Part shown: positions 1 to 64,000 of the stretch, one piece after another | How positions within the stretch are numbered: the stretch's first letter is position 1 | How the letters are laid out: each line of letters starts with the position of its first letter | Assembly (NCBI GenBank): GCA_040767925.1 | Contig: JAXGNN010000001.1 | Coordinates: 1,344,921 to 1,408,920, forward strand | DNA length: 64,000 bases | Source of the DNA: Christensenellales bacterium | GTDB taxonomy: Bacteria; Bacillota; Clostridia; Christensenellales; CAG-138 | Direction: 5' to 3' | Position numbers and translations under genes: made by a program | The notes under the pieces: generated by a model | Seen by the model: the letters and a program-made list of their open reading frames with translations, nothing else | What the model was told of the DNA's origin: nothing | Database searches by the model: none

Positions 1-65
1 TCCGCGCCGTCGCGGACGGGATAGAAGCCTATTTCGGAATACCGGCGAAGGACGGCGCGGCCTAA
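1..65 (+). CDS. 3' terminal fragment of an unidentified gene entering from the left edge
   Basis: Frame 3 is open from the window edge to TAA 63-65 (..RAVADGIEAYFGIPAKDGAA*). GC-rich third positions match the neighbouring genes. Too short to name. Confidence 0.25.
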   Translation, partial: RAVADGIEAYFGIPAKDGAA

Positions 66-124
66 GCGCGGCGCGTTTTTCCGCACGCATTTGAAAACTT
101 GCCATGAACTGTTCCGCCGCCGCG

Positions 125-153
125 TTGACGCGCGTTCTGCGCGGCGTTATGAT
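125..153 (+). promoter_or_regulatory. Candidate sigma-A promoter of the SpoIID-like gene
   Basis: TTGACG (125-130), 17 nt, TATGAT (148-153). Confidence 0.35.
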
Positions 154-233
154 AATTTATGTCAAAATCCCCCTAACAAATGATGCCAGGCAAAAGGCCG
201 CTTCGACGCGGCGCATTCGCAGGAAGGGCTCTC

Positions 234-1973
234 ATGAAAGCAAACCGGATTTTGGCGTCCGCGCTCGCGCTGCTGCTGGTTTTTTCCGCGGCGCCGGCGC
301 GCGCCGCCTCGTATCACACGCAGATACGGGTGCTGCTCTCCGTGGGCGCGAAAAGTTCCCTCGCCTTCACGCCGGTTGGGGAATATTACCTCAAGGAAGC
401 GCCGGAGATCGCGCTCAGCGGCGGGGAGCTCACCGTCTCCGCAATCGGCAGCAGGCCGTCCGTCACCGTGGGCGGAAAAACCGTCACCGCGGCGTCGCTC
501 ACCTTCGTCAGCCGCGATTACGGCGGCAGGGGCGCGTACATCCGCCTCGTCAACAGCGAGCACGGCACCTGCACGTATCTGGGCAACCTGACCTTCGATG
601 TGAAAGCCGGCGCGATCCGCGCCGTCAACACCCTTCCCCTCGAGCAGTATCTCTACGGCGTCGTGCCGCACGAGATGAGCAATTCCTTCCCCATGGACGC
701 GCTCAAGGCGCAGGCCGTCTGCGCGCGCAGCTACGCCATGGCGAAGTGCTCGCGCTATACTTCGCGCGATTACGACATCCGCGACACCTCGAGCGACCAG
801 GTCTACTGCGGCTACGCCAGCAAGAACGTCCGCGCCATCGCCGCGGTGGACGCCACGGCCGGGCAGGTGCTCACCTACGGGGGCGATATCATCGAAGCCT
901 TCTATTCCTCCTCCAACGGCGGGCAGACCGAGCGCACGGCGAACGTCTGGTCGGAGGATTATCCTTATTACATCAATCTGGACGACCCCTACGACCTGGC
1001 GAACCCCTCGAGCATGGAATATGCGGCGTTCATCCCCGCGCGCTTCGCGGAGGAAACCGTCCGCGCGATGGACAGGGACGTGTACGCGGCGCTCCTTCGC
1101 GGCGCGTACGAGGCGGCGGGCGAGGAAGTCGCCCTCCTCTCGACCGTGCGGGTCAAGCCGGGCGCACCCCTGTACGACGCGCCGAGCCGCTGCTATACGC
1201 TCGCGGACGTCACGCTGAACGTGAAGAAACAGGACGGGAGCGCTGGGCAGGTCACAGTGACGCTCCCGCTCGACGCGCTCCTCTACGACGAGGCGGAAAA
1301 CACGCTCGGCGCGTTCGGCGCGCGCACGTACACGCTGCGCATGCGCGGCGCGGAGCGCGCGCGGGTCAACATCGGCGGCGCCTTCTATGACGGCTGGAAC
1401 CTCACCATGCGCCGCTACGGGCACGGGGTGGGATTGAGCCAGCGCGGCGCGCAGCAGCGCGCGCGGATGGGGCAAAGCTACGCGGAGATCCTCGCGTTCT
1501 ACTATGCGGATACGACCCTCTCCACGGCGGGCACGTGGGAGAGCGCGCCGCGCATAACAAGCGAAAAATACAAGGTGAAATCCTCCGGCGTGAGCGGGAT
1601 CAAGCTTGGCACGACCCCCGCGGAGCTGATCGGGCGGCTTACGTGCGAGGGCGCGCTCTCGCTCGTCACCGCGCGGGGGGAAGAGAAGGCCGAGGGCGTC
1701 GCCGCGACGGGCAACTATGTGCGCGTCGCCTATGAAGGGGGCAAATGCTTCTTCGACCTGCCCGTCGTGATCTACGGCGACCTCGACGGGGACGGAAGCA
1801 TCGGCGAGAAGGATATCGCGGCGCTCGCCGGGCATTTGATGCGCGCGAGCCTCCTTTCGGGGGCGTATCTCGCGGCGGCGGACGTCAACCACGACGGCGG
1901 CGCGGACGCGCGGGACCTCGTCGCGCTCATCCGGAGCGTCCGGGGCGACGGAACAATCGCGCAGGAGGGGTAA
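234..1973 (+). CDS. SpoIID/LytB-domain protein with C-terminal dockerin-like module
   Basis: ORF 180..1973. Start moved to ATG 234 (AGGAAGGG 5 nt upstream), giving signal peptide MKANRILASALALLLVFSAAPARA. SpoIID blocks LEQYLYGVVPHEM, ALKAQAVCARSYA, SSDQVYCGY, EAFYSSSNGGQTE. The last ~70 aa hold two dockerin-type Ca-binding segments: DLDGDGSIGEKDIAALAGHLM and DVNHDGGADARDLVALIRSV. Confidence 0.85.
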   Translation: MKANRILASALALLLVFSAAPARAASYHTQIRVLLSVGAKSSLAFTPVGEYYLKEAPEIALSGGELTVSAIGSRPSVTVGGKTVTAASLTFVSRDYGGRGAYIRLVNSEHGTCTYLGNLTFDVKAGAIRAVNTLPLEQYLYGVVPHEMSNSFPMDALKAQAVCARSYAMAKCSRYTSRDYDIRDTSSDQVYCGYASKNVRAIAAVDATAGQVLTYGGDIIEAFYSSSNGGQTERTANVWSEDYPYYINLDDPYDLANPSSMEYAAFIPARFAEETVRAMDRDVYAALLRGAYEAAGEEVALLSTVRVKPGAPLYDAPSRCYTLADVTLNVKKQDGSAGQVTVTLPLDALLYDEAENTLGAFGARTYTLRMRGAERARVNIGGAFYDGWNLTMRRYGHGVGLSQRGAQQRARMGQSYAEILAFYYADTTLSTAGTWESAPRITSEKYKVKSSGVSGIKLGTTPAELIGRLTCEGALSLVTARGEEKAEGVAATGNYVRVAYEGGKCFFDLPVVIYGDLDGDGSIGEKDIAALAGHLMRASLLSGAYLAAADVNHDGGADARDLVALIRSVRGDGTIAQEG

Positions 1974-1978
1974 GGAAT

Positions 1979-3220
1979 ATGGGAAGCAAAAGAGAATTTA
2001 CGCGAAGATCGGCGGCGCTTCTTCTGGCGCTGTGCCTGCTTCTTCTTGGCTCCGCGGCGCTTGCGGATATCGAGGCCGAGGCGGATCAAACGGGCGTGCA
2101 GGCCGGGGACGTCCTCGCCGTCACGCTGACCATCACGGGAAAGAACCTCTCGGTGGCGGAAGGGCTCTTTACCTACGACCCCGCGCTCCTCGCCTTCCAG
2201 GAGAGCGACGGAAGCGCGACGGACGGCTTCTTCACCCTCTACTCCGCCGAGAAGAACGGCTCCTCCACGTTGAGCGCGCGCGTCGTGTTCACGGCGCTCG
2301 CCGCGGGCGAGGCGAAAATCACATTCACGCTCGAGACCCTCCTCGACTACAAGGGCAAGGCGCTCGACACGGGCAGCGCGAGCGTCGCCGTCGCGATCGC
2401 CGCGGCTCCCGCCACACCTTCGCCGCCGCCCGTCGACTACGGCGACCCCGCGCGCAGCGTCAAGGCCGAAAACGTCGCCGGCGCGACGGGCGACATGTAC
2501 GTCTGGCGCAGCATCGAGAACGTGACCATCCCCTCGCGCTACGGCGAAGCGGACGTCGTCTACCGCGGCGAAACCGTGAAGGGCGCCGCCGTCAAGGACT
2601 CGGACGCGCCCACGCTCCTCTACCTCTCCGACGCGGCGGGGAACAGCGCGAGCTATTACATCTACGACGCCGAAAGGGACGCGCTCTACCCCTACCGCAC
2701 GATCTCCTCCGTGAGCAAATCCTACATCCTCCTCGAGCCGGACGGGAGCGTTTCCGCGCCCGAGGGCTTCGCGGAGACGACGTTGGAGCTCGACGGCGGC
2801 GCGGTGCGCGCCTGGGTCAGGGAGGACGCGCAGGGCAGCCTCTACCTGCTCTACGCGCGCAACCCCGACGGGGAGACCGGCTTCTACCTCTACAACCTGG
2901 AGGACGCGTCGCTGCAGCGCTTTGCGGTCTTGCCCGCGCGGCCGGCCGTGACGCCGCCCGCGAGCCCCGCGACCCCCGCGCCCGCGACGGAGCCCGTCCC
3001 GCAGGAAACGGCGTTCGTGAAAGACCCCGCGCCGGGAGAGATCGTCCTCCCCCGGGCGCTGTTCTACGCCGTATGCGGCGCGGCGGCGCTGTTCCTCGGC
3101 CTGTTTGTCGCGGGCATCGTCCTGCGCTCCGCGGAGGACGCGCGGCGCAGGAAACGCGCCGCCGAGCGCCGCAGGGCGCGGGAAAAAGCCGAGGAGGAGA
3201 CCCGGCAGATCAGTTCCTAA
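1979..3220 (+). CDS. Membrane-anchored surface protein with N-terminal cohesin-like module
   Basis: ORF 1745..3220. Start at ATG 1979 (AGGAGGGG overlapping the upstream stop) gives a signal peptide. The N-terminal module is beta-rich (GVQAGDVLAVTLTITGKNLSVAEGLFTYDPALLAF..AKITFTLETLLDYKG) and cohesin-like. Pro/Ala linkers follow, then a C-terminal TM helix ALFYAVCGAAALFLGLFVAGIVL and a charged tail. The CDS is firm; the cohesin call is tentative. Confidence 0.6.
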   Translation: MGSKREFTRRSAALLLALCLLLLGSAALADIEAEADQTGVQAGDVLAVTLTITGKNLSVAEGLFTYDPALLAFQESDGSATDGFFTLYSAEKNGSSTLSARVVFTALAAGEAKITFTLETLLDYKGKALDTGSASVAVAIAAAPATPSPPPVDYGDPARSVKAENVAGATGDMYVWRSIENVTIPSRYGEADVVYRGETVKGAAVKDSDAPTLLYLSDAAGNSASYYIYDAERDALYPYRTISSVSKSYILLEPDGSVSAPEGFAETTLELDGGAVRAWVREDAQGSLYLLYARNPDGETGFYLYNLEDASLQRFAVLPARPAVTPPASPATPAPATEPVPQETAFVKDPAPGEIVLPRALFYAVCGAAALFLGLFVAGIVLRSAEDARRRKRAAERRRAREKAEEETRQISS

Positions 3221-3234
3221 CCGTACCAAATATT

Positions 3235-3260
3235 AAAAACCGGCTGCACGCCGGTTTTTT
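3235..3260. terminator. Bidirectional intrinsic terminator between the cohesin-like gene and the XRE gene
   Basis: AAAAACCGGC-TGCAC-GCCGGTTTTTT: 6-bp GC stem flanked by an A-run and a T-run. Confidence 0.7.
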
Positions 3261-3290
3261 GATCGATCCGTTGGGAGCCGCGCTGGGCGT

Positions 3291-3512
3291 TCATTTCTCC
3301 GGCGGCACAAACTCCAGCAAATCTCCGATTTCGCAATTCAGGACCGTGCACATCCGGGCGAGGACGTCGATATCCAGCCTGCTGATGCTGTTGCTGCAAT
3401 AATGGTTGATTTGGGAGCGCTGCATTTCCGCCCTATGACTCAGTTTGTTCTTGCTGATGCCTTCTCTTTCAATCAGTTCGTTCAGCTTGATTTTGATTGT
3501 TCCGTAATCCAT
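3291..3512 (-). CDS. XRE-family (Cro/CI type) helix-turn-helix regulator, 73 aa
   Basis: Only the last 73 codons of ORF 3291..3794 look real: MDYGTIKIKLNELIEREGISKNKLSHRAEMQRSQINHYCSNSISRLDIDVLARMCTVLNCEIGDLLEF. This is the typical HTH_3 pattern. Codon usage is AT-rich, unlike its neighbours. Confidence 0.85.
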   Translation of the reverse strand: MDYGTIKIKLNELIEREGISKNKLSHRAEMQRSQINHYCSNSISRLDIDVLARMCTVLNCEIGDLLEFVPPEK

Positions 3513-3545
3513 TCGGGGGCTTTCTCCTGCTGATGATCCACAACA

Positions 3546-3575
3546 TTGACATACATAGTATGGACTTAGTAGAAT
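3546..3575 (+). promoter_or_regulatory. Strong sigma-A type promoter for the small Spo0A-C-like gene
   Basis: TTGACA (3546-3551), 18 nt, TAGAAT (3570-3575), inside an AT-rich pocket. Confidence 0.5.
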
Positions 3576-3591
3576 CATTATGTAAGTTCTA

Positions 3592-3606
3592 TTATATCTG
3601 ATATAA
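3592..3606. promoter_or_regulatory. Perfect 7-1-7 palindrome, candidate operator
   Basis: TTATATC-T-GATATAA. It lies downstream of the + promoter. On the minus strand it overlaps a TATAAT that could be the -10 of the XRE gene. Confidence 0.4.
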
Positions 3607-3613
3607 CATCTTA

Positions 3614-3625
3614 CACATGCATGTG
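3614..3625. promoter_or_regulatory. Perfect 12-bp palindrome, second candidate operator
   Basis: CACATGCATGTG, immediately 5' of the GGAGG RBS of the 3639 gene. Confidence 0.3.
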
Positions 3626-3638
3626 AGGAGGGGCGCGA

Positions 3639-3848
3639 ATGGGCACCCGGAGGGCGAAAAAGGCGCTGGAGGAGCTTGCCAGGCAAAAGGGCGTGAGCAT
3701 CGGGGCGATACGCCGCGAAATCGAGCGCGCGATCGCGGAGGCGATGAAGAATCCCGACCCGGAGGCGCGGGCGTTCTGGGCCGCCGCGTCCCATTCAGGG
3801 AAAGCTCCGACGCCCGAGGAATTCATCGCCTATCTCGCGCGCAAATAA
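3639..3848 (+). CDS. Small stand-alone protein resembling the C-terminal end of the Spo0A DNA-binding domain
   Basis: 69 aa with GGAGG 8 nt upstream. GVSIGAIRREIERAIAEAM..GKAPTPEEFIAYLARK parallels the Spo0A segment SRVERAIRHAIEVAW..SKAKPTNSEFIAMVADKL, as recalled from memory. Confidence 0.6.
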   Translation: MGTRRAKKALEELARQKGVSIGAIRREIERAIAEAMKNPDPEARAFWAAASHSGKAPTPEEFIAYLARK

Positions 3849-3850
3849 AA

Positions 3851-3872
3851 ACGGATGCCTCTCGCATCCGTT
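3851..3872 (+). terminator. Hairpin after the Spo0A-C-like gene
   Basis: ACGGATGC-CTCTC-GCATCCGT followed by a weak T tract. Confidence 0.4.
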
Positions 3873-3894
3873 CTGTGCCGGACGGATAAGAACA

Positions 3895-3977
3895 GGGCGG
3901 ATATGGAATCCGCCCCTGCAAAATCCCCGCCGAAGCGGCGTTCTTGATTTTCAATTATCCATTGTCAATTGTCAATT
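3895..3977 (-). repeat. Modular intergenic repeat, full copy (locus 1), abutting the noc stop
   Basis: On the + strand: GGGCGGAT-ATGGA-ATCCGCCC, CTGCAAAATCCC, CGCCG-AAG-CGGCG, TTCTTGATTTTCAATTATCCATTGTCAATTGTCAATT. The last heptamer overlaps the TAA of noc (3976-3978). Confidence 0.9.
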
Positions 3978-4815
3978 ACTTATGTCTCGTCACCCGGATG
4001 CTGATGTCCACGCCGTCCTCGCGGTCGGCCTGCTCGACCTCGACCACCATGCCGGATTCGCGCAGCGCCTTCACCGCGTCGTTGATGGTGTTCATGAAGA
4101 TGCGGTAGTCCCGCACGAGGCGGATGATCATGGGCCGGGGCTTCGCGCCGTCGGCTTTTTCATCGTAAAGGCGGTTGAGCGTCTTTTCGACGTACTGCTC
4201 GGTCTCCTTGACCGAAAGCCCCTTCTGGGCGATTTTGTCCACGAGCTCGAGGCGCGCGCGGTCGTCCGCGAGCTTCAGGAGCGCGCGGGCGTGGCGCTCC
4301 GTGAGGCGCGCGTCCACCATGGCGCTCTTCACGTCGTCCGAAAGCTTCAGAAGGCGCAGCTTGTTGGCGATGGAGGACTGGCTTTTGCCGAGCCGCTCCG
4401 CGAGCTGCTCCTGCGTGAGGTTGTAGGTTTCAAGCAGGGACGCGTAGCACTGCGCCTCCTCGAGGAAGTGCAGGTCCTCGCGCTGCAGGTTCTCGATGAG
4501 CGCCATGACCGCCGAGGTCTCGTCCATGATTTCCTGCTGGATGATGCAGCTCACCGTCTCCATCCCGAGGCTCGTCGCCGCGCGCAGGCGGCGCTCCCCC
4601 GCGACCAGCTCGTACTCGTCGCCCACCCGCCTGACGAGCAAAGGCTGCAGCAGGCCCACCTGCCGGATGGACTGCGCGAGCTCCGCGATGCTCTCCTCGT
4701 CGAAGGTTGTCCGGGGTTGATAGGGGTTCGGGCGGATCTTTGCGACGGGCAGCTCCACGAGCAGCTTGACTGCCTCGGGGCTCCTGTTTTCCTTTAAGAA
4801 GTCGAATACGGGCAT
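3976..4815 (-). CDS. noc: Nucleoid occlusion protein Noc (ParB-family paralogue)
   Basis: ParB N-terminal box LLQPLLVRRVGDEYELVAGERRLRAA, HTH QEQLAERLGKSQSSIANKLRLLKL, and a Noc-type C-terminus RDYRIFMNTINDAVKAL. Sits directly downstream of rsmG as in Bacillus. GGGAGGA RBS. Confidence 0.85.
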   Translation of the reverse strand: MPVFDFLKENRSPEAVKLLVELPVAKIRPNPYQPRTTFDEESIAELAQSIRQVGLLQPLLVRRVGDEYELVAGERRLRAATSLGMETVSCIIQQEIMDETSAVMALIENLQREDLHFLEEAQCYASLLETYNLTQEQLAERLGKSQSSIANKLRLLKLSDDVKSAMVDARLTERHARALLKLADDRARLELVDKIAQKGLSVKETEQYVEKTLNRLYDEKADGAKPRPMIIRLVRDYRIFMNTINDAVKALRESGMVVEVEQADREDGVDISIRVTRHK

Positions 4816-4923
4816 ATGTGCGTCCTCCCTGATTGCGTGTTCTCCAACGGCCGTGATATTCCTGCCCTGCGGCGATATTCGCGCTTTTTCCCGAAAAGAA
4901 GTGATTTTCTTTTTCCGCGGCGC

Positions 4924-5610
4924 TCACAGGGGATTTTTCGCGGCGGCTCCCGCCTTTCGCGGATATTCCTTCGGCGTGGGCGCAAGCTTTTTCGCCTCGA
5001 TCACATGGCGCTCGCCCCACGGAACTTCAAATTTGAGCGTCTGCGCCTCGAGGCGCAGAATCTTCGCGGCGCGCGCGGCCGACGCGAGTTCCTCGTCCGC
5101 CTTCGGCCCTTTGTACATGAGGGAAACGCCGCCTGTTTTCAGGAGGGGCGCCGTCCACTCCATCAGGGCGGACGCTCCCGCGACCGCGCGCGTGAGGGCA
5201 ACGTCGTATTGCCCGCGGTGCGCGGGGTCCCGCCCCGCGTCCTCCGCCCGCGCGTGCACGAGCGCCGCCTGAAGGTTCAATTCCTCCAGCAGGGCCTTTA
5301 GGAAAACGAGGCGCTTATTGAGCGAGTCGAGCAGCGTCATCGAGAGGTCGCCCCGCATGATGAGCAGGGGCACGCCCGGGAAGCCCGCGCCCGTGCCCAC
5401 GTCGATGCAGCGCGCGCCCTCTTTGACGCGCGCCACGGGCAAAAGGCTGTCCGCGAAGTGCTTGGCGACAACTTCCTCCGCGCCCGTGATGGCGGTGAGG
5501 TTCATCCTTTCGTTCCAGGCGGCGAGCAGCGTGAAGTAGCGCGCGAATTTTCCAATTTGCGCCCCGTCCGCCTCCGGTATGTATCGATGGATCAGGCCTT
5601 CTATCTCCAT
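4924..5610 (-). CDS. rsmG: 16S rRNA (guanine527-N7)-methyltransferase RsmG/GidB
   Basis: WNERMNLTAI, KHFADSL, DVGTGAGFPGVPL motifs. Synteny mnmG-rsmG-noc. Confidence 0.93.
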   Translation of the reverse strand: MEIEGLIHRYIPEADGAQIGKFARYFTLLAAWNERMNLTAITGAEEVVAKHFADSLLPVARVKEGARCIDVGTGAGFPGVPLLIMRGDLSMTLLDSLNKRLVFLKALLEELNLQAALVHARAEDAGRDPAHRGQYDVALTRAVAGASALMEWTAPLLKTGGVSLMYKGPKADEELASAARAAKILRLEAQTLKFEVPWGERHVIEAKKLAPTPKEYPRKAGAAAKNPL

Positions 5611-5668
5611 TTCGTCAATTCCGCATTTCCTATATTGTTTTTCGGGGAAGGGACGCCGGCGGTTTCGC

Positions 5669-5689
5669 GGGCGGATATGGAATCCGCCC
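5669..5689 (-). repeat. Solo hairpin module of the repeat family (locus 2)
   Basis: GGGCGGAT-ATGGA-ATCCGCCC. Confidence 0.85.
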
Positions 5690-5841
5690 TGCTGTCCCCG
5701 ACAAGGCGGAGAGAGGCGTCCTTAAGGGTTCCGGGAACGGTCCCACCCTTTCCCCTTCCTTCATCGCCCCATGCAGCGTTCTGTACGGCGCGCCCACATC
5801 GCCCTCCTGCCCGCGGAACCGTCCCCGGGCGCGGATTCCCT

Positions 5842-5955
5842 CCCGCGGCGGCGTTCCCCGATTGTCAATTGTCAATTCTCAATTGTCAATTTCCCCTTCC
5901 CGCCCGCGGCGGCGTTCCCCGATTGTCAATTGTCAATTCTCAATTGTCATTTTCC
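5842..5955 (-). repeat. Two tandem 61-bp copies of the heptamer module (subfamily 2), overlapping the mnmG 3' end
   Basis: CCGCGGCGGCGTTCCCCGATTGTCAATTGTCAATTCTCAATTGTCA occurs twice (period 61: 5860 and 5921). Confidence 0.9.
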
Positions 5956-7819
5956 TCAAGTAAATCGTCAGCACCGCGATGTCCGAAGGCGACACGCCCG
6001 AGATGCGCCCCGCGCGGCCGAGGCTCTCGGGCTTCCTTGCCGCGAGCTTCTGGCGCGCCTCAAGGCGCAAGCCTTCCATCGCCATGTAGTCGAGGTCCGG
6101 GGGGAGGGGGGTGTCCTCCAGCTCGCGAAAGCGGCCGACGAGCGCCTTCTCCTTCTCGATGTAGCCCTCGTAGCGCGCGTCGAGCGTGACGGCCTCCGCC
6201 GCCTCGCGGCCGATGTTCGGCAGAAGATCCGGATAGAGCGCGAGGAGGTCCGTGTAGCCGACGCCGCGCCTTCGAAGCAGATCGAACAGCCTGACGCCCG
6301 AGGCGGGCGCGGACTCGCCCCGCGCCTCGAGCAGCCGCCGCAGCGCCTCCCCGGGCGCGACGGACGCGCCGAGCGCGGCCTTCGCCCGGGCGGCCTCCTC
6401 CCGCTTTCGCATCAGGCGGGAATAGCGCTCGTCGGAAACAAGCCCCGTCCGCCTGGAAAGCTCGGTCAGCCGCTCGTCCGCGTTGTCCTGCCGGAGCAGC
6501 AGCCGGTATTCCGCGCGGGAGGTCATCATCCGGTAGGGTTCGTTGGTGCCTTTGCCCGTGAGGTCGTCGCACAGCACGCCGATGTACGCGTCCGCGCGCG
6601 AGAGGAGAAGGGGCGGCTCGCCCCGAAGGTACAGGGCGGCGTTGATCCCCGCGTAAAGCCCCTGCGCCGCGGCCTCCTCATAGCCGGAGCTGCCGTTGAT
6701 CTGCCCCGCGAAGTAAAGGCCCTCTATCTCGCGGGAACGAAGCGCAGCGTCGAGCGCCGTGGGGTCGATGCAGTCGTACTCGATGGCGTAGCCGTAGCGC
6801 GTGACCTGGCAACGTTCAAGCCCTGGTATCGTATGGAGCATGTCCCTCTGCACGTCGGCGGGGAGCGAGGTGCTCATGCCCTGCACGTATTTCTCGTCGG
6901 TCGAGCGCCCTTCCGGCTCGATGAAGAGCTGGTGGCGCTCCTTGTCGGCGAAACGGGTGATCTTATCCTCGATGGAGGGGCAGTAGCGCGTGCCCGTCGC
7001 GCGGATGAGGCCGGAGTACATGGCGCTGCGCGCGATATTCGCGCGGATGACCGCGTGGGTCGCCTCGTTCGTATAGGTGAGGTAGCACGGGACCTGCTCC
7101 CGTTCAAGCTCCCCCGTGAGGAAGGAGAAGCGCGGCTGCGGCTCGTCCCCGAACTGCGGCTCCATTTTTGCATAATCGAGCGTGCGGCCGAGCACGCGCG
7201 CAGGCGTGCCCGTCTTGAAGCGGCGAAGCGCGAAGCCGATCTTTGCGAGCGCCGCGGAAAGCCCTTCCGCGCGCATCAGGCCGGAGGGCCCGCTCTCCCA
7301 TACGCAATCGCCGATGAGCACGCGGCTCTTTAAATACACGCCCGTCGCGACGACGACGGCGCGGCAGGGGATCCTCTCCCCCGCGCTCTTCATGCCGCCC
7401 GAGAGGCGTATGCCGATGACGCGGCCGTTTTCCACGTCGATATGGGCGCACTCGCCCTGCATCAGGGTCAGGCGCTCCTCGGTTTCGAGCGCGCGCTTCA
7501 TGCGCGCGTGATATTCCCGCTTGTCGATCTGCGCGCGAAGGGAGTGCACGGCGGGGCCCTTGCCCGTGTTGAGCATGCGCACCTGAAGGCAGGTGTCGTC
7601 CGCGGCGAGGCCCATCTCGCCGCCGAGCGCGTCGATTTCGCGCACGAGGTGCCCCTTCGACGTGCCGCCCACCGAGGGGTTGCACGCCATGAGGGCGACC
7701 GCGTCGAGGTTGAGCGTCAGGCACAGCGCAGTAAGCCCCATGCGCGATGCGGCAAGCGCGGCCTCAAGCCCTGCGTGCCCTGCTCCCAGTATCGCGATGT
7801 CGTATCCCGTTTCCGCCAC
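5933..7819 (-). CDS. mnmG: tRNA uridine-5-carboxymethylaminomethyl modification enzyme MnmG/GidA
   Basis: GTG start with GGAGGG RBS. FAD motif YDIAILGAGHAGLEAA; CNPSVGG, GQINGSSGYEEAAAQG. The last 5 codons (MTIEN) and the TGA lie inside the repeat. Confidence 0.95.
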   Translation of the reverse strand: MAETGYDIAILGAGHAGLEAALAASRMGLTALCLTLNLDAVALMACNPSVGGTSKGHLVREIDALGGEMGLAADDTCLQVRMLNTGKGPAVHSLRAQIDKREYHARMKRALETEERLTLMQGECAHIDVENGRVIGIRLSGGMKSAGERIPCRAVVVATGVYLKSRVLIGDCVWESGPSGLMRAEGLSAALAKIGFALRRFKTGTPARVLGRTLDYAKMEPQFGDEPQPRFSFLTGELEREQVPCYLTYTNEATHAVIRANIARSAMYSGLIRATGTRYCPSIEDKITRFADKERHQLFIEPEGRSTDEKYVQGMSTSLPADVQRDMLHTIPGLERCQVTRYGYAIEYDCIDPTALDAALRSREIEGLYFAGQINGSSGYEEAAAQGLYAGINAALYLRGEPPLLLSRADAYIGVLCDDLTGKGTNEPYRMMTSRAEYRLLLRQDNADERLTELSRRTGLVSDERYSRLMRKREEAARAKAALGASVAPGEALRRLLEARGESAPASGVRLFDLLRRRGVGYTDLLALYPDLLPNIGREAAEAVTLDARYEGYIEKEKALVGRFRELEDTPLPPDLDYMAMEGLRLEARQKLAARKPESLGRAGRISGVSPSDIAVLTIYLRKMTIEN

Positions 7820-8022
7820 AGCCTCAATCCCTCCGATGAACGCAAGGTCGATTATACCAAAACCGGAAGCATCTTGAAAGGGGGTATTTCCCGTTAGGAG
7901 AATTATTTCCCAAAGAACGGATTTCTACCCTCCCGCGCGCGGAACTTGCGTCAAGATTGTGGAAAATTTCCCCAGAAACAGGCATATTTCGCGCGGATCG
8001 CGCCGATTTGCGCAGGACCGCT

Positions 8023-8051
8023 TTACAGGAGGGCCATGCGTCTGTATAATG
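8023..8051 (+). promoter_or_regulatory. Candidate sigma-A promoter of the DMT transporter gene
   Basis: TTTACA (8023-8028), 17 nt, TATAAT (8046-8051). Confidence 0.45.
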
Positions 8052-8114
8052 AGTTGCTGTGAACCGCGCAGAACGCGCGCGCTTCTAGAAATTCTTAGAC
8101 AGGCGGAAAAGAAT

Positions 8115-9011
8115 ATGTGGTTTCCATTGTCGCTTGCCGCTCTCATCTGCTGGAGCGGGTCCGATCTTTTTGCCAAAATCGGCTGCCAGGACCCCAAGGA
8201 AAAACACAGCCACCTGAAGATGGTCATCGCCGTGGGCGCCGTGATGGGCCTTCACGCGGCGTATGAGATGCTCTTCGGCGGCGTCGTGATGACGGGCGAG
8301 GTCTTCTTGAAGTATCTGCCCGTGTCGATGCTCTACATCCTCTCGATGGCGCTCGGGTACCTCGGCCTTCGCTACATCGAGCTCTCGATCTCCTCCCCCA
8401 TCTGCAACACCTCGGGCGCGGTGGTGGCGCTCATCTACCTCCTCTCGGGCGAGCCGGTCGAAACGCCGCAGCTGATCGCGATCGGCCTCATCGGCGTGGG
8501 CGTACTGATGCTCGGCGTCGTGCAGATGACGGAGGACGAGCAGTTGCGCCTCGCCCGGCAGGAAGCCTCGAACATGAAGTATTCGAAGAGCCTCCTCGCG
8601 CTTTTCATCCCGGTCGTCTACTGCCTGCTCGACGCGGCGGGCACCTACGCGGACAGCCTCGTGCTCGAAACCCTCGACGAGAACGCCGCCAACGTCGCCT
8701 ATGAGCTGACGTTCCTCCTGTGCGGCGCCGTCAGCTTCCTCTATGTGAAGCTCGTCAAAAAAGAGAAGTTCACACTGAAGCTGGAGGCGCCCAAATACGT
8801 CGGCGCCGTGTTTGAAACGGCGGGCCAGTTCGCCTATATCTTCGCCCTTGGCGCGAACGCCATGTTCGCGGCGCCCGTGATCTCCTGCTACTGCGCGCTC
8901 TCGGTCGTGTGGAGCCGCGTGTTCCTCAAGGAAAAGCTCGGCTGGAAGCACTACGTCTGCATCGCGGGCATCATCGCCGGCATCGCCATTTTAGGCGCGT
9001 ACGACGCTTAG
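8115..9011 (+). CDS. EamA/DMT-family membrane transporter
   Basis: Start moved to ATG 8115 (MWFPLSLAALICWSGSDLFAKIG). About 10 predicted hydrophobic helices in a two-EamA-repeat layout. Confidence 0.7.
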   Translation: MWFPLSLAALICWSGSDLFAKIGCQDPKEKHSHLKMVIAVGAVMGLHAAYEMLFGGVVMTGEVFLKYLPVSMLYILSMALGYLGLRYIELSISSPICNTSGAVVALIYLLSGEPVETPQLIAIGLIGVGVLMLGVVQMTEDEQLRLARQEASNMKYSKSLLALFIPVVYCLLDAAGTYADSLVLETLDENAANVAYELTFLLCGAVSFLYVKLVKKEKFTLKLEAPKYVGAVFETAGQFAYIFALGANAMFAAPVISCYCALSVVWSRVFLKEKLGWKHYVCIAGIIAGIAILGAYDA

Positions 9012-10273
9012 AGCCGCCTTTCGCCCTCGCTCCACACGGCCGTCACCGCGCGGGGATCGTCCGCGTAGACGAGCCGCTCGAGCCGTTCCGCGCTCGAAAG
9101 CGTCCTCGAGGGGGGGAGCATCGTGTCGGAGAGGACGACGGCGTGGAGCCTGTCTCCCGCGGCGAAGCCCGGGCCCGCGCCGAAGTAGCGCGCGCCCGCG
9201 GAGGTCGCGAGGTAAAACGCCTCGGCGACGGTGAGGAATTTCTCCTCCTCCCGTTTGCCGGAGTAATAGTAGCGCAGCTTCGAGACGCGGATCGCCTCCG
9301 CCATGCAGTGGAACAGCGAAAGCTTCGCGCCGCCCGCGATGTCCGACCCGAGCGCGACGTTGATGCCCTCGCTGAGCATCAGCCGCACCGGCGCGACGCC
9401 GGAATAGATGTTCGTATTGGAATCCGGGCAGTGTGCGACCCACACGCCCGTTTTTTTGATGCCCTCGCGCTCGCGCGCGTCGCTGTGGACGCAGTGCGCC
9501 ATGACGGTCTTTTCGCGCCAGAGGCCGCGCTTATCGTAGCTGTCCCAATACTGCGGGCATTCGGGGCAGAGCCGCCTGACCCATTCGATCTCCACGTCGT
9601 TCTCCGAAAGGTGGGATTGGATGGGCACGCCGTATTCGTCGGCGATTTTCGAGAGGCCCTCCATGAGCGCGTCCGAGCACGAGGGCGTGAAGCGCGGCGT
9701 GATGATGGGCGCGAGGTTTTTGAACCTTCCGCGGCTCTCCTCGATGAAACGGCGCGTTTCAAGAAGCGACCCCTCCGTCGTCTCCAGGAGCTCGGGCGGG
9801 GTGTTCCTGTCCATGTTGACCTTGCCGACAAAGCCGGAAACCCCCGCGCGCTCCAGCTCCTCCATGAGGATGAGCGCGCTCTCCCGATGGATGCTCGCGT
9901 AGACGCACGCGCGCGTCGTACCGAGGCGGATGAGTTCGTCCGCGAGCGCGGAATAGACCTTCCTCGCGAAAACCGGATCGGCGAACAGCGCCTCGGTCTT
10001 GAACGTGTAGGCGTTGAGCCACTCGATGAGCGGCAGGTCCATGCCGAGGCCCAGCATCGCGTACTGCGGCGCGTGCAGGTGCAGGTCCGAAAACGCGGGG
10101 ATGACGAGCATGCCCGAGAAGTCGTGCGTCCGCTCGGGGACGCAGCCCTCGGGCAGGCTATGATAAATTCCCTCGATCGCGCCGTCCCGAAGGAGCAGGC
10201 AGCCGTCCTCGACGGCCTCCAATTCCCCCATGCGCGGCGCGTGGACGAAGGTGGACTTGATCGCTTCTAACAT
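9008..10273 (-). CDS. guaD: Guanine deaminase (amidohydrolase superfamily)
   Basis: Start at ATG 10273 (GAAAGGAGGG RBS). The longer ORF upstream is repeat-derived. Motifs FSDLHLHAPQY, PRFTPSCS, QSHLSEN, AHCVH, GSDIAGG. Its stop overlaps the convergent DMT gene stop by 3 bp (9008-9010 vs 9009-9011). Confidence 0.8.
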   Translation of the reverse strand: MLEAIKSTFVHAPRMGELEAVEDGCLLLRDGAIEGIYHSLPEGCVPERTHDFSGMLVIPAFSDLHLHAPQYAMLGLGMDLPLIEWLNAYTFKTEALFADPVFARKVYSALADELIRLGTTRACVYASIHRESALILMEELERAGVSGFVGKVNMDRNTPPELLETTEGSLLETRRFIEESRGRFKNLAPIITPRFTPSCSDALMEGLSKIADEYGVPIQSHLSENDVEIEWVRRLCPECPQYWDSYDKRGLWREKTVMAHCVHSDAREREGIKKTGVWVAHCPDSNTNIYSGVAPVRLMLSEGINVALGSDIAGGAKLSLFHCMAEAIRVSKLRYYYSGKREEEKFLTVAEAFYLATSAGARYFGAGPGFAAGDRLHAVVLSDTMLPPSRTLSSAERLERLVYADDPRAVTAVWSEGERRL

Positions 10274-10302
10274 CGTTTTCCCTCCTTTCGGGTCATGTGC
10301 GG

Positions 10303-10462
10303 GGGGACGGGGGTAATTGACAATTGACAATTGATAATTGACAATCGGGGAACGCCGCCGCGGGCGGGGACGGGGGTAATTGACAATTGACAATTGATAA
10401 TTGACAATCGGGAACGCCGCCGCGAGCGGGAAATTTTGTAGGGGCGGATTCCATATCCGCCC
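10303..10462 (+). repeat. Repeat locus 3: two 63-bp heptamer modules plus one hairpin module
   Basis: GGGGACGGGGGTAATTGACAATTGACAATTGATAATTGACAATCGGGGAACGCCGCCGCG twice (10314 and 10377), then TTTTGTAG-GGGCGGAT-TCCAT-ATCCGCCC (10442-10462). Confidence 0.9.
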
Positions 10463-10560
10463 GCCGTCCTTTCCCCGACGCGGGCGGGGGCAGTTCTGCT
10501 TGTTCGGGGTTCCGGATCTGTCGGCGCTTGCGGCTCCAGCGCCCCCTGCGCCCAAAATTC

Positions 10561-10586
10561 ATTGTCAATTGTCAATTATCAATTGC
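10561..10586 (-). repeat. Isolated heptamer block forming the 3' end of the MocA-like gene
   Basis: ATTGTCAATTGTCAATTATCAATTGC. This is the inverted complement of the blocks at 10314-10410. Confidence 0.85.
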
Positions 10587-11149
10587 TTCAGCTCTTCCGC
10601 GCCGTCCACGTCGGCGAGCTCGCCCGGGTCGGCGACCTGGTGAAGGGCGAGGGCGTCCTCGTGCCTTCTTATGACCTCGCTGCCGCCGCTGTCCCCCGCA
10701 AGGGCGCAGAGCTCGTCGAAGAAACGCCCGGGGAAGATCGCGGGGTTGCCGCGCCTCTGCCCGTTCCCCAGCGCGCGGATGACATGGGGATCCTTCTCAA
10801 ACGCGTCGACGAGGGCCAAGACGCTCTCCCGCGTGAGCCGCGGCTGATCCGCCACCATGAACATGGCGGCGTCTGCGCCGAGCGCCCTCGCGCGCTCAAG
10901 CCCCATGCGGATCGTACGGGAGACGCCCTCCTCCGGGCGGTCGTTCTTCACGGCGAAAAAGCCGCGCCTCTCGGCCTCCGCGAGGATCTCCCCGCTGCCG
11001 GAGACGACGATGGTCGCGCGAAGCTTCTCCGCAGGCACGGCGTCGAGCGCGCGCGCGTAGAGCGGCTTCCCCCGGTAGGGCGCGAGGAGCTTGTTCGAGC
11101 CGAAGCGCCTCCCGGCGCCCGCGGCCATCAATATGCATACGAGATTCAT
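10565..11149 (-). CDS. MobA/MocA-like molybdenum-cofactor nucleotidyltransferase (YgfJ type)
   Basis: ILMAAGAGRRFGSNKLL, VADQP, GNPAIFP motifs. ATGA overlap with the upstream hydantoinase stop. The last 6 codons (QLIIDN) and the TGA are repeat sequence. Confidence 0.75.
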   Translation of the reverse strand: MNLVCILMAAGAGRRFGSNKLLAPYRGKPLYARALDAVPAEKLRATIVVSGSGEILAEAERRGFFAVKNDRPEEGVSRTIRMGLERARALGADAAMFMVADQPRLTRESVLALVDAFEKDPHVIRALGNGQRRGNPAIFPGRFFDELCALAGDSGGSEVIRRHEDALALHQVADPGELADVDGAEELKQLIIDN

Positions 11150-12510
11150 CGCGTGTGTATGCAGCCCTTCCTGTGGAGGTACTTCCCCGCGCCGGAGATC
11201 GTGAAAACGCCGTTCTCCACGACGCGCGCGCCGTTGACGAACACGTCCCGCGCGCGGCCATGTACGGCAAAACCGGCGAACGGGGAGTTATCGCAATGAT
11301 GCGCCGTACCCGCGTCGCTTATGCAAGAAACGGCGTCCGGGTCCCACACGACGAGGTCCGCGGCGAAGCCCGGCGCGACGGCGCCCCTGTCCTCCATGCC
11401 GAAAAGGCGGGAGGGCGCGTAGGAGAGCAGCTCCACCATGCGCTCGAGCGTGATCCTCCCCGCGCGCACGCCGTAGTTGTAAAGGAGCTCGCCCCTGTGC
11501 TGCACGCCGGCGCCCCCGTTGGGGATGAGGGAGAAATCGCCCTTTCCCCGCGCCTTCTGCGCCAGGGTGAAGGAGCAGTGGTCGGTGCCGACGAAATCGA
11601 TCCCGCCCGAGGCGAGGCCGCCCCAGAGCGCCTCGCAGTCCGAGGCTTTGCGCAGCGGCGGGGACATCACGAACTTCGCGCCGTCCTCCCGTTTGTAGCA
11701 TTCGTCCGTTAAGAGCAGGTATTGCGGGCAGGTCTCGAGATAAACCTCCTGCCCCCGCTCGCGCGCGCGAAGCGCCTCGCGGTAGCCCTCCTCCGTGGAC
11801 AGATGCACGACGTAGACGGGCGCGCCCGCAAGCTCGGCGATGCGAAGATACCTTGCCACCGCCTCCGCCTCGACGGGCGACGGGCGGGAGAGCGGATGCC
11901 CTTCCGGCCCCGTGACGTCCGCGGCCTTGACCTCCGAAATCATGCGCCTTAGCACGTCCCAGTTTTCGCAGTGCGCGCCGAGAAGGGCGTTTTCTTTTTT
12001 TATGGCCTTGACGGCCGCATAGATGCTGCCGTCGTCCACGCGCAGCTTGTCGTACACCATGTACATCTTATATGAGGTCACGCCCGCCTCCGTCATGCGC
12101 GGAAGCTCGGCCTCGGTTTTTTCATCCCACCGGGCGACGGCCATGTGGAAGCCGTAGTTGCAGGAGCTGCCTCTCGCCTTCTCGTGCCAGGCGCAAAGCG
12201 CGTCCTCGAGCGTGCCGTCTATGTCCTGCGTCGCGAAGTCGAGCACCGCCGTCGTGCCGCCGAGCACGGCCGCGCGGCTGCCGGTCGTAAAATCGTCCGC
12301 CGTCTTCGTATAGCCCAAATCGAGGTCGAAGTGCGTGTGCGTGTCGATGAAGCCGGGCAAAACGAACATGCCCCGCGCGTCGAGCTCCCGCGCCCCGGCG
12401 CAGCGGAGGGAAGGGCCGACGTCTGCGATGCTTTCGCCCTCGACGAGCACGTCCGCGGCGAGCCTTCCGTTCCAATTGACGATCGTTGCGTTTTTGATGA
12501 GCGTTTTCAT
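11146..12510 (-). CDS. Cyclic amidohydrolase, dihydropyrimidinase/D-hydantoinase type
   Basis: Start at ATG 12510 (MKTLIKNATIV). Metal ligands GFIDTHTHFDL, SYKMYM (carboxylated Lys), HCEN, VVHLS, GTDHCSF. Confidence 0.85.
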   Translation of the reverse strand: MKTLIKNATIVNWNGRLAADVLVEGESIADVGPSLRCAGARELDARGMFVLPGFIDTHTHFDLDLGYTKTADDFTTGSRAAVLGGTTAVLDFATQDIDGTLEDALCAWHEKARGSSCNYGFHMAVARWDEKTEAELPRMTEAGVTSYKMYMVYDKLRVDDGSIYAAVKAIKKENALLGAHCENWDVLRRMISEVKAADVTGPEGHPLSRPSPVEAEAVARYLRIAELAGAPVYVVHLSTEEGYREALRARERGQEVYLETCPQYLLLTDECYKREDGAKFVMSPPLRKASDCEALWGGLASGGIDFVGTDHCSFTLAQKARGKGDFSLIPNGGAGVQHRGELLYNYGVRAGRITLERMVELLSYAPSRLFGMEDRGAVAPGFAADLVVWDPDAVSCISDAGTAHHCDNSPFAGFAVHGRARDVFVNGARVVENGVFTISGAGKYLHRKGCIHTR

Positions 12511-12580
12511 GCTTTCCTCGCGTCTGTTTTTCCAATGGGATTGCGGCGCGCGGGCCGGGGCCCGGCGGCGGGCGCCCCGC

Positions 12581-14350
12581 TCACGCGGGGAGGATGGCCT
12601 CATACTCGCGCAAAAACGCGCGCCCGTCGATATCCGAGGGCATTTCGAGCACCGAGGGGGCGATCGAAAGGCAGATCAGCGGCGCCTCGGGCGCGCAGTT
12701 GCGCTTGAACTGCTGCTGGAAGAAGCGCCGGAGGAAGATGCCCAGCACCCGGTGGATCTCCTCCTTCGGGAAGTCGAGCCGCGCAGAGGCTTCCTCATAA
12801 ATGCGCTTCGGGCGCATCCCCCGCATGAAATGGTAGAGGAAGAAATCGTGCAGCTCGTACGCGCCCACGAGCTCCTCTGTCTTCTGCGAGATCGCGCCGT
12901 CCACGGGGGGCAGAAGCTCCGGACTCACGGGCGTCGCGAGGATGTCCTCGAGCGTCGCCGCGGCCTCGGGGAAACGCCGGCACGCCTCCTTCACGACGCG
13001 GCGGATGACGGTCTTTGGGATGGAGGCGTTGACGCCGTACTGCGCGAGGTGGTCGCCGCCGAAGGTCGTCCAGCCGAGCGCAGCTTCCGAAAGATCGCCC
13101 GTGCCCACGTCGAGCAGGTTTTCGGCGTTGGAGATGGAGAGCAGGATCTGCGTCCTCTCGCGCGCCTGCGCGTTCTCAAAGACGCAGTCGTGCACGCTCT
13201 CGTCCCGCCCGAGGTCTATAAAATGCTGCCGGCACGCGGGCACGACGCTGATTTCCCGATAAGAGCAGCCGAGCGCTTTGACGAGCGCCTCCGCGTTGTT
13301 CTTCGTCCTGCCCGAGGTGCCGAAGCCCGGCATGGACACGCCGAGGATGTCCGCGCGCGGCCTGCCCGTTTTATCCATGGCAGCGCAGCACGCGATCAGG
13401 GCGAGCGCGCTGTCGAGCCCGCCGGACACACCCACGACGAAGCCCCGGCTGCCGATGTGGGACATGCGCCGCACGAGCGCCGCGGCCTGGAGGTCGAGTA
13501 TGCGCCCGAGCTGCTCGCGCGCGTGGGCGGGATTGTCGGAAACGTACATGCCCTCGTCCCCCGCGGCAGAGTACGGCTCGAAGGAGGAAAGCCTGTCCGG
13601 CTGCACGTCGGCGTAGACGAAGGGCTCCTCCTCGAGCGGCTCGGACAAGGCGAGCACCTCCCCCTGCGCGGCGATGGCCGAAAGCCCGTCGAACACGAAA
13701 CTCGTCGTGCTCTCCCCCGCGCCGGGCGAGGCGTAGGCGACGGCCATGCCCGTCCTGGCGGTGAAGGCGCAAAGCGCGTCCCGTGTGATATGATAGCTCT
13801 TCGCCGTGGCGTTGAGCGCGCTGGAAAGCAGCATCACGTAACCCTCGCGCGGCTCGTGGCCCGCGCGGAAAAGCTCGTTGCCAAAACCCGCGGCGAGCTT
13901 CGATACCGGCGTGAGCGGCTGGCGCGCGGGGATGGTCCTGTCCATGGCGGGGATGAAGCCAAAAGGGTTCTCGTCGCTCGAGGAGGGGAGTATGGCGATC
14001 ACGCGCGCGCCGCGGATGAGCGCGATGCAACTCCTCGGCATGCCGCCGATCACATACGGCAATCCCACAGCCGAGGTCACGCCGCACTGGCGCGTCGCCT
14101 CGCAGATGCGCGTGAGCGCCGCCTTCGAGGCTTCGAGCACCACCTCGCTCTTGAGCAGGGAGCCGAGCGTGGCCCCCGTAAGGCAAAGCTCCGGCAGCGC
14201 GAGATAGTCCGCGCCGATTTCCTCCGCCCGCTTGATCATGCGTATGACGGCCTCGGCGTTGGCGGCCGGATCCCCCGGCGCGATGGCCGGGGACGCCGCG
14301 CAGATGCGCACGGGCGTCGCGTACCCCATGGCGAGCATCGTGTTTGTCAT
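12581..14350 (-). CDS. nadE: Glutamine-dependent NAD+ synthetase
   Basis: Start at ATG 14350 (GGAGGTGAGG RBS). N-terminal CN-hydrolase domain (LALPELCLTG) plus a PP-loop domain (VVGVSGGLDSALAL). Confidence 0.9.
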   Translation of the reverse strand: MTNTMLAMGYATPVRICAASPAIAPGDPAANAEAVIRMIKRAEEIGADYLALPELCLTGATLGSLLKSEVVLEASKAALTRICEATRQCGVTSAVGLPYVIGGMPRSCIALIRGARVIAILPSSSDENPFGFIPAMDRTIPARQPLTPVSKLAAGFGNELFRAGHEPREGYVMLLSSALNATAKSYHITRDALCAFTARTGMAVAYASPGAGESTTSFVFDGLSAIAAQGEVLALSEPLEEEPFVYADVQPDRLSSFEPYSAAGDEGMYVSDNPAHAREQLGRILDLQAAALVRRMSHIGSRGFVVGVSGGLDSALALIACCAAMDKTGRPRADILGVSMPGFGTSGRTKNNAEALVKALGCSYREISVVPACRQHFIDLGRDESVHDCVFENAQARERTQILLSISNAENLLDVGTGDLSEAALGWTTFGGDHLAQYGVNASIPKTVIRRVVKEACRRFPEAAATLEDILATPVSPELLPPVDGAISQKTEELVGAYELHDFFLYHFMRGMRPKRIYEEASARLDFPKEEIHRVLGIFLRRFFQQQFKRNCAPEAPLICLSIAPSVLEMPSDIDGRAFLREYEAILPA

Positions 14351-14436
14351 ATCCTCACCTCCGCTTGATGATCCGATGAAATCCACGGCTGTCAAAGAAG
14401 ATTATAGCGCTTTTTGCCTGTATCTACCATGTTTTT

Positions 14437-14518
14437 TTCGATATAGGCGCTTTAGAAGCCTTTCGACAGGATTATGCCCGGCGCTTCGACAATGTATGCT
14501 CTCAGGACAAGCTATAAT
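14437..14518 (+). promoter_or_regulatory. Spo0A-dependent spoIIE promoter region
   Basis: 0A boxes in reverse orientation: TTCGATA 14437-14443, TTCGACA 14462-14468, TTCGACA 14485-14491 (complement of TGTCGAA). The -35-like TCGACA (14486-14491) is followed by 21 nt and then a perfect TATAAT (14513-14518). Confidence 0.6.
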
Positions 14519-14551
14519 GAATCCACTTATTGTGGAAGGGGACAGTTCGCC

Positions 14552-16045
14552 GTGCAGCTCTTCGCGTCAGGCAGCAAATCGCATCTCTCCGCCGCCGCCC
14601 TGCGCGCGGCGCCCAAGAAGGCCATGCGCATCGGGGCGGGCTTCATCTGCGGCGCGGCGGGCATGTTCGGGTTTTCGCCCCTGGCGCTGCCCGCCGTCGC
14701 CGCGGCGTGGCTGTGCCTGGACGACGCCTGCTATGTGCTCGTCGGCGCCCTAATGGGCACGCTCGTGTCGGAAAGCTTCGCATCCTTTTCGGCATGCGCG
14801 CTCTTTGGCGGGGCCGAGCTGCTGCTGGCGCTCTGGCGCGCGCCGCGGGGAAGGAACGCCGCGCTCCTGCGGGCGTTCCTCGTGATGGCCGCGGCGCAGG
14901 CGGCGCTGCTCCCCTTTATATATCCGCTCTGGGGGAACGAGTTTTTCGTGGGCATGGGCTGCCTTTTCATATCGCCTGCGGCGAGCGCCGTCATTGCGCG
15001 CGGCGTGCGCGCGCTCGCGGGCTATATGGACGGCAGGCGCCTCGCGCGCGCGGACGCTCTCACCCTGTTGATTCTCCTGTTGCTGCTCGTGGGGGCGCTG
15101 CTGCTCGCTCCCCCCGCCGCCGCGGCTGCCGGACTCGTCGCCATGCTCCTTGCGGCCTTCGCCGTGTGCCGGGAGCGGGCGGGCGCGGCCGGCGCGTTGA
15201 GAAAGACCCGCCGCAACCTCATCGACGCCGCAGGCGTCGCAAAGGGCATCGCCCAGTATATCGGAGGGAGCGCCGGCGGGGATTTACTGGCGCGAAGCCA
15301 GCTCGAGGGCATGGGGGGCGCCATGGAAAAGCTCGCCGCAGGGAGCGCGGCATTGATGCGGTGCCGCATCCGCCTGCGTACGGGGACGGCGGGCGTGCCC
15401 ATGCAAGGCAGCGCCCTCACGGGGGACGCGATCGCCATGCGCCGCGCGGGGGATACGGCGATATTCATCCTGAGCGACGGCATGGGGACCGGGGAGGCGG
15501 CGCACCGCGAGAGCGCGATGGCGGCGGCGCTCCTCGGGGACATGCTCTCGGTCGGGTACGACGAGGACGCGGCGCAGCGGGGCGTGAACGATCTGATGCT
15601 CCTCTCCGGGGAGGAGACCTACGCCACGCTCGACGCCGCGCTCATCGACCTGATGACGGGGGAAATGCGCATGCTCAAGTTCGGCGCGCCCCCCTCCTAC
15701 ATCCTGCGCGAGGGCCGCGTGCGCGCCGTGGAAAGCCCTGCGCCGCCCGCAGGCATCCTCGAAGGGGCGCGGGCGGGCGCGGGCAGCGCCCAGCTCAAGC
15801 GGGGCGACGCGCTCGTGATGATGACGGACGGCCTCATGGACGCGCTGGGCATGGAGCTTTTCGCCTCCATCGTGGAGCTCGTGGGCGGCGCCAACACGCC
15901 CGAGGACGCGGCCGAGGCGCTCGTCGCCCGCGCGCTCGAGCGCGGCTACAACGACGACATGAGCGTCCTCGTGGCGCGCGTCGAGGGTGAGCCGCTCGCG
16001 ATCCGGCGGGAAAGGATTGAGGAAGCCGCCGAAGCGCCCGCATAA
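14552..16045 (+). CDS. spoIIE: Stage II sporulation protein E (membrane PP2C phosphatase), compact form
   Basis: Start placed at in-frame GTG 14552 (GGAAGGGGA 9 nt upstream), because ATG 14474 lies inside the promoter. Polytopic N-terminal region. C-terminal PP2C domain ILSDGMGTGEAAHRES .. MMTDGLMD .. YNDDMSVLVARV. Confidence 0.8.
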   Translation: MQLFASGSKSHLSAAALRAAPKKAMRIGAGFICGAAGMFGFSPLALPAVAAAWLCLDDACYVLVGALMGTLVSESFASFSACALFGGAELLLALWRAPRGRNAALLRAFLVMAAAQAALLPFIYPLWGNEFFVGMGCLFISPAASAVIARGVRALAGYMDGRRLARADALTLLILLLLLVGALLLAPPAAAAAGLVAMLLAAFAVCRERAGAAGALRKTRRNLIDAAGVAKGIAQYIGGSAGGDLLARSQLEGMGGAMEKLAAGSAALMRCRIRLRTGTAGVPMQGSALTGDAIAMRRAGDTAIFILSDGMGTGEAAHRESAMAAALLGDMLSVGYDEDAAQRGVNDLMLLSGEETYATLDAALIDLMTGEMRMLKFGAPPSYILREGRVRAVESPAPPAGILEGARAGAGSAQLKRGDALVMMTDGLMDALGMELFASIVELVGGANTPEDAAEALVARALERGYNDDMSVLVARVEGEPLAIRRERIEEAAEAPA

Positions 16046-16067
16046 AAACTGCATAATAATTATTCGC

Positions 16068-16103
16068 GCGCCGCGGCCGACAACGCCGGGCGGCGCTTTT
16101 TTT
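16068..16103 (+). terminator. Intrinsic terminator after spoIIE
   Basis: GCGCCGC..GCGGCGC stem followed by TTTTTTT. Confidence 0.65.
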
Positions 16104-16198
16104 GCGCAAAATCGGCTGTGCCGTATTTTTATATTCGCATTATGCATTTCTCATTCGGTAATATACTATATATTTTGCATAAATATTTATAAATATGC

Positions 16199-16227
16199 TT
16201 GACAGCCCGCCTCAACAGGCGTATGCT
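16199..16227 (+). promoter_or_regulatory. Candidate sigma-A promoter of the polar amino-acid ABC operon
   Basis: TTGACA (16199-16204), 17 nt, TATGCT (16222-16227), preceded by an ~80-bp AT-rich tract. Confidence 0.5.
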
Positions 16228-16262
16228 GAACGGCATATTGATGCGTTGGAGGATACATAATC

Positions 16263-17144
16263 ATGAAGAAATCTTGCATGGCAATAGCGCTCGCGCTCGT
16301 CCTCTCCCTGGCGCTCCTCGGCTGCTCCGCCGGGGAAACCGGTTCCGGCGACGCCTACAAGCTCGTGGAAAAAGGCAAGCTGCTCGTGGCGCTCAGCCCC
16401 GACTTCGCGCCGATGGAGTTTGTGGACACCTCGAAAACCGGCCAGGAGCAGTACGTCGGCTTCGACGTGACGCTCGCGAACTTCATCGCCGAGGAGATGG
16501 GCCTCGAGCTCGTGATCAAGCCCATGTCCTTCGAGGCCTGCCAGACCGCCGTGCAGCTTGGGGCGGTCGACATGTCCATCTCCGGCTTCTCCTGGACGGA
16601 GGAGCGCGCGGAAAATTTCAGCCTTTCGGATTACTACTACGCGGGCGACAACGAGACGGAGCAGACCGTCATCACGCTCGCCGACAAAGCCGGGACCTTC
16701 TTTGAGCCCGCCGACTTTACCGGGCTGAAGATCGCCGCGCAGGCGGCCTCGCTGCAGGAGAACCTGTGCAACGAGCAGCTCAAGGAATACGCGGCTTCCA
16801 TCGAGCTTTATAAGTCCATAGACGACGCGGTGCTCGCGCTGAAGACGGGCAAGGTGGACGCCGTCGCGGTGGCGTACGGAAACGGCGAGGCCATCATCGC
16901 CAACAACCCCGACATCGGCATGTCCGGCTTCGAGTTCACGATCGACGAGGCCGCCGCCAACAACCTCATTCTGCTCAACAAAAGCGCCGCCGACCTGACC
17001 GAGGCCGTGAACGCGATCCTCGCCAAGGCCTACGACGCGGGTTATTACGGGCAGTGGTACGAGAAGGCCAAGGAGCTCGCGGGCATCCCGACGGCCGCGG
17101 ACGTCAGCTACGACGACGAGGGCAACGCCGCGCCGCAGGGCTGA
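16263..17144 (+). CDS. Polar amino-acid ABC transporter substrate-binding lipoprotein
   Basis: Lipobox LALLGCS. SBP_bac_3-like blocks LLVALSPDFAPMEF, GAVDMSISGFSWTEER. GGAGGA RBS. Confidence 0.88.
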   Translation: MKKSCMAIALALVLSLALLGCSAGETGSGDAYKLVEKGKLLVALSPDFAPMEFVDTSKTGQEQYVGFDVTLANFIAEEMGLELVIKPMSFEACQTAVQLGAVDMSISGFSWTEERAENFSLSDYYYAGDNETEQTVITLADKAGTFFEPADFTGLKIAAQAASLQENLCNEQLKEYAASIELYKSIDDAVLALKTGKVDAVAVAYGNGEAIIANNPDIGMSGFEFTIDEAAANNLILLNKSAADLTEAVNAILAKAYDAGYYGQWYEKAKELAGIPTAADVSYDDEGNAAPQG

Positions 17145-17291
17145 GGAAACACCCGCCCGCCCGCAGCCGGCAGCACTCCCCCGCTGCCGGCTGTCCGCGC
17201 GACGTGAGGCACAGAGCGTAACGACACGGAGCGCGAACCGCTCTTTCTAAGATACAGAAACGAATCCGCCGGCCCGGCGGGGAGGTACTGC

Positions 17292-17975
17292 ATGGACCTT
17301 GCGACGATCCTACAAAACATCGTAAAAATCCTGGCCAAATACTGGGACGTGTTCCTGATCAAGGGCGTGAGCGTCACGCTCTCCCTCGCGGCGATCACCG
17401 TCTTCTTCGGGGCGATCATCGGCGCGCTGCTGGCGCTGGCGCATCTCTCGCGCTCCCGGGTGCTGCGGTTTTTCGTGAGCGCGTTCGTCGAGGTGATCCG
17501 CGGGACGCCGATTCTGCTGCAGCTGTATTTCGGCTATTTCATCCTCCCGCTGATGTTCCCCGCGCTCGGGCTCAACGACTATTCGAGCATCGCGGTGGCG
17601 CTCGTCATCAACAGCTCCGCCTATGTTTCCGAGGTCATCCGTTCCGGCATACAGGCCGTGGACAAGGGGCAGAGCGAAGCCGCGCGCAGCCTGGGGCTCA
17701 ACAAGACACACACGATGCTGCGCGTCGTGCTGCCGCAGGCCGTCAAGAACATACTGCCCGCGCTGGGCAACGAGTTCGTGATGATCATCAAGGAAACGTC
17801 CCTGGCCTCCACCTTCTTCGTGGGCGATCTCATGACCTCCTACCTCATCGTCAAGGGCGCGACCTTCCTCGCCTTCGAGGGGCTGGTGATCGTCGGCGTG
17901 ATCTACTTCATCCTCACGTTCAGCCTAAGCAAGCTCATCGGCGTATACGAGCGCAAGCTCAAGAGCCGCGATTGA
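17292..17975 (+). CDS. Polar amino-acid ABC transporter permease (His/Glu/Gln/Arg family)
   Basis: EVIRGTPILLQLYF, EAARSLGL, IKETSLAS motifs. Confidence 0.9.
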   Translation: MDLATILQNIVKILAKYWDVFLIKGVSVTLSLAAITVFFGAIIGALLALAHLSRSRVLRFFVSAFVEVIRGTPILLQLYFGYFILPLMFPALGLNDYSSIAVALVINSSAYVSEVIRSGIQAVDKGQSEAARSLGLNKTHTMLRVVLPQAVKNILPALGNEFVMIIKETSLASTFFVGDLMTSYLIVKGATFLAFEGLVIVGVIYFILTFSLSKLIGVYERKLKSRD

Positions 17976-18005
17976 TTTTTTATAGAAACAGGAGGCGCGT
18001 TTGCC

Positions 18006-18782
18006 ATGAATGCATCCGATACGATAACGGCGGCCAAGGCCGCGGGTTATGAGGAGCCCATGATCCGCACGGTGGGGCTCGCCAAGAGCTTCGGCAAACT
18101 CGAGGTGCTTCGCGGCGTCGACGAGCAGGTCGCGCGCGGCGAGGTCGTCTCCGTCATCGGCCCGTCGGGCGGCGGAAAAAGCACGTTTTTGCGCTGCCTG
18201 AACCTGCTCGAGGAGCCGACGGGCGGCAGGATCTTCTTCGAGGGCGTCGACATCACCGGCAAAGGGGTGGACATCAACCTGCACAGGCAGAAAATGGGCA
18301 TGGTGTTTCAGCAGTTCAACGTCTTTGCGAACCTGTCCGTGAAGGAGAACATCACCTTGGCGCCGGTGCTGCTCAAAAAGAAAACGAAACCCGAGGCCGA
18401 CGAGCTGGCCCGGGAGCTGCTCGCCCGCGTCGGCCTCACCGACAAGATTGACGAGCGGCCGGGCCGCCTCTCCGGCGGGCAGAAGCAGCGCCTCGCCATC
18501 GTGCGCGCGCTCGCGATGGAACCGGACGTGATGCTTTTCGACGAGCCCACGAGCTCCCTCGACCCCGAGATGGTGGGCGAGGTGCTCGCGGTCATCCGCG
18601 ACCTCGTCGCCGAGGGCATGACGACCGTCATCGTCACGCACGAGATGGGCTTCGCGCGCGAAGTCTCCGACCGCGTACTCTTCATGGACGAGGGTCTCAT
18701 CGTCGAGAGCGGCCCGCCCGCGGAGCTGTTCTTCCGCCCAAGGATGGAGAGGACAAAGGAGTTTTTGAGCAAAGTATTATAA
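18006..18782 (+). CDS. Polar amino-acid ABC transporter ATP-binding protein
   Basis: Walker [10 protein letters not shown], signature [15 protein letters not shown], Walker B MLFDEPTS. Confidence 0.93.
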
Positions 18783-19122
18783 ACAATTGACAATTGACAA
18801 TGGATAATTGACAATCAGAAACGCCGCTTTGCGGGGATTTTGCAGGGGCGGATTCCATATCCGCCCCGTTCAACAATTGACAATGGATAATTGACAATCA
18901 GGAACGCCGCTTCGGCGGGGATTTTGCAGGGGCGGATTCCATATCCGCCCCGTTCAACAATTGACAATGGATAATTGACAATCAGGAACGCCGCTTCGGC
19001 GGGGATTCTGTAGGGGCGGATTCCATATCCGCCCTGTTCAACAATTGACAATGGATAATTGACAATCAGGAACGCCGCTTCGGCCGGGATTTTACAGGGG
19101 CGGATTCCATATCCGCCTTGTT
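18781..19122 (+). repeat. Four head-to-tail full copies of the modular repeat (90+84+84+84 bp)
   Basis: Unit: AACAATTGACAATGGATAATTGACAATCAGGAACGCCGCTTCGGCGGGGATTTTGCAGGGGCGGATTCCATATCCGCCCCGTTC. Copies at 18781-18870, 18871-18954, 18955-19038, 19039-19122. The array starts on the TAA of the ABC ATPase gene. Confidence 0.95.
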
Positions 19123-19215
19123 CTGTCCCCGCGAAATGATTGACGGCAGGCATCGGCAGGGACGGCTTTCGCGTTAAGGGCGAAGGCCGTATTTGGCCGT
19201 TTTTTCCCTCGCCCC

Positions 19216-19244
19216 TTGCATTCCTCCCATAACTTCTATATACT
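19216..19244 (+). promoter_or_regulatory. Candidate sigma-A promoter of the tandem-GNAT gene
   Basis: TTGCAT (19216-19221), 17 nt, TATACT (19239-19244). Confidence 0.45.
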
Positions 19245-19280
19245 GGTTGAAATTTCCGCACGGACGAGTTTGGGGGAAGC

Positions 19281-20309
19281 ATGATGCAGCTTAAAACGGA
19301 ACGCCTCATCCTGCGCGCCTTTCGCATGGACGACTTCGCCGCCGTCCACGCTTACGCGAGCACCATCGAAAACACCGTCTACATGCCCTTCGGGCCGAAC
19401 AGCGAGGGGGACACGCGCGCCTTCCTCGAGAAGGCGGTCGCTTGCGGCATGGAGGAGCCTTGCCGCCAATATGAATTCGCCGTGACGCTGCGCGATTCGG
19501 GGGAAGTGATCGGCGGCTGCGACCTCATCCTCACCTCCCCGGGGACGGGCGAAATCGGCTGGATCCTGCGCCGCGACTTCTGGCGGCAGGGCTACGGCGC
19601 GGAGCTCGGCCGCGCGCTCCTGCAGTTCGGGTTCGACGAATTGCGCCTGCATCGCATCACCGCCGTGTGCGACGCGGAAAACGCCCCCTCCTGGGGGCTG
19701 ATGGAGAAGCTCGGCATGCGCCGCGAGGCGTGTTTCCTCGACGCGCGGCGCGGGAACAAGCTTTCCGATAAGCCGTACGGAGACGAGCTGCGTTATGCGA
19801 TCCTGCGGGACGAGTGGGAAATTCAAAGGGAGGTCGCCTATTACAACGCGCTGCCGTGCGCGTTTTTTGGCTTCGTCGAGGTGCCCGAACTTGCGGGCGG
19901 GGACATCTACCTCGTCTGCACGCAGAAGAAGCCCGCCGATCCCGAAAAGAAATACGTGCCCGCCTATCAGTTCGCCATTTGCCGCAGCGGGGAGAAGATC
20001 GGCAACATCGGCCTTCGCGTCGGCTACACGGACGGCCTGTATTACGGCGGGCAGATCGGCTACGACGTCTACGAGCCCTTCCGGGGGCGCGGCTACGCGG
20101 CGGAAGCCTGCCGCCTGGTCCTTCCCATCGCGCGGGCGCACAAAATGGAGAAACTCCTCATCACCAACGCGGAGGCCAACGCGGCCTCGCGGCGCGTGTG
20201 CGAGAAGCTCGGCGCGCGGCGCGTCCGCCTCGCGCGGCTGCCGGAATGGACCGAGCTTTATCGGGACGGACTGAGGTACGTCAACATATTCGAGCTCGAG
20301 GTCCCGTAA
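19281..20309 (+). CDS. Two-domain GNAT N-acetyltransferase (RimJ/RimL-like)
   Basis: N-terminal half TERLILRAFRMDDFAAVHAY..WRQGYGAELGRAL. C-terminal half FRGRGYAAEACRLVL..NAASRRVCEKLG. Confidence 0.8.
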   Translation: MMQLKTERLILRAFRMDDFAAVHAYASTIENTVYMPFGPNSEGDTRAFLEKAVACGMEEPCRQYEFAVTLRDSGEVIGGCDLILTSPGTGEIGWILRRDFWRQGYGAELGRALLQFGFDELRLHRITAVCDAENAPSWGLMEKLGMRREACFLDARRGNKLSDKPYGDELRYAILRDEWEIQREVAYYNALPCAFFGFVEVPELAGGDIYLVCTQKKPADPEKKYVPAYQFAICRSGEKIGNIGLRVGYTDGLYYGGQIGYDVYEPFRGRGYAAEACRLVLPIARAHKMEKLLITNAEANAASRRVCEKLGARRVRLARLPEWTELYRDGLRYVNIFELEVP

Positions 20310-20327
20310 GCGCGGACTCCGTGTCGC

Positions 20328-21332
20328 TCACGCATCCCCTGCCTGGCAGCCTTTCATCTCCGCTTCCATCTCCCGAAGGAAACCCTCCAGCCGCCCGGCC
20401 AGGTTATGCATCCATTCCGGCCCGTTTTCCAGGCGGCCCCGCATGCAATAGAGCACGCGCGCATAAGCGAACGCCGTCTGGAACCTGCGCATCAGCGGGA
20501 ACAGCGCCTCGGTTTCGGCCGCAATCGGGACGACGGAATCATATCCCTGGAGGAAAGCCTTTTTCGCAACCTCGGGGTCGGCTCCGTCGATCTCCCGCGC
20601 CTCCTCCTCGATGGCGGCGAGCGCCTTGGCGAGATCGAGCGCGTAAAAGTGATACATGCCGTCCTCGAAGTCGATGGCGGTGCATGTTCTTGTCGTTTCG
20701 TCAAAAAAGAGGTTGTCCGGCTCGAAATCGAAATGCACGAGGCCGAAATTGGCGCGCGTTTTTTCCGCCGCGTTAAGCCCGTTTCGCACCCCGTCGAGCG
20801 CGGCGTACGCGTGCGGCGGCGCCCCGCTCGCGTCGAACTCGGCCAGCGCCCAGTCGAGCGCGTCCGCATAGCCCCATTTGCGCGCCTTCGGTTCGTATGC
20901 TTGCGAAAGCAGGTGCAGCCGCGCGAGCGTTTCGCCGCAGACGCGCAGGATGTCGCCGCGCATGTCCGTTCTGTCCACGCGGACGCCGGGCGCGCCCTCA
21001 AACGCGCAGGCGAAGTGTTCGCCCCATTGCGTGGGCAGGCGAAGGAGCGTTTCCCCGGAGCAGGCCGGAATGTTCCCCGCCGCGGGGAAGCCGCGCGCGT
21101 TCAGATACGCGATATATTCCAGTTCGCCCCGCACGTTCGATTCCAGCTTTTCCTCAGCCGGCGCGAGGCGCAAAAAGCACACTTTGCCTTCCCGCCGGAA
21201 GGGGTAGATGGCGTTCGAGGAGATGCGGAACCGGGCGAGCAGCTCGTCCAGCCCTTCCTCGTCGTGCTCCCAGTGGGAAAGCGCTTCCTTTGCAAGATCG
21301 AAGTTTTCAAAAAGATATTTCAGCTTGAGCAT
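20328..21332 (-). CDS. Phosphotransferase of the APH/choline-kinase fold
   Basis: Catalytic loop LVHFDFEPDNLFF and IDFEDG (DFG-like). Substrate unknown. Confidence 0.7.
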   Translation of the reverse strand: MLKLKYLFENFDLAKEALSHWEHDEEGLDELLARFRISSNAIYPFRREGKVCFLRLAPAEEKLESNVRGELEYIAYLNARGFPAAGNIPACSGETLLRLPTQWGEHFACAFEGAPGVRVDRTDMRGDILRVCGETLARLHLLSQAYEPKARKWGYADALDWALAEFDASGAPPHAYAALDGVRNGLNAAEKTRANFGLVHFDFEPDNLFFDETTRTCTAIDFEDGMYHFYALDLAKALAAIEEEAREIDGADPEVAKKAFLQGYDSVVPIAAETEALFPLMRRFQTAFAYARVLYCMRGRLENGPEWMHNLAGRLEGFLREMEAEMKGCQAGDA

Positions 21333-21441
21333 GTCGAATCCCCTAACCCGCTCGTTCCGTTATTATATAGAGTATACCATAAAAGGGGATGACCCGGAAA
21401 TCGAGGGACGGCGCGCCCGAGCGCGCGTCCGGGCAAGCGAA

Positions 21442-21465
21442 AAGGAGCGGCGCGTGCCGCTCCTT
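21442..21465 (-). terminator. Intrinsic terminator after the DUF885 gene
   Basis: On the minus strand: AAGGAGCGGC-ACGC-GCCGCTCCTT followed by TTC. Confidence 0.55.
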
Positions 21466-21484
21466 AGTGCGTTGAAAGCCGGTT

Positions 21485-23338
21485 TTACTTATGCTCCTCG
21501 ATCCACGCGTCCATGACGGGCATGATGAGGTTGAAGTAGGTCGGCCCGAGGTCGAGGAAGGTCTTGTTGTAATCGAGCCGGTCGAAGTTGTAGCCGCAGG
21601 CGGTCTGCGCCTTTCGGAGCTCCTGCTGGAACATCGTGAAGCCCATGGCGTACTTGAGGAAGTAGAACGGGTTTTCCACGGCGTACTGGTAATAGATGGG
21701 CGCGAGTTCCGCCGCGGTCTCCTCGGCATAATACTGGGCGATGCGCGCTTCAAGATCCTGCTCGGAAGCGCCGAAGTAGTTGACCTCGATGCTGAAGAGC
21801 GCCGGCAAAAGCAGGTTGCTCAAATTCGAATTCGCGCTCATGAAGCGGCAGTAATTGCTGCTAAAGCGCGTGTTGTACGTGTCGAAGAACACCTCGGCGG
21901 CCTGCGACCAGCACTCGTAATAGCCCGTCAGGTCGAACACCTGGCGCGCGTAGCCCGTCTGTTTCACAAGCGTGCGGATGTACTGGTAATGGTACATGTG
22001 GCCGGGATAGCCCTCGTGCGCGAGCGTGTCGAGGAAGCGCGTCTCGGTGCCGAGCGTCTTCTGGTTGAGGATGATGATGTTCTCGCTCGCGTCGTCCACG
22101 GGTGGCACGAGGTAGGCCGCGGGGCTGAACTGATCCTCGAGGTCCTCCGGGCAGTCCATGAAAGTGACCGCGTGTTCGGGCAGCTCCGGGAAATAGCGGT
22201 ACATGAGCGCCTCGAGGTAATCGAGGTTCTCCTCGGTGCTGCCGAGGCTCAGCGTGATTTTATCGAAATTCTCGGAGATGCTGGGCTCCTTCGCCATGCA
22301 CTCCTGGATGACGCTGATCTGATCGGCGATCTCGTCGTTGAGGATGCGCCGCGCCTCCTCGGGCGTCACGGTGGAGCAGGAATTATAGTTGAGCTCCTGC
22401 TCGAAGTAGCGGAGGCCTTCCTCGCCGTAGGCATAGAGCCCTTCTTCGTTGGTCGCCGTGCCGCGCAGCGCCTCCAGCCCGTCGTAGAGCGTCTGGTAGG
22501 AGTCGACGAGCGCGAACACGAGCGTCTCGTTGCGCGTTTCAAAATCCGCGCGCTGCGCGTCCGTCATGTCGATGTCGGCGATCATCTCGCCGAACGTGGC
22601 GTGGAGGAAGAGCGTGTCGCGCGCGTCGATGACGTCCTGGAGCTGATCGAGCACCTGATCGAGCGCGGCGTCCGTCATGAAGAGGCCCGCCGCCGACTTC
22701 TCCTGTTCGAATGTGAGCACGAGCCCCATGATGCGCGGCGTGTCCGCCAGAAGCGCGAGGTAGCCCTCGACGTCCTCGAGGGTGTCCATCTCATAGAACA
22801 CCATGTTGAGCGGCAGGTTGGAATGGAGGCCCACGAGCGTGTCGAGCACCTCACCGTAGTAATAATAATCGAAGCTCGCGATGTTCCACTCGAGGTATTG
22901 CGCGAGCGTGTCGTAGGTGAGCCGCTCGCTCTCGTTCAGCTTCTCCCGGTCGATGGCGCGCAGGCTGTCAAGCCAGGCCTTCTCCTGTTCGGTGGACGCC
23001 GCCGCCTCCTCGTACGTGAACGGGCCCCAGCCCGTTTCTGGCCTCGCGAGCTCGGGGAAGTTCTCCGGATGGGCGATGGTGAGGTGGTAGGTCAGCGCGT
23101 CGCTCGTGGCGTATTCCGCAAAGATCTCCCGGTCGATCGTGGCGATGGCAAGGCTTTCCTGCGAAAGCGGCTCTTCGCCGGACGCGTCCGTTTGGGAGGG
23201 CGTGGCCGCCGCCGTGGGCGCCGGCGTAGCCGCGGGCTTCGCGGTGCCTCCAGGGAAGAGGAGCGAACAGCCGGACACAAGGGGCAGAGCAAGAGACAGA
23301 ACCAGCAGCAGCGCAAAGAGGCGCTTCAATAGACGCAT
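21485..23338 (-). CDS. DUF885-family lipoprotein (putative metallopeptidase-like)
   Basis: Lipobox PLVSGCS. Family signature HEGYPGHMYHYQY. Confidence 0.75.
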   Translation of the reverse strand: MRLLKRLFALLLVLSLALPLVSGCSLLFPGGTAKPAATPAPTAAATPSQTDASGEEPLSQESLAIATIDREIFAEYATSDALTYHLTIAHPENFPELARPETGWGPFTYEEAAASTEQEKAWLDSLRAIDREKLNESERLTYDTLAQYLEWNIASFDYYYYGEVLDTLVGLHSNLPLNMVFYEMDTLEDVEGYLALLADTPRIMGLVLTFEQEKSAAGLFMTDAALDQVLDQLQDVIDARDTLFLHATFGEMIADIDMTDAQRADFETRNETLVFALVDSYQTLYDGLEALRGTATNEEGLYAYGEEGLRYFEQELNYNSCSTVTPEEARRILNDEIADQISVIQECMAKEPSISENFDKITLSLGSTEENLDYLEALMYRYFPELPEHAVTFMDCPEDLEDQFSPAAYLVPPVDDASENIIILNQKTLGTETRFLDTLAHEGYPGHMYHYQYIRTLVKQTGYARQVFDLTGYYECWSQAAEVFFDTYNTRFSSNYCRFMSANSNLSNLLLPALFSIEVNYFGASEQDLEARIAQYYAEETAAELAPIYYQYAVENPFYFLKYAMGFTMFQQELRKAQTACGYNFDRLDYNKTFLDLGPTYFNLIMPVMDAWIEEHK

Positions 23339-23474
23339 CGTGGTCTCCTTTCGATCGCGGCGGCCCCATAGAGGGGCCGTATGTTACCATCAATATGCAT
23401 AACACTACCACAAATGCGGCCGGGAAACAAGCAAATCCAGCGATCCCCTGCCGTTTTCGAGCCCGGTTTTCCCG

Positions 23475-23503
23475 TTGACAAAAGAAAGCGCTTGAATTAG
23501 AAT
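23475..23503 (+). promoter_or_regulatory. Strong sigma-A promoter upstream of tRNA-Gly and tuf
   Basis: TTGACA (23475-23480), 17 nt, TAGAAT (23498-23503). Confidence 0.6.
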
Positions 23504-23548
23504 AGTAATGCTGTATTGTTGAAAAAACAATGCGATCCCGCTGCGCTT

Positions 23549-23622
23549 GCGGGTGTAGCTCAGTGGCAGAGCTTCGGCTTCCCAAGCCGACTATGTGGGT
23601 TCGATTCCCATCACCCGCTCCA
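23549..23622 (+). tRNA. tRNA-Gly (anticodon CCC)
   Basis: Manual cloverleaf: acceptor GCGGGTG/CACCCGC, D arm GCTC-AGTGGCA-GAGC, anticodon arm TCGGC-TTCCCAA-GCCGA, T arm GTGGG-TTCGATT-CCCAT, discriminator U73, encoded CCA. Confidence 0.88.
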
Positions 23623-23682
23623 GCACGATCCCGTGTCATGCGGGAAACATACAGCGACAGATTTTTAGGAGGATGTCAAACG

Positions 23683-24894
<1,212 letters not shown>

Positions 24895-24916
24895 TTGGCA
24901 ATCAAACGAATAAGCG

Positions 24917-24947
24917 ACGGCCTCCGCGTCAAGCGGAGGCCGTTTTT
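24917..24947 (+). terminator. Intrinsic terminator after tuf
   Basis: ACGGCCTCCGC-GTCAA-GCGGAGGCCGT followed by TTTT. Confidence 0.85.
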
Positions 24948-24980
24948 GACGCCTTACAAATGAGATTATTGCATAAAATA

Positions 24981-25069
24981 AAGGCGGATATGGAATCCGC
25001 CCTTGTAATACCCCCGCCGCAGCGGCGTTCTTTTTATTGTCAATTGTCAATTGTCAATTGTTAATTAAT
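24981..25069 (-). repeat. Modular repeat, full copy (locus 5), abutting the upp stop
   Basis: GGCGGAT-ATGGA-ATCCGCC .. CGCCG-CAG-CGGCG .. ATTGTCAATTGTCAATTGTCAATTGTTAATT. The upp TAA is at 25070-25072. Confidence 0.9.
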
Positions 25070-25699
25070 TTACTTCGTCCCGAACAGCCTGTCGCCCGCG
25101 TCGCCGAGGCCCGGCACGATGTAGCCGTGGGAGTTGAGGTGGTCGTCGATGGCCGCGACGAAGATGTCCACGTCCGGGTGCGCCTTCTGCACCGCGGCGA
25201 TGCCCTCGGGCGCGGCGATGATGTTGACGAGCTTGACGTTCTTGCAGCCCGCCTTCTTCACGATATCGATGCCCTCCACGGCGGAGCCGCCCGTCGCCAG
25301 CATGGGATCGACGATGATGATGTCGCGCTCGCTGACGTCCGGCGGGAGCTTGCAGTAATAATCCACGGGAGCGAGCGTTTCCGGGTCGCGGTAGAGGCCG
25401 ATATGGCCCACCTTCGCGGCGGGGATGAGGTTGAGCATGCCGTCGACCATGCCGAGGCCCGCGCGCAAAATGGGGACGATGCCGAGCTTTTTGCCCGCGA
25501 GCACCTTGGTCGTCGCGGGGCCGATGGGCGTTTCCACCTGCGTTTCCTCGAGGGGGAGATCGCGCGTCGCCTCGTAGGTTAGAAGCGTCGCAAGCTCCTC
25601 GACAAGCTCCCGGAACTCCTTGGAGCCGGTGGACTTGTCCCGCAGATGCGTCAGCTTGTGCTGCACGAGGGGATGGTTGATGACGTGTACGTTGTTCAT
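25070..25699 (-). CDS. upp: Uracil phosphoribosyltransferase
   Basis: Start at ATG 25699 (AAGGAG RBS). [49 protein letters not shown]. Confidence 0.95.
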
Positions 25700-25744
25700 A
25701 AAAACTCCTTTCGCGGTATCGGAAGATTGCAAAAATAAAGAGGC

Positions 25745-26185
25745 TTACGCCTCATATCCGCCTATTTTGGAAATTCGCTTCGCGTGCCGTTCGGCGCCCG
25801 AGAAATCGGACGAAAGGAACGTTTTTGCGATGGATTTCGCAAGCTCCTCCCCGATGATGCGCCCGCCCAGCGCGAGGATGTTCGCGTCGTTGTGCTCGCG
25901 CGTGAGGCGCGCGGTGGTTTCTTCCGAGCAGAGCGCGCAGCGCGCGCCGCGGACCTTGTTCGCGCTGATGCAAACGCCCACGCCCGTGCCGCAGATGAGC
26001 ACGCCGCGCTCGTATTCCCCGCGCACGACCGCCTCCGCCACGGGGAAGGCGATGTCCGGGTAATCCACGCTGCAGGTGTCGGCGCAGCCGAAGTCGGCGA
26101 CGGTGTGGCCGAGCGATTCGAGAAAGGGGATCAGCGCCGCCTTGAGCGCGAAGCCGCCGTGGTCGCTGCCGATTGCGATGTTCAT
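25745..26185 (-). CDS. rpiB: Ribose-5-phosphate isomerase B
   Basis: IAIGSDHGGFALK, GVLICGTGVGVCISANK, REHNDANILALG. Confidence 0.93.
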   Translation of the reverse strand: MNIAIGSDHGGFALKAALIPFLESLGHTVADFGCADTCSVDYPDIAFPVAEAVVRGEYERGVLICGTGVGVCISANKVRGARCALCSEETTARLTREHNDANILALGGRIIGEELAKSIAKTFLSSDFSGAERHAKRISKIGGYEA

Positions 26186-26195
26186 CCGGTTCTCC

Positions 26196-27227
26196 TTACA
26201 TCGTGTTGAAGCCCGCCGCGCGCAAAAGTCGGTTCATGTACGCGAGGCCCAGTTCCCCTTCGGGCAAAGCCTCCGCGAACACCACGTCCACCTTGTCCGA
26301 ATACTCGCGCAGCCTTGCGAAAAGCTGCGCGCAAATGGTCGCGGGCTCATTTCTGTCGCCTATTATAACACAGCGTCGGTCGCGGTAAAAGGGTTGCGTT
26401 TGCTCCGTCGCGAAAATTATCGCTGTTTCCCCCAGGGAAACGCGGCGGTCGTACTCCCGGCAGATCTTGTATGCCGCGCCGCGCGCTTCCCCGCGGGCGA
26501 CGATGACCTCGCATTCCGGCGCGTAATGGCGGTACTTCATGCCGGGCGAGGCCGCGACCTCGCCCTCCCCCATCGGGGAGAGGATGGAGGGCGCGAGCTT
26601 CACGGCGCCCCACGCGGCCTCGAGCATCTCCTTGGTGACCGCGCCGGGGCGGAGGATCGTCGGCTCCCCCACGAGCGACAGAACCGTGGACTCGAGCCCG
26701 AAACGGCAGGGCCCGCCGTCTATGATGAGGTCGGCCTTGCCCTCCATGTCCTCGCGCACGTGCTGCGCGGTCGTGGGGCTGGGCTTTCCCGAGGCGTTGG
26801 CGCTGGGCGCCGCGACGGGCACGCCCGCCTCGCGGATGAGGGCGAGCGCGGTCTTGTTGTCCGGCATGCGCACGGCGAGCGTGGGAAGGCCCGCCGTGAC
26901 CTCGTCGGGCACGAGCGAGCTTTTGTTGAACACGAGCGTCAGCGGGCCGGGCCAGAAGGTATCCATCAACACGCGCGCGCTCTCCGGGATGCGCGCCCAG
27001 AGCCTTTTCACGTCGTTTTTCTTGGCGACGTGAAGGATGAGCGGGTTGTCGGCCGGGCGGCCCTTCGCCTCGAAGATGCGGCGCACGGCCTCCCCGTCGA
27101 GCCCGTTCGCGCCGAGGCCGTACACCGTTTCCGTGGGGAACGCCACAAGCCCGCCCTCGCGGAGGATCTTTCCGCCGAGCACGGTTCCGTTTTCCTTCTG
27201 GGTGGTGGCGTTCGCGTATTGGGTCAT
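26196..27227 (-). CDS. tsaC: L-threonylcarbamoyladenylate synthase (Sua5/YwlC type, with C-terminal Sua5 domain)
   Basis: Start at ATG 27227; the longer ORF upstream is repeat-derived. FPTETVYGLGAN, KGRPADNPLILHV, APSANASGKPSPT. Confidence 0.9.
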   Translation of the reverse strand: MTQYANATTQKENGTVLGGKILREGGLVAFPTETVYGLGANGLDGEAVRRIFEAKGRPADNPLILHVAKKNDVKRLWARIPESARVLMDTFWPGPLTLVFNKSSLVPDEVTAGLPTLAVRMPDNKTALALIREAGVPVAAPSANASGKPSPTTAQHVREDMEGKADLIIDGGPCRFGLESTVLSLVGEPTILRPGAVTKEMLEAAWGAVKLAPSILSPMGEGEVAASPGMKYRHYAPECEVIVARGEARGAAYKICREYDRRVSLGETAIIFATEQTQPFYRDRRCVIIGDRNEPATICAQLFARLREYSDKVDVVFAEALPEGELGLAYMNRLLRAAGFNTM

Positions 27228-27269
27228 TTTTCCTCTTTCTTTTCGCCGAAAGGACGGTTCTGCCGAAAG

Positions 27270-27357
27270 GCGGGCGGATATGGAATCCGCCCCTACAAAA
27301 ACCCCGCCGCAGCGGCGTCTCTTTATTGTCAATTGTCAATTATCAATTGTCAATTGC
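27270..27357 (-). repeat. Modular repeat, full copy (locus 6), abutting the prfA stop
   Basis: GGGCGGAT-ATGGA-ATCCGCCC CTACAAAAACCC CGCCG-CAG-CGGCG .. ATTGTCAATTGTCAATTATCAATTGTCAATTGC. The prfA TGA is at 27358-27360. Confidence 0.9.
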
Positions 27358-28425
27358 TCATTCCGCGTTCGATAATTTCTCACTCTGCTCCTTGAGGATA
27401 AGCGCCTCGATGACCTCGTCCATGTCCCCGTCGAGAAAGGCCTCGAGCTTGTAGAGCGTGACGCCCACGCGGTGGTCGCTCACGCGCCCCTGCGGGAAGT
27501 TGTAGGTGCGGATGCGCTCGCTGCGGTCTCCGCTGCCCACCTGCGCGCGGCGCGCGCCCGCCTCGGCCTCCGCCGCGCGGGCCTGATAGAGCTCGAGAAG
27601 GCGGCTTTTGAGCACGCGCATGGCCTTCTCCCTGTTCTTGTGCTGGCTCCGCTCGTCCTGGCACTGCACGATGAGGCCCGTAGGGAGGTGCGTGATGCGT
27701 ATGGCGCTCTCGGTTTTGTTGACGTGCTGGCCGCCCGCGCCGCCGCTGCGGTAGGTGTCGATCGAAAGCTCGTCGGGGTTGATGTCCACCTCGACGTCCT
27801 CGGCCTCCGGCAGCACCGCGACCGTGGCCGCGCTCGTATGGATGCGCCCCTGGGACTCCGTCTCCGGCACGCGCTGCACGCGGTGAACGCCGCTCTCGTA
27901 TTTCATGCGGGAGTAGGCGCCGCGCCCCTGCAGGCTCAGCACGACCTCCTTCACGCCGCCGATTTCGGTGTAGTTCTCGTACATCAATTCGCTTTTGTAG
28001 CCGTGGCGCTCCGCGTAGCGCTGGTACATGCGAAGCAGGTCCGCGCCGAAGAGGGAGGCTTCCTCGCCGCCCGTGCCCGCGCGGATTTCGATCATCACGT
28101 CCCTCTCGTCGTTGGGGTCCTTCGGGAGGAGCATCAGGCGGAGCTTTTCCACAAGCGCCTTCTCCTTCCCCTGGAGCGCGTCGAGCTCCTCGCGCGCGAG
28201 TTCCCGCAGTTCGGGCTCGAGCTTGCCCTCGAGCAGGGCGCGGCACTCCCCGATGTCACGCGTCAGCGCCGCGTATTCGTCGTACGCCCCAGCGATATCT
28301 ATAAGCCCCGCGTGCTCGCGCGCGAACGCGCGGAACCTCTGCTGGTCCGCGATCACCTCGCTTTGGGACATGAGCCGCGCGAGCTCGTCGCTGCGCGCCT
28401 TAATCGATTGGAGTTTCTCCAGCAT
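27358..28425 (-). CDS. prfA: Peptide chain release factor 1
   Basis: [16 protein letters not shown] (GGQ motif), PETES region. Confidence 0.97.
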
Positions 28426-29722
28426 ATTCGGATGCGTCTCCCCGTTTGATCAGCGCAACGCCTTCCCCCGCGCAGATTTTCACGACGTGCGAGAAGGCTT
28501 TCTTGGATGCGCCCGCCTCGTCCCCGAAGCAGGGTTTCACCCTGTGCACTCCGTCACGATAGCACAACAGGGGCAGATACGCAAGCTCTTCGCATTTGAC
28601 CTCGCCCGAGGGGGATTTGACGAGCGTGAGGCGCGCGAACACGCCGTAATTGACGTTGGGCTGCGCCATGTTGGAGATGAAGTTGCCCAGCGAGTAGGCG
28701 ACGGGCACCGCCACGGGTTTTCCGTCCCGCTCGCCCGCCCGCCATTCCATGGGCTGCGCGACGTGCGGGTGCGCGCCGATGATGGCGTCCGCGCCGATTT
28801 CGATGAGCGCGTCCGCCGCCTTCCGCTGCGCCGCGCTCTCGGCGTTGCTGTGCTCCGCGCCCCAGTGGACGATGGCGACGACGAACTCCGCGCCCGCCTC
28901 CCTGCACGCGGCGATCTGCGCGGCGAGCAGGTCCGTGTCCGAGAGCATGGCGATCGCGTAGGCCTTCTCCTCTTTCGACAGGGAGGGCACGCCGCTGTTG
29001 AGGAAGCCCGCCGCCGCGACGAAGCCCACCTTGATGCCGTTGATCGCGGCGACGCGCGGGGTCAGGGCGTCCGCCGCGTCCGTATAGGTGCCCACCTGCA
29101 GCATGCCCGCCTCGCGGAGGCGAAGCGCCGTGCGGTAGAGCCCTTCGGCGCCCTTGTCCATGCTGTGGTTGTTCGCCGTGGAGAGCAGATCGAAGCCCGC
29201 CTCAAAAAGGTCTCGCGCGAGCTCGTCCGGCGCGTTGAAGCGCTGGAAGGGCGCCTTGGGCGTGGGGTTCTCCTCCGTCGCGGGCGGGGGCGTCTGCCGG
29301 GGCAGGGAATAGCCCGCGTCTTCCCCCGCGAGCGTGCACTCGAAGTTGCCGCAGAGGAAGTCCACCGAGGAAAAAACCTCCTCCATTTCGGCGAAGCTTC
29401 GCGAAAAATCGTAGCCGTCCCCGGTTTTCGCGCCCGCGATCTGCAAGCTCATAATTAAAATGTCCCCTACGAAACCGAGCGTGGCGGTCTGCACGGCGGG
29501 CGTGCTTTCCGCCGTGGGCGCCGGAAAAGGCGTCGCGGCGGGTGCGCTCGCGGGGGTCTCCTCGGGCGTGCTCGCCGCCGTCGCCGCGGGCGTCGCCGCT
29601 TTCGTCGGGATGGGGGTGATGTCGATGCCGGGCGGCGTGCCGCGCGGCGCGGAACAGGCGGAGGCGAAGATGCAGATGCAGCAAAACAGAAGGGGCAGCG
29701 CCCATACGAAAACGCGCTTCAT
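28400..29722 (-). CDS. CapA/PGA_cap-family metallophosphoesterase-like lipoprotein
   Basis: Start at ATG 29722 (ATGA overlap with the prmC stop). Signal/lipobox FASACS, Pro/Thr/Ala linker, [25 protein letters not shown]. Confidence 0.8.
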
Positions 29723-30540
29723 CGGTATGCCGTCACCACCCTCTCGATCCCGTTGAGGTCGCGCGCGATGGCTGTCGCGCAGAACATCGCCGCGACCGCC
29801 CGCGCCTGGCCGAAGCCGACCTCCATCAACAGCGCGCCGCCGGGGGCGATATGGTTCATCGCGTCCCTCGCGAGGACGCGGTAGAAATCCAAACCGTCCT
29901 CCCCGCCGTAGAGCGCGTTTTCCGGCTCGAAGGTCAATTCCTTCTGGAGGGAGCGCATATCCTCCTTTGAGAGATACGGCGGGTTGCAGACGACGAGGTC
30001 GTACCGCCCGCGGATGTTTGAAAACATGTCCGTCAACAGGAATTCCGCCTGAACGCCGTTTTTTTTCGCGTTCTCCCGCGCGAGCGAGAGCGCCGCCGCG
30101 TCGCAGTCGGCGAGCGTCACGCCGACGCCCGCGAGCTTCGCGAGCGCTATGCCGACGCAGCCCGTGCCGCAGCACAAATCGAGGCAGGCGCGGTACGCCT
30201 TTTTTTCGATGAGCCGGAGGGCCTCCTCGCAGAGCGTTTCGGTATCCTGCCGCGGAATGAGCGCGCGCGCGTCCGTTTGAAAGGGCAGGCCCATGAACTC
30301 CCATTCGCCCAGCACATATTGCAGCGGCTTCCCGCTGAGCCGCTCGGCCGTGAGGCGCGCGAGGGCGTCCCCCTGCCCCTGCGTCAGTTCCTTTTCGCGG
30401 TTCTGAGCGAGCGTTTGATGGGGGATACCCGCCGCGCGCGCGACGATAAGCCCCGCCTCGAAGCGGGCGTCGTCCGGCGCGATTTCTCTTAGCGTTTCAG
30501 CCGTTTTCGTTACGGCGCAACCGATAGTCAGTCGATTCAT
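29719..30540 (-). CDS. prmC: Release-factor glutamine N5-methyltransferase PrmC/HemK
   Basis: DLCCGTGCVGIAL, VCNPPY. Confidence 0.92.
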   Translation of the reverse strand: MNRLTIGCAVTKTAETLREIAPDDARFEAGLIVARAAGIPHQTLAQNREKELTQGQGDALARLTAERLSGKPLQYVLGEWEFMGLPFQTDARALIPRQDTETLCEEALRLIEKKAYRACLDLCCGTGCVGIALAKLAGVGVTLADCDAAALSLARENAKKNGVQAEFLLTDMFSNIRGRYDLVVCNPPYLSKEDMRSLQKELTFEPENALYGGEDGLDFYRVLARDAMNHIAPGGALLMEVGFGQARAVAAMFCATAIARDLNGIERVVTAYR

Positions 30541-30542
30541 GG

Positions 30543-33500
30543 TCAGTTGGTTTCCTTTATTTCCACGGCCTGTTTGGCGTGGAACAGATAGATCCAGCGC
30601 TCCGCGACGGGGACGCCCGTGAGCCGCGCGAGCGCGTCGGCGTATAGGTTCACCTGGCGCGCGTGCCGTGCGGCGGCAGCCTCAATATCCGCCCCCGGCG
30701 CGACGGAATCGGTCTTATAATCGAGGAGCACCCACGCGCCGTTTTCCATAAAACAGCAGTCGATGACGCCCTGGAGCACCACGGGCGCGTCGGAATCGGC
30801 GAGGCCGAGAGAACGCGCGCCAAGGCTGATGGCGAACTCCATCTCGCGGCGGACGCGTTCCGCCCGGACGAGCCTTTGCCCGATGTCCGCCGCGAAGAAC
30901 GCGGCGATCTCGTCCGGCAGAATCGCCTCCGCCTGCAGCCCTGATAAATAGCCTTCCCCGACGAGGCGCGAAATTTCCTTCGCGACGCCCGCTTCGTCGT
31001 GCGCCGCAAGCGGGATGCGCTGCATGAGCGCGTGGTAGGCGCTGCCGCGGTCCGCGGGGGTCATGCGGCGCTCGAGCAGGAAGTCCGGCGCCTCCGCCAT
31101 GTTGATCTCGTGCCCGGCAAGCCGCGTCACGCTGAGCTTGCTGGGCAGGTTCGTATCCGCGAGATGGGGGTAGGAGCGGCAGAACAGCCTTTCGTCCGGG
31201 GGAAGCGCCAGCGCCTCGCGGCGAAAGCGCTCGAAGGCGGCCTCGCCCATGCGCCCCGTCCCCGGGAGCGGAGAGGCGCAAAGCTCCGTCGATACGGCGA
31301 CGCCGAGGCTCTCCTTTGCGCCGCACGGGGGCAGCCCGTAGCGGGCGCGGAGCGCCTCGCCCTCCTTCGCGTGGAGGACGCAGCGGAGCAGCCACCCCGC
31401 GAAGCTCGTGTCCTGCGCGATTTGGGCGGGCTCCCCGGGCAGCGCGGCCCTCGCGACGAGCTTATCCCCGTGCGTCGAGGCCGCGAGCATCACGAGCTTT
31501 TCTCGGGCGCGCGTCATGGCGACGTAGAATACGCGCATCTCCTCGGCGACGCTCTTGTTCTCCAGGCGGCAGGTGATGGCGCGCGCGTAAAGGGACTGCG
31601 TGCGGATGCCCGCCAGGTTGAAGCGCGCGGCGAGGCCGAGGTCCGGATCGTAAACGAGCTTTTTCCTCGTGAAGTCGATGTTGAACCTCCTGGCGAGGCC
31701 CGCGAGGATCACGTACGGAAATTCCAGCCCCTTGCTGCCGTGAATGCTCATGAGCCGGACGACGTCCGCCCCGACGGACTGCGCGGAGCCCGCGGCGCCC
31801 ATGCTCCTGAGCCTGTCCGCGTAGGTCAAAAACGCGTGGAGGCCCGCGGCGCCCGTCGCCTCGAACAGGCGCGCCTTCTCGCACAGCGCGTCGAGGTTCG
31901 CCTCGCGCTGCCTTCCGCCGGGGAGCGCGCGGCAGAAGAGCGCGTAATCCGTCTCATCCATGAGAAGGCCGATGAGGGACTGCACGCTCATCAGGTTCGC
32001 CATGCGCTGCCAGCGCCCGAGCTTTAATAGAAATTCCCTTGCCTTACAGCCGAGCTCCGTATCCTCCTTTGCGGCGGCTTTCAGCGAATCGAAGCAGCGC
32101 CACGGGCCTTCTCCCGCAACCTCGCGGCCATAGGCCGTGCGAAGCTCGATCAGTTCCTCCGTCGTGAAGTTGCCGATGGGGGAACGCAGCACCGCGGCCA
32201 TGGGGATGTCCTGCAGGCGGTTGTCGATGACGCGCAGAAGCTCCATGAAGACCCTGACCTCGACCGCCTCGAAAAAGCCGCCCGCGATCTCGCCGTAGGC
32301 GGGGACGCCCTCTAGGCTCAGCGCCGAAAGCCAGTCCTCCGCGACGTTTTTATAAGAGCGCAGGAGGATCGCGAAGTCGGAATAGCGCGGCTTGCGCGTC
32401 TCGCCCGTGCGGGGGTCGCAGATCGTTTCCGTCTCCATGATTTCGCGGATGCGCATTGCCGCGAGCGCCGCCTCGACCTCCGCCGCGCCGCGCGCCTCGC
32501 GGGGTTCGTCCTCAACTCCGCCCGCGCCCGCGCCCTCGTCCTCGTCCTCCCCGTCCGGCTCGTCGATTTCGTCTTCCGCGGCGCTCTCGGCGAGCAGGTC
32601 GGCGAAGACGAACTCCGCGGCGGGGGAGGCGGAAAACTCCTCCCGCTCCGCGCGCCCGTGCACGAGCGCGGCCCGCCCGTCGTACTCGAGCTCGGCGACC
32701 TCCTCTCGCATCAGGCGGGAAAAGACGGCGTTGACCGCGCCGATCACGCCCGGGGAGCTGCGGAAGTTCGCGTTGAGGTCGATGCGCGCGCCCTTTTCGG
32801 GGTCGGAATAGGCGAGATAGCGCCGCAGGAACAGCCGCGGCTCCGCGAGCCGGAAGCGGTAGATGGACTGCTTCACGTCGCCCACGAGGAAGAGCGCGCC
32901 CGGGTTCGCGACAGCGCGGATGATCTCCTCCTGCACGGCGTTGCAGTCCTGATACTCGTCCATAAAAACATATCGGAAGCGGCGGCGGTATTCGTCCGCG
33001 ATCTGCTCCTTTTTTAAGAGCGCGAGGCAGAACTGCTCCATGTCCCCGTAGTCGATGACGGAGCGCTCGCGCTTTTCCGCCGCGAAGCGCCCGGCAAAGC
33101 CGCGCACGGCGGCGCAAAGCTCCGAGATGAGCGGAGCCTGCCTGCGAAGGAGCGCGGCCTCCGCCTCGGCGTCCCGCCGCCAGGCGTCCGCTTCCTTCTC
33201 AAGCGCCTTTTTGAGCTTCTTTCTGGCGTCGTCGGCCGCCTGTTTGACCTCCCCGCCGCATTTTCCCCAGGAGATCTTTTTGCCGGGGTGGGGCTTCGTC
33301 GCGAGCGCCGCCATGAGGCCGCCCGCCGTTTTCTGCATCGCGATCATGCGCGCGTGGAGGATCTCCTCGTCGAGGAACGCCGCGACGGCGGGGAACTCCT
33401 TTGCGACCGCGTCCCGCGCCGCTTCGAGCGGGCCGACCGCCCCGCGGATACGCTGCTGCGCGCGGCGGATGAGCTCCTCCATTTCCTCGGAGGCCGCAAG

Positions 33501-34100
33501 CTCGTCCGCCGTCGCGCGATACTTGCGCTCGGCCCTCTCAAGGAAGCCGAAGGGGTCGGGCAGGGAGCGGCAGAAGTCATAAAGCTCGCTCACCGCGTGG
33601 AACGCCTCCTCGTCGCCGCCCATCGCCTCGAGGAGCGCGGCGAACCCCCCGCCGTCCGAGGAGAGGCGCGCCTCGGAGAATTCGTCCCACACGGCCTCGC
33701 GCATCAGCGCGGCCTCGCTCTCGTCCGCCACGCGGAAATCCGGGTCGAGCTCCGCCTCGTTGAAATGGCGGCGCAGCACCTGCGTGCAGAAGGAATGCAG
33801 GGTCGATATGGAGGCCGAGGCGCTCTCGCGTGCGGCGTCGTTGAGCCGCGCGGCCTCGTTTTCGCTCCCGGCGTTCGCCGCGGCATCGTAGAGCGCGCGC
33901 TCGATGCGCTTTTTCATCTCGTTGGCAGCCGCGATGGTGAACGTCACGCAGAGGAGCTCCTTCACGTCGAGCCCCTCGCGCACGAGGCGCACGATGCGCT
34001 CCGTGAGCACCGCGGTCTTGCCGGAGCCCGCGCCCGCGCTCACGAGGATGTCGCCTTTTTCCTCTATGGCGCGGCGCTGCTCATTCGTCCAGTTCGCCAT
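30543..34100 (-). CDS. addA: ATP-dependent helicase/nuclease AddA
   Basis: UvrD-type motifs WTNEQRRAI, AGAGSGKTAVLTER, FMDEYQDCN, plus a C-terminal nuclease domain (QGVIDCCF..LDYKTD). Confidence 0.95.
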   Translation of the reverse strand: MANWTNEQRRAIEEKGDILVSAGAGSGKTAVLTERIVRLVREGLDVKELLCVTFTIAAANEMKKRIERALYDAAANAGSENEAARLNDAARESASASISTLHSFCTQVLRRHFNEAELDPDFRVADESEAALMREAVWDEFSEARLSSDGGGFAALLEAMGGDEEAFHAVSELYDFCRSLPDPFGFLERAERKYRATADELAASEEMEELIRRAQQRIRGAVGPLEAARDAVAKEFPAVAAFLDEEILHARMIAMQKTAGGLMAALATKPHPGKKISWGKCGGEVKQAADDARKKLKKALEKEADAWRRDAEAEAALLRRQAPLISELCAAVRGFAGRFAAEKRERSVIDYGDMEQFCLALLKKEQIADEYRRRFRYVFMDEYQDCNAVQEEIIRAVANPGALFLVGDVKQSIYRFRLAEPRLFLRRYLAYSDPEKGARIDLNANFRSSPGVIGAVNAVFSRLMREEVAELEYDGRAALVHGRAEREEFSASPAAEFVFADLLAESAAEDEIDEPDGEDEDEGAGAGGVEDEPREARGAAEVEAALAAMRIREIMETETICDPRTGETRKPRYSDFAILLRSYKNVAEDWLSALSLEGVPAYGEIAGGFFEAVEVRVFMELLRVIDNRLQDIPMAAVLRSPIGNFTTEELIELRTAYGREVAGEGPWRCFDSLKAAAKEDTELGCKAREFLLKLGRWQRMANLMSVQSLIGLLMDETDYALFCRALPGGRQREANLDALCEKARLFEATGAAGLHAFLTYADRLRSMGAAGSAQSVGADVVRLMSIHGSKGLEFPYVILAGLARRFNIDFTRKKLVYDPDLGLAARFNLAGIRTQSLYARAITCRLENKSVAEEMRVFYVAMTRAREKLVMLAASTHGDKLVARAALPGEPAQIAQDTSFAGWLLRCVLHAKEGEALRARYGLPPCGAKESLGVAVSTELCASPLPGTGRMGEAAFERFRREALALPPDERLFCRSYPHLADTNLPSKLSVTRLAGHEINMAEAPDFLLERRMTPADRGSAYHALMQRIPLAAHDEAGVAKEISRLVGEGYLSGLQAEAILPDEIAAFFAADIGQRLVRAERVRREMEFAISLGARSLGLADSDAPVVLQGVIDCCFMENGAWVLLDYKTDSVAPGADIEAAAARHARQVNLYADALARLTGVPVAERWIYLFHAKQAVEIKETN

Positions 34101-37100
34101 CGGCTGGAACCTCCCGGAAGAAATCGGCCGGCTTCATGTTGCGCACGTTCCTGTACGCGCAGCCCGCGAGCGCGGGGTCGAACCCGCACACGGTCGGAAA
34201 ATCACAAAGGCCGCAGGCGCTGCGGTTCCTCCCCTTGCGGTAGGGAAGGGTTTCGGCGCGCCCCTCAAAAATCGCGCCCGCGGTGTTCGCCGCCTTTTCG
34301 AGCGCGTAGCGCGAGGCCATGTGAAAGCGGGCCTCGTCGAGCGCGTACCGGCTGCCCGCGCCCGGTATCGCCACGCCCGCGCCGCCCGCCGCCATCAGCT
34401 CCGGATCTTTGAGCGTGAGCCCTGCCATGCGAAACTCCTTTTCGAGGGCTTTTACGAGGTCGGCTTCGCTCCCCTCGGGGAGCGCGATCTCCGCCACGGG
34501 CTGGTAGTACATGCCGGCGGCCCGGGCGGACCGCGCCTCCGCGCGGGAGGTCGCCGCGATGGCGCCGGCGTAGAGCGGGAGCTGCAGCCGGATGCCCTCG
34601 TAGAGGTCCCCCAGGGGGAGCGCCGCCTGCCCCGTCTTATAGTCGACGACGCGGACGAATTTCTCGCCCGACTGCGCCGTGTAGCCGTCGATCCGGTCGA
34701 TGCGGCCGGAAACTTCGTACGTGCCTCCGCCCGGGATTTCGAGCAGGAGGGGAGGATACGCCCGGTCGCGGCCGAAGGCCACCTCGCAACCCTCGGGGCG
34801 GAAGTTCCCCGCGGCGAGCTGGCGCACGACCGCCTTCGCCGTCGCCGCGATCTTTCGCGTGAGGCGCGCGAGCAGCGCGCGGCTGCGCGCCGTGTCGAGC
34901 AGAATGCCCCCGTTGTGCGACGCCGCGAGCGGGGGGAGGATTTCCGACAAGAGCGCGTCGATCTCCTCCTCCGCGAACGCGCCGGGCGCGCGCCCGGAGT
35001 CGATGAGCGCCCGCGTGAAGGCGCACAGCGCGTCGTGGCAGAAGACGCCCTCCTCGAGCTTTCTTTCGCGGTATTCCCTGCGCGGCTCGAGCCGCAACCC
35101 ATAGCGCGCGAAGTGGCGGAACGGGCAGGCGTTGAACGCCTCGAGGCGGCTCGCGCTGCCGCGAAGCGGCGCGCCGTACAGGAGGGAGGCGAGCTCCCGC
35201 CCGAAGGGTTCGGGCGAGGCGTTGTGAAACAGCGCGCGCTCGATGGTTTCCAACCGGGGGAGGTAGCCCTCGCAGGCGTCCCGCGCGGCGAAGGCGGCGT
35301 AGATGGCCGCGGCGTCCAGGGGCATCTCGCCCGCGTCCGCCCCCGCGCGAAGGCCCGCCGCGAGGCGGCGAAGCGCGCTTGCCGGGGAAACGGGAAACCC
35401 GGGCGTTATGTCCGTTTCCGGAACGACGTCGGGGAAAAGCTCCCGGATGCGGTCGACGAGCGCGCAGGGCGCGCCGTCCGCGCCCGAGAGGGAATAAGAG
35501 AGGTATAAAAGCTTTTTCGGCTTGGTGACGGCGCCGTACACGTCGGAAAGCTCCTTGTCGGAGCGCATGCCCGTGTCGGGCAGCTCCGAGAGGCCGAGGC
35601 GGGCGAGGGAGGCGATCTCCTCGTCGCTGATCATGCCGTCGTCCGCGACGGAGGCGGGGAACGCCCCCTGCGACGCGCCGAGTACGAACAGCGCCTCGAG
35701 GTCGCGCGCGCGGCTCCTGCCGAGGCTGCCGAAGAGCAGCTGGTCCGCGTTGGAGGGGATGGCGCCCACCTCGTAGGAGGAGACGCCCTCCTCGAAGATG
35801 TCGATGAAGCGCGCCGTGGAGAGCGGCGTGTCGCCCATGATGGCGTGAAGCTGGCTGATGAGCTCGAGCAGCATGTTGAAGACCTGCGCGGTCTCCTCCA
35901 TCAGTTCGAGCCGCCCCTCGAGCCGCAGCTCCTCCGTGAGCTCTATGAGCTGGTCGCGCAGCGAGAGGGAGAGCATGTAGTCATAAATCGCGGCCGCCTT
36001 GCCCGAAGCCGTGCGCGAGGAGGAGAGCCCCGCGCGCAGCGCGAGCAGGAGCTGGGCGAGCTTTTCCCGCGCCGCCTCCGCCGCCTCCGGCGCTTCCTTC
36101 GGGAAGGGTTTTGTGAACATGGAGCCGCGGGCGTTCTTTTCGATAAGATAGTTTTCAAGCGCCTCCGCCTCCTCGCGCGAGACGCCCGCGAGGCCCGTTT
36201 TGGCGAGCTTTAAGATTTCCTCGCCCGGGAAGCCGCGCGCGGCCGCGCGCAGCGCGGAAACCGCCAGCACCGCGGCGGGATAGGAGGAAAGCGGGTGTTT
36301 CGCGTCCGTGAAGAAGGGGATTCCCCGCGCGCGCAGCGCCCGGCTCACCGGCTCGATGTACTTCTCCATGTCCGCCGCGATGACGGCCATGTCCCGGTAA
36401 CGCACGCCCGCGTCCGCCGCAGCCAGCGCCGCGTCCGCCGCGGCCTCCGCCTCGGCGCGCACGTCCGTGCCCGCGAAGACGCGGATGGAGCCGCGCGCCT
36501 CCCCGTCGAACGGATGATACGGATAGGCGAAGCCCTCGCGCTCGAGATGGGCGAGCGCCGCCGCCTTTTCGCTTTCCCCGGCTTTCTTTTCGCCCTCGCG
36601 GGGCAGGTAGAGATACTCGATCGACTTGCCCTTTTCCTTCGCGATGCGCCGGATGCGCGCGTGCACGCGCTCCTCTATGGAAAACACGCGCGCGTCCCGG
36701 CAGCGGGAGGAGAAATCCGCCCTGAGCGCCACCGTGACGCGCGGGGAAACGTCCATGAGCGCGGATATGATGTCGAAAAGCTGCTCGCTGATGAGGTCGA
36801 ACCCGTCTATGATGATCTCCGCGCCGCAAACGGACGAGGCGGGGAGTTTCTCGCAGAGCGCGAAAAACGCGTCCTCGGCGTCCATGTTCCGCCCGGTGAG
36901 GTGCGCGGCGTACGCCGAATAGACGAGGGAAAGGTCCTCGAGCTTCGCGCGGAAGGGCGATCCCTCGGGGAGTTTTCCCGCAGCGTCCGCAAGCGAGTCG
37001 GGAAAAATGTCGAAGCGCTTGCAGAGGGTGAAAAAATCGTCGCACTTGGCGGAGAAGCCGGGGCGGTCGTACACGCGGGAGAAGGGGACGAGCTTTTTTG

Positions 37101-37395
37101 CGTTGTCCTCCGCGCATTTGCGGATGACCATGCGCCTCCCCTGCCGCGTGAGGAACACGCGCCGCTCGCCCGCTTCGCGCAGCACCCTCTCGGCGAGCGT
37201 CGTGAACGAGCACACCTTGATGTCGACGAGGCCGCCGAGGCTTTCGCACAGCGCGCGCTCCGTTTCGAATGTGAACTGCTCGGGCACGATATAATAGGCC
37301 CGCGCGCCCGCTTCGGCGAGCGAGGCCGCGTAGGCCCTCAGCGCCCTGCTTTTCCCCGCGCCGGCGCGCCCGACGACGAAGGTGACCTCCGCCAT
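34081..37395 (-). CDS. addB: ATP-dependent helicase/deoxyribonuclease AddB
   Basis: VVGRAGAGKS Walker A. C-terminal nuclease with Fe-S cysteines (..CPFRHF.., CGLCDFPTVC). Overlaps the addA start by 20 nt. Confidence 0.93.
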   Translation of the reverse strand: MAEVTFVVGRAGAGKSRALRAYAASLAEAGARAYYIVPEQFTFETERALCESLGGLVDIKVCSFTTLAERVLREAGERRVFLTRQGRRMVIRKCAEDNAKKLVPFSRVYDRPGFSAKCDDFFTLCKRFDIFPDSLADAAGKLPEGSPFRAKLEDLSLVYSAYAAHLTGRNMDAEDAFFALCEKLPASSVCGAEIIIDGFDLISEQLFDIISALMDVSPRVTVALRADFSSRCRDARVFSIEERVHARIRRIAKEKGKSIEYLYLPREGEKKAGESEKAAALAHLEREGFAYPYHPFDGEARGSIRVFAGTDVRAEAEAAADAALAAADAGVRYRDMAVIAADMEKYIEPVSRALRARGIPFFTDAKHPLSSYPAAVLAVSALRAAARGFPGEEILKLAKTGLAGVSREEAEALENYLIEKNARGSMFTKPFPKEAPEAAEAAREKLAQLLLALRAGLSSSRTASGKAAAIYDYMLSLSLRDQLIELTEELRLEGRLELMEETAQVFNMLLELISQLHAIMGDTPLSTARFIDIFEEGVSSYEVGAIPSNADQLLFGSLGRSRARDLEALFVLGASQGAFPASVADDGMISDEEIASLARLGLSELPDTGMRSDKELSDVYGAVTKPKKLLYLSYSLSGADGAPCALVDRIRELFPDVVPETDITPGFPVSPASALRRLAAGLRAGADAGEMPLDAAAIYAAFAARDACEGYLPRLETIERALFHNASPEPFGRELASLLYGAPLRGSASRLEAFNACPFRHFARYGLRLEPRREYRERKLEEGVFCHDALCAFTRALIDSGRAPGAFAEEEIDALLSEILPPLAASHNGGILLDTARSRALLARLTRKIAATAKAVVRQLAAGNFRPEGCEVAFGRDRAYPPLLLEIPGGGTYEVSGRIDRIDGYTAQSGEKFVRVVDYKTGQAALPLGDLYEGIRLQLPLYAGAIAATSRAEARSARAAGMYYQPVAEIALPEGSEADLVKALEKEFRMAGLTLKDPELMAAGGAGVAIPGAGSRYALDEARFHMASRYALEKAANTAGAIFEGRAETLPYRKGRNRSACGLCDFPTVCGFDPALAGCAYRNVRNMKPADFFREVPADGELDE

Positions 37396-37396
37396 G

Positions 37397-37930
37397 TCAG
37401 AACACCTCTTTGTGAAGCTGCCTGTAGACCATGCGCCCTTCCTGCCTGACGCTCTCGAAGAGCGTGATGCCGAATACCGTCATGCTGGCGTTGGGGGAGA
37501 GGGCCTTCATTTCCGCGTCCGTCAATTCGTCGTGCTCGACGTTGCGCCCGAGCGTGATGTGCGGCGTGAAGCGCTTCATGTCCCGCGAGAAGCCGTTGTC
37601 GTAAAGCGCGCTCTCGAGGGATTCGTGCAGCGCGTTGAGCTCCTTGAGTTCGCCCTTCACCTCGACGACGGAAGTGCGCGCGCTGCCCCGCGCGAAGCTC
37701 GTATACTTACCCAAATGCAGCGTGAAGGGGCGCATACCCCGCGCCGCCTCGCGCATGGAGGCCGCGGCGCCGGAAAGGTCGCCGCTCTCTCCGATAAAGT
37801 GGAGCGTGATGTGGAAGCTGTCCTCCGGCACGAAGCGCCCGCCGCAGCTTAATATCTTGAGCTGCTTCTGGATGCGGGAAAGCTCCGCTTTGAAGGATTT
37901 GGGCAGTTCGATCGCGATAAATAATCTCAT
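37397..37930 (-). CDS. thpR: RNA 2',3'-cyclic phosphodiesterase ThpR (2H / LigT family)
   Basis: Two HxT/S motifs: FHITLHFIG and PHITLGR. Confidence 0.88.
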   Translation of the reverse strand: MRLFIAIELPKSFKAELSRIQKQLKILSCGGRFVPEDSFHITLHFIGESGDLSGAAASMREAARGMRPFTLHLGKYTSFARGSARTSVVEVKGELKELNALHESLESALYDNGFSRDMKRFTPHITLGRNVEHDELTDAEMKALSPNASMTVFGITLFESVRQEGRMVYRQLHKEVF

Positions 37931-38087
37931 CGGCGCCTCCGTGCTTTTGCTGGTTTTTATTATAGCATGCCCGGGGGCGTTCCCGCATCCGCAAATCGCG
38001 GCGCGGGGAAAATGCGCGAAGCGTGTCGCGCGGCCGCCAGCCTGACACTTCTTAACAATGTTTTATCGCAATCGCGGGGGGGAAACA

Positions 38088-38096
38088 TGTTATAAT
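38088..38096 (+). promoter_or_regulatory. Extended -10 promoter element for the nucleotidyltransferase gene
   Basis: TGTTATAAT (TGn + TATAAT). No good -35. Confidence 0.45.
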
Positions 38097-38124
38097 ATCA
38101 TCAGCATACTCCGGAGGTAGAGAA

Positions 38125-39039
38125 ATGGGCGCACCCGTGCTCCTCATCATGGCTGCCGGCATGGGCAGCCGCTACGGCGGACTGAAGCAGATGGACCCCG
38201 TCGACGCGTACGGCAACCTCATCATCGATTTCTCCATCTACGACGCGCTGCGCGCGGGCTTCGGGGAGATCGTGTTCCTCATCAAGCGCGAAATCGAGCG
38301 GGACTTCCGCGAGGGGGTCGGCAATCGGGCCGCCCGACGCGCGAAGATCGGCTACGCTTTTCAGGAGCTCGACAAGGTCCCTTCGGGCGTCAGGATCCCG
38401 GAGGGGCGCGTGAAGCCCCTCGGCACCACGCACGCCGTACTCTGCGCGAGGGAGGCCGTGGCGGGGCGGCCGTTCGCCGTCGTCAACGCGGACGATTTTT
38501 ACGGCGCGGAGGCGTTTTCCATCCTCGCGGGCTTCCTTAGGGAGCCGCGCGACAAAAACGAGCACGCGGCCGTGGGCTACCGGGTCGAGAACACGCTCAC
38601 CGACTTCGGCGCGGTCACGCGCGGCGTGTGCGAGGTGGACGGAAACGGGTACCTCACCGACATCGCGGAGCGCATGAAGATCATTCGGACCGGAAACGGA
38701 GCGGCCTACATCGGCGAGGACGGGAAGGAAGTGCCTATCCCGCGCGGCACGACGGTTTCTATGAACTGCTGGGCGTTCAACGAGGGCATATTCGACAAAT
38801 TCCAAAACCGCTTCGAGCGCGATCTCGCGCCCGGGCTTGAAAGAAACCCGCTCAAGTACGAGGACCTCCTGCCCATGGCCGTGTGCGAAGCGATCCAAGG
38901 CGGGGAAACGAGCGTCAAAGTCATCCCCACGCGCGAGAGCTGGTTCGGCGTGACCTACCGGGAGGATAAGCCGGGGGTCGAGGCGAGTCTCGCGGCGCTC
39001 AAGGCGCGGGGGCTTTATCCCGAGAAGCTTTGGGAATAG
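38125..39039 (+). CDS. Sugar-phosphate nucleotidyltransferase family protein
   Basis: LLIMAAGMGSRYGGLKQ (GxGxR signature), VVNADDFYG. Substrate not assignable. Confidence 0.75.
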   Translation: MGAPVLLIMAAGMGSRYGGLKQMDPVDAYGNLIIDFSIYDALRAGFGEIVFLIKREIERDFREGVGNRAARRAKIGYAFQELDKVPSGVRIPEGRVKPLGTTHAVLCAREAVAGRPFAVVNADDFYGAEAFSILAGFLREPRDKNEHAAVGYRVENTLTDFGAVTRGVCEVDGNGYLTDIAERMKIIRTGNGAAYIGEDGKEVPIPRGTTVSMNCWAFNEGIFDKFQNRFERDLAPGLERNPLKYEDLLPMAVCEAIQGGETSVKVIPTRESWFGVTYREDKPGVEASLAALKARGLYPEKLWE

Positions 39040-39117
39040 GCGCGTACAAAGCGCGCAATCGCAAAAAAGCGGCGCGGCCGTTTTGTGAATCCCTATCGGA
39101 TGAAAGGAGTATTTGGT

Positions 39118-40077
39118 ATGGAAGCATCGTCCGTGCGCAAACGCGAACCTCTCACCCCGGGGCAGAGAAGGAAGCGCCTGAGGAGGATCCTCATTTCTTT
39201 GGGCCTGTTGGTCGCGCTCACGCTGATCGTATGGCTGGGGGGCAACTACCTGTGGAACTACTATTTGCAGCCGCGCGCCTCGCAGAAGGAGGCCTACGAG
39301 AGGGCGCAGCTCGCGCTTGAAGGGAACGACGCCGCGGCCGCCATCGAGGCGCTCGCGCACGCGGGGGAACGCGAAGCGCTCGGCAGCTTTTTCCTCTCGC
39401 CGCGCGGCGGCCTCGCGCAATACCAGGGTGCGGACGACCAGCGCCTCGCGCTGCAGCTGGAACTCCTCCAAAGCGCCGCAGTGGGCGACGTCGTCTACTG
39501 GGGACGCTACGAGCAGAACACCAACCCGCTCGACGGACGCGAGGCGATCGCCTGGCGGGTGGTCGCGCGGGAGGGGAACGCGCTCACGCTCATCTCGCTC
39601 TACGGGCTCGACTGCAAGCCGTTTCAGAACACCCATCTGCCCGTGAGCTGGGCGACCTGCACGCTGCGGGAATGGCTCAACGAGGCGTTCTACCAGGCCG
39701 CCTTCCTCGGCTCCGAGCGGCTGATGATGGCGCAGCACGAGAACGCGGACGAGGCGAACCCCGTTTTCGGCACCACGGGCGGCAAGACCGTGCGGGACAT
39801 GGTTTATGTGCCGAGCATTTCGGAAGCGCTCGCGTGGTTTTCAAGCGACGCGGATCGGATCACCAGGAGCACCGCCTACGCCAAGGCCTGGGGCGCCAAC
39901 TACCGCGAGGAAACCTGCTGGTACTGGCTGCGCAACCCGGGGGACAACGAATTCCGCAAGGCCATCGTGCACAACGACGGCTCGATCTATTACGAGGGAT
40001 ATATGGTGACGCTCTCCACCACGGCGACCATACGCCCCGTCGTCAACGTCGACCTTTCGGGCAAGGTCAAAGGCTAA
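39118..40077 (+). CDS. Membrane-anchored DUF6273-like protein
   Basis: Start at ATG 39118 (AAAGGAG RBS). N-terminal TM ILISLGLLVALTLIVWL. C-terminal pattern IAWRVV..LREWLN..WYWLRNPG..ATIRPVV is typical of that family, as recalled from memory. Confidence 0.6.
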   Translation: MEASSVRKREPLTPGQRRKRLRRILISLGLLVALTLIVWLGGNYLWNYYLQPRASQKEAYERAQLALEGNDAAAAIEALAHAGEREALGSFFLSPRGGLAQYQGADDQRLALQLELLQSAAVGDVVYWGRYEQNTNPLDGREAIAWRVVAREGNALTLISLYGLDCKPFQNTHLPVSWATCTLREWLNEAFYQAAFLGSERLMMAQHENADEANPVFGTTGGKTVRDMVYVPSISEALAWFSSDADRITRSTAYAKAWGANYREETCWYWLRNPGDNEFRKAIVHNDGSIYYEGYMVTLSTTATIRPVVNVDLSGKVKG

Positions 40078-40108
40078 GGCAGCGCATCACACAACCGGAG
40101 GAAACCGC

Positions 40109-40738
40109 TTGAGGACCATACTGTGCTACGGCGACTCGCTCACCTGGGGCTATACCCCCGTTTCGGGCGCGCGCTATCCGAGGGACGTCCGCTGGACGGG
40201 CGTGCTCGCGCGCGAGCTTGGGGCCTGCTATGAGATCATCGAGGAAGGACTCAACGGCCGCACCACCGCCTTCGACGTTTTCTATAACCCCAACCTCAAC
40301 GGCGCGGCGCATCTGGAGACGGAGCTTCTGACGCACGCGCCGCTCGACCTCGTGATCCTCATGCTCGGCACCAACGACCTCGTGCTCAGGCGTACCGCGT
40401 GGGAGGCTTCGCGCGGCGCGTCACGGCTCGTTTCCATCGTCCGGGGGAACCCCGGCTGCTTTTTGGATGGGGAGCCGCGCGCGCTGCTCGTCGCCCCGCC
40501 GCACATCGGCGAGAACATCGCCCGGGTGGACATGTCCCCCCTCGCCGAAACCGGCTGTGAGGAGGCGAAGAAGTTCGCCCCTCTGTACCTGCTCGTCGCC
40601 CGGAAGAACGACTGCCATTTCCTCGACGCGGGCGCCATCGCGGAGCCCGGCAAGCTCGACGCGGTACATTTCGATGAAGCCGGCCACCGCCTTTTCGGCG
40701 AGGCCGTTGCAAAAAAAGTGAGGAGCATATTCAAATGA
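40109..40738 (+). CDS. SGNH/GDSL hydrolase (arylesterase-like)
   Basis: TTG start with GGAGGA RBS. Block I ILCYGDSLTWG, block V DAVHFDEAGH. Confidence 0.85.
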   Translation: MRTILCYGDSLTWGYTPVSGARYPRDVRWTGVLARELGACYEIIEEGLNGRTTAFDVFYNPNLNGAAHLETELLTHAPLDLVILMLGTNDLVLRRTAWEASRGASRLVSIVRGNPGCFLDGEPRALLVAPPHIGENIARVDMSPLAETGCEEAKKFAPLYLLVARKNDCHFLDAGAIAEPGKLDAVHFDEAGHRLFGEAVAKKVRSIFK

Positions 40739-42150
40739 ACTACGACATTGCCGCGCTCGACGCGGCGCTCGAGGCCCGCATCCTGAAAAAGAAGCTCCCC
40801 GGCGTTTCAGTTTCGATCCGCGGGCGGGAAGGCGTCATCTTCGAGAAGGGCTACGGCTTCGCGGACGTCGAGGCCGGCCGCGCCATCAACGAGCACACCG
40901 TGATGGGCATCGCCTCCATGAGCAAGTCCATGGTGACGCTTTGCCTCGCCATCCTCGGGGCGGAGGGGAAATTCAGCTTCGACGACCCCGTCGTGAAGTA
41001 TTTCCCCAAATTCCGCGTGCCCGGCAACCCCGCGGAGGACGTCACCTGCCGCCACCTCGCGATGCACACCTCGGGCATACCGCCCATGGAGCCGCTCGAG
41101 TGGTCCATCGTGATGAACACGCCCCCGGGGCGCGAGAGCGAATGGCGCAACGAGCTCATGCGCAGCGCCCCCAACAAAATGGAAACCATCGACGAGATCG
41201 TCGACTACATCGCCGAGGGGCGGCACAAGACGCTCGGCCAGGCGGGCGAGTACATGAGCTACTCGAACGAGGGCTACGCCATCCTTTCCTACATCGTCGA
41301 CATGGCCTCGGGCACGACGCTCGAGGAGTTTTTGAAAGAGCGCGTGTTCGGCCCCCTCGGCATGACGCGCAGCGTGCTCGACGTGGACGCCTCCGAAGCG
41401 AAGAGGATCGCTTCCGACGGCAACATCACGCGCCTCTACGGCGCGGACGAGAAGGGCAACCTCACCGTGGACGACATCTGGTCCGTGCTGCCCCCGTTCC
41501 GCGGCTGCGGCTGCGTCAAGAGCACGGCGCACGACATGGCGCGCTATTACCAGTGCCTTTCGGACGGCGGCAGGATCGACGGCAGGCAGGCCATCCCCGA
41601 AACGGCGGTGGAGCTTCTGATTGGCGCGGGCTTCCCCGAGCAGGAGAAGGCGTTCTACTGCTGCGGCCTCAACAAGCGCGTGAAGCACGGCCACGTGTTC
41701 TGCGAGCACGCGGGCGGGCTGCACGGCGTCTCCACCTTCGGCGGGCTTATAAAGGGCGAGGGCTTCGGCGTGAGCGCTTTGTGCAACAAGGGCGACGAGG
41801 ATACGGACGACCTCGCGTGGATGATGTACAACATGCTCATCGGGAGGCCGCTCGGGGAGGACCACCGCTGGCTCTATCCCGCGGGCCGCGATTTCTCCGA
41901 GCCGGAGATGATCCTCGGCAGCTATATCTGCTACGAGGGGCAGCCCGTCGTGGTCGAGGTCTATCTCCGGGACGGCAAGCTCAAGGCGCATAACCCCTAC
42001 GGCGAGGGCGACATGGTCTATTGCGGCGGCACGTGGTTCACCATCTACCGGGAGGGCAAATACGCCGGCCGTGTGCGCTTCCTCATCCGCGACGGCAAGG
42101 CGTGGGGCGCCATGTTCTATACGCGGATTTACGAAAGGCTGGAGAATTGA
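40735..42150 (+). CDS. Serine hydrolase of the beta-lactamase/PBP4-related family
   Basis: SxxK motif IASMSKSM. ATGA overlap with the SGNH gene. Confidence 0.8.
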   Translation: MNYDIAALDAALEARILKKKLPGVSVSIRGREGVIFEKGYGFADVEAGRAINEHTVMGIASMSKSMVTLCLAILGAEGKFSFDDPVVKYFPKFRVPGNPAEDVTCRHLAMHTSGIPPMEPLEWSIVMNTPPGRESEWRNELMRSAPNKMETIDEIVDYIAEGRHKTLGQAGEYMSYSNEGYAILSYIVDMASGTTLEEFLKERVFGPLGMTRSVLDVDASEAKRIASDGNITRLYGADEKGNLTVDDIWSVLPPFRGCGCVKSTAHDMARYYQCLSDGGRIDGRQAIPETAVELLIGAGFPEQEKAFYCCGLNKRVKHGHVFCEHAGGLHGVSTFGGLIKGEGFGVSALCNKGDEDTDDLAWMMYNMLIGRPLGEDHRWLYPAGRDFSEPEMILGSYICYEGQPVVVEVYLRDGKLKAHNPYGEGDMVYCGGTWFTIYREGKYAGRVRFLIRDGKAWGAMFYTRIYERLEN

Positions 42151-42198
42151 GCCGAAGGGGCGGCTCCCGCGGCGCTTAAAACAGCGTCGCCCGTCGCC

Positions 42199-42280
42199 GG
42201 GCGGATATGGAATCCGCCCCTAAATGGACACCGACATGGGCGCGAACATCAAAACGGGGGTGGATATGGTATCCGCCCCC
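42199..42280. repeat. Two direct copies of the hairpin module only (locus 7)
   Basis: GGGCGGAT-ATGGA-ATCCGCCC (42199-42219) and GGGGGTGGAT-ATGGT-ATCCGCCCCC (42256-42280). Confidence 0.85.
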
Positions 42281-42306
42281 GCCGGTTTTATCCTGAGTTG
42301 CCTCAA

Positions 42307-43932
42307 TTATCTCAATTCCCGCTCGTAGACCACCCTGCCGTCCACCATGGTCATGACCGGGAGGATATCCCGTATTTTTTCCACGTCGCAGGTGAAGATG
42401 TCTTCGTCCAGCACGATGAGGTCGGCGCAGTGGCCGGGCCTGATGCGGCCTTTGACATTCTCCAGGAACTGCGCGTAAGCCGAGCCCTCGGTGAAAAGGT
42501 CGATCGCGAGCGGCACGTCGAGGCATTCCTCCGGGAAGAAGCCGGCCTCGGGCGCGCCCGTGGTGTCCTTGCGGGTGACGGCGCAGTAGATGCCGAGGAA
42601 CGGGTTGATCTCCTCCACAGGCCCGTCGGAGCCGAATGCCATGCCCACGCCCTTCTCGTGCATGGTTTTAAAGGGGAGGAACCAGCGGTTCATCTCCATC
42701 GGGAAGCGCGCCGCGACGGTGTAGGGGTCGGTGTTCAGGAAGATCGGCTGCACGTGGGTGATGACGCCCAGTTGCGCCGTGCGCTCGATGAGGGGCACGT
42801 CGAGGCACTGGTAATGGACGACGGCGTGGCGCAGGCGGTTTTCGCCGTCCGTCAAAACTTTTTCATAGGAATCGAGCACCATTTCGATGGCGCGGTCGCC
42901 CAGCGCGTGCGTGATGACCTGCATGCCGTTCCCGACGGCCAAGCCGACCATGGAGTCGATCAGCTCGTTGCTCATCGTCTCGGTGCCATAGTTGCCGGGA
43001 TCGTCGAGATAGCCCCCGCGCACCACGGCCGTGCGGCCGCCGAGAGAGCCGTCCTTGAAAAGCTTCAAGGGGCCGCGCGTGAGCATGCCGCCGTATTTGC
43101 CGGTTTTGTGCTCGCCCTTAAGATACGCCCTGAATTCGTCGGGGCTGTGGAAGCAGAGCTGGTGCTCGTAGCGAACGGGGGCCTTTCCCTCGTCGTAGAT
43201 CTCGTGCATGAGGCGGAAGAACTCCGCGTCCTCCATATAGGGGTTCATGCCGATGTCGTTGGACTGCACGGAGGTCAGGCCGTGCGAGACGGCGAACTCC
43301 ATCGCCCGGAGGATCCACGCCTTGAATTCCTCGCGCTCGGGCGGCTTCACCGCGCCCTGGATCGGATAGATGGCGCCTTCCGCGAAATAGCCGCTGGGGA
43401 AGCCGTCCTCCTCGATCCCGAAAAAGCCGTCCTTGTACTGGGGGGCGCCCGGGCCGAGGCCGACGGCCTCGATAACTTTGGTGTTGGCGGCGGCGACGTG
43501 GACGCAGGCCCGGATCAGGACCACCGGGATTTCCGTGGAAATGCGGTCGACGTCGTGCCGGTTGGGGTAACGCTTCTCCCCCGGGGGAAAGAGGTCCTGG
43601 TTCCAGCCGGAGGCGATCATGCCGTTTTTGACCGCGGCGGGATGCTCTTCGATGAACCTGCGGCAGCGCGCCACGATTTCGTCGATGGAACGGCAGCCGC
43701 GAAGGTCCGCCTGGTTGAGGCGCTGTGCCACCATCGAGAGGTGCAGGTGGGAATCGTTCAGGCCGGGGATCACGGTCCTGCCTCCGCAGTCGTAAACGTC
43801 GCATCCGCCCGCGCGCGCGAGAATCTCCTCGTCGGAACCCACGCTTTTGATGACGCCGTCCTCGATCAGCATCGCCTCGGCGAACCGGTCGCGGCCGAGA
43901 TAGACCTTCCCGTTGATGATTGCCCTCTTCAT
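42307..43932 (-). CDS. Amidohydrolase (Amidohydro_3 / YtcJ-like)
   Basis: PGLNDSHLHL, long lid insertion, HALGDRA, HVQPIF. Confidence 0.8.
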   Translation of the reverse strand: MKRAIINGKVYLGRDRFAEAMLIEDGVIKSVGSDEEILARAGGCDVYDCGGRTVIPGLNDSHLHLSMVAQRLNQADLRGCRSIDEIVARCRRFIEEHPAAVKNGMIASGWNQDLFPPGEKRYPNRHDVDRISTEIPVVLIRACVHVAAANTKVIEAVGLGPGAPQYKDGFFGIEEDGFPSGYFAEGAIYPIQGAVKPPEREEFKAWILRAMEFAVSHGLTSVQSNDIGMNPYMEDAEFFRLMHEIYDEGKAPVRYEHQLCFHSPDEFRAYLKGEHKTGKYGGMLTRGPLKLFKDGSLGGRTAVVRGGYLDDPGNYGTETMSNELIDSMVGLAVGNGMQVITHALGDRAIEMVLDSYEKVLTDGENRLRHAVVHYQCLDVPLIERTAQLGVITHVQPIFLNTDPYTVAARFPMEMNRWFLPFKTMHEKGVGMAFGSDGPVEEINPFLGIYCAVTRKDTTGAPEAGFFPEECLDVPLAIDLFTEGSAYAQFLENVKGRIRPGHCADLIVLDEDIFTCDVEKIRDILPVMTMVDGRVVYERELR

Positions 43933-44199
43933 TGTTCTTGTTCCTCGCGATCGTCCTGGAAAAGTTTGTTTTGCCCGCCGCCTGCAGGAGCCGGGCGCCG
44001 CACTTGCGGGAAGACGCCCCGCCCTTTTCGGCCACGTGCATCATATCACAGCGCCTTGCGCGGCGCAATCCTCCCGGCCGCCAAAAAATAGCTCTGATTT
44101 CCGCGCTGTAAGATGAAAAAGAGGAGCGGCGGCCCGCTCTCCCGCTTCCGCCGTCGCCGCGCCGGGGAATGTGACGCCATGCAGGGGAGGAAATATAGC

Positions 44200-44227
44200 T
44201 TGCAATTCTCAAAGCGCTATGTATAAT
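44200..44227 (+). promoter_or_regulatory. Candidate promoter of the liv operon (implies a ~250-nt leader)
   Basis: TTGCAA (44200-44205), 16 nt, TATAAT (44222-44227). Confidence 0.35.
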
Positions 44228-44487
44228 AGAGTCATGTTGCGGCCGAAATATGGTACATGCGTTTCGGCGGCGCACCCATCGGGCTTATAGCCATCTGAGA
44301 GCCGGCGAACGGCACCCCGAAAAACTGTTTTTTAGACATATGCGGTAAATGATCGTTTTGCGGCAAACTGCGGAATGTATGCGACGGCGAGAAGCATCCG
44401 GATGGAATGCTTCTGAGAGGCGCGGAGCTTCGCCTTATGACCGACTGATTGCGCGTTTTTAGATATCACAAAAAAGGAGGAAAACCA

Positions 44488-45654
44488 ATGAACAGAAAAG
44501 TTACGGCCGTTGCACTCGCGTGTATGATCCTGCTCTCCCTGACGGTGTGGGGCTGCGGCACGAAGACCGGCGGAGAAGACACGATTAAAATCGGATGGTA
44601 CGGCCCTCTGACCGGCCCGCAGGCCGTGTGGGGCACGGCCGAATTGAACGGCGCGAAGATGGCCGCCGAGGAGATCAACGACGCCGGCGGCGTGCTCGGC
44701 AAGAAGATCGAGATCATCGGCTACGACACGAAGGCCGAGTCTCAGGAAGCGGTCAACGCCGTCAAGCGCCTGGTCGGGCAGGATAAGGTCGTCGCGATCC
44801 TCGGGCCGAACTCGAGCGGAAGCGCCATCGCGGCCAACCCCATCCTGGAGGAGTACAAGATCCCCGCCGTTGCGACGGTCGCGACCAACCCCAAGGTGAC
44901 GGTGCTCGATGGGAAGGTCAACCCCTTCCACTTCCGGGTCTGCTTCATCGATCCCTATCAAGGCGCTGTCGCTGCCGGCTTCTCGTACGACGTGCTGCAG
45001 GGGAAAACCGCCGCCATCATGTATGACGTGAGCAGCGAGGGCTCCGAGGGCATCGTGGAGTTTTTCGAGGCCGCCTTCATCAAGAAGGGCGGCACCATCG
45101 TCGCCAAGGAAGTGTTCCGCGGCGGTGATGTCGACTTCAGACCCCAGCTGAGCAAAATCAAGGAAGCCAACCCCGACGTCATCTTCCTGCCGGTCGCCTA
45201 CAAGGAAGTCGCCCTGTGCACGACGCAGGCGAGGGACCTCGGGATCACGGTGCCGTTCATGGGAACCGACCTGTGGCCTTCCGAAGATCTGCTGACCATG
45301 GCGGGCGCCGCCGTGGAGGGATGCTATTTTGTTAACCACATGGATCTTGACGACCCGTCGGTGGCAGAATACAGGGAGAAGTACGAAGAGAAGTACGGCA
45401 TACCGGCGGAGGTCAACATCTTCCTCGTCCACGACGCGCTGCACATGGTGGTCGACGCGATCAAGCGGGCGGGCGTCGCCGATCCGGTGAAGATCGCCGA
45501 GGCGCTCGAAACGACCGACATTCCCGGGCTGACCGGAAGGATCGTCATCAACAAGGACACCCACGACCCCGAGGGGAAAGAGGCGGCCATCATTAAAATC
45601 GAAAACGGAAAGTTCGTTTTCACGCAGAGGTATTCGCCCGAGGATGTCCAGTGA
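44488..45654 (+). CDS. Branched-chain amino-acid ABC transporter substrate-binding lipoprotein
   Basis: Start at ATG 44488 (AAGGAGG RBS). Lipobox LTVWGC. IKIGWYGPLTGPQAVWG, ILGPNSSGSA. Confidence 0.88.
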   Translation: MNRKVTAVALACMILLSLTVWGCGTKTGGEDTIKIGWYGPLTGPQAVWGTAELNGAKMAAEEINDAGGVLGKKIEIIGYDTKAESQEAVNAVKRLVGQDKVVAILGPNSSGSAIAANPILEEYKIPAVATVATNPKVTVLDGKVNPFHFRVCFIDPYQGAVAAGFSYDVLQGKTAAIMYDVSSEGSEGIVEFFEAAFIKKGGTIVAKEVFRGGDVDFRPQLSKIKEANPDVIFLPVAYKEVALCTTQARDLGITVPFMGTDLWPSEDLLTMAGAAVEGCYFVNHMDLDDPSVAEYREKYEEKYGIPAEVNIFLVHDALHMVVDAIKRAGVADPVKIAEALETTDIPGLTGRIVINKDTHDPEGKEAAIIKIENGKFVFTQRYSPEDVQ

Positions 45655-45740
45655 TTAGTTGCTAAACGGTTCTTTGAAGCAGGGAAGACTACATCCTTAG
45701 TTTTCCCTGCTTCAATCATAACGGTGAGGAGGAGAACACC

Positions 45741-46625
45741 ATGTCCCAGTTTTTACAGCAGCTGGTAAACGGCCTGTCGATCGGCAGTGTCTACGCGCTC
45801 ATGGCGGTCGGCTATTCGCTCGTTTACAGCATCATGAACTTCAGCAATTTCGCCCACGGCGGCGTCATCATGCTCGGCGCCTACTTCGGCTATTTTTATC
45901 TCACCACGATAAAGCTGCCTTTTTCATTCGCATTTATCGTTGCGGCGCTGACGACGTGCCTCGTGGCGGTCATCATCGAAAGCTTCGCCTACAGGCCGCT
46001 TCGGGCGAGAAAGGCCCCGTTCCTGTATTTCATCATTTCCGCCATGGGGGTTTCGATTTTCCTCGAGAATCTCATAATCGCCATTCCTTCCATCGGCCCG
46101 AATTTCAGGACCTACCCCGCGATCTTCCCGCCCGAGCCCATCTCGCTGGGAAGCGTCACCATCGGAAGGATTGATTTCGTTATGTTCATCATATCCGCCG
46201 TCTGCCTCCTCTTCCTGATCTTCTTCATCGACCACACGAAGATCGGCAAGGCGATCCAGGCGACCGCCTACAATCCCAAGGCCAGCGCCCTGATGGGGAT
46301 CAACACCAACCTCGTCGTCGTGATCGTCTTCGCGCTCGGCGGCTTTTTCGCCGGCATCGCGGGCGTGCTGTTCGGCATGAAATACACGGTCTATCCCCAG
46401 ATCGGCCTTATCACGAACAAATCCTTCATCGCAGCGGTGTTCGGCGGGCTCGGGAGCCTGCCGGGGGCGGTAGTCGGCTCGGTGCTGCTGGGGATCATTG
46501 AGACCCTGACGGCCGGATACCTGTCCTCCCAGTTCCGGGACCTGATCGCGTTCGTGTTGCTTCTGGGCATACTGATCGTGCGTCCCACGGGGCTGATGGG
46601 CAAGGCCACCGAAGACAAGGCTTAA
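45741..46625 (+). CDS. livH: Branched-chain amino-acid ABC permease LivH
   Basis: LVNGLSIGSVYALMAVGYSLVYS, NFAHGG. Confidence 0.9.
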   Translation: MSQFLQQLVNGLSIGSVYALMAVGYSLVYSIMNFSNFAHGGVIMLGAYFGYFYLTTIKLPFSFAFIVAALTTCLVAVIIESFAYRPLRARKAPFLYFIISAMGVSIFLENLIIAIPSIGPNFRTYPAIFPPEPISLGSVTIGRIDFVMFIISAVCLLFLIFFIDHTKIGKAIQATAYNPKASALMGINTNLVVVIVFALGGFFAGIAGVLFGMKYTVYPQIGLITNKSFIAAVFGGLGSLPGAVVGSVLLGIIETLTAGYLSSQFRDLIAFVLLLGILIVRPTGLMGKATEDKA

Positions 46626-46642
46626 GAAAAAGGGGCGAACAT

Positions 46643-47545
46643 ATGGATTCTATGTATCTTCAAGGCATACTGATCCTGGTGGGGATCAACCTCATGGCCG
46701 TGCTGGGGTTGTGCCTGCTCACCGGCTTCACCGGCCTTTTCTCCTTCGGGCACGCGGGCTTCATGGCCATCGGCGCGTACGCGTCGGCCTTCATGACGGT
46801 GAAACTGGGCTGGCCCTTCATCCCCGCCCTTTTGGTGGGCGCCCTGGCGGCGGCCCTCATCAGCGCCCTCATCGGCAAGGTGACGCTGAACTTAAAGGGC
46901 GACTACTTCTGCATCGCGACGCTGGGCTTCGGCGAGGCGATGCGGCTCATCCTCGAAAACGTCCGGTATTTCGGCGGCGCGCGCGGATGGCCCGGCATCC
47001 CTTCGCACACGTCGCTTCTCAACGTGGTCCTCATCAACATCGTCGCCGTATTCCTTCTTGCGAACCTCAAGCGCTCGCGGCACGGCAGGAACATGATCGC
47101 CGTGCGGGAGGAGGAACTCGCCTCGCAGGTGGTGGGGATCGACGTGTTCCGCTACAAGCTGATTTCGCTCATGATCAGCGCCGCCTACGCGGGCGTCGCC
47201 GGCGGCCTCATGGGGCATTACATGACCTTCCTCCAGCCCGCCATGTTCAGCCTGGTGAAATCCACCGAGCTGACCATCATCGTCATCTTCGGCGGCCTAG
47301 GCAGCATATCGGGCAGCATCCTCGGGACGCTCGTGCTCACGGCCCTGCCGGAAGCGCTCCGGACCTTCTCGAACTGGCGCCTCGTCATCTACGGCCTGTC
47401 CGTCGTCGTCATCATGATCTCCCGGCCCAGCGGCCTCATGGGCGGGTACGAGCTGACCCTGGGCAGCATGAGAAAGCTCATCGCCAAATTGAGGCGCAAA
47501 AGAACAGGCTCTCCCGAGGACGGGGAGGGAGGTGAAACCGCGTGA
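46643..47545 (+). CDS. livM: Branched-chain amino-acid ABC permease LivM
   Basis: TGFTGLFSFGHAGFMAIGAY. Confidence 0.9.
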   Translation: MDSMYLQGILILVGINLMAVLGLCLLTGFTGLFSFGHAGFMAIGAYASAFMTVKLGWPFIPALLVGALAAALISALIGKVTLNLKGDYFCIATLGFGEAMRLILENVRYFGGARGWPGIPSHTSLLNVVLINIVAVFLLANLKRSRHGRNMIAVREEELASQVVGIDVFRYKLISLMISAAYAGVAGGLMGHYMTFLQPAMFSLVKSTELTIIVIFGGLGSISGSILGTLVLTALPEALRTFSNWRLVIYGLSVVVIMISRPSGLMGGYELTLGSMRKLIAKLRRKRTGSPEDGEGGETA

Positions 47546-48306
47546 ATAAGCTTGAGTTGAAAAACCTGACGAAGACTTTCGGCGGCCTCACTGCGGTGGG
47601 CAACGTCGATTTTGAGGTGCCCGCGGACCGCATCAGCGGGCTCATCGGCCCGAACGGCGCCGGGAAGACCACGATTTTCAACCTGATCACCGGCGTATAT
47701 AAGGTGACGGAAGGCCAGGTCCTCTTCGAGGAGCAGGACATCACCGACAAGCCCCCCTATATGATCGCCCAGCACGGCATCACGCGGACCTTTCAGAATA
47801 TCCGGCTCTTCAAGAAGCTGACCGTTTATGAAAACGTGCTGGTCGCCTGCCACGACAACGCGAACTATACGCTCGCGGAATCCCTGCTCCGGCTGCCGCG
47901 CTGCAGCAGGCAGGAAAAGCTGCTCAAAGAGAAGAGCGAAACCCTCCTCGAGATCATGGGGCTGCAGAACAGGAAGGATCTCGTCGCCAACAACCTTCCG
48001 TACGGTCTGCAGCGGCGGCTTGAAATCGCCCGGGCGCTCGCGCTCAACCCAAGGCTCCTTCTGCTCGACGAGCCCGCCGCCGGCATGAACCCGGACGAGA
48101 CGGCGCAGCTCATGCGGCTCATCCTCGAAATCAAGGAGAAGTTCGGGCTCACCATACTCATCATCGACCACCATATGGACCTGGTGATGGGCGTGTGCGA
48201 GAAGATCATGGTGCTCAACTTCGGGTGCAAACTGGCTGAAGGCACCCCCCAGGAAGTGCAGAACAACCCGAAGGTTGTCGAGGCCTATCTGGGAGTGGAG
48301 GGATAA
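47542..48306 (+). CDS. livG: Branched-chain amino-acid ABC ATP-binding protein LivG
   Basis: GTG start in a GTGA overlap with livM. GPNGAGKTT, LPYGLQRRLEIARAL, LLLDEPAAG. Confidence 0.93.
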   Translation: MNKLELKNLTKTFGGLTAVGNVDFEVPADRISGLIGPNGAGKTTIFNLITGVYKVTEGQVLFEEQDITDKPPYMIAQHGITRTFQNIRLFKKLTVYENVLVACHDNANYTLAESLLRLPRCSRQEKLLKEKSETLLEIMGLQNRKDLVANNLPYGLQRRLEIARALALNPRLLLLDEPAAGMNPDETAQLMRLILEIKEKFGLTILIIDHHMDLVMGVCEKIMVLNFGCKLAEGTPQEVQNNPKVVEAYLGVEG

Positions 48307-48309
48307 GCG

Positions 48310-49017
48310 ATGTTAAAGATTGAGAATCTGAACATTTACTACGGCGGCATCCACGCCATACGCGGGGTCGACCTCGAGATCAACCAGGGCGAGATCGTGA
48401 CCATCATCGGCTCCAACGGCGCCGGGAAGTCCACGCTGCTCAACGCGATCTCCGGCTTTTTGAAGAGCAAGCAGGGTTCGATTTCCTATAAGGGAGAGAA
48501 ACTGCCGCTGAGCCCCAGCAGGGTCGTGAAGAAGGGCATCTGCCAGATCCCCGAGGGGAGGCTGGTGTTCGCGAACCTGAGCGTCGCGGAGAACCTGATG
48601 CTCGGCGCGTTCCTTCGAAAGGACCACAAGAAGATCAGGGAGGATCTCGAGGGCGTGTATTCCCTGTTCCCCAGGCTGAAGGAGAGGGAAAAGCAGCCCG
48701 CGGGCACCTTGAGCGGGGGCGAGCAGCAGATGCTCGCCATCGGCCGCGGCCTGATGAGCGATCCCGAGCTGATGCTACTCGATGAACCCTCGCTCGGCCT
48801 TTCCCCCATCCTGATCCAGACGGTGTTCGAGATCATCGTCAACATCCGGGAGATGGGCAAAACCATCCTCCTCGTCGAGCAGAACGCCTACAAGGCGCTC
48901 TCGGTCGCGGACCGGGCGTACGTGCTCGAGCAGGGCAAGATCATCCTCGAGGGCAACGCCCGCGACATTTCCAACGATCCGAGCATCAAGCAGGCGTATC
49001 TCGGCGCCGGCAAATAA
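48310..49017 (+). CDS. livF: Branched-chain amino-acid ABC ATP-binding protein LivF
   Basis: GSNGAGKST, LSGGEQQMLAIGRGL, LLDEPSLGL. Confidence 0.93.
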   Translation: MLKIENLNIYYGGIHAIRGVDLEINQGEIVTIIGSNGAGKSTLLNAISGFLKSKQGSISYKGEKLPLSPSRVVKKGICQIPEGRLVFANLSVAENLMLGAFLRKDHKKIREDLEGVYSLFPRLKEREKQPAGTLSGGEQQMLAIGRGLMSDPELMLLDEPSLGLSPILIQTVFEIIVNIREMGKTILLVEQNAYKALSVADRAYVLEQGKIILEGNARDISNDPSIKQAYLGAGK

Positions 49018-49028
49018 TCTTCATTCCT

Positions 49029-49056
49029 GCCGTTTCCGGGCTTGCCCGGGGACGGC
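49029..49056 (+). terminator. Nested GC hairpin after livF
   Basis: GCCGT-TT-CCGGGC-TT-GCCCGG-GG-ACGGC. No T tract, so termination is uncertain. Confidence 0.3.
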
Positions 49057-49118
49057 ATCCGTCTGCCCCGGCGCGCAAGCGGCCCGGCGGCGCCCACTAA
49101 CCACAGGGGAGGAGAACT

Positions 49119-50789
49119 ATGCCCATTCGCGCATTCGACGAGATCCGGTCCATTACCGAAAAGCTGGTGGCCATCCCCAGCGTCGTCCGGGAGCCGGGCG
49201 GAGAGACCAAATGCGCCGAGGCCATCGCCGGCTACTATCGGCAATTGCCGTATTTTCAGCGGCACCCCGAGCGGGTGCGCGTTTTCAAGACCCACGAGGA
49301 GGCGTTCCTTCGCCACTCGACCTACGCCTACGTCAAGGGGACCGGCGCGCCTTCGGCTTCCGCGCGGACGGTGATTCTGATCGGCCACATCGACACGGTG
49401 GGCGTCGAGGATTACGGCAAGGACCCGACCCTCGCCTTCGATCCCGCGCGCATCCCGGAAGTCCTCCGGCGGATGCGGGTTTCCCCGGAGGTCCTTTCCG
49501 ACATCGAGAGCGGGGAATACCTGTTCGGCCGGGGCGTGCTCGACATGAAGTCCGGCGTCGCGGTGCACATGTACCTGATCAAATACTTTTCCGAGCACCC
49601 GGAGGAACTCTGCGGCAACCTGATCGCCGTCGCCGCGTGCGACGAGGAGGAGGGCTCCGCGGGCATCATCTCCGCGCTGGACGAATTGAACGAGCTTCGC
49701 CTGCGCGAGGGCTTCGAGTATGTGGCCTGCGTCAACGCCGACTATACGACCGGCTATTATCCCGGCGACCCGGGGCGCTATGTGTATTTGGGGAGCGTGG
49801 GAAAGCAGCTTCCCGCGGCCTACGTGCTGGGCAAGGAGACGCACGTGGGCCAGCCCTTCGGCGGGTTCGACCCCAACCTGCTCACGGCGGAAATCACGCT
49901 CCGCACCTCCCTCAACGCCGAACTCTGCGACAGCGCGCACGGCGAAACGAGCGTACCCCCCGTTTCCCTCAAGCAGGCCGACTTCAAGGACGAATACACG
50001 GTGCAAACGCCGCTCAACGCCTACGCCTACTATAACGTCTTCAGCTATGTTTCCTCCCCCGTGCAGGTCATGGAGCGCTTCCTGCGGATCGTGGAGGAGG
50101 CCTTCGACGCGACGATCGGGCGCATGAACGCGCAGTACCAGAGCTACTGCGACAAGGTGGGCATCCCCTTCGCCCCGCTGCCCTGGAAGCGCAGGGTCTA
50201 TACATGGGAGCGCCTTTGCCGCGAGCTTGCGGCGGAGCACCCGGGGTTCGAAGAACATATCGCCGGCTTCGCCGCCGAACTCAACCGGCGCAACCCGAAG
50301 ATGGACCTTCGCCTGTTCAGCGTGCGGGTCATCGAGGAGGCGTGGGGCTTCATGGCCGACAAGAGCCCCGCCGCGGTGCTGTTCTTCGGCTCGAGCTTCT
50401 GCTCGAGGGTCGAGGTTTCCGGCAGGAACGCGCGCGAGCGGGAGCTGATGGAGGCGCTGCGCCTTGCGGTGGACGAGGTTTCTCCCGCGTGCCCCGATCC
50501 CATCCAGATCAAGATGTTCTATCCGTATATCGCCGACGCGAGTTTCCTCGCCCTCAGCGACAGCCCGGAGGACATTTCCGCCATGCTGCGCAACATGCCC
50601 GCGCACGGCACGAAATACCGTTTCCCCATGGAAAAAATCCTGGCGATCAACGTACCTACGGTCAACATCGGCGCGCAGGGCTGGGACGGGCACCAGGTAG
50701 CCGAGCGGGTGCACATGCGCTACACCTTCGAGACCGTGCCCGAACTCTCTTACCGCGTGATCCGCCGCCTGCTCTCCCCAAGGGATTAG
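49119..50789 (+). CDS. M20/M25/M40-family metallohydrolase, RocB-like
   Basis: LIGHIDTVG, GRGVLDMKSG, ACDEEEGSAG. ~550 aa, like RocB. Confidence 0.75.
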   Translation: MPIRAFDEIRSITEKLVAIPSVVREPGGETKCAEAIAGYYRQLPYFQRHPERVRVFKTHEEAFLRHSTYAYVKGTGAPSASARTVILIGHIDTVGVEDYGKDPTLAFDPARIPEVLRRMRVSPEVLSDIESGEYLFGRGVLDMKSGVAVHMYLIKYFSEHPEELCGNLIAVAACDEEEGSAGIISALDELNELRLREGFEYVACVNADYTTGYYPGDPGRYVYLGSVGKQLPAAYVLGKETHVGQPFGGFDPNLLTAEITLRTSLNAELCDSAHGETSVPPVSLKQADFKDEYTVQTPLNAYAYYNVFSYVSSPVQVMERFLRIVEEAFDATIGRMNAQYQSYCDKVGIPFAPLPWKRRVYTWERLCRELAAEHPGFEEHIAGFAAELNRRNPKMDLRLFSVRVIEEAWGFMADKSPAAVLFFGSSFCSRVEVSGRNARERELMEALRLAVDEVSPACPDPIQIKMFYPYIADASFLALSDSPEDISAMLRNMPAHGTKYRFPMEKILAINVPTVNIGAQGWDGHQVAERVHMRYTFETVPELSYRVIRRLLSPRD

Positions 50790-50853
50790 GGGACGGGATT
50801 CGTTTGCTTGCGGGGCAGCGGGGACGGTCCTGCCCTTCTCCCTGTGGGCAGCC

Positions 50854-50874
50854 GGGCGGATATGGAATCCGCCC
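50854..50874. repeat. Solo hairpin module (locus 8)
   Basis: GGGCGGAT-ATGGA-ATCCGCCC followed by CTAC. Confidence 0.85.
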
Positions 50875-50907
50875 CTACATAGGGCGCAATATCCCCGTCA
50901 CATGAAA

Positions 50908-50940
50908 ACGGCCTCCGCTTGAAGCGTCGGCCGTTTGTTT
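50908..50940. terminator. Imperfect hairpin between convergent genes
   Basis: AACGGCC..GGCCGTT outer stem with an A-run before and TTGTTT after. Confidence 0.4.
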
Positions 50941-50967
50941 CTTCGCATGATTCGGATTGTCGATCGC

Positions 50968-52107
50968 TCAGCGGTTCAGCATCCGCGCGACGAACGTCCT
51001 GTGCACGCGCATGGCGCCTTTGGGGCAGAACTCCTGGCAGCAGAAGCAGCGGATGCATTTCTTTTTATCAATAATGGGCAGGCGGTTTTTCATGACGATG
51101 GCCTTGGCGGGGCAGAGCTTCGCGCACTCCGCGCAGCCGATGCATAGGGGTTTTTCAACCCTGGGCCTGCGCTTGAGGAGCATCATCATCAGCGAGCGCG
51201 TGACCCCGCGCGTGTTCTTGACCGAGGTGATCTCCACCTGCGGCAGGCGCTCGCAATCGGGGATTTCAAAGGCCCTGGGGTCGCCGTAAACGGCGGCTTT
51301 CGCGAGGTCGAGGTTCACGAGCCCGCGCGCCGCGGCGCGCTCCATGGTGGGGATCTCGGAGGGATTCGCGCCGATCATGGCGCAGGCGGCGAGGTCCGCC
51401 TCGTACGGGGAGGTCGAGGCGATGACGGCGTACGCCTTGCGCGGCCTGCCGGAGGTCGGGCCGTTGCCGTCCATGGCGACGACGGCGTCGATGAGCGAGA
51501 GCCGCGGCGCGGTGTAGGCGCAAAGATCGACCAGCATGTCGGCGAACTCCGCGTGGTTCGCGTGGAGGTAATGGTATTCGAGCTTGACGGTGCCGGGCAC
51601 TGTGCCATAAAGGTTCTTGACCGCGCCGGTCAGGCCCATCATGCCATGGGTTTTCAGCTTCGAGAAGTTGATGACGGCGTCCGCGTCCCTGAGCCACGCC
51701 GTGCGCGCGAACCGCTTGGCGACGGCGGCCTCGGGATACGCGGCCTCGTACTGGGAAACGTCTAAATTGAGCTGCGCGCCGGTTTCCAGCACGCGGTCCA
51801 TCCCCGTCATGGCGTAGCTGCGCTCGAGATGCGCCTGGCTGAAGATGCCGGCGGGGCTGTCCCCCACGGTGACGGACGCGCCGCGCGCGACGAGCATGCG
51901 GCAGAGCGCCGACACCGCCGCGGGGTCCGTGCAGACCGCGAACTCCGGCGCCTTGGGCGCGGCGAGGTTGACCTTGAGGGCGATCTTCATGCCGGGCGCG
52001 ACCCAATCGAGCCCGCCGACGGCCTCTATGGCCTCGGCGAGCGCCGCGTCGAGCGCGGAGGGCGAATAATCCTCACAGCGGACGATGGCTGTGGTATAAG
52101 CGTTCAT
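50968..52107 (-). CDS. DUF362 protein with C-terminal 2x[4Fe-4S] ferredoxin domain
   Basis: KIALKVNL, and CIGCAECAKLCP .. CIRCFCCQEFCP. ATGA overlap with the typA stop. Confidence 0.78.
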   Translation of the reverse strand: MNAYTTAIVRCEDYSPSALDAALAEAIEAVGGLDWVAPGMKIALKVNLAAPKAPEFAVCTDPAAVSALCRMLVARGASVTVGDSPAGIFSQAHLERSYAMTGMDRVLETGAQLNLDVSQYEAAYPEAAVAKRFARTAWLRDADAVINFSKLKTHGMMGLTGAVKNLYGTVPGTVKLEYHYLHANHAEFADMLVDLCAYTAPRLSLIDAVVAMDGNGPTSGRPRKAYAVIASTSPYEADLAACAMIGANPSEIPTMERAAARGLVNLDLAKAAVYGDPRAFEIPDCERLPQVEITSVKNTRGVTRSLMMMLLKRRPRVEKPLCIGCAECAKLCPAKAIVMKNRLPIIDKKKCIRCFCCQEFCPKGAMRVHRTFVARMLNR

Positions 52108-53927
52108 TGCGTATCGCGCGCGGACTTTTTCATCCGCATCTCCTTACTGAGGATGCGCTTGCGCATCCGGATATTCCTGGGCGTCACCTCGACGAGTTCG
52201 TCGTCCTCGATGAACTCGAGGCACTGCTCGAGCGAGAGCACGGTGGGCGGCGTGAGGCGCAGCGCCTCGTCCGAACCGGACGCGCGCATGTTGGTGACGT
52301 GCTTCTTCTTGCAGACGTTGACCACGATGTCCTCTCCGCGCGAACATTCGCCCACGACCTGCCCTTCGTATACGGGCACGCCGGGGCCGATGAAGAGCCT
52401 GCCGCGCTCCTGCGTGTTGTAGAGGCCGTAGCTCGAGGATTCCCCCGTCTCGCTGCAGACGAGCGAGCCGTGCTCGCGCTCGTCGATCTCTCCCTTATAG
52501 GGCTCGTAGCCGTGGAAGATGTGGCTCATCACGCCGTTGCCGCGCGTGTCGGTCAACAGCTCGCTGCGGTAGCCCATCAGCCCCCGCGCGGGGATGTTGA
52601 AAAGGATGCGCACGCTCCCCTCGGTCTCGGAATGCATGTCGACGAGCTCGGCCTTTCTCGAGCCGAGTTTTTCCATGACGGCGCCGACATATTCCGCGGG
52701 AACGTCGATGGTCAACTCCTCGATGGGCTCGAGCAGCGTACCGTCCTCCTCCCGGCGGAGGATGGCCTTCGGGCGGGAAACCGCGAATTCGTAGCCCTGC
52801 CGCCGCATCTGCTCGATGAGGATCGAGAGGTGCAATTCGCCGCGGCCGGACACCTTGAAGGTATCGGTCGACTCCGTCTCCTCCACGCGCATGGAGACGT
52901 TGGTCTCCACCTCCTTCATGAGGCGGTCGCGCAGGTTCCTGGAGGTGACGTACTTTCCCTCGCGCCCCGCGAAGGGCGAGTCGTTGACGAGGAACATCAT
53001 CGAGACCGTCGGCTCGTCGATGTGCACGAAGGGCATGGGATCTATATGCTCGGGGTCGCAGGCGGTCTCGCCCACGGCGAGGCCCGTGACGCCCGCGACG
53101 GCGACGATATCCCCCGCGCAGGCCGCATCCACCTCGACGCGCCGCAATCCCTCGAACCGGTAGAGCCGCGTGAGCTTCACCGTACGCACGTTGTTCTCCT
53201 GCCCGCCGCAGAGCGCCAGCTGCTGCCCGCACCGGGCCGTGCCGCGCTCGATGCGGCCGATGCCGATCCTGCCCACGTACTCGTCGTAATCGATCGTGGA
53301 AAAGAGGATTTGCAGAGGCGCTTCCGCGTCGCACTCCGGCGCGGGGATGGCCGAAAGGATCGTATCGAACAGCGCGCCCATGTCCTCCCCCAAAACGTCC
53401 GGTTCCATGCCGGAGACGCCCTCGCGCGCCGAGGCGTACACGACGGGAAAGTCGATCTGCTCCGCCGTCGCGCCAAGCTCCATGAAAAGCTCCAGCGCCT
53501 CGTCCACGACCTCCATGGGACGCGCGCCGGGCCGGTCGACCTTGTTGACGACGACGATTGGGATTTTCTTCAGTTCGAGCGCCTTTCGAAGCACGAAGCG
53601 CGTCTGCGGCATGCAGCCCTCGAACGCGTCCACGAGGAGCAGTACGCCGTCCACCATCTGGAGGATGCGCTCCACCTCGCCGCCGAAATCCGCGTGGCCG
53701 GGCGTGTCGATGATGTTGATTCGGTACCCTTTATAGGACACCGCCGTGTTCTTGGAAAGTATGGTGATGCCGCGCTCCCGCTCGAGGTCGCCGGAATCGA
53801 GCACGCGCTCCTGCACGACCTCGTTGGCGCGGAAAACGCCGCTCTGCCTCAAAAGGCAGTCGACGAGCGTGGTCTTGCCGTGGTCGACGTGCGCGATGAT
53901 GGCGATGTTGCGGATCTTGTCGTTCAT
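52104..53927 (-). CDS. typA: Translational GTPase TypA/BipA
   Basis: [46 protein letters not shown]. Confidence 0.96.
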
Positions 53928-54012
53928 GCTTTAATCTCCTTCGTGAAACCGATCTATTATACTCTGATTTGATCTGCATAGCAAGTTTTCCGTCCAAAGC
54001 CCGCCCGCGCCG

Positions 54013-54041
54013 TTGACAAAGCCGCCGCGCGATGCTACCAT
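54013..54041 (+). promoter_or_regulatory. Candidate promoter of the TPP riboswitch-thiT unit
   Basis: TTGACA (54013-54018), 17 nt, TACCAT (54036-54041). Confidence 0.45.
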
Positions 54042-54061
54042 AAGGGCGAACGGAATACCGC

Positions 54062-54144
54062 CCGCTGGGGGAGCCGACGCGCATGCGTTCGTGCTGAGAG
54101 ATACCCTTGGAACCTGTCCGGGTAATGCCGACGAAGGGAAGCGG
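54062..54144 (+). promoter_or_regulatory. TPP (THI-box) riboswitch aptamer
   Basis: CCGCT-GGGGAGC..GCTGAGAGATACCCTTGGAACCTGTCCGGGTAATGCCGACGAAGGGA-AGCGG. Matches the conserved CUGAGA, ACCUGAUCYGGRUAAUGCC and GGGA blocks, with a P1 closing helix. Confidence 0.88.
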
Positions 54145-54182
54145 AGGACAAATACATCAAACCGCCTTCGGCGTTTGACTGT

Positions 54183-54209
54183 CCCCGCAAAAGCGCGGGG
54201 ATTTTTGTT
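54183..54209 (+). terminator. Riboswitch expression-platform terminator
   Basis: CCCCGC-AAAAGC-GCGGGG followed by ATTTTTGTT, 18 nt before the thiT ATG. Confidence 0.7.
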
Positions 54210-54226
54210 CGGAAAGGATTCGTTCC

Positions 54227-54892
54227 ATGAAATTCGTGCTGTTTGAAAAGCTCGCGGAGCTTTCGGGCAAAGAATGGGCGATGCTCATCGCGGCGCTCGT
54301 GATAGCCGCCGCGCTCATCGCCCTTTTGGCGCGGCTCAACAAGCGCCGCAAGGCAGAGGCCGCCGCGAAACCCGGCATCCCCACGCGCGTGCTCGTGCAG
54401 GGCGCGCTCTGCCTTTCCATGGCGTTCGCCTTAAGCTACGTCAAGCTCTTCTCGATGCCGCTCGGCGGCTCTGTGACGCTCTGCTCCATGCTGCCCATCG
54501 TGGTCTTCGGCTATCTGTACGGCCCGGCCTACGGCTTCTCCGTGGCGTTCGCGTACAGCATCCTCCAGATCGTGCAGGGCGCGTGGATCGTCCACCCCGT
54601 GCAGTTCGCGCTCGACTATTTCATCGCCTTCACGGCGCTGGGCCTCGGCTCCCTCTTCCCGAGAAGCTTGCCCTTGGGCATGGCGGTTTCCGGCCTCGCC
54701 CGCCTTTTGTGCAGCGTCGTCTCCGGCACGGTGTTCTTCGCGGAATACGCGACGGAGGCCGGCTACGCGAGCGCGCTGTGGTATTCCGTCGTCTACAACG
54801 CCTCGACCATCGGCGTGGAAACCGCGCTGTGCGCCGTCGTCGCGGCGCTGCCGCCCGTCGCGCGCGCGATAGAGCGGATCAGGAAAGCGTAA
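54227..54892 (+). CDS. thiT: Energy-coupling-factor thiamine transporter S component ThiT
   Basis: Small polytopic membrane protein directly behind a TPP riboswitch. ThiT-like helices (LSYVKLFSMPLGGSVTL..). Extra N-terminal TM segment. Confidence 0.78.
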   Translation: MKFVLFEKLAELSGKEWAMLIAALVIAAALIALLARLNKRRKAEAAAKPGIPTRVLVQGALCLSMAFALSYVKLFSMPLGGSVTLCSMLPIVVFGYLYGPAYGFSVAFAYSILQIVQGAWIVHPVQFALDYFIAFTALGLGSLFPRSLPLGMAVSGLARLLCSVVSGTVFFAEYATEAGYASALWYSVVYNASTIGVETALCAVVAALPPVARAIERIRKA

Positions 54893-54902
54893 CAAGCCCC
54901 TC

Positions 54903-54928
54903 AAAGCCGGTTGCCCGCCGGCTTTTTT
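54903..54928 (+). terminator. Intrinsic terminator after thiT
   Basis: AGCCGG-TTGCCCG-CCGGCT followed by TTTTT. Confidence 0.7.
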
Positions 54929-54951
54929 ATCCCCGTACATAGAAAATTCAC

Positions 54952-54980
54952 TCGCCAGAACGGGGCTTCGGCGGTATAAT
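54952..54980 (+). promoter_or_regulatory. Candidate promoter placing the TSS at or next to the M23 gene ATG
   Basis: TCGCCA (54952-54957), 17 nt, TATAAT (54975-54980). ATG at 54988, only 7 nt after the -10. Confidence 0.35.
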
Positions 54981-54987
54981 TTAGGAC

Positions 54988-56178
54988 ATGAGGAAAAACG
55001 CGAACATCGTGTCGGACGAAGCGGAGCGGCTTGAGCGGGAGGAACGGCGCACGCAGGGCCGCCGTCGCGCGTTGCTCTATGCCTTCGCGCTGCTGATGGG
55101 GGGCGCCATCGCCGGCGCCTATTTCGCGCGCGGCGCGAGCTTCGCGCCCGTCTGGGCGCTCGCGACGCCCGCTCCCTCCCCCTCTCCCTCCGCCATGCCC
55201 GCATCCTCGCCCTCCCCGGGGGCGGCAAAGGACACGCCGGGCCCTTCGCCGGACGATACGAAGCCATTCTCCCCGACGGCCATCTATGTGGACGGGGCGC
55301 TCGCGGGCGTCATCGCCAGCCGGGAGGCCGCCGAGGCGCTGCTGGCCGACGTTTCCTCTTACTTCCAGATGAAGGTGGACGGCATCGGCGTCCTTGTGAC
55401 GAGCGTCGAGAGCGAGATCGAGTTGAAGGACGCGCCGCCCGACGAAATTGCCGGGCTTTCCACCTACGAGTCGCTCTTCGCGCGCTTCACGGCGGAGGAC
55501 ACGCCCCTTACCGTCGTCACTTTGCTCAGCTCGGAGAGCTTTTCCTCTGTTTCATGCGAAACAAAAACGGGAACCACAAAATATCTCCTCCGGGGCACGC
55601 GGCTCATCGCCAGCATGGGGCGGGACGGCAGCACGCACACGGTGAGCGTTTCCCGCTACGTCAACGGCAGGCCCGACGGCAAGCCGGAGGAGGTGAGCGC
55701 GAGCGTCGTCGCGCCGGTCGACGCCGTCGTATTCGAGGGGACGAAAGCCGTCGATAAAGACGCGGAACCCGGCAAAAGCGAGGGGCAGAAAGGCCCGGAC
55801 GCGGGAGAACTTTCCTTCATACGGCCTGCGCGCGGTGCGGACATTGTGGTGAACTTCGGGCAGTACCGCGGCGTGCTGCACCTCGGCCTCGATTTCGGCG
55901 TCGCCGCGGGCGATCCGGTGCTCGCCTCGTGCGCGGGGGTCGTCGTCTGCGCGATGGAGCGCGGCGGCTACGGATTGATGATCGAGATCGACCACGGAAA
56001 CGGCTTCGTCACGCGCTACGCGCACCTTCAGAGCGCCGCGGTGGATCTCGGGCAGACGGTTGCCCAGGGGGACGTGATCGGCGCGGCGGGCATGAGCGGC
56101 AACTGCAAAAATCCCGTGCTGCATTTTGAACTCCGCGTCGACGGCATCGCCTACAACCCGCGCTTTTATCTCGATTGA
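54988..56178 (+). CDS. Membrane-anchored M23 (LytM) peptidase
   Basis: N-terminal TM ALLYAFALLMGGAIAGAYF, Pro/Ser/Ala linker. Catalytic HLGLDF .. GYGLMIEIDHGNGFVTRYAHL .. PVLHFELR. Confidence 0.88.
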   Translation: MRKNANIVSDEAERLEREERRTQGRRRALLYAFALLMGGAIAGAYFARGASFAPVWALATPAPSPSPSAMPASSPSPGAAKDTPGPSPDDTKPFSPTAIYVDGALAGVIASREAAEALLADVSSYFQMKVDGIGVLVTSVESEIELKDAPPDEIAGLSTYESLFARFTAEDTPLTVVTLLSSESFSSVSCETKTGTTKYLLRGTRLIASMGRDGSTHTVSVSRYVNGRPDGKPEEVSASVVAPVDAVVFEGTKAVDKDAEPGKSEGQKGPDAGELSFIRPARGADIVVNFGQYRGVLHLGLDFGVAAGDPVLASCAGVVVCAMERGGYGLMIEIDHGNGFVTRYAHLQSAAVDLGQTVAQGDVIGAAGMSGNCKNPVLHFELRVDGIAYNPRFYLD

Positions 56179-56262
56179 CGGCGCGGTGCGGCGCGCTTGC
56201 AAAGAAGGCCCGTTTAGTGGTAAGATACAAAGGCTGACGATTTGAAGGAGGCTTTTTTAGAC

Positions 56263-56466
56263 ATGCCTTTTTTGAAATTCCGCTGCAAAAAGTGCGGCAA
56301 GGTGTTTGACGAGCTGGTGGCGCTCTTAGCCATGGACAAGGTCAGATGCCCCGAATGCGCGGGCGAAACCGAGAGGGCTTACGAAGGGAAATGCGCGGGC
56401 GGCAAGGGATGCTGCGGCGACGGGTGCGGGGGCGACTGCTGCACCTGCGGCGGCTGCTCCCACTGA
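56263..56466 (+). CDS. FmdB-family zinc-ribbon protein with Cys/Gly-rich tail
   Basis: Start at ATG 56263 (GAAGGAGG RBS). FRCKKCG..RCPECAG zinc ribbon. Tail GKCAGGKGCCGDGCGGDCCTCGGCSH. Confidence 0.8.
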   Translation: MPFLKFRCKKCGKVFDELVALLAMDKVRCPECAGETERAYEGKCAGGKGCCGDGCGGDCCTCGGCSH

Positions 56467-56483
56467 GCGCTGAAAGAACGGAT

Positions 56484-57752
56484 ATGGCTTATTACATCAT
56501 CAACGGCGGCAACAGGCTCGAAGGCAGCGTGACGGTGAGCGGCGCGAAGAACGCCGCGCTCGCCATCGTCCCGGCGACGATCCTCGCGGGAGAGAGCTGC
56601 AGGCTCGAAAACCTCCCCCGCATCGAGGACGTCCACATGCTCGAGCAGATCCTTCTGAAGATCGGCGCGACGGTGGAGTCGACCGAGGACGGGAGCATGC
56701 GCATCGACCCGCGCGGCATCAACAACTACCACGTCACCTTCGACATGGTGACGAAGATGCGCGCGTCTTACTATCTCCTGGGCGCGCTGCTCGGCCGCTA
56801 CGGCCACGCGGAGGTGGCGCTCCCCGGCGGGTGCTCCATCGGGCAGCGCCCCATCGACCAGCACATCAAGGGGCTTCGCGCGCTGGGCGCGGAGGTCTCG
56901 ATCGAGCGCGGCATCGTCAAGGCGAAGGCGAAGGAGCTCGTCGGCGCGGACATCTACCTCGACGTGGTCTCCGTGGGCGCGACGATCAACATCATGCTCG
57001 CGGCGGTCGCCGCGCGCGGGCAGACCATCATCTCCAACGCGGCGAAGGAGCCGCACGTGGTCGACACGGCGAACTTCCTCAACATGATGGGCGCGCAGGT
57101 CAAGGGCGCGGGCACGGACCTCATCCGCGTCAACGGCGGCATGAAGCTGCACGGCTGCACCTACGCCATCATCCCCGACCAGATCGAGGCCGGCACCTAC
57201 ATGATCGCCGCCGCCGCGACGCGGGGCGACGTCGTTTTAAACAACATCATCCCCACCCACCTCGAGGCCATCTCCGCGAAGCTGATGGAGAGCGGCGTGC
57301 ACGTCTACGAGGGGGACGACGGGCGCGAGTTCTACATGCGCGTGAGCTGCGACGGCCGCCCCCGCGCCGTAAACATCAAGACGCTGCCGTACCCCGGCTT
57401 CCCCACCGATTTGCAGCAGCCCATGATGGCGCTCCTTACAAAGGCGGAGGGCAACAGCTTCATCGTGGAGAACATCTTCGAGTCGCGCTACAACCACGTG
57501 AGCGAGTTGCAGCGGATGGGCGCGGCTATCCTCATCAACGGCCGCACAGCGATGGTCGAGGGCGTGCCCTCGCTTTCCGGCGCGCCCCTCTACGCGAGCG
57601 ACCTGCGCGCGGGCGCGGCGCTCATCGTCGCCGCCCTCTCGGCCGAGGGGCGCAGCGAAATCCACAACATCGAATATATCGACCGCGGATACGAGTTCCT
57701 CGAGCAGAAGCTGCGCGCGCTCGGCGCGGACATCACGAGAATAGAGGAATAA
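56484..57752 (+). CDS. murA: UDP-N-acetylglucosamine 1-carboxyvinyltransferase
   Basis: Start at ATG 56484. VSGAKNAALAI, LPGGCSIGQRPIDQH (active-site Cys), PGFPTDLQ. Confidence 0.96.
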   Translation: MAYYIINGGNRLEGSVTVSGAKNAALAIVPATILAGESCRLENLPRIEDVHMLEQILLKIGATVESTEDGSMRIDPRGINNYHVTFDMVTKMRASYYLLGALLGRYGHAEVALPGGCSIGQRPIDQHIKGLRALGAEVSIERGIVKAKAKELVGADIYLDVVSVGATINIMLAAVAARGQTIISNAAKEPHVVDTANFLNMMGAQVKGAGTDLIRVNGGMKLHGCTYAIIPDQIEAGTYMIAAAATRGDVVLNNIIPTHLEAISAKLMESGVHVYEGDDGREFYMRVSCDGRPRAVNIKTLPYPGFPTDLQQPMMALLTKAEGNSFIVENIFESRYNHVSELQRMGAAILINGRTAMVEGVPSLSGAPLYASDLRAGAALIVAALSAEGRSEIHNIEYIDRGYEFLEQKLRALGADITRIEE

Positions 57753-57763
57753 AAGAACTTATA

Positions 57764-57786
57764 AAAGCCGGAAACGGCTTTTTTTA
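57764..57786 (+). terminator. Intrinsic terminator after murA
   Basis: AGCCG-GAAA-CGGCT followed by TTTTTTT. Confidence 0.75.
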
Positions 57787-57804
57787 CGGAGAAACGGAGC
57801 CGTT

Positions 57805-58257
57805 ATGCAGATCCTGTCCGTCCGCAAAGCTCCCGGGCGCGCCGAAGAATTCGTCGCGTATTTTCAGAAGCGCTGGGCGAGCGAAAAAGGCAAGCCGGTC
57901 TATGAGGACTGCATCAAGAACTGCCTCACTTCCCCGTCCCCCCTGCCGCAGTGGTACCTGCTTTTTGAAAACGGCAGGATCGCAGGCTGCGCGGGGCTGA
58001 TCCCCAACGATTTTATCAGCCGGATGGACCTCTGGCCGTGGCTGTGCGCGCTGTATGTCGAGGAGGATTGCCGCGGGCGCGGCCTCGGCGCGCTTCTCAT
58101 AGAGCGCTGCAAGCAGGATGCGAAGAAGCTCGGCTTTCCCGCGCTCTACCTCTGCACGGATCACATCGGCTATTACGAGCGGTATGGCTTTGAATACTTG
58201 GCCCAAGGCTATCATCCCTGGGGCGAGAGCTCGAGGATATACGAAGTACAAGTATAA
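57805..58257 (+). CDS. GNAT-family N-acetyltransferase
   Basis: LYVEEDCRGRGLGALLIERC .. YYERYGFEY. Confidence 0.78.
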   Translation: MQILSVRKAPGRAEEFVAYFQKRWASEKGKPVYEDCIKNCLTSPSPLPQWYLLFENGRIAGCAGLIPNDFISRMDLWPWLCALYVEEDCRGRGLGALLIERCKQDAKKLGFPALYLCTDHIGYYERYGFEYLAQGYHPWGESSRIYEVQV

Positions 58258-58274
58258 TGCAGGTTTATGGGAAA

Positions 58275-58301
58275 ACCGCGCGGCCGATATAACCGCGCGG
58301 T
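58275..58301. terminator. Bidirectional terminator between the GNAT gene and parB
   Basis: ACCGCGCGG-CCGATATAA-CCGCGCGGT with an A-run before and GTTT after. Confidence 0.6.
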
Positions 58302-58327
58302 CGTTTCATGTCAAATTGTGGGGAATC

Positions 58328-59206
58328 CTATTCCGCCGCCCCCTGCATCAATATTTCATACAGCCATTCGAGGTTTTCCCGCGTGTAATACTCGATGGTG
58401 ATCCTGCCGCGCTTCTCGGTGCCTTCTATGGAAACCTTGGTGCCCAATTGCTCGCGCAGTTTCTCCTGCGCGGCGAACATGTCTCCCGTCTGCTTCGGGC
58501 GCTTTTCGGGCTTCTCCTCCCGCGCGTTGGGGAAAAGCTCCGCGTTGTTGACGGACGCGGCCTTGTTCTCCACCTCGCGCACCGACCAGCCGAACTTCAC
58601 GGCGTCGGTCGCGAGCGTTTTTTGCCTGTTCTCATCCCTGACGCCCGCGATGGCGCGCGCGTGGCCGGAGGAAAGCTCCCCCTCGCGCACGAGCTTCTGC
58701 ACGTCCTCCGGCAGGTTCAAGAGGCGCAGCGCGTTGGCGATGACCGGGCGGGATTTTCCCAAGCGCTGCGAGACCTCCTCCTGCGTGAGGTCGTGCTGGA
58801 GCATCAAAAACCGGATCGCCGCCGCCTCCTCGATGGGGTTCAGGTTCTCGCGCTGGAGGTTTTCCACGAGCGCCACCTCGTGCACCTCGGCGTCGTCGAA
58901 CTCCTTAACGATGACGGGCACCTTCTGCATCCCGGCGAGCCTCGCCGCGCGGTAGCGCCGCTCGCCCGCGACGATGCTGTACCGCTCGCCGACGCGCCGG
59001 ACGATGATCGGCTGTACCATGCCGTGCCGCTCGATGCTCGAGGCGAGCTCGCGCAGCCTTTCCTCGTCGAACGTCTTTCGCGGCTGCTCCGCGTTGGTGT
59101 CGATGAGGTAAATATCCGCCTGCACGACGCCCTCGGGCGGCTCCGTCGAAAAGTCCCCCAAAAGCGCGTCCAGCCCCCGGCCGAGTCCCTTCTTGTTCAC
59201 AGCCAT
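58328..59206 (-). CDS. parB: Chromosome partitioning protein ParB/Spo0J
   Basis: GLGRGLDALL, QPRKTFDEE, VQPIIVRR..YSIVAGERRYRAA, HTH QEEVSQRLGKSRPVIANALRLLNL. TAATG overlap with parA. Confidence 0.95.
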   Translation of the reverse strand: MAVNKKGLGRGLDALLGDFSTEPPEGVVQADIYLIDTNAEQPRKTFDEERLRELASSIERHGMVQPIIVRRVGERYSIVAGERRYRAARLAGMQKVPVIVKEFDDAEVHEVALVENLQRENLNPIEEAAAIRFLMLQHDLTQEEVSQRLGKSRPVIANALRLLNLPEDVQKLVREGELSSGHARAIAGVRDENRQKTLATDAVKFGWSVREVENKAASVNNAELFPNAREEKPEKRPKQTGDMFAAQEKLREQLGTKVSIEGTEKRGRITIEYYTRENLEWLYEILMQGAAE

Positions 59207-59979
59207 TACGCCTTCCCTCCGTCGTTCGCGATGACCTCTTCCGCAAGCGCCTGATAGGCCTTCGCGCCGACGCAGCGCGGGTCATACTGGTTGATGGGCA
59301 GCCCGAAGCTCGGCGCCTCCCCGAGGCGGATCGAGCGCGGGATGATGGTCCTGTATACTTTATTCTTGAAGAACTTCTTGACCTCGAGCACCACCTGCTC
59401 GGAGAGGTTCGTGCGCGCGTCGAACATGGTGAGCACCACGCCTTCCACGTCGAGCATGGGATTGAGGTGCGTGCGCACGAGCTTCACCGTGTTCATCAGA
59501 TCCGAAAGGCCCTCGAGCGCATAGTATTCGCACTGGATGGGGGCGAGCAGCGTGTCCGCCGCGGTCAGGGCGTTCACCGTCAGAAGCCCGAGCGAGGGCG
59601 GGCAGTCGATGAAGATGAAGTCGTATTCCTCGCGCAGCGGCGCGAGCGCGCGCTTTAAGACCGTTTCCCGGGCGAGCGCGCTCACGAGCTCCACCTCCGC
59701 GCCGGAAAGCTCCTTCCTCGAGCAAAGCAGGTCCAGGTTGTCCGCCACGGTCTTCACGATGGCGTCCTTCGCCGGGACGCCGTTGATGAGCACGTCGTAA
59801 ACGCTGTGCTCCGGCTCGTCCTTGTTGACGCCCACGCCCGTCGTCGAATTGCCCTGCGGGTCGATGTCCACGCAGAGCACCTTTTTGCCCTTCTCCGCGA
59901 TGCAGGCGGAGAGGTTCACGGTCGTCGTCGTCTTGCCCACGCCGCCCTTCTGGTTGGCGACGGCTATCACTCTTGCCAT
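59206..59979 (-). CDS. parA: Chromosome partitioning ATPase ParA/Soj
   Basis: Start at ATG 59979 (GGAGG 7 nt upstream). Deviant Walker A NQKGGVGKTTT, IFIDCPPSLG. Confidence 0.95.
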   Translation of the reverse strand: MARVIAVANQKGGVGKTTTTVNLSACIAEKGKKVLCVDIDPQGNSTTGVGVNKDEPEHSVYDVLINGVPAKDAIVKTVADNLDLLCSRKELSGAEVELVSALARETVLKRALAPLREEYDFIFIDCPPSLGLLTVNALTAADTLLAPIQCEYYALEGLSDLMNTVKLVRTHLNPMLDVEGVVLTMFDARTNLSEQVVLEVKKFFKNKVYRTIIPRSIRLGEAPSFGLPINQYDPRCVGAKAYQALAEEVIANDGGKA

Positions 59980-59993
59980 CGTTTTCCTCCGAA

Positions 59994-60527
59994 TCAAAGA
60001 TAGAGATCCATCATGATCTCGTCGTGGTAGGCCCCGCCCACGAAAAAGCGTCCCTTATGCCTGCCGACCTCCTCGAAGCCGAAGCGCCTGTAGAGCGCCC
60101 GCGCCCGCGCGTTGTCGGCGTATACGCCAAGCTCGATGGTCTTGACCCCCTGCTCCCTTGCGAGCGCGATCAGCGTTTCCATGATGGCGCTCCCCACGCC
60201 GATGCCCCAGAACTTCCTCTGCACGGCCACGGCGATTTCCGCCACGTGCTTGAGGCGCTCCCGCCCGTAGCAGGAGATGTTACACGTGCAGGCGATCTCC
60301 CCGTCGATGCGGCCGGCGAAGAAGCCGCCGCGCGGCGCTTTCTTGTAGTTCTCCATCACTTCCGCTTCCTGCTCGACGGTATAGGGCAGCCCGGTCGCGT
60401 CGAAAAGCAGGAAATCCGTCTCCCCGCCGACGATCTTCAGGTATTCCAGCAGCTCCGCGGCATCCTCTTTGCCCGGGCGGTACAGGCGCAGCGTGCGGCC
60501 GTCCTTTAACACAACGTTGCGTTCCAT
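59994..60527 (-). CDS. GNAT-family N-acetyltransferase, first gene of the parAB operon
   Basis: Start at ATG 60527 (GGAGG RBS, downstream of the predicted promoter). VAVQRKFWGIGVGSAIME .. ALYRRFGFEEVG. Confidence 0.8.
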   Translation of the reverse strand: MERNVVLKDGRTLRLYRPGKEDAAELLEYLKIVGGETDFLLFDATGLPYTVEQEAEVMENYKKAPRGGFFAGRIDGEIACTCNISCYGRERLKHVAEIAVAVQRKFWGIGVGSAIMETLIALAREQGVKTIELGVYADNARARALYRRFGFEEVGRHKGRFFVGGAYHDEIMMDLYL

Positions 60528-60555
60528 GTTTCCTCCATTTGTCATTTCCTGTGTC

Positions 60556-60584
60556 ATTATACTGTATGGGGCGCTCAAAAACAA
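60556..60584 (-). promoter_or_regulatory. Candidate promoter of GNAT-parA-parB
   Basis: Minus strand: TTGTTT (60584-60579), 17 nt, TATAAT (60561-60556). The -35 lies 5 nt from parS-1. Confidence 0.45.
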
Positions 60585-60589
60585 TGCAT

Positions 60590-60605
60590 TGTTTCACATG
60601 AAACA
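60590..60605. promoter_or_regulatory. parS site 1 (one mismatch from the palindrome)
   Basis: TGTTTCACATGAAACA vs Firmicute consensus TGTTNCACGTGAAACA. Confidence 0.8.
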
Positions 60606-60626
60606 TCCGCGCCGCGCTTGAAGCGA

Positions 60627-60642
60627 TGTTTCACGTGAAACA
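60627..60642. promoter_or_regulatory. parS site 2 (perfect palindrome)
   Basis: TGTTTCACGTGAAACA. Confidence 0.9.
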
Positions 60643-60666
60643 TCCGCAATGCGCTCCGAAGAACAT

Positions 60667-60682
60667 TGTTTCACGTGAAACA
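60667..60682. promoter_or_regulatory. parS site 3 (perfect palindrome)
   Basis: TGTTTCACGTGAAACA. Confidence 0.9.
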
Positions 60683-60709
60683 AGCCTCGCTTTCCCCTTC
60701 TTTCCCGTC

Positions 60710-60723
60710 ATTGCCCGGGAAAT
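60710..60723. promoter_or_regulatory. Noc-binding-site-like palindrome
   Basis: ATTGCCCGGGAAAT: 13/14 match to the B. subtilis NBS core ATTTCCCGGGAAAT. Confidence 0.45.
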
Positions 60724-60898
60724 TGACAGGATTCGCCCTCCGCGCGGCGGGTTATTGCCCCTCATTCTCGGCCGCGCGGCCTAAAACGAAAAAGCGTCGC
60801 GTCTGGGCGGCGTTCATAGAACCGGACGCACCGGAAACGTTGGAGACTCCGTCCCCAGGCCCTTGGAACCCATATGCGGCCATGTGTACAGGATAAGC

Positions 60899-60925
60899 AG
60901 AAGCGCCGCATTCCGCGGCGCTTCT
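60899..60925 (-). terminator. Hairpin immediately after jag
   Basis: AGAAGCGCCGC-ATTCC-GCGGCGCTTCT (11-bp stem). No clear U tract. Confidence 0.5.
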
Positions 60926-60938
60926 GTGGAGATTGTCT

Positions 60939-61892
60939 TTATTTCGCTGCCCCGTTCTTGTCATCCCTGCCCTTCGGGGCGACGACCACGCGGCGGTTGG
61001 GCTCCTCGCCCTCGCTGTAGGTCGTAACGTACGGGTGGCTCTGGAGCGTGGCGTGCATCACGCGCCTCTCGTAGGGGTTCATCGGCTCCATCGTACGGGA
61101 GCGCCCGGTGCTCCTGACCTGCGAGGCGACCTTGCGCGCGAGGCGGACGAGGGTCTCCTCGCGCTTGTCGCGATACCCTTCCGTGTCGATGGTGACGCGC
61201 GTGTAACCCGTTTCCTTGCGCGCGCGGTTGACGTGCAGCGAGGCGAGGTACTGGATGGCGTCGAGCGTTTCCCCCCTGTGGCCGATGAGGATGCCCATGG
61301 CGGCGCTGTCGATGCGAAGCCGGATGCCCTCCTCGGAGACGTTGGCGAGCACCGTGGCGTCGATGCCCATAAGACCGAGCATGCCTTTCAGGAACTCCGC
61401 TGCCGCGTTGCCCTCCGCGGCGTCGAGCGAGTAGTCGATCTTGGGCCTTTCGGGCGCCGGGGCATAGTCCTCCCTGCGGCGCGGCCTCTCGGCCTCGTGG
61501 CGGTCGTCGCGCCGCCCGTCGCGGGGGGGCCTGTTCCCCTCGCGCCTCTGCGGCGGGCGCGGGCCCTGGCCCTGCGGCCTCTGGCTCTGGTCCTGCTGCG
61601 GGCGCGGCCGGTCGTCCCGGCGCGGGGGCCGCGCGGGCCGCTCGCTGCGGGGGCCGCTGCGCTCGCCCGGGCGCATGCGCTCGGCGTCGGTCAGGTATTC
61701 GGGAATCACGATCTGCTCGGGTTCGCGCTCGATGAGCCGCACGATGGCGGGCCGCGCGCCGATGCCGAGCACGCCCTTTGTTTCATGCTGCACGATATCG
61801 ATCTCAACTTCGTCGATGGAAAGATCCAACTCGTGCAGGCCGTTGAAAATGGCCTCGTCTATGGTCTTGCCTATGGCTTCGAACGTTCTCAT
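60939..61892 (-). CDS. jag: RNA-binding protein Jag/KhpB (Jag_N + KH + R3H)
   Basis: Start at ATG 61892 (ATGA overlap with the yidC stop). MRTFEAIGKTIDEAI.., Arg/Pro/Asp-rich linker, KH (IGHRGETLDAIQYL), R3H (MNPYERRVMH). Confidence 0.9.
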   Translation of the reverse strand: MRTFEAIGKTIDEAIFNGLHELDLSIDEVEIDIVQHETKGVLGIGARPAIVRLIEREPEQIVIPEYLTDAERMRPGERSGPRSERPARPPRRDDRPRPQQDQSQRPQGQGPRPPQRREGNRPPRDGRRDDRHEAERPRRREDYAPAPERPKIDYSLDAAEGNAAAEFLKGMLGLMGIDATVLANVSEEGIRLRIDSAAMGILIGHRGETLDAIQYLASLHVNRARKETGYTRVTIDTEGYRDKREETLVRLARKVASQVRSTGRSRTMEPMNPYERRVMHATLQSHPYVTTYSEGEEPNRRVVVAPKGRDDKNGAAK

Positions 61893-62875
61893 TTTTTTGT
61901 TTCCTCCTGCAGGTCGGCCGTGCGCGGATATTTCCTGTTGAGTATGACGTTGACGATCACCATCAAAACGCTGCTGAACGTCCAGTAAATAGCGAAGGCG
62001 GCGTTGTTCGAAAGGCAGAAGACGAAGGACATCACCGGGAACATGTAGTTCATCCACTTGGTGGACTTCGCCGCCTGCTCGTTGGCCCCGGTCTGCGGCT
62101 GGCTCTTCTGCATCAGCCAGGCTGAAAGGAAGTTCGAGCCGCCCGCGAACACGGACATCAGGAACCAGCCGTTATTATATCCGGCGTAAACGTCCTTATA
62201 TACCTGCATGGCGTTGTTGAACGCGGCGACGGACGCCTCGGTGTTGATGATCCTGTAGCCGACCTCCCCGCCGGCCACGCTCTTGAGCGCGATGCCGAGT
62301 TCCACCAGCTTCTCCCACACGCCGGGGTTGTTGTGCAGATAAAGGAGGTTGGAGAGGTTCGCCGTCGCGAGGAAGGTCGAACCTTCCGCCACGACGGGCA
62401 TGAGGCCGTTGTCCGGCTGCCAGATGTTGTTGATCCAGAGAAATTTGAAGGAGCGGAAAAGCCCCATGGCGTTTTCGTCGACGAGCAGGCGCAGCGTCAT
62501 CTCGTGGCCCCAATACCGGAACGCCGCGAAGAAGCAGAAGAACAGGGGCATCGTGATGAGCATGGGCAGGCAACTGCCCCACATGCTAACGCCGCGCTCC
62601 TTCATGAGCTTGTTCTGCTCGAGCTGGGCCTTTCTCGGGTCGTTGGCGTATTTCTTCTGAATTTTCTGTATCTCGGGCTGTATGCGCGCCATGTCGGCGG
62701 AGGACTTGCGCGTTTTGATGTCCGAATAAAGCGTCGCGAGCTTGAGCAGCGCCGTGCAGAGCACGATGGTCAGCACGATGCTCCCGAACCCTCCGGGCAG
62801 TATGCTGATCGTCAGGTTGTACACCCAGCGCAGCATTTCAAGAAACCAGTTTGTAAGGAAAAAATCGCCTCGCAC
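61889..62875 (-). CDS. yidC: Membrane protein insertase YidC/OxaA
   Basis: GTG start. PEIQKIQKKYANDPRKAQLEQNKLMKERGVS, CLPMLITMPLFF. Confidence 0.92.
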   Translation of the reverse strand: MRGDFFLTNWFLEMLRWVYNLTISILPGGFGSIVLTIVLCTALLKLATLYSDIKTRKSSADMARIQPEIQKIQKKYANDPRKAQLEQNKLMKERGVSMWGSCLPMLITMPLFFCFFAAFRYWGHEMTLRLLVDENAMGLFRSFKFLWINNIWQPDNGLMPVVAEGSTFLATANLSNLLYLHNNPGVWEKLVELGIALKSVAGGEVGYRIINTEASVAAFNNAMQVYKDVYAGYNNGWFLMSVFAGGSNFLSAWLMQKSQPQTGANEQAAKSTKWMNYMFPVMSFVFCLSNNAAFAIYWTFSSVLMVIVNVILNRKYPRTADLQEETKK

Positions 62876-62896
62876 GGTCGTTCTCTCTTTCTTGTG

Positions 62897-63145
62897 TTAT
62901 TGTGCCGTCTTTTTGCGGCGCGGCGCCGGCCAGATTTCCGGCACGGGGTCGTAGCCGCCGCGGGAGAAGGGATTGCAGCGCAAAACGCGCCATATGCTGA
63001 TGAAGCCGCCTTTCCACGCGCCGTGCTTTTCCAGCGCCTCGAGCGCATAGGTCGAGCAGGTCGGCGTATAACGGCAGCACGGCGCGTGCACCGGCGATAT
63101 CCAGGCGCGATAGCCGCGGATAAGGTAGAGCAGCAAGCGCTTCAC
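62897..63145 (-). CDS. yidD: Membrane protein insertion efficiency factor YidD
   Basis: Start at GTG 63145 (GTGA overlap with the rnpA stop). YRAWISP..CRYTPTCSTYALEAL..HG..KG..RCNPF. Confidence 0.88.
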   Translation of the reverse strand: MKRLLLYLIRGYRAWISPVHAPCCRYTPTCSTYALEALEKHGAWKGGFISIWRVLRCNPFSRGGYDPVPEIWPAPRRKKTAQ

Positions 63146-63495
63146 AGTCGCGTTTCTTCCTTTTTCAGCAGGTCGGCGCGGTTTAAAAGGTTCCATACCG
63201 CGCTCTGTAGGGAGGTGAACTTAGCATCCACAACCGGCTCTCTGGCAATGAAGATGAGGTCGTATCCGTCTTTCACGCGCGGTATCGCAGGGCCGAAAGA
63301 TTCCCTCAACCGGCGTTTGACGCGATTGCGGACGACGCTGTTGCCGAGTTTTTTGCTTGCGGAAAACCCAACGTGCACCCCCGTCCCGCGGGACTTCGTC
63401 CAGATCAGGACCAGCATGGGATTCGCCTTGGAGTTCCCCTTGCGGTATACATGGCGGAAATCCTTGTTCCGCTTCAAAGAAAAACAGCGTTTCAC
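63142..63495 (-). CDS. rnpA: RNase P protein component
   Basis: LKRNKDFRHVYRKG, SKKLGNSVVRNRVKRRLRE. The GTG start at 63495 has no clear RBS, so the start is uncertain. Confidence 0.88.
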   Translation of the reverse strand: MKRCFSLKRNKDFRHVYRKGNSKANPMLVLIWTKSRGTGVHVGFSASKKLGNSVVRNRVKRRLRESFGPAIPRVKDGYDLIFIAREPVVDAKFTSLQSAVWNLLNRADLLKKEETRL

Positions 63496-63581
63496 CTATA
63501 ATCGATTCAAAGTACGTTTTTTGTCCCTCCCGCACGGATACGATGGCGGGATGCGTTCGTTTGTGCCGCCGCGGCGCCGCC

Positions 63582-63613
63582 ATGCAAATATGCAAATATG
63601 CAAAAATGCGAAA
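63582..63613. repeat. Four tandem octamers in the rpmH-rnpA spacer
   Basis: ATGCAAAT ATGCAAAT ATGCAAAA ATGCGAAA. Confidence 0.8.
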
Positions 63614-63666
63614 GCATCGGCGGCGCGCGGTCATCCGCTCCGGGCTTGCCGGGCGGTTCTACCGTC

Positions 63667-63801
63667 TCAGGCGGATATGGTCTTGCGGCCCTTGAGCCTT
63701 CTGCGGGCGAGCACCTTGCGGCCGTTGCGGGTCTTCATGCGCTGGCGGAACCCGTGGACCTTGCTGCGCTGCCTCTTCTTGGGTTGATACGTACCGAGCA
63801 T
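63667..63801 (-). CDS. rpmH: 50S ribosomal protein L34
   Basis: Not in the ORF track (44 aa). Hand translation: [44 protein letters not shown]. Confidence 0.95.
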
Positions 63802-63882
63802 CTCTTGCACCTCTTTCCGGTATAGATTGGGGATGCGCTTTTAGGACGCCATTCCCTCGTTTGCCTTTTCCATCAGTCTATG

Positions 63883-63912
63883 ATTATATAAGAAACGCGC
63901 GAGCTCTGTCAA
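63883..63912 (-). promoter_or_regulatory. Candidate rpmH promoter
   Basis: Minus strand: TTGACA (63912-63907), 18 nt, TATAAT (63888-63883). Confidence 0.5.
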
Positions 63913-64000
63913 GGAAATCATCCCGCCCGAAAGGCTGAAAAAGCCCGCATACCATATCTTGCACACGGCGCCCGGCCCGCCTACAAGCGCGCAAAAATTT

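Follow-up and report, generated by a model that had tools for sequence, protein, structure and literature searches.

Structure of the array and its surroundings

The window analysed here is a 64-kb stretch of DNA, and all positions are counted from its first letter. It contains an amino-acid ABC operon with the genes of the SBP (16263-17144) and the permease (17292-17975), the last gene being that of the ABC transporter ATPase (18006-18782, + strand; Pfam ABC_tran, 118 bits), whose open reading frame ends on a native TAA at 18780-18782. The C-terminus of this protein, ...EFLSKVL*, is identical in a relative (locus L124) that is free of the array. Downstream, according to the list of open reading frames and Pfam, follows a double-GNAT acetyltransferase gene (19281-20309, + strand). 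Between the two genes, at 18781-19122, there are four head-to-tail units of 90, 84, 84 and 84 bp which begin on the TAA of the ATPase gene. The preliminary description had reported just this layout, and it is borne out both by TRF, which finds a period-84 array at 18790-19117 (3.9 copies, 95% matches, score 600), and by manual dissection of the units, the count of four being that of the window's assembly alone.

Each unit, all on the + strand, is built of three modules, namely a tract of the heptamer AATTGAC, a small GC hairpin whose loop is UUCG, together with a short U run, and a large hairpin with a stem of 9 bp, GGGGCGGAT-TCCAT-ATCCGCCCC, referred to below as the REP hairpin. Unit 1 (18781-18870) has a heptamer tract of four repeats at 18783-18815, including an AATGGAT variant, and a GCAG head before its REP hairpin at 18845-18867; its excess length comes from one additional heptamer, and its small hairpin has a deletion of 1 nt. 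Unit 2 (18871-18954) can be taken as the consensus, with the heptamer tract at 18875-18898, the small hairpin CCGC-UUCG-GCGG at 18907-18918 within an extended stem at 18899-18926, the GCAG head at 18926-18929 and the REP hairpin at 18929-18951. In unit 3 (18955-19038) the REP hairpin lies at 19013-19035 with a CCCT tail, and this is the sole unit of the array with an intact GTAG head, while unit 4 (19039-19122) has an ACAG head and a REP hairpin at 19097-19119, whose CCTT tail makes two G·U pairs at the base of the stem. Units 2-4 differ from each other at 3-5 of 84 positions, and the differing sites, heads (GCAG/GTAG/ACAG) and tails (CCCC/CCCT/CCTT), are the same few that had been quoted before.

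Because the heptamer length is not a multiple of three, TGA and TAA codons fall in all three sense frames, and every unit has stop codons in all three + frames followed by hairpins, so the earlier view of four consecutive stop-cassette and hairpin units holds. For unit 2 a fold of -33.9 kcal/mol (z -3.3) with three stem-loops is predicted; the values are -19.1 kcal/mol (z -4.4) for the REP by itself and -141.6 kcal/mol (z -6.8) for the whole array. The hexamer TTGACA occurs nine times on the + strand of the array and never on the - strand, in line with the eight or more given earlier. In the whole window, the heptamer pattern has 53 matches against 0.03 expected and the hairpin pattern 12 against 0.01, which excludes chance for both. 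Moreover, in two independent short-read assemblies from Logan (SRR27558879 and ERR14064717) the start of unit 1 or the REP of the last unit is present and the contigs break inside the array; similarly, look-ups with exact proteins returned only short-read contigs, all of them ending inside it.

Downstream of the array, a probable intrinsic terminator of the ABC operon lies at 19162-19205 (+ strand), with an 11-bp stem ACGGCUUUCGC/GCGAAGGCCGU, then another small stem, GGCC..GGCC, and a run of six Ts; the terminator scan matches here at 19185-19198 plus GTTTTTTCCC. The call is weak, since the z-score for the fold of the whole segment is only -0.85. As the array is located upstream of the operon's own terminator, which went unmentioned in the preliminary description, it is, judging from the sequence, probably the 3′UTR of the ABC operon. 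The putative promoter of the GNAT gene proposed earlier (19217-19245, + strand; TTGCAT, 17 nt, TATACT) was likewise read from sequence; it is conserved in a second strain except for one base of the -35 and stays below the pass mark in a consensus promoter scan. The distance from the end of the array to this promoter is 95 bp, as had been stated approximately.

Dispersed copies of the composite element

The composite element is dispersed in the window, where 12 REP copies, including the four of the array, are found, all between genes, and the composite copies are typically located right where a co-oriented gene has its stop codon. The one closest to the array units (89-91% identity) is a full copy at 3891-3978 (- strand), which shares with them the AATGGAT heptamer, the GCAG head and the TGTTCT tail, and whose first heptamer holds the TAA of a ParB-like gene (3976-4815). 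Two other full copies, also on the - strand, lie at 24978-25067, 3 nt past the stop of upp (25070-25732), and at 27268-27358, where a copy with a GTAG head, lying between two genes of the same direction, starts at the TGA of prfA (27358-28425). A degenerate copy at 42198-42330 (- strand) has two REP hairpins (42257-42279 and 42198-42220) and heptamer remnants that hold the TAA of an amidohydrolase gene (42307-43932), and a solitary GTAG REP hairpin is found in a convergent intergenic region at 50853-50875 (- strand).

Besides these, the module of heptamers and small hairpin is itself duplicated in tandem at two sites. At 5836-5955 (- strand) TRF and pattern matches reveal a duplication of 2 × 61 bp, and mnmG (5933-7819) ends on a TGA inside its heptamer tract, the REP hairpin being located 150 bp beyond it at 5668-5690. 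At 10303-10466 (+ strand) there is a duplication of 2 × 63 bp, then one GTAG REP at 10441-10463; an inverted heptamer tract (10561-10585, - strand) faces it and holds the stop of the gene at 10565-11149, and this arrangement is MITE-like. The GTAG head is kept in only 4 of the 12 REPs of the window and in one of the four of the array, which leaves mobility mediated by a RAYT unproven here; no RAYT gene is present within the 64-kb window.

The REP hairpin family and its link with Y1 transposases

Outside this genome, at least 120 loci of other genomes have the 20-mer of the REP without any change, and it also occurs in 26 viral contigs; it is common to many genera. The GTAG head is present in 179 of about 215 family members across these loci and in 37 of the 39 from viral contigs. 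Of 1000 occurrences of GTAG, 90 have a perfect hairpin of 7 bp or more behind them, compared with 3-7 per 1000 for control tetramers, and the stems amount to 131 distinct ones. At least five compensatory stem variants were seen (GCGCAT/ATGCGC, GCAGAT/ATCTGC, GCCGAT/ATCGGC, GAGGAT/ATCCTC and GACGGAT/ATCCGTC). Selection on the stem as a strand-specific RNA was also considered and dropped, because G·U and A·C mismatches are similarly frequent (17 vs 14) and give no sign of selection specific to the sense RNA.

The transposase genes that adjoin or contain the REP are of the IS200-like Y1, RAYT type. A Y1_Tnp gene (PF01797, 30.2 bits, cutoff 23) in locus L091 of another genome carries the REP, and Y1_Tnp homologues adjoin it in loci L047 (Fumia xinanensis), L114, L117, L033, L069, L084, L094 and L118. 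Some matches of the 20-mer come from MAGs labelled Coriobacteriaceae, Bulleidia, Bacteroides and Desulfobacteraceae; they are mostly intergenic, only L091 and L118 having it inside Y1 ORFs, and as the labels or the binning of MAGs may be unreliable, we do not build on a spread at the phylum level. Arrays of 2-8 copies containing the REP occur in eight other loci. Inverted doublets of the array-type REP with a sibling REP are found in other genomes (L032, L041, L089, L113 and L117); the four REPs of the array are all on the + strand, and the alternating or inverted order of BIMEs and REPINs is absent from it.

REPs are recognized as palindromes of 20-40 nt which have GT[AG]G 0-2 nt 5′ of the stem and lie mostly downstream of genes. 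Here the short GC-rich palindrome, the GTAG head at the level of the family, the copy number and extragenic position, and the compensatory stems are those of a GTAG-class REP. The REP module is thus a member of a large GTAG-tagged family with compensated stems, which stands beside or inside Y1 transposase genes elsewhere. Neither this identity, nor the RAYT-type link, nor a conservation extending far beyond this genome appeared in the preliminary description. In the literature searched, the sequence strings of the REP and of the heptamer had no match, and a keyword search for three-frame-stop repeats yielded nothing relevant.

Heptamer tracts

In about 1 Mb of loci there are 54 tracts of period 7, while periods 6, 8 and 9 have 1, 3 and 13, respectively. 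The composite elements of other genomes have unrelated heptamers, for example TAATGCG, AGATAAT, GGAATGA and AAGTGAA, none of which resembles a -35 hexamer. Five independent heptamer families have a REP next to them, and in all five it is located about 40 nt downstream in the same orientation, which suggests a functional unit. Tracts without a REP also exist, both in the window (5836-5955 and 10561-10585) and in other loci (L095, L087 and L005), and inverted heptamer pairs surround central hairpins in L009 (3880-4060), L083 (2440-2640), L095 (2900-3080) and the window (10303-10585).

What is claimed for the heptamers is only the period-7 excess and the consistent orientation in those five families. 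Selection for stop codons is not claimed, since in a permutation test on 33 heptamers a stop on exactly one strand was observed in 21 against 18.2 expected, a count that AT-rich composition predicts. Single-linkage clustering of the heptamer families at one mismatch put all of them in one group and was discarded.

Origin of the array

The identity matrix shows that the array units are 94-96% identical to each other and 76-91% to the dispersed copies. In the relative with the same gene order (L124) the element is absent at this site, the spacer there being 132 bp. In the second strain the array ends with a different unit, whose REP is identical to the REP of unit 3; the strains differ at 3 of 30 positions in the REP of the terminal unit and at 3 of 160 in the flank. 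The similarity of the units, the element-free relative and the strain-specific terminal unit together point to a lineage-specific insertion followed by local amplification. The earlier suggestion of a recent amplification by slippage or unequal recombination is therefore supported as to local amplification, while "recent" is an overstatement because the units differ by 4-6%. In a metagenome scan for the tandem junction (the REP, then AATTGACAAT within 4-14 nt) there were no matches, and a scan for the composite pattern gave a single match, L127, in a different arrangement; other arrays of the exact array unit were accordingly not found in these scans.

The reading that we find most probable, and by a good measure likely, takes the array for a cluster of head-to-tail units that arose by local amplification from a non-coding composite repeat of the REP class. 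The literature of Di Nocera et al. counts in its support; the same orientation of all units, unlike the inverted REP doublets (REPIN/BIME), counts against it. Such inverted doublets are thought to be moved by RAYTs. According to the proposed course, one composite copy would have been inserted, possibly through the action of a RAYT-type enzyme, after the TAA of the ATPase gene; the increase to four would then be due to slippage during replication or to unequal recombination, either of them between units, and the GTAG heads of three of the four units would have mutated after the expansion. The ABC operon transcript would have the array as its 3′UTR, where ribosomes reading through would be stopped within a few codons and eight stable hairpins would be presented. 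Slowing of 3′-exonucleases or partial termination has been reported for enterobacterial REPs, and by analogy the hairpins of the array could act in the same way. Altogether we take the array to be for the most part selfish or nearly neutral DNA that may incidentally affect the behaviour of mRNA 3′ ends, rather than a dedicated regulator.

Alternative explanations

Several other explanations have to be weighed against the amplified REP-class repeat, and among them a MITE-like element, or half of one, deserves the most attention though it seems to us rather unlikely. Here the heptamer arrays would be terminal repeats, offering multiple binding sites to a transposase, and the REP only a frequent passenger or neighbour, so that the element would not be a REP/RAYT derivative, while its local amplification would be the same. 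The tracts without a REP, the inverted heptamer pairs around central hairpins, the strong excess of period 7 and the common, defined boundaries of dispersed copies that span all three modules all speak for it, but the heptamers are linked to no transposase, the REP keeps its place about 40 nt downstream in the same orientation in each of the five families, and the heptamers vary by genome while the REP 20-mer is constant, which is unexpected for a passenger. It is more doubtful still that selection has shaped the array as a device that isolates the ABC operon from the GNAT gene, with four weak intrinsic terminators or insulators in tandem (the small hairpin with its U run, reinforced by the REP). 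Each unit does have a GC hairpin and then a run of four Us (five in the copy at 27268), with an A-rich segment alongside such as bidirectional terminators have, and the copies are located at gene ends. However, an intrinsic terminator needs a GC-rich stem of at least 5 bp with a U-rich tract immediately after it, whereas the U run here lies 3 nt from a 4-bp stem and, by the predicted fold, pairs with the A-rich segment before it. In addition, the consensus terminator scan has no match inside the array, its sole match (19185-19198) belonging to the separate terminator that trails it; the copy at 24981 (24978-25067) has no U run; some copies, for example those at 27268 and in L095, are inside operons right before the RBS of the downstream gene; and the relative L124 does without any such element.

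The preliminary description had also noted that the TTGACA hexamers are presented to RNA polymerase, and it is very improbable that the nine of them on the + strand form a binding platform for the sigma-A holoenzyme, as a promoter cluster or a polymerase sink. One match of the form TTGACA-17-GACAAT exists in unit 1, but units 2-4 lack a -10-like hexamer at the spacing of 16-18 nt that marks a sigma-70-type promoter, the equivalent elements elsewhere use heptamers unlike a -35, and the elements, placed at stop codons, run in the direction of the gene before them and do not face downstream starts. The TTGACA is specific to the heptamer of this lineage, and a polymerase-binding role is thus unsupported. 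A CsrA/Rsm-type sponge RNA, with GGA motifs in the hairpin loops, has even less to recommend it and is hardly to be believed. The Rfam search on the element gave nothing at the gathering threshold, and the weak Rsm-like matches, RsmV with 21.1 bits and rsmX with 19.1 bits, were rejected as their thresholds of 100 and 56 are far above, so that the element falls outside Rfam clan CL00106. A GGAUA does stand in a loop of the predicted sense fold and AUGGA in the antisense REP loop, but the AATGGAT heptamer which gives the sense GGA loop is found only in the array and the copy at 3894 (3891-3978), and no promoter and terminator pair brackets an sRNA. As for the antisense ORF of 170 amino acids (18815-19327, - strand), the chance that it is a real repeat protein is next to nothing. 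Its frame, the one antisense frame with a single stop, is open through the array, owing to the 84-bp (28-codon) period and the strand bias of stops in the heptamer; yet its GC3 is 0.55 against 0.86±0.04 in the genes of the window, it has neither an RBS nor a Pfam match, and it overlaps the start and the promoter of the GNAT gene, and hence it was rightly treated as an artefact from the beginning.

Comparison with known repeat systems

Like the REP/BIME elements of enterobacteria, the REP/REPIN of Pseudomonas and the SMAG of Stenotrophomonas, which are associated with the Y1 transposases RAYT/TnpA-REP, the element has GTAG before a short GC-rich palindrome. Its extragenic copies are many and lie mostly just 3′ of genes, its stems are kept by compensation, and Y1 (IS200-like) transposase genes are flanked by the REP in related genomes, all as in REP/RAYT systems. 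REP clusters arise by tandem reiteration of a REP plus flanking DNA (PMC3733652), to which the array bears a likeness; however, its units are all head-to-tail and not alternating. The described REP families are mostly proteobacterial (PMC6006769), while the host here is a high-GC Clostridia genome, probably Oscillospirales-like. Unlike known REPs, moreover, the REP forms a unit of 84-90 bp together with a heptamer tract and another, small hairpin, the GTAG heads of the window copies are mostly mutated, and the 20-mer of the array is common to many genera and also occurs in viral contigs.

Other systems share some of these features. MIRU-VNTRs of Mycobacterium tuberculosis are tandem units of 40-100 bp in the intergenic spacers of operons, dispersed and abutting the upstream stop codon; MIRUs have short in-frame ORFs which overlap the flanking stop and start codons. 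The array resembles them in unit size, in its intergenic position at a stop codon and in its dispersed loci, and variation of the copy number would be expected by this likeness, but its hairpins are strong and none of the three sense frames stays open in it. The BOX elements of Streptococcus pneumoniae are modular (boxA-boxB(n)-boxC), with a variable internal copy number and stable stem-loops in the transcript. They are likewise modular intergenic repeats of a Firmicute with stem-loop modules; there is, however, no sequence similarity, BOX has neither the GTAG hairpin nor the heptamer tract, and no link of BOX with Y1 transposases is known. Finally, the inverted heptamers around central hairpins in the window (10303-10585), L009, L083 and L095 recall the terminal inverted repeats of MITEs, whereas the array and most window copies are one-ended, and neither a target-site duplication nor a cognate transposase was found.

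Implications

To go one step further, the heptamer tract, the small hairpin and the GTAG REP could together be an undescribed and widespread mobile 3′-end cassette of Oscillospirales-like Clostridia and phages, a tentative idea which we hold possible but do not favour. If it is true, the period-7 tracts, being out of codon phase, would close three frames at entry and may double as terminal repeats; landing on or in the last codons of essential genes (mnmG, prfA, upp and the parB-like gene) would be harmless; and the amplification of the cassette would become visible as tandem arrays, through which the length of 3′UTRs would vary.

As regards its class, the array belongs, as a case of local amplification, to a known type of bacterial intergenic repeat; it occurs here in a Clostridia genome and has an unusual additional module of 7-base repeats. 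It reveals an active-looking GTAG REP family in gut-type Clostridia, while nearly all characterised REP/RAYT systems are those of Proteobacteria, and the occurrence of one 20-mer across many genera and viral contigs bears on how REPs spread. On the practical side, short-read assemblies are interrupted by arrays of this kind, two independent samples being examples, and spurious long antisense ORFs result; the arrays could also serve as VNTR loci for strain typing. Some housekeeping genes take their stop codon from the heptamer tract, and the coupling of a REP to out-of-frame heptamers on stop codons suggests a simple and harmless colonisation of gene ends by a selfish element.

Structure and dispersal of the repeat

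The tandem array of four head-to-tail copies that the preliminary description placed at 18781-19122 (+) is borne out by TRF (period 84, 3.9 copies, 95% matches, score 600) and by alignment of the units, which on reading and alignment measure 90, 84, 84 and 84 bp. Its first base falls on the TAA (18780-18782) of the ABC ATPase ORF (18006-18782, +; Pfam ABC_tran). Each unit comprises module A, with three or four AATTGAC heptamers and one AATGGAT variant; module B, a small hairpin CCGC-UUCG-GCGG with an A-rich/U-rich outer stem and then a U4 run; and module C, a tetranucleotide head followed by a hairpin of 9-bp stem, GGGGCGGAT-TCCAT-ATCCGCCCC. The heads in units 1-4 are GCAG, GCAG, GTAG and ACAG. 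Unit 1 carries an additional heptamer and its small hairpin has lost 1 nt, and units 2-4 differ from one another at 3-5 of 84 positions, which are the very sites of difference quoted earlier. Every unit has stops in all three plus-strand frames. A single unit is predicted to form three stem-loops (-33.9 kcal/mol, z -3.3), and the predicted fold of the whole array has -141.6 kcal/mol (z -6.8). Both motifs are far above chance in the window, with 53 matches to the heptamer pattern against 0.03 expected and 12 to the hairpin pattern against 0.01. Since the two ends of the array are found in two independent short-read assemblies, the element is real; both contigs break inside the array, and the copy number of four is that of the window's own assembly alone.

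The composite repeat is scattered over gene ends in the window. Its full copies are those at 3891-3978, 24978-25067 and 27268-27358 on the minus strand and at 10366-10466 on the plus strand; modules A and B are tandemly duplicated at 5836-5955 (2 × 61 bp) and 10303-10430 (2 × 63 bp), and module C occurs without them at 42198, 42257 and 50853. The preceding genes, named from a GC3-based gene table and Pfam, are ParB-like, mnmG, MobA-like, ABC ATPase, upp, prfA and amidohydrolase genes, and the heptamer tract begins on the stop codon of the upstream gene, which shares its orientation, or within a few nucleotides of that codon. The working stop codon is inside the tract for the ParB-like gene (3976-4815), mnmG, the MobA-like gene (10565-11149) and the amidohydrolase gene (42307-43932). 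As the TGA of mnmG/gidA (5933-7819) is within the tract at 5933-5955 (-), the repeat supplies the coding sequence for the last MnmG residues (…KMTIEN).

Several other features of the window were observed. Three perfect 16-bp parS-like palindromes TGTTTCACGTGAAACA, 37 bp apart (60590-60682), adjoin a GNAT gene, parA (59206-59997) and parB (58328-59206), near jag/khpB (60939-62057); the replication origin is probably not far from the window. A TPP riboswitch (RF00059, 57.2 bits; 54057-54156, +) lies upstream of the gene 54227-54892, and the octamer ATGCAAAT is repeated 3.5 times at 63582-63609. A tRNA-Gly(CCC) at 23549-23622 (+) is overlapped by a heuristically called ORF (23530-24894), whose true start must therefore be further downstream.

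Module C as a GTAG-class REP

The module C 20-mer GGGCGGATTCCATATCCGCC, scanned against 185,579 species-representative genomes, was found at no fewer than 120 loci. Among the matches listed, the majority belong to Oscillospiraceae, Ruminococcus, Gemmiger, Christensenellaceae and unclassified Clostridia MAGs, and a few to bins labelled Coriobacteriaceae, Bulleidia, Bacteroides and Desulfobacteraceae. In MAGs labelled Coriobacteriaceae, Bulleidia, Desulfobacteraceae/Thermodesulfobacteriota or Bacteroides (loci L012, L018, L031, L061, L067, L004, L023, L049, L065, L079, L045) the 20-mer is exact and mostly in intergenic DNA, which reflects either genuine cross-phylum spread or mis-binning and mislabelling.

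The four bases 5′ of the hairpin are GTAG in nearly all matches listed, and in 179 of about 215 family members when up to 3 mismatches are allowed. In the family loci, 90 per 1000 GTAG occurrences lead directly into a perfect hairpin with a stem of 7 bp or more, against 3-7 per 1000 for ten control tetramers, with 131 distinct stems; at least five variants of the module C stem are doubly compensated, and G·U and A·C mismatches in the stems (17 vs 14) show no strand bias. Sibling hairpins nearby keep the GTAGGGG head with different stems, often in inverted orientation as in the REP doublet/BIME layout.

Moreover, the family is linked with IS200-like Y1 transposases. In L091 (2338-3027, +) the 20-mer is in frame within a 229-aa ORF matching Pfam Y1_Tnp (30.2 bits, cutoff 23), and likewise within such an ORF in L118 (6349-6618, -); in both, the REP segment, translated VGADSISAP, lies between the HUH motif and the C-terminal half, and L091 carries three tandem copies of it. 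By tblastn, homologues of the L091 protein occur within a few hundred bp of a REP in eight more loci, and a REP is immediately upstream of a Y1 gene in L047 (Fumia xinanensis), L117 and L114. The same tblastn search found no Y1 homologue in the window, and three of the four GTAG heads at this locus are decayed; both facts weaken the case for a RAYT-type origin. GTAG head, compensated stems, sibling doublets and Y1 neighbours are the hallmarks by which GTAG-class REPs and their transposases, the RAYTs, are defined in the literature (Nunvar 2010, Ton-Hoang 2012, Di Nocera 2013, Quentin 2018). The array is thus a REP-class composite repeat. As an array it is ordinary among REP families: eight other family loci have REP-containing tandem arrays of 2-8 copies, and PMC3733652 describes REP clusters in which REPs are tandemly reiterated with flanking DNA.

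History of the locus

In a relative (L124/L125, GCA_964396085.1) whose GNAT is 69% identical, the order SpoIIE, SBP, permease, ATPase, GNAT, DUF885 is the same as in the window and the C-terminal ATPase residues are the same, and neither heptamer nor REP is present in the 132-bp ATPase-GNAT spacer; the element was accordingly gained in the window's lineage, directly after the native stop codon. Units 2-4 are 94-96% identical to one another, against 89-91% to the copy at 3891 and 76-86% to the remaining window copies, so that local amplification, as had been proposed, is upheld over repeated insertion. A RAYT-type enzyme may have carried out the founding insertion, after which unequal recombination or slippage would have expanded the array.

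In a second strain (L123, ERR14064717; GNAT 98% identical) the contig starts inside the last REP, which equals unit 3 of the window exactly and has 3 mismatches to unit 4 over 30 positions. The next 160 bp, which are unique flank, have only 3 differences. The array content therefore differs between the two strains, by unit loss, gain or conversion. In the same strain the putative GNAT -35 is altered by one base, and the putative terminator tract of the ABC operon (100-112, window 19193-19205) reads TTTTCC, not TTTTTT.

Heptamer tracts and alternative explanations

In other genomes the layout recurs with unrelated heptamers: the heptamer tract is followed, after roughly 40 nt that hold a small hairpin, by a co-oriented GTAG REP. 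Among these heptamers are TAATGCG/TAATTCG (L010, L063, L112, L030), AGATAAT (L071, L077, L092), GGAATGA (L034), AAATGAT (L089) and AAGTGAA (L014). In about 1 Mb of Clostridia loci, 54 tracts have period 7, against 1, 3 and 13 of periods 6, 8 and 9; in 42 of the 54, every frame of one strand is closed, and 28 stand at the end of an ORF that has 80 or more codons. Of 33 heptamers, 21 carry a stop on one strand, and a permutation test expects 18.2 from AT-rich composition, hence selection for stops is not demonstrated. What stands is the period-7 excess, the gene-end position and the orientation relative to the REP, constant in five of five heptamer families.

The strongest rival to a REP-class repeat is a MITE with heptamer terminal repeats. 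MITE-like inverted pairs of tracts, with one or two small GC hairpins between them, occur in L009 (3880-4060), L083 (2440-2640), L095 (2900-3080) and the window (10303-10585), where 10303-10466 (+), the sole region with an opposite-oriented copy, opposes an inverted tract at 10561-10585 (-) in a MITE-like arrangement. A terminator array ranks next, but the small hairpins of the units do not qualify as terminators; within 18600-19400 only 19185-19198 resembles a terminator, with T6 after it and an 11-bp stem (19162-19190) before it.

Less favoured is a platform for sigma-A. The eight or more TTGACA hexamers claimed for the array do exist, nine being counted on its plus strand; a role for them as an RNA polymerase target is unlikely, since the heptamer varies between genomes, and a -10-like partner exists in unit 1 only. 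A Csr-type sponge ranks lower still, with Rfam at 21 bits against 100. Last comes an antisense protein: in one antisense frame there is just one stop, leaving a 170-aa ORF that is open because the period is 28 codons and AATTGAC has no antisense stops. With GC3 of 0.55 against 0.86±0.04 in window genes, neither Pfam family nor RBS, and an overlap with the GNAT start, it is an artefact, as first supposed.

Implications of the REP-class repeat

The array lies upstream of the operon's putative terminator; being between the stop codon and that site, it is most simply the predicted 3′UTR of the ABC operon and would be transcribed as such. Its stops and hairpins would end read-through translation, and the hairpins may delay degradation by 3′ exonucleases or bring about partial termination. 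Enterobacterial REPs are reported to act in this way. PMC3733652 proposes such effects for REPs in general. The heptamer-coupled REP architecture in Clostridia appears to be undescribed in the searchable literature. The 20-mer is moreover found in 26 IMG/VR viral contigs (L128-L153), with as many as three copies in 10 kb and with the GTAG head in 37 of 39 cases, and these contigs offer a possible route of REP spread between genera.

Follow-up and report, generated by a model that had tools for sequence, protein, structure and literature searches.

What is the role of three copies of the ParB-binding site parS that lie directly upstream of the operon for ParA and ParB, and what is a GNAT-type N-acetyltransferase gene doing at the head of this operon? 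Both questions are raised by a locus of an uncultured Christensenellales bacterium, contained in a stretch of 64 kb of DNA which was analysed as a whole and is referred to as "the window". We consider it likely that the sites form an origin-proximal ParB loading array, i.e., a chromosomal centromere, that it probably also exerts negative feedback on its own operon, and that the GNAT gene is most likely a passenger.

The parS Array and the GNAT-parA-parB Operon

The array consists of 16-bp palindromes fitting the parS consensus TGTTNCACGTGAAACA, to which no strand is assigned. The promoter-proximal site, parS1 (60590–60605; TGTTTCACATGAAACA, on the minus strand TGTTTCATGTGAAACA), carries one central mismatch and covers approximately −56 to −41, followed by parS2 (60627–60642; ~−93 to −78) and the promoter-distal parS3 (60667–60682; ~−133 to −118), both of which have the perfect consensus sequence TGTTTCACGTGAAACA; all positions relative to the transcription start site (TSS) assume that the TSS lies ~7 nt after the −10 hexamer. 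All three were located by consensus search and reading, and parS3 aligns with a parS in the relative L001. In the 64 kb window, five matches were obtained at three or fewer mismatches, versus 0.06 expected from shuffles, and the two matches outside the array are degenerate, with two (55548) and three (30571) mismatches, respectively. The original prediction of three tandem parS sites is, thus, borne out by the reading of both strands at 59700–61000 and the consensus search, as are their start-to-start intervals of 37 and 40 bp. The flank ATCCGC, which all repeated units had been claimed to share, adjoins sites 1 and 2, whereas at site 3 AGCCTC comes next. Open reading frames translated as "MFHVK" in this region are artefacts of (A)TGTTTCACGTGAAACA being translated in frame.

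The first gene of the operon (59994–60527, minus strand) encodes a GNAT N-acetyltransferase of 177 aa (Pfam Acetyltransf_1, 2.7e-18), the start of which is the ATG at 60527. An upstream TTG of the long open reading frame was rejected as start codon; the 177-aa protein starting with ATG is identical to the database protein P0001. Next is parA/soj (59206–59979, minus strand; 257 aa; Pfam AAA_31, 1.4e-70, and CbiA), the product of which has the deviant Walker A motif KGGVGKT near the N-terminus and lacks an N-terminal DNA-binding domain, as expected for a chromosomal ParABS system. The third gene, parB/spo0J (58328–59206, minus strand; 292 aa), encodes a protein with the Pfam domains ParB_N, HTH_ParB and ParB_C, containing the N-terminal ParA-stimulating peptide LGRGLDALL, the CTPase motif GERRYR, the helix-turn-helix and the C-terminal dimerisation domain. 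The genes are tightly packed; the distance between the GNAT stop codon (59994–59996) and the start codon of parA (59979) is, as had been stated, 14 nt, and parB begins within the parA stop codon, with 1 nt in common.

An assignment of the ParB protein as Noc was rejected; it scores 234 bits with the Noc model, below the cut-off of 315, passes the parB_part model, and a true noc paralogue, scoring 325.7 bits with the Noc model, is found elsewhere in the window (3976–4815). Convergent with parB, there is a second, unrelated GNAT gene (57805–58257, plus strand; 150 aa), which occupies the same place in the relative with 76% GNAT identity, but is not present in the other GNAT-parAB loci.

Further binding-site-like sequences were observed in the neighbourhood. 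The degenerate parS-like site TGTTTCATGCGAAACA (55548–55563; no strand assigned) is situated within an M23 peptidase gene. In the relative, the orthologous codons (V-S/P-C-E-T) hold a better parS, TGTTCCATGTGAAACA (L001, 10472–10487; L139, 18549–18564); the copy in the window is decayed, having been weakened by a synonymous TGT-to-TGC change. At 60710–60723, 28 bp from parS3, the palindrome ATTGCCCGGGAAAT differs by one mismatch from ATTTCCCGGGAAAT, which we take to be the Noc-binding-site consensus of B. subtilis; at two or fewer mismatches, 0.14 matches of this kind are expected per window. This palindrome is not conserved beside the array of the 76%-identical relative.

Promoter and Intergenic Region

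Between parS1 and the GNAT gene, the minus strand carries the −35 hexamer TTGTTT (60579–60584) and, after a 17-nt spacer, the −10 hexamer TATAAT (60556–60561); a ribosome-binding site of the GNAT gene, GGAGG (60532–60536, minus strand), was recognised by sequence reading. Site 1 had been proposed to end 5 bp from the −35 of a TTGTTT-17-TATAAT promoter, and precisely this spacing (ATGCA) is found on the minus strand. An automated promoter scan of positions 58000–61200 called no promoter, which is accounted for by the −35 fitting TTGACA at only 3/6 positions, whereas the −10 is perfect. The promoter was retained because an alignment of six GNAT-parAB upstream regions has as its invariant columns the proximal parS, TTGT, TATAAT and the 17-nt spacer between these two. 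It is a predicted sigma-A-type promoter and the sole recognisable one of the GNAT-parA-parB operon. A perfect 16-bp palindrome, AAACAATGCATTGTTT (60579–60594), extends from the final 5 bases of parS1 across the entire −35. The arrangement ACAAT..ATTGT is seen again in relatives, which is a hint that the −35 may derive from a parS half-site.

On the distal side, a 12-bp GC-rich hairpin (60898–60926, minus strand) directly follows the jag stop codon and is a probable terminator between the jag operon and the region of parS sites and promoter; a matching hairpin with a T-run is present in L001. No RNA family was found in the intergenic region, neither at the Rfam gathering threshold in a search of the whole window nor at E ≤ 1 for positions 60480–60960, and, the terminator hairpin aside, the 256-nt spacer between jag and the parS sites folds no better than shuffles (z = −1.48).

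A TPP riboswitch (54057–54156, plus strand; 57.2 bits) was detected elsewhere in the window. In relatives, the gene of a thiamine transporter (thiT/YuaJ) adjoins the M23 peptidase-Zn-ribbon-murA block, and further clade members have thiT directly upstream of the parS-GNAT-parAB module.

Position Relative to the Replication Origin

Upstream of the array and on the same strand as the operon, the genes jag, yidC, yidD, rnpA and rpmH (63667–63801) are found; the window ends ~200 bp past rpmH, and dnaA lies beyond its end. The closest relative found is "Firmicutes bacterium ADurb.Bin248", whose GNAT, ParA and ParB are 76%, 89% and 79% identical, respectively, to those of the window. Its gene order is dnaN-dnaA followed by the divergent rpmH-rnpA-yidD-yidC-jag-[3 parS]-GNAT-parA-parB, with a DnaA box in the dnaA-rpmH spacer. 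The array lies ~3 kb from rpmH and, according to the gene order of this syntenic relative, therefore also from oriC. The assumption that the locus is a neighbour of oriC, hence, agrees with rnpA and rpmH in the window and with dnaA being divergent from rpmH in the relative. DnaA boxes are no commoner than chance in the 64 kb window, consistent with oriC being situated past the window end. Named relatives of the ParB protein come from Clostridia, Christensenellales and Christensenellaceae metagenome-assembled genomes (MAGs).

In Firmicutes, the usual run of genes is jag-mnmE-mnmG-rsmG-noc-soj-spo0J. Here, noc, rsmG and mnmG (3976–7819) are on the same strand as parA-parB at a distance of 53 kb, which implies that this run has been split and that soj-spo0J has moved to directly after jag.

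Conservation within the Order Christensenellales

Homologues of the GNAT protein were traced into their contigs, and their flanks and upstream parS sites were read. Those with 76% identity (L001, L129, L138–140) are located on the jag side of oriC in a window-like context with three parS. At 69% and 66% identity (L135, L136), the operon is divergent from recF-gyrB-gyrA and preceded by one parS, 17–18 bp from the −35; at 59% identity (L003, L004), it follows thiT, with one parS 16 bp from the −35; and at 56% identity (L127, L128), it also follows thiT, with rearranged flanks and one parS 4 bp from the −35. Homologues with 54% identity or less (L005, L126, L137) have tatD next to them, are preceded by metG in L005 and L126, and have no parS. 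In a metagenome scan, six loci with the GNAT gene were obtained.

The GNAT-parA-parB triad is intact in all linked loci, comprising four flanking contexts and GNAT identities of 56–76%, with GNAT-parA junctions of 14 nt, 4 nt or overlapping reading frames, except for L135, where a 176-bp gap is present. Conservation of the GNAT-parA adjacency, with which the original prediction was to stand or fall, is thus confirmed across these four contexts, but confined to one sub-clade, the sister lineages being without the GNAT gene.

parS1 is the sole site of the array that is conserved in every GNAT-parAB locus. In nine related loci, with or without GNAT, the proximal parS is kept 4–24 bp from the −35. 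Sister Christensenellales without GNAT (ParB 61–67% identical) have one parS 11–24 bp upstream of TTGTGT-17-TATAAT, directly before parA; in one of these sisters, a window-like promoter is accompanied by a parS that is reduced to a decayed half-site. Since parS and promoter are combined in the GNAT-less sisters, too, parS-promoter-parAB is the ancestral arrangement of the order. Judging from this distribution, the GNAT gene was most likely inserted between the ancestral promoter and parA in one sub-clade, and the comparison of upstream regions indicates that a single parS expanded into an array of three in the lineage of the window and the 76%-identical relative. Between these two, the parS sites are identical at 43/48 positions (90%) and the spacers at only 15/45 (33%), from which it follows that all three sites are under selection. 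Within 20 kb across oriC of this relative, the parS-like sites are the array and the one in the M23 peptidase gene, with no others.

In L141, an abundant GNAT-less member of the Christensenellales, the single parS upstream of parA is contained in a longer hairpin with a T-run after it (3047–3085), AGAAGGTA-parS-TACCTTCTTTTTTT; there, the centromere also provides the CoA-transferase genes upstream of it with a terminator-like structure.

Tandem parS Arrays in Other Bacteria and Comparison with Known Systems

When 185,579 species, each represented by one genome, were scanned, at least 120 loci with three parS-like 16-mers 10–40 nt apart were recorded, and those listed belong to many phyla. The array is located within 400 bp upstream of parA, in the same orientation, in 66 of these 120 listed loci (at least 66 species-level genomes). 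About 42 of the 120 have one uniform array, in which the spacing is 39/39 bp and parA follows 79 bp downstream, and those of them that were checked are Collinsella with the order jag-3xparS-parA-parB; other arrays listed belong to Lachnospiraceae, Oscillospiraceae, Ruminococcus, other Eubacteriales, Peptococcaceae, Acidobacteria and others. The listed loci have spacings of 34–50 bp, with peaks at 37–39 and 45–48 bp, which makes the 37/40 bp of the window typical. In the remaining 54 of the 120 listed loci the array is not next to parA, although some of these are truncated at a locus end. When different phyla are compared, the proximal parS and the −35 are ~0 to 80 bp apart. The view that a triple tandem cluster on a parAB promoter is unusual has, therefore, to be abandoned, given that at least 66 genomes from several phyla share this layout. 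Beginning the operon with a GNAT gene is, in contrast, as unusual as had been supposed, this gene being absent both from the 120 array loci listed and from the sister lineages. Larger tandem arrays were also seen, with 8–10 parS in 1–2 kb and sometimes in the form of repeated triplets (L021, L019, L046, L032, L039, L111), in genomes of Parcubacteria, uncultured Bacilli, Lachnospiraceae and Bacteroidia.

The closest counterparts of the locus are the jag-[3 x parS]-parA-parB arrays of Collinsella, Lachnospiraceae, Oscillospiraceae, Ruminococcus and Acidobacteria, which comprise 3–8 parS at 34–50 bp spacing, 50–300 bp upstream of parA, in the same orientation and often directly after jag, but, among the loci listed, never include a GNAT gene. 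A literature search yielded no experimental study of these arrays. With the Soj-Spo0J/parS system of B. subtilis, the locus shares the consensus TGTTNCACGTGAAACA, the domain make-up of ParA and ParB, the origin-proximal position by rnpA-yidC-jag and a separate Noc. It differs from it in having three parS on the operon promoter, parAB at 53 kb from noc-rsmG-mnmG and a GNAT gene before parA, whereas B. subtilis has 8–10 dispersed single parS and an operon that is reported not to be autoregulated (PMC4010829, PMC2346475).

S. coelicolor parAB and mycobacterial gidB-parAB resemble the locus in having parS at or near the par promoter, with ParB being proposed or reported as its own repressor (PMC4010829, PMC2346475). 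These systems are, however, actinobacterial, have other promoter types and contain sites that overlap the −10 or are scattered; S. coelicolor has 20 or more parS and no tight triple array upstream of a −35. In KorB-OB of plasmid RK2 and parS3/parS4 of P. aeruginosa, a CTP clamp of the ParB family lowers transcription from a promoter-adjacent palindrome (PMC11790492, PMC7022226), but KorB is a plasmid global regulator that needs the clamp-locking partner KorA, and parS3/parS4 control neighbouring genes instead of parAB. ScPat/ScCobB1 of S. coelicolor is comparable insofar as a GNAT-family enzyme modifies ParB and alters parS binding (PMC7229854); ScPat is, however, a large Pat-type protein that is encoded elsewhere, and the Lys-183 which it targets is replaced in the ParB of the window.

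Probable Centromere Function and Proposed Feedback on the Operon

The sequences themselves show what the sites are, how they are arranged, conserved and under selection, how close they lie to the origin and the promoter, and how tightly the operon is packed. How the locus would work, including whether ParB binds and spreads here and which way it regulates, can be derived from established ParB biology. ParB/Spo0J dimers, encoded 1.4 kb away, would nucleate on parS and, upon binding CTP, form closed clamps that slide onto the flanks, and the partition complex built in this way would be the substrate for ParA/Soj and probably for SMC. Three sites 37–40 bp apart would each load a dimer independently and, thereby, raise the loading rate. 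Occupancy by ParB, together with clamps sliding through the promoter, would probably damp the transcription of GNAT-parA-parB, and this damping would constitute a negative feedback that keeps ParA and ParB levels steady.

As to this negative feedback on GNAT-parA-parB, we lean cautiously towards its existence, because parS1 occupies the UP-element/alpha-CTD zone, because clamps would have to cross the promoter, and because there are precedents. A ParB site abuts the promoter of its own operon, a feature of par operons that are autoregulated through a centromere/operator there, such as S. coelicolor parAB, type Ib plasmids and KorB class I operators. In P. aeruginosa, the promoters adjacent to parS3/parS4 are repressed by ParB (PMC7022226); S. 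coelicolor parAB is reported to be autorepressed by ParB, as cited in PMC4010829; in mycobacteria, parS overlaps the gidB promoter (PMC2346475); and on plasmid RK2 the CTP clamp KorB acts as a repressor (PMC11790492).

Opposed to this stands a tentative, less probable explanation, according to which the array is a centromere and SMC-loading site only, with its nearness to the promoter resulting from a cis-linked parS-parAB cassette and scarce intergenic DNA near oriC, and with ParB clamps and RNA polymerase passing or displacing one another. Autoregulation of parAB is absent in B. subtilis and on V. cholerae chromosome I, and few genes are silenced where ParB spreads (PMC4010829), leaving most genes under it unaffected (PMC4010829, PMC7022226), so that occupancy by ParB need not mean repression. 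The 54 of the 120 listed loci whose arrays are not next to parA, some of them truncated at a locus end, point in the same direction, as does the variable parS-to-−35 distance across phyla (~0–80 bp), which argues against one strict operator geometry. Within the order, however, the proximal site has been kept 4–24 bp from the −35 through rearrangements and the insertion of the GNAT gene, and a dimer bound at a site which, 5 bp from the −35, fills the UP-element/alpha-CTD zone would hardly be neutral. The reverse effect, namely that ParB at parS1 activates or insulates the promoter by replacing a weak −35/UP element or by blocking read-through and clamps from the jag side, is very improbable. 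Activators use a zone near −48, into which the centre of parS1 falls, and the combination of a poor −35 (3/6) with a perfect −10 would suit a promoter that needs such help, but canonical ParB has, to our knowledge, no contact surface for RNA polymerase. While the ParB-like CTP clamp BisD activates promoters (PMC12409273), the effects of chromosomal ParB at adjacent promoters that were found in the literature are repressive (PMC7022226, PMC4010829). A centromere with probable damping of its own operon is, thus, the reading that we prefer.

The GNAT Gene: Probable Passenger or Possible Third Component

Among NCBIfam models, the best scores of the GNAT protein relative to the respective cut-offs are 54/170 (ArsN1a), 49/236 (PRK10140), 47.5/86.4 (RimI) and 29.7/460 (Pat), so that neither an equivalog nor a characterised protein acetyltransferase reaches its cut-off; the best PDB match, 2i79, is a GNAT-family acetyltransferase whose entry bears no specific name. 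By its sequence, the protein is a generic, small stand-alone enzyme matching no characterised family. We regard the gene as most likely a passenger, which would be retained in the sub-clade because parAB depends on the promoter upstream of it. The survival of the triad through four rearrangements fits a functional tie and is equally compatible with this dependence of parAB on the promoter.

It is, in contrast, unlikely that the GNAT protein takes part in partition as a functional third member of the system and, expressed from a ParB-controlled promoter, acetylates ParA or ParB to tune ATPase stimulation or DNA binding, with the lysines of the N-terminal ParB peptide MAVNKKGLGRGL or the N-terminus as candidate targets. 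The intact triad in four flanking contexts at 56–76% GNAT identity and the tight junctions (14 nt, 4 nt or overlapping) would agree with such a role, and acetylation of ParB lowers parS binding in S. coelicolor (PMC7229854). Modification of the K183 type was, however, rejected for the ParB of the window, in which LRLLNL replaces the LRLLKL of S. coelicolor (PMC7229854), the equivalent of the lysine being Asn. Further points against a third component are the lack of any characterised protein acetyltransferase model reaching its cut-off, the absence of the gene from the sister lineages and from the 120 array-bearing genomes listed, the location of homologues with 54% identity or less between metG and tatD, and the 176-bp GNAT-parA gap in L135; moreover, the linkage is explicable by the dependence of parAB on the shared promoter. 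The farthest-reaching version, in which GNAT is a dedicated component made in fixed ratio with ParA and ParB and acetylating one of them and, separately, the promoter-proximal arrays are signs of a widespread feedback loop through which ParB controls chromosomal ParA and ParB levels, is doubtful to a similar degree.

Implications

The control of chromosomal ParA and ParB levels in bacteria is still described as unresolved (PMC13371061). For many non-model lineages, our survey points to a different picture, with tandem parS found repeatedly just ahead of parA in gut Actinobacteria, many Clostridia, Acidobacteria and others. The layout is a common but little-studied architecture; at the present locus, the GNAT gene within the operon is the only unusual element. 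The insertion of this gene is a small, clade-restricted oddity that would matter only if the enzyme acts on ParA or ParB. As a clear example with a well-defined sigma-A-type promoter, the locus may lend itself to testing whether ParB exerts feedback on chromosomal parAB.
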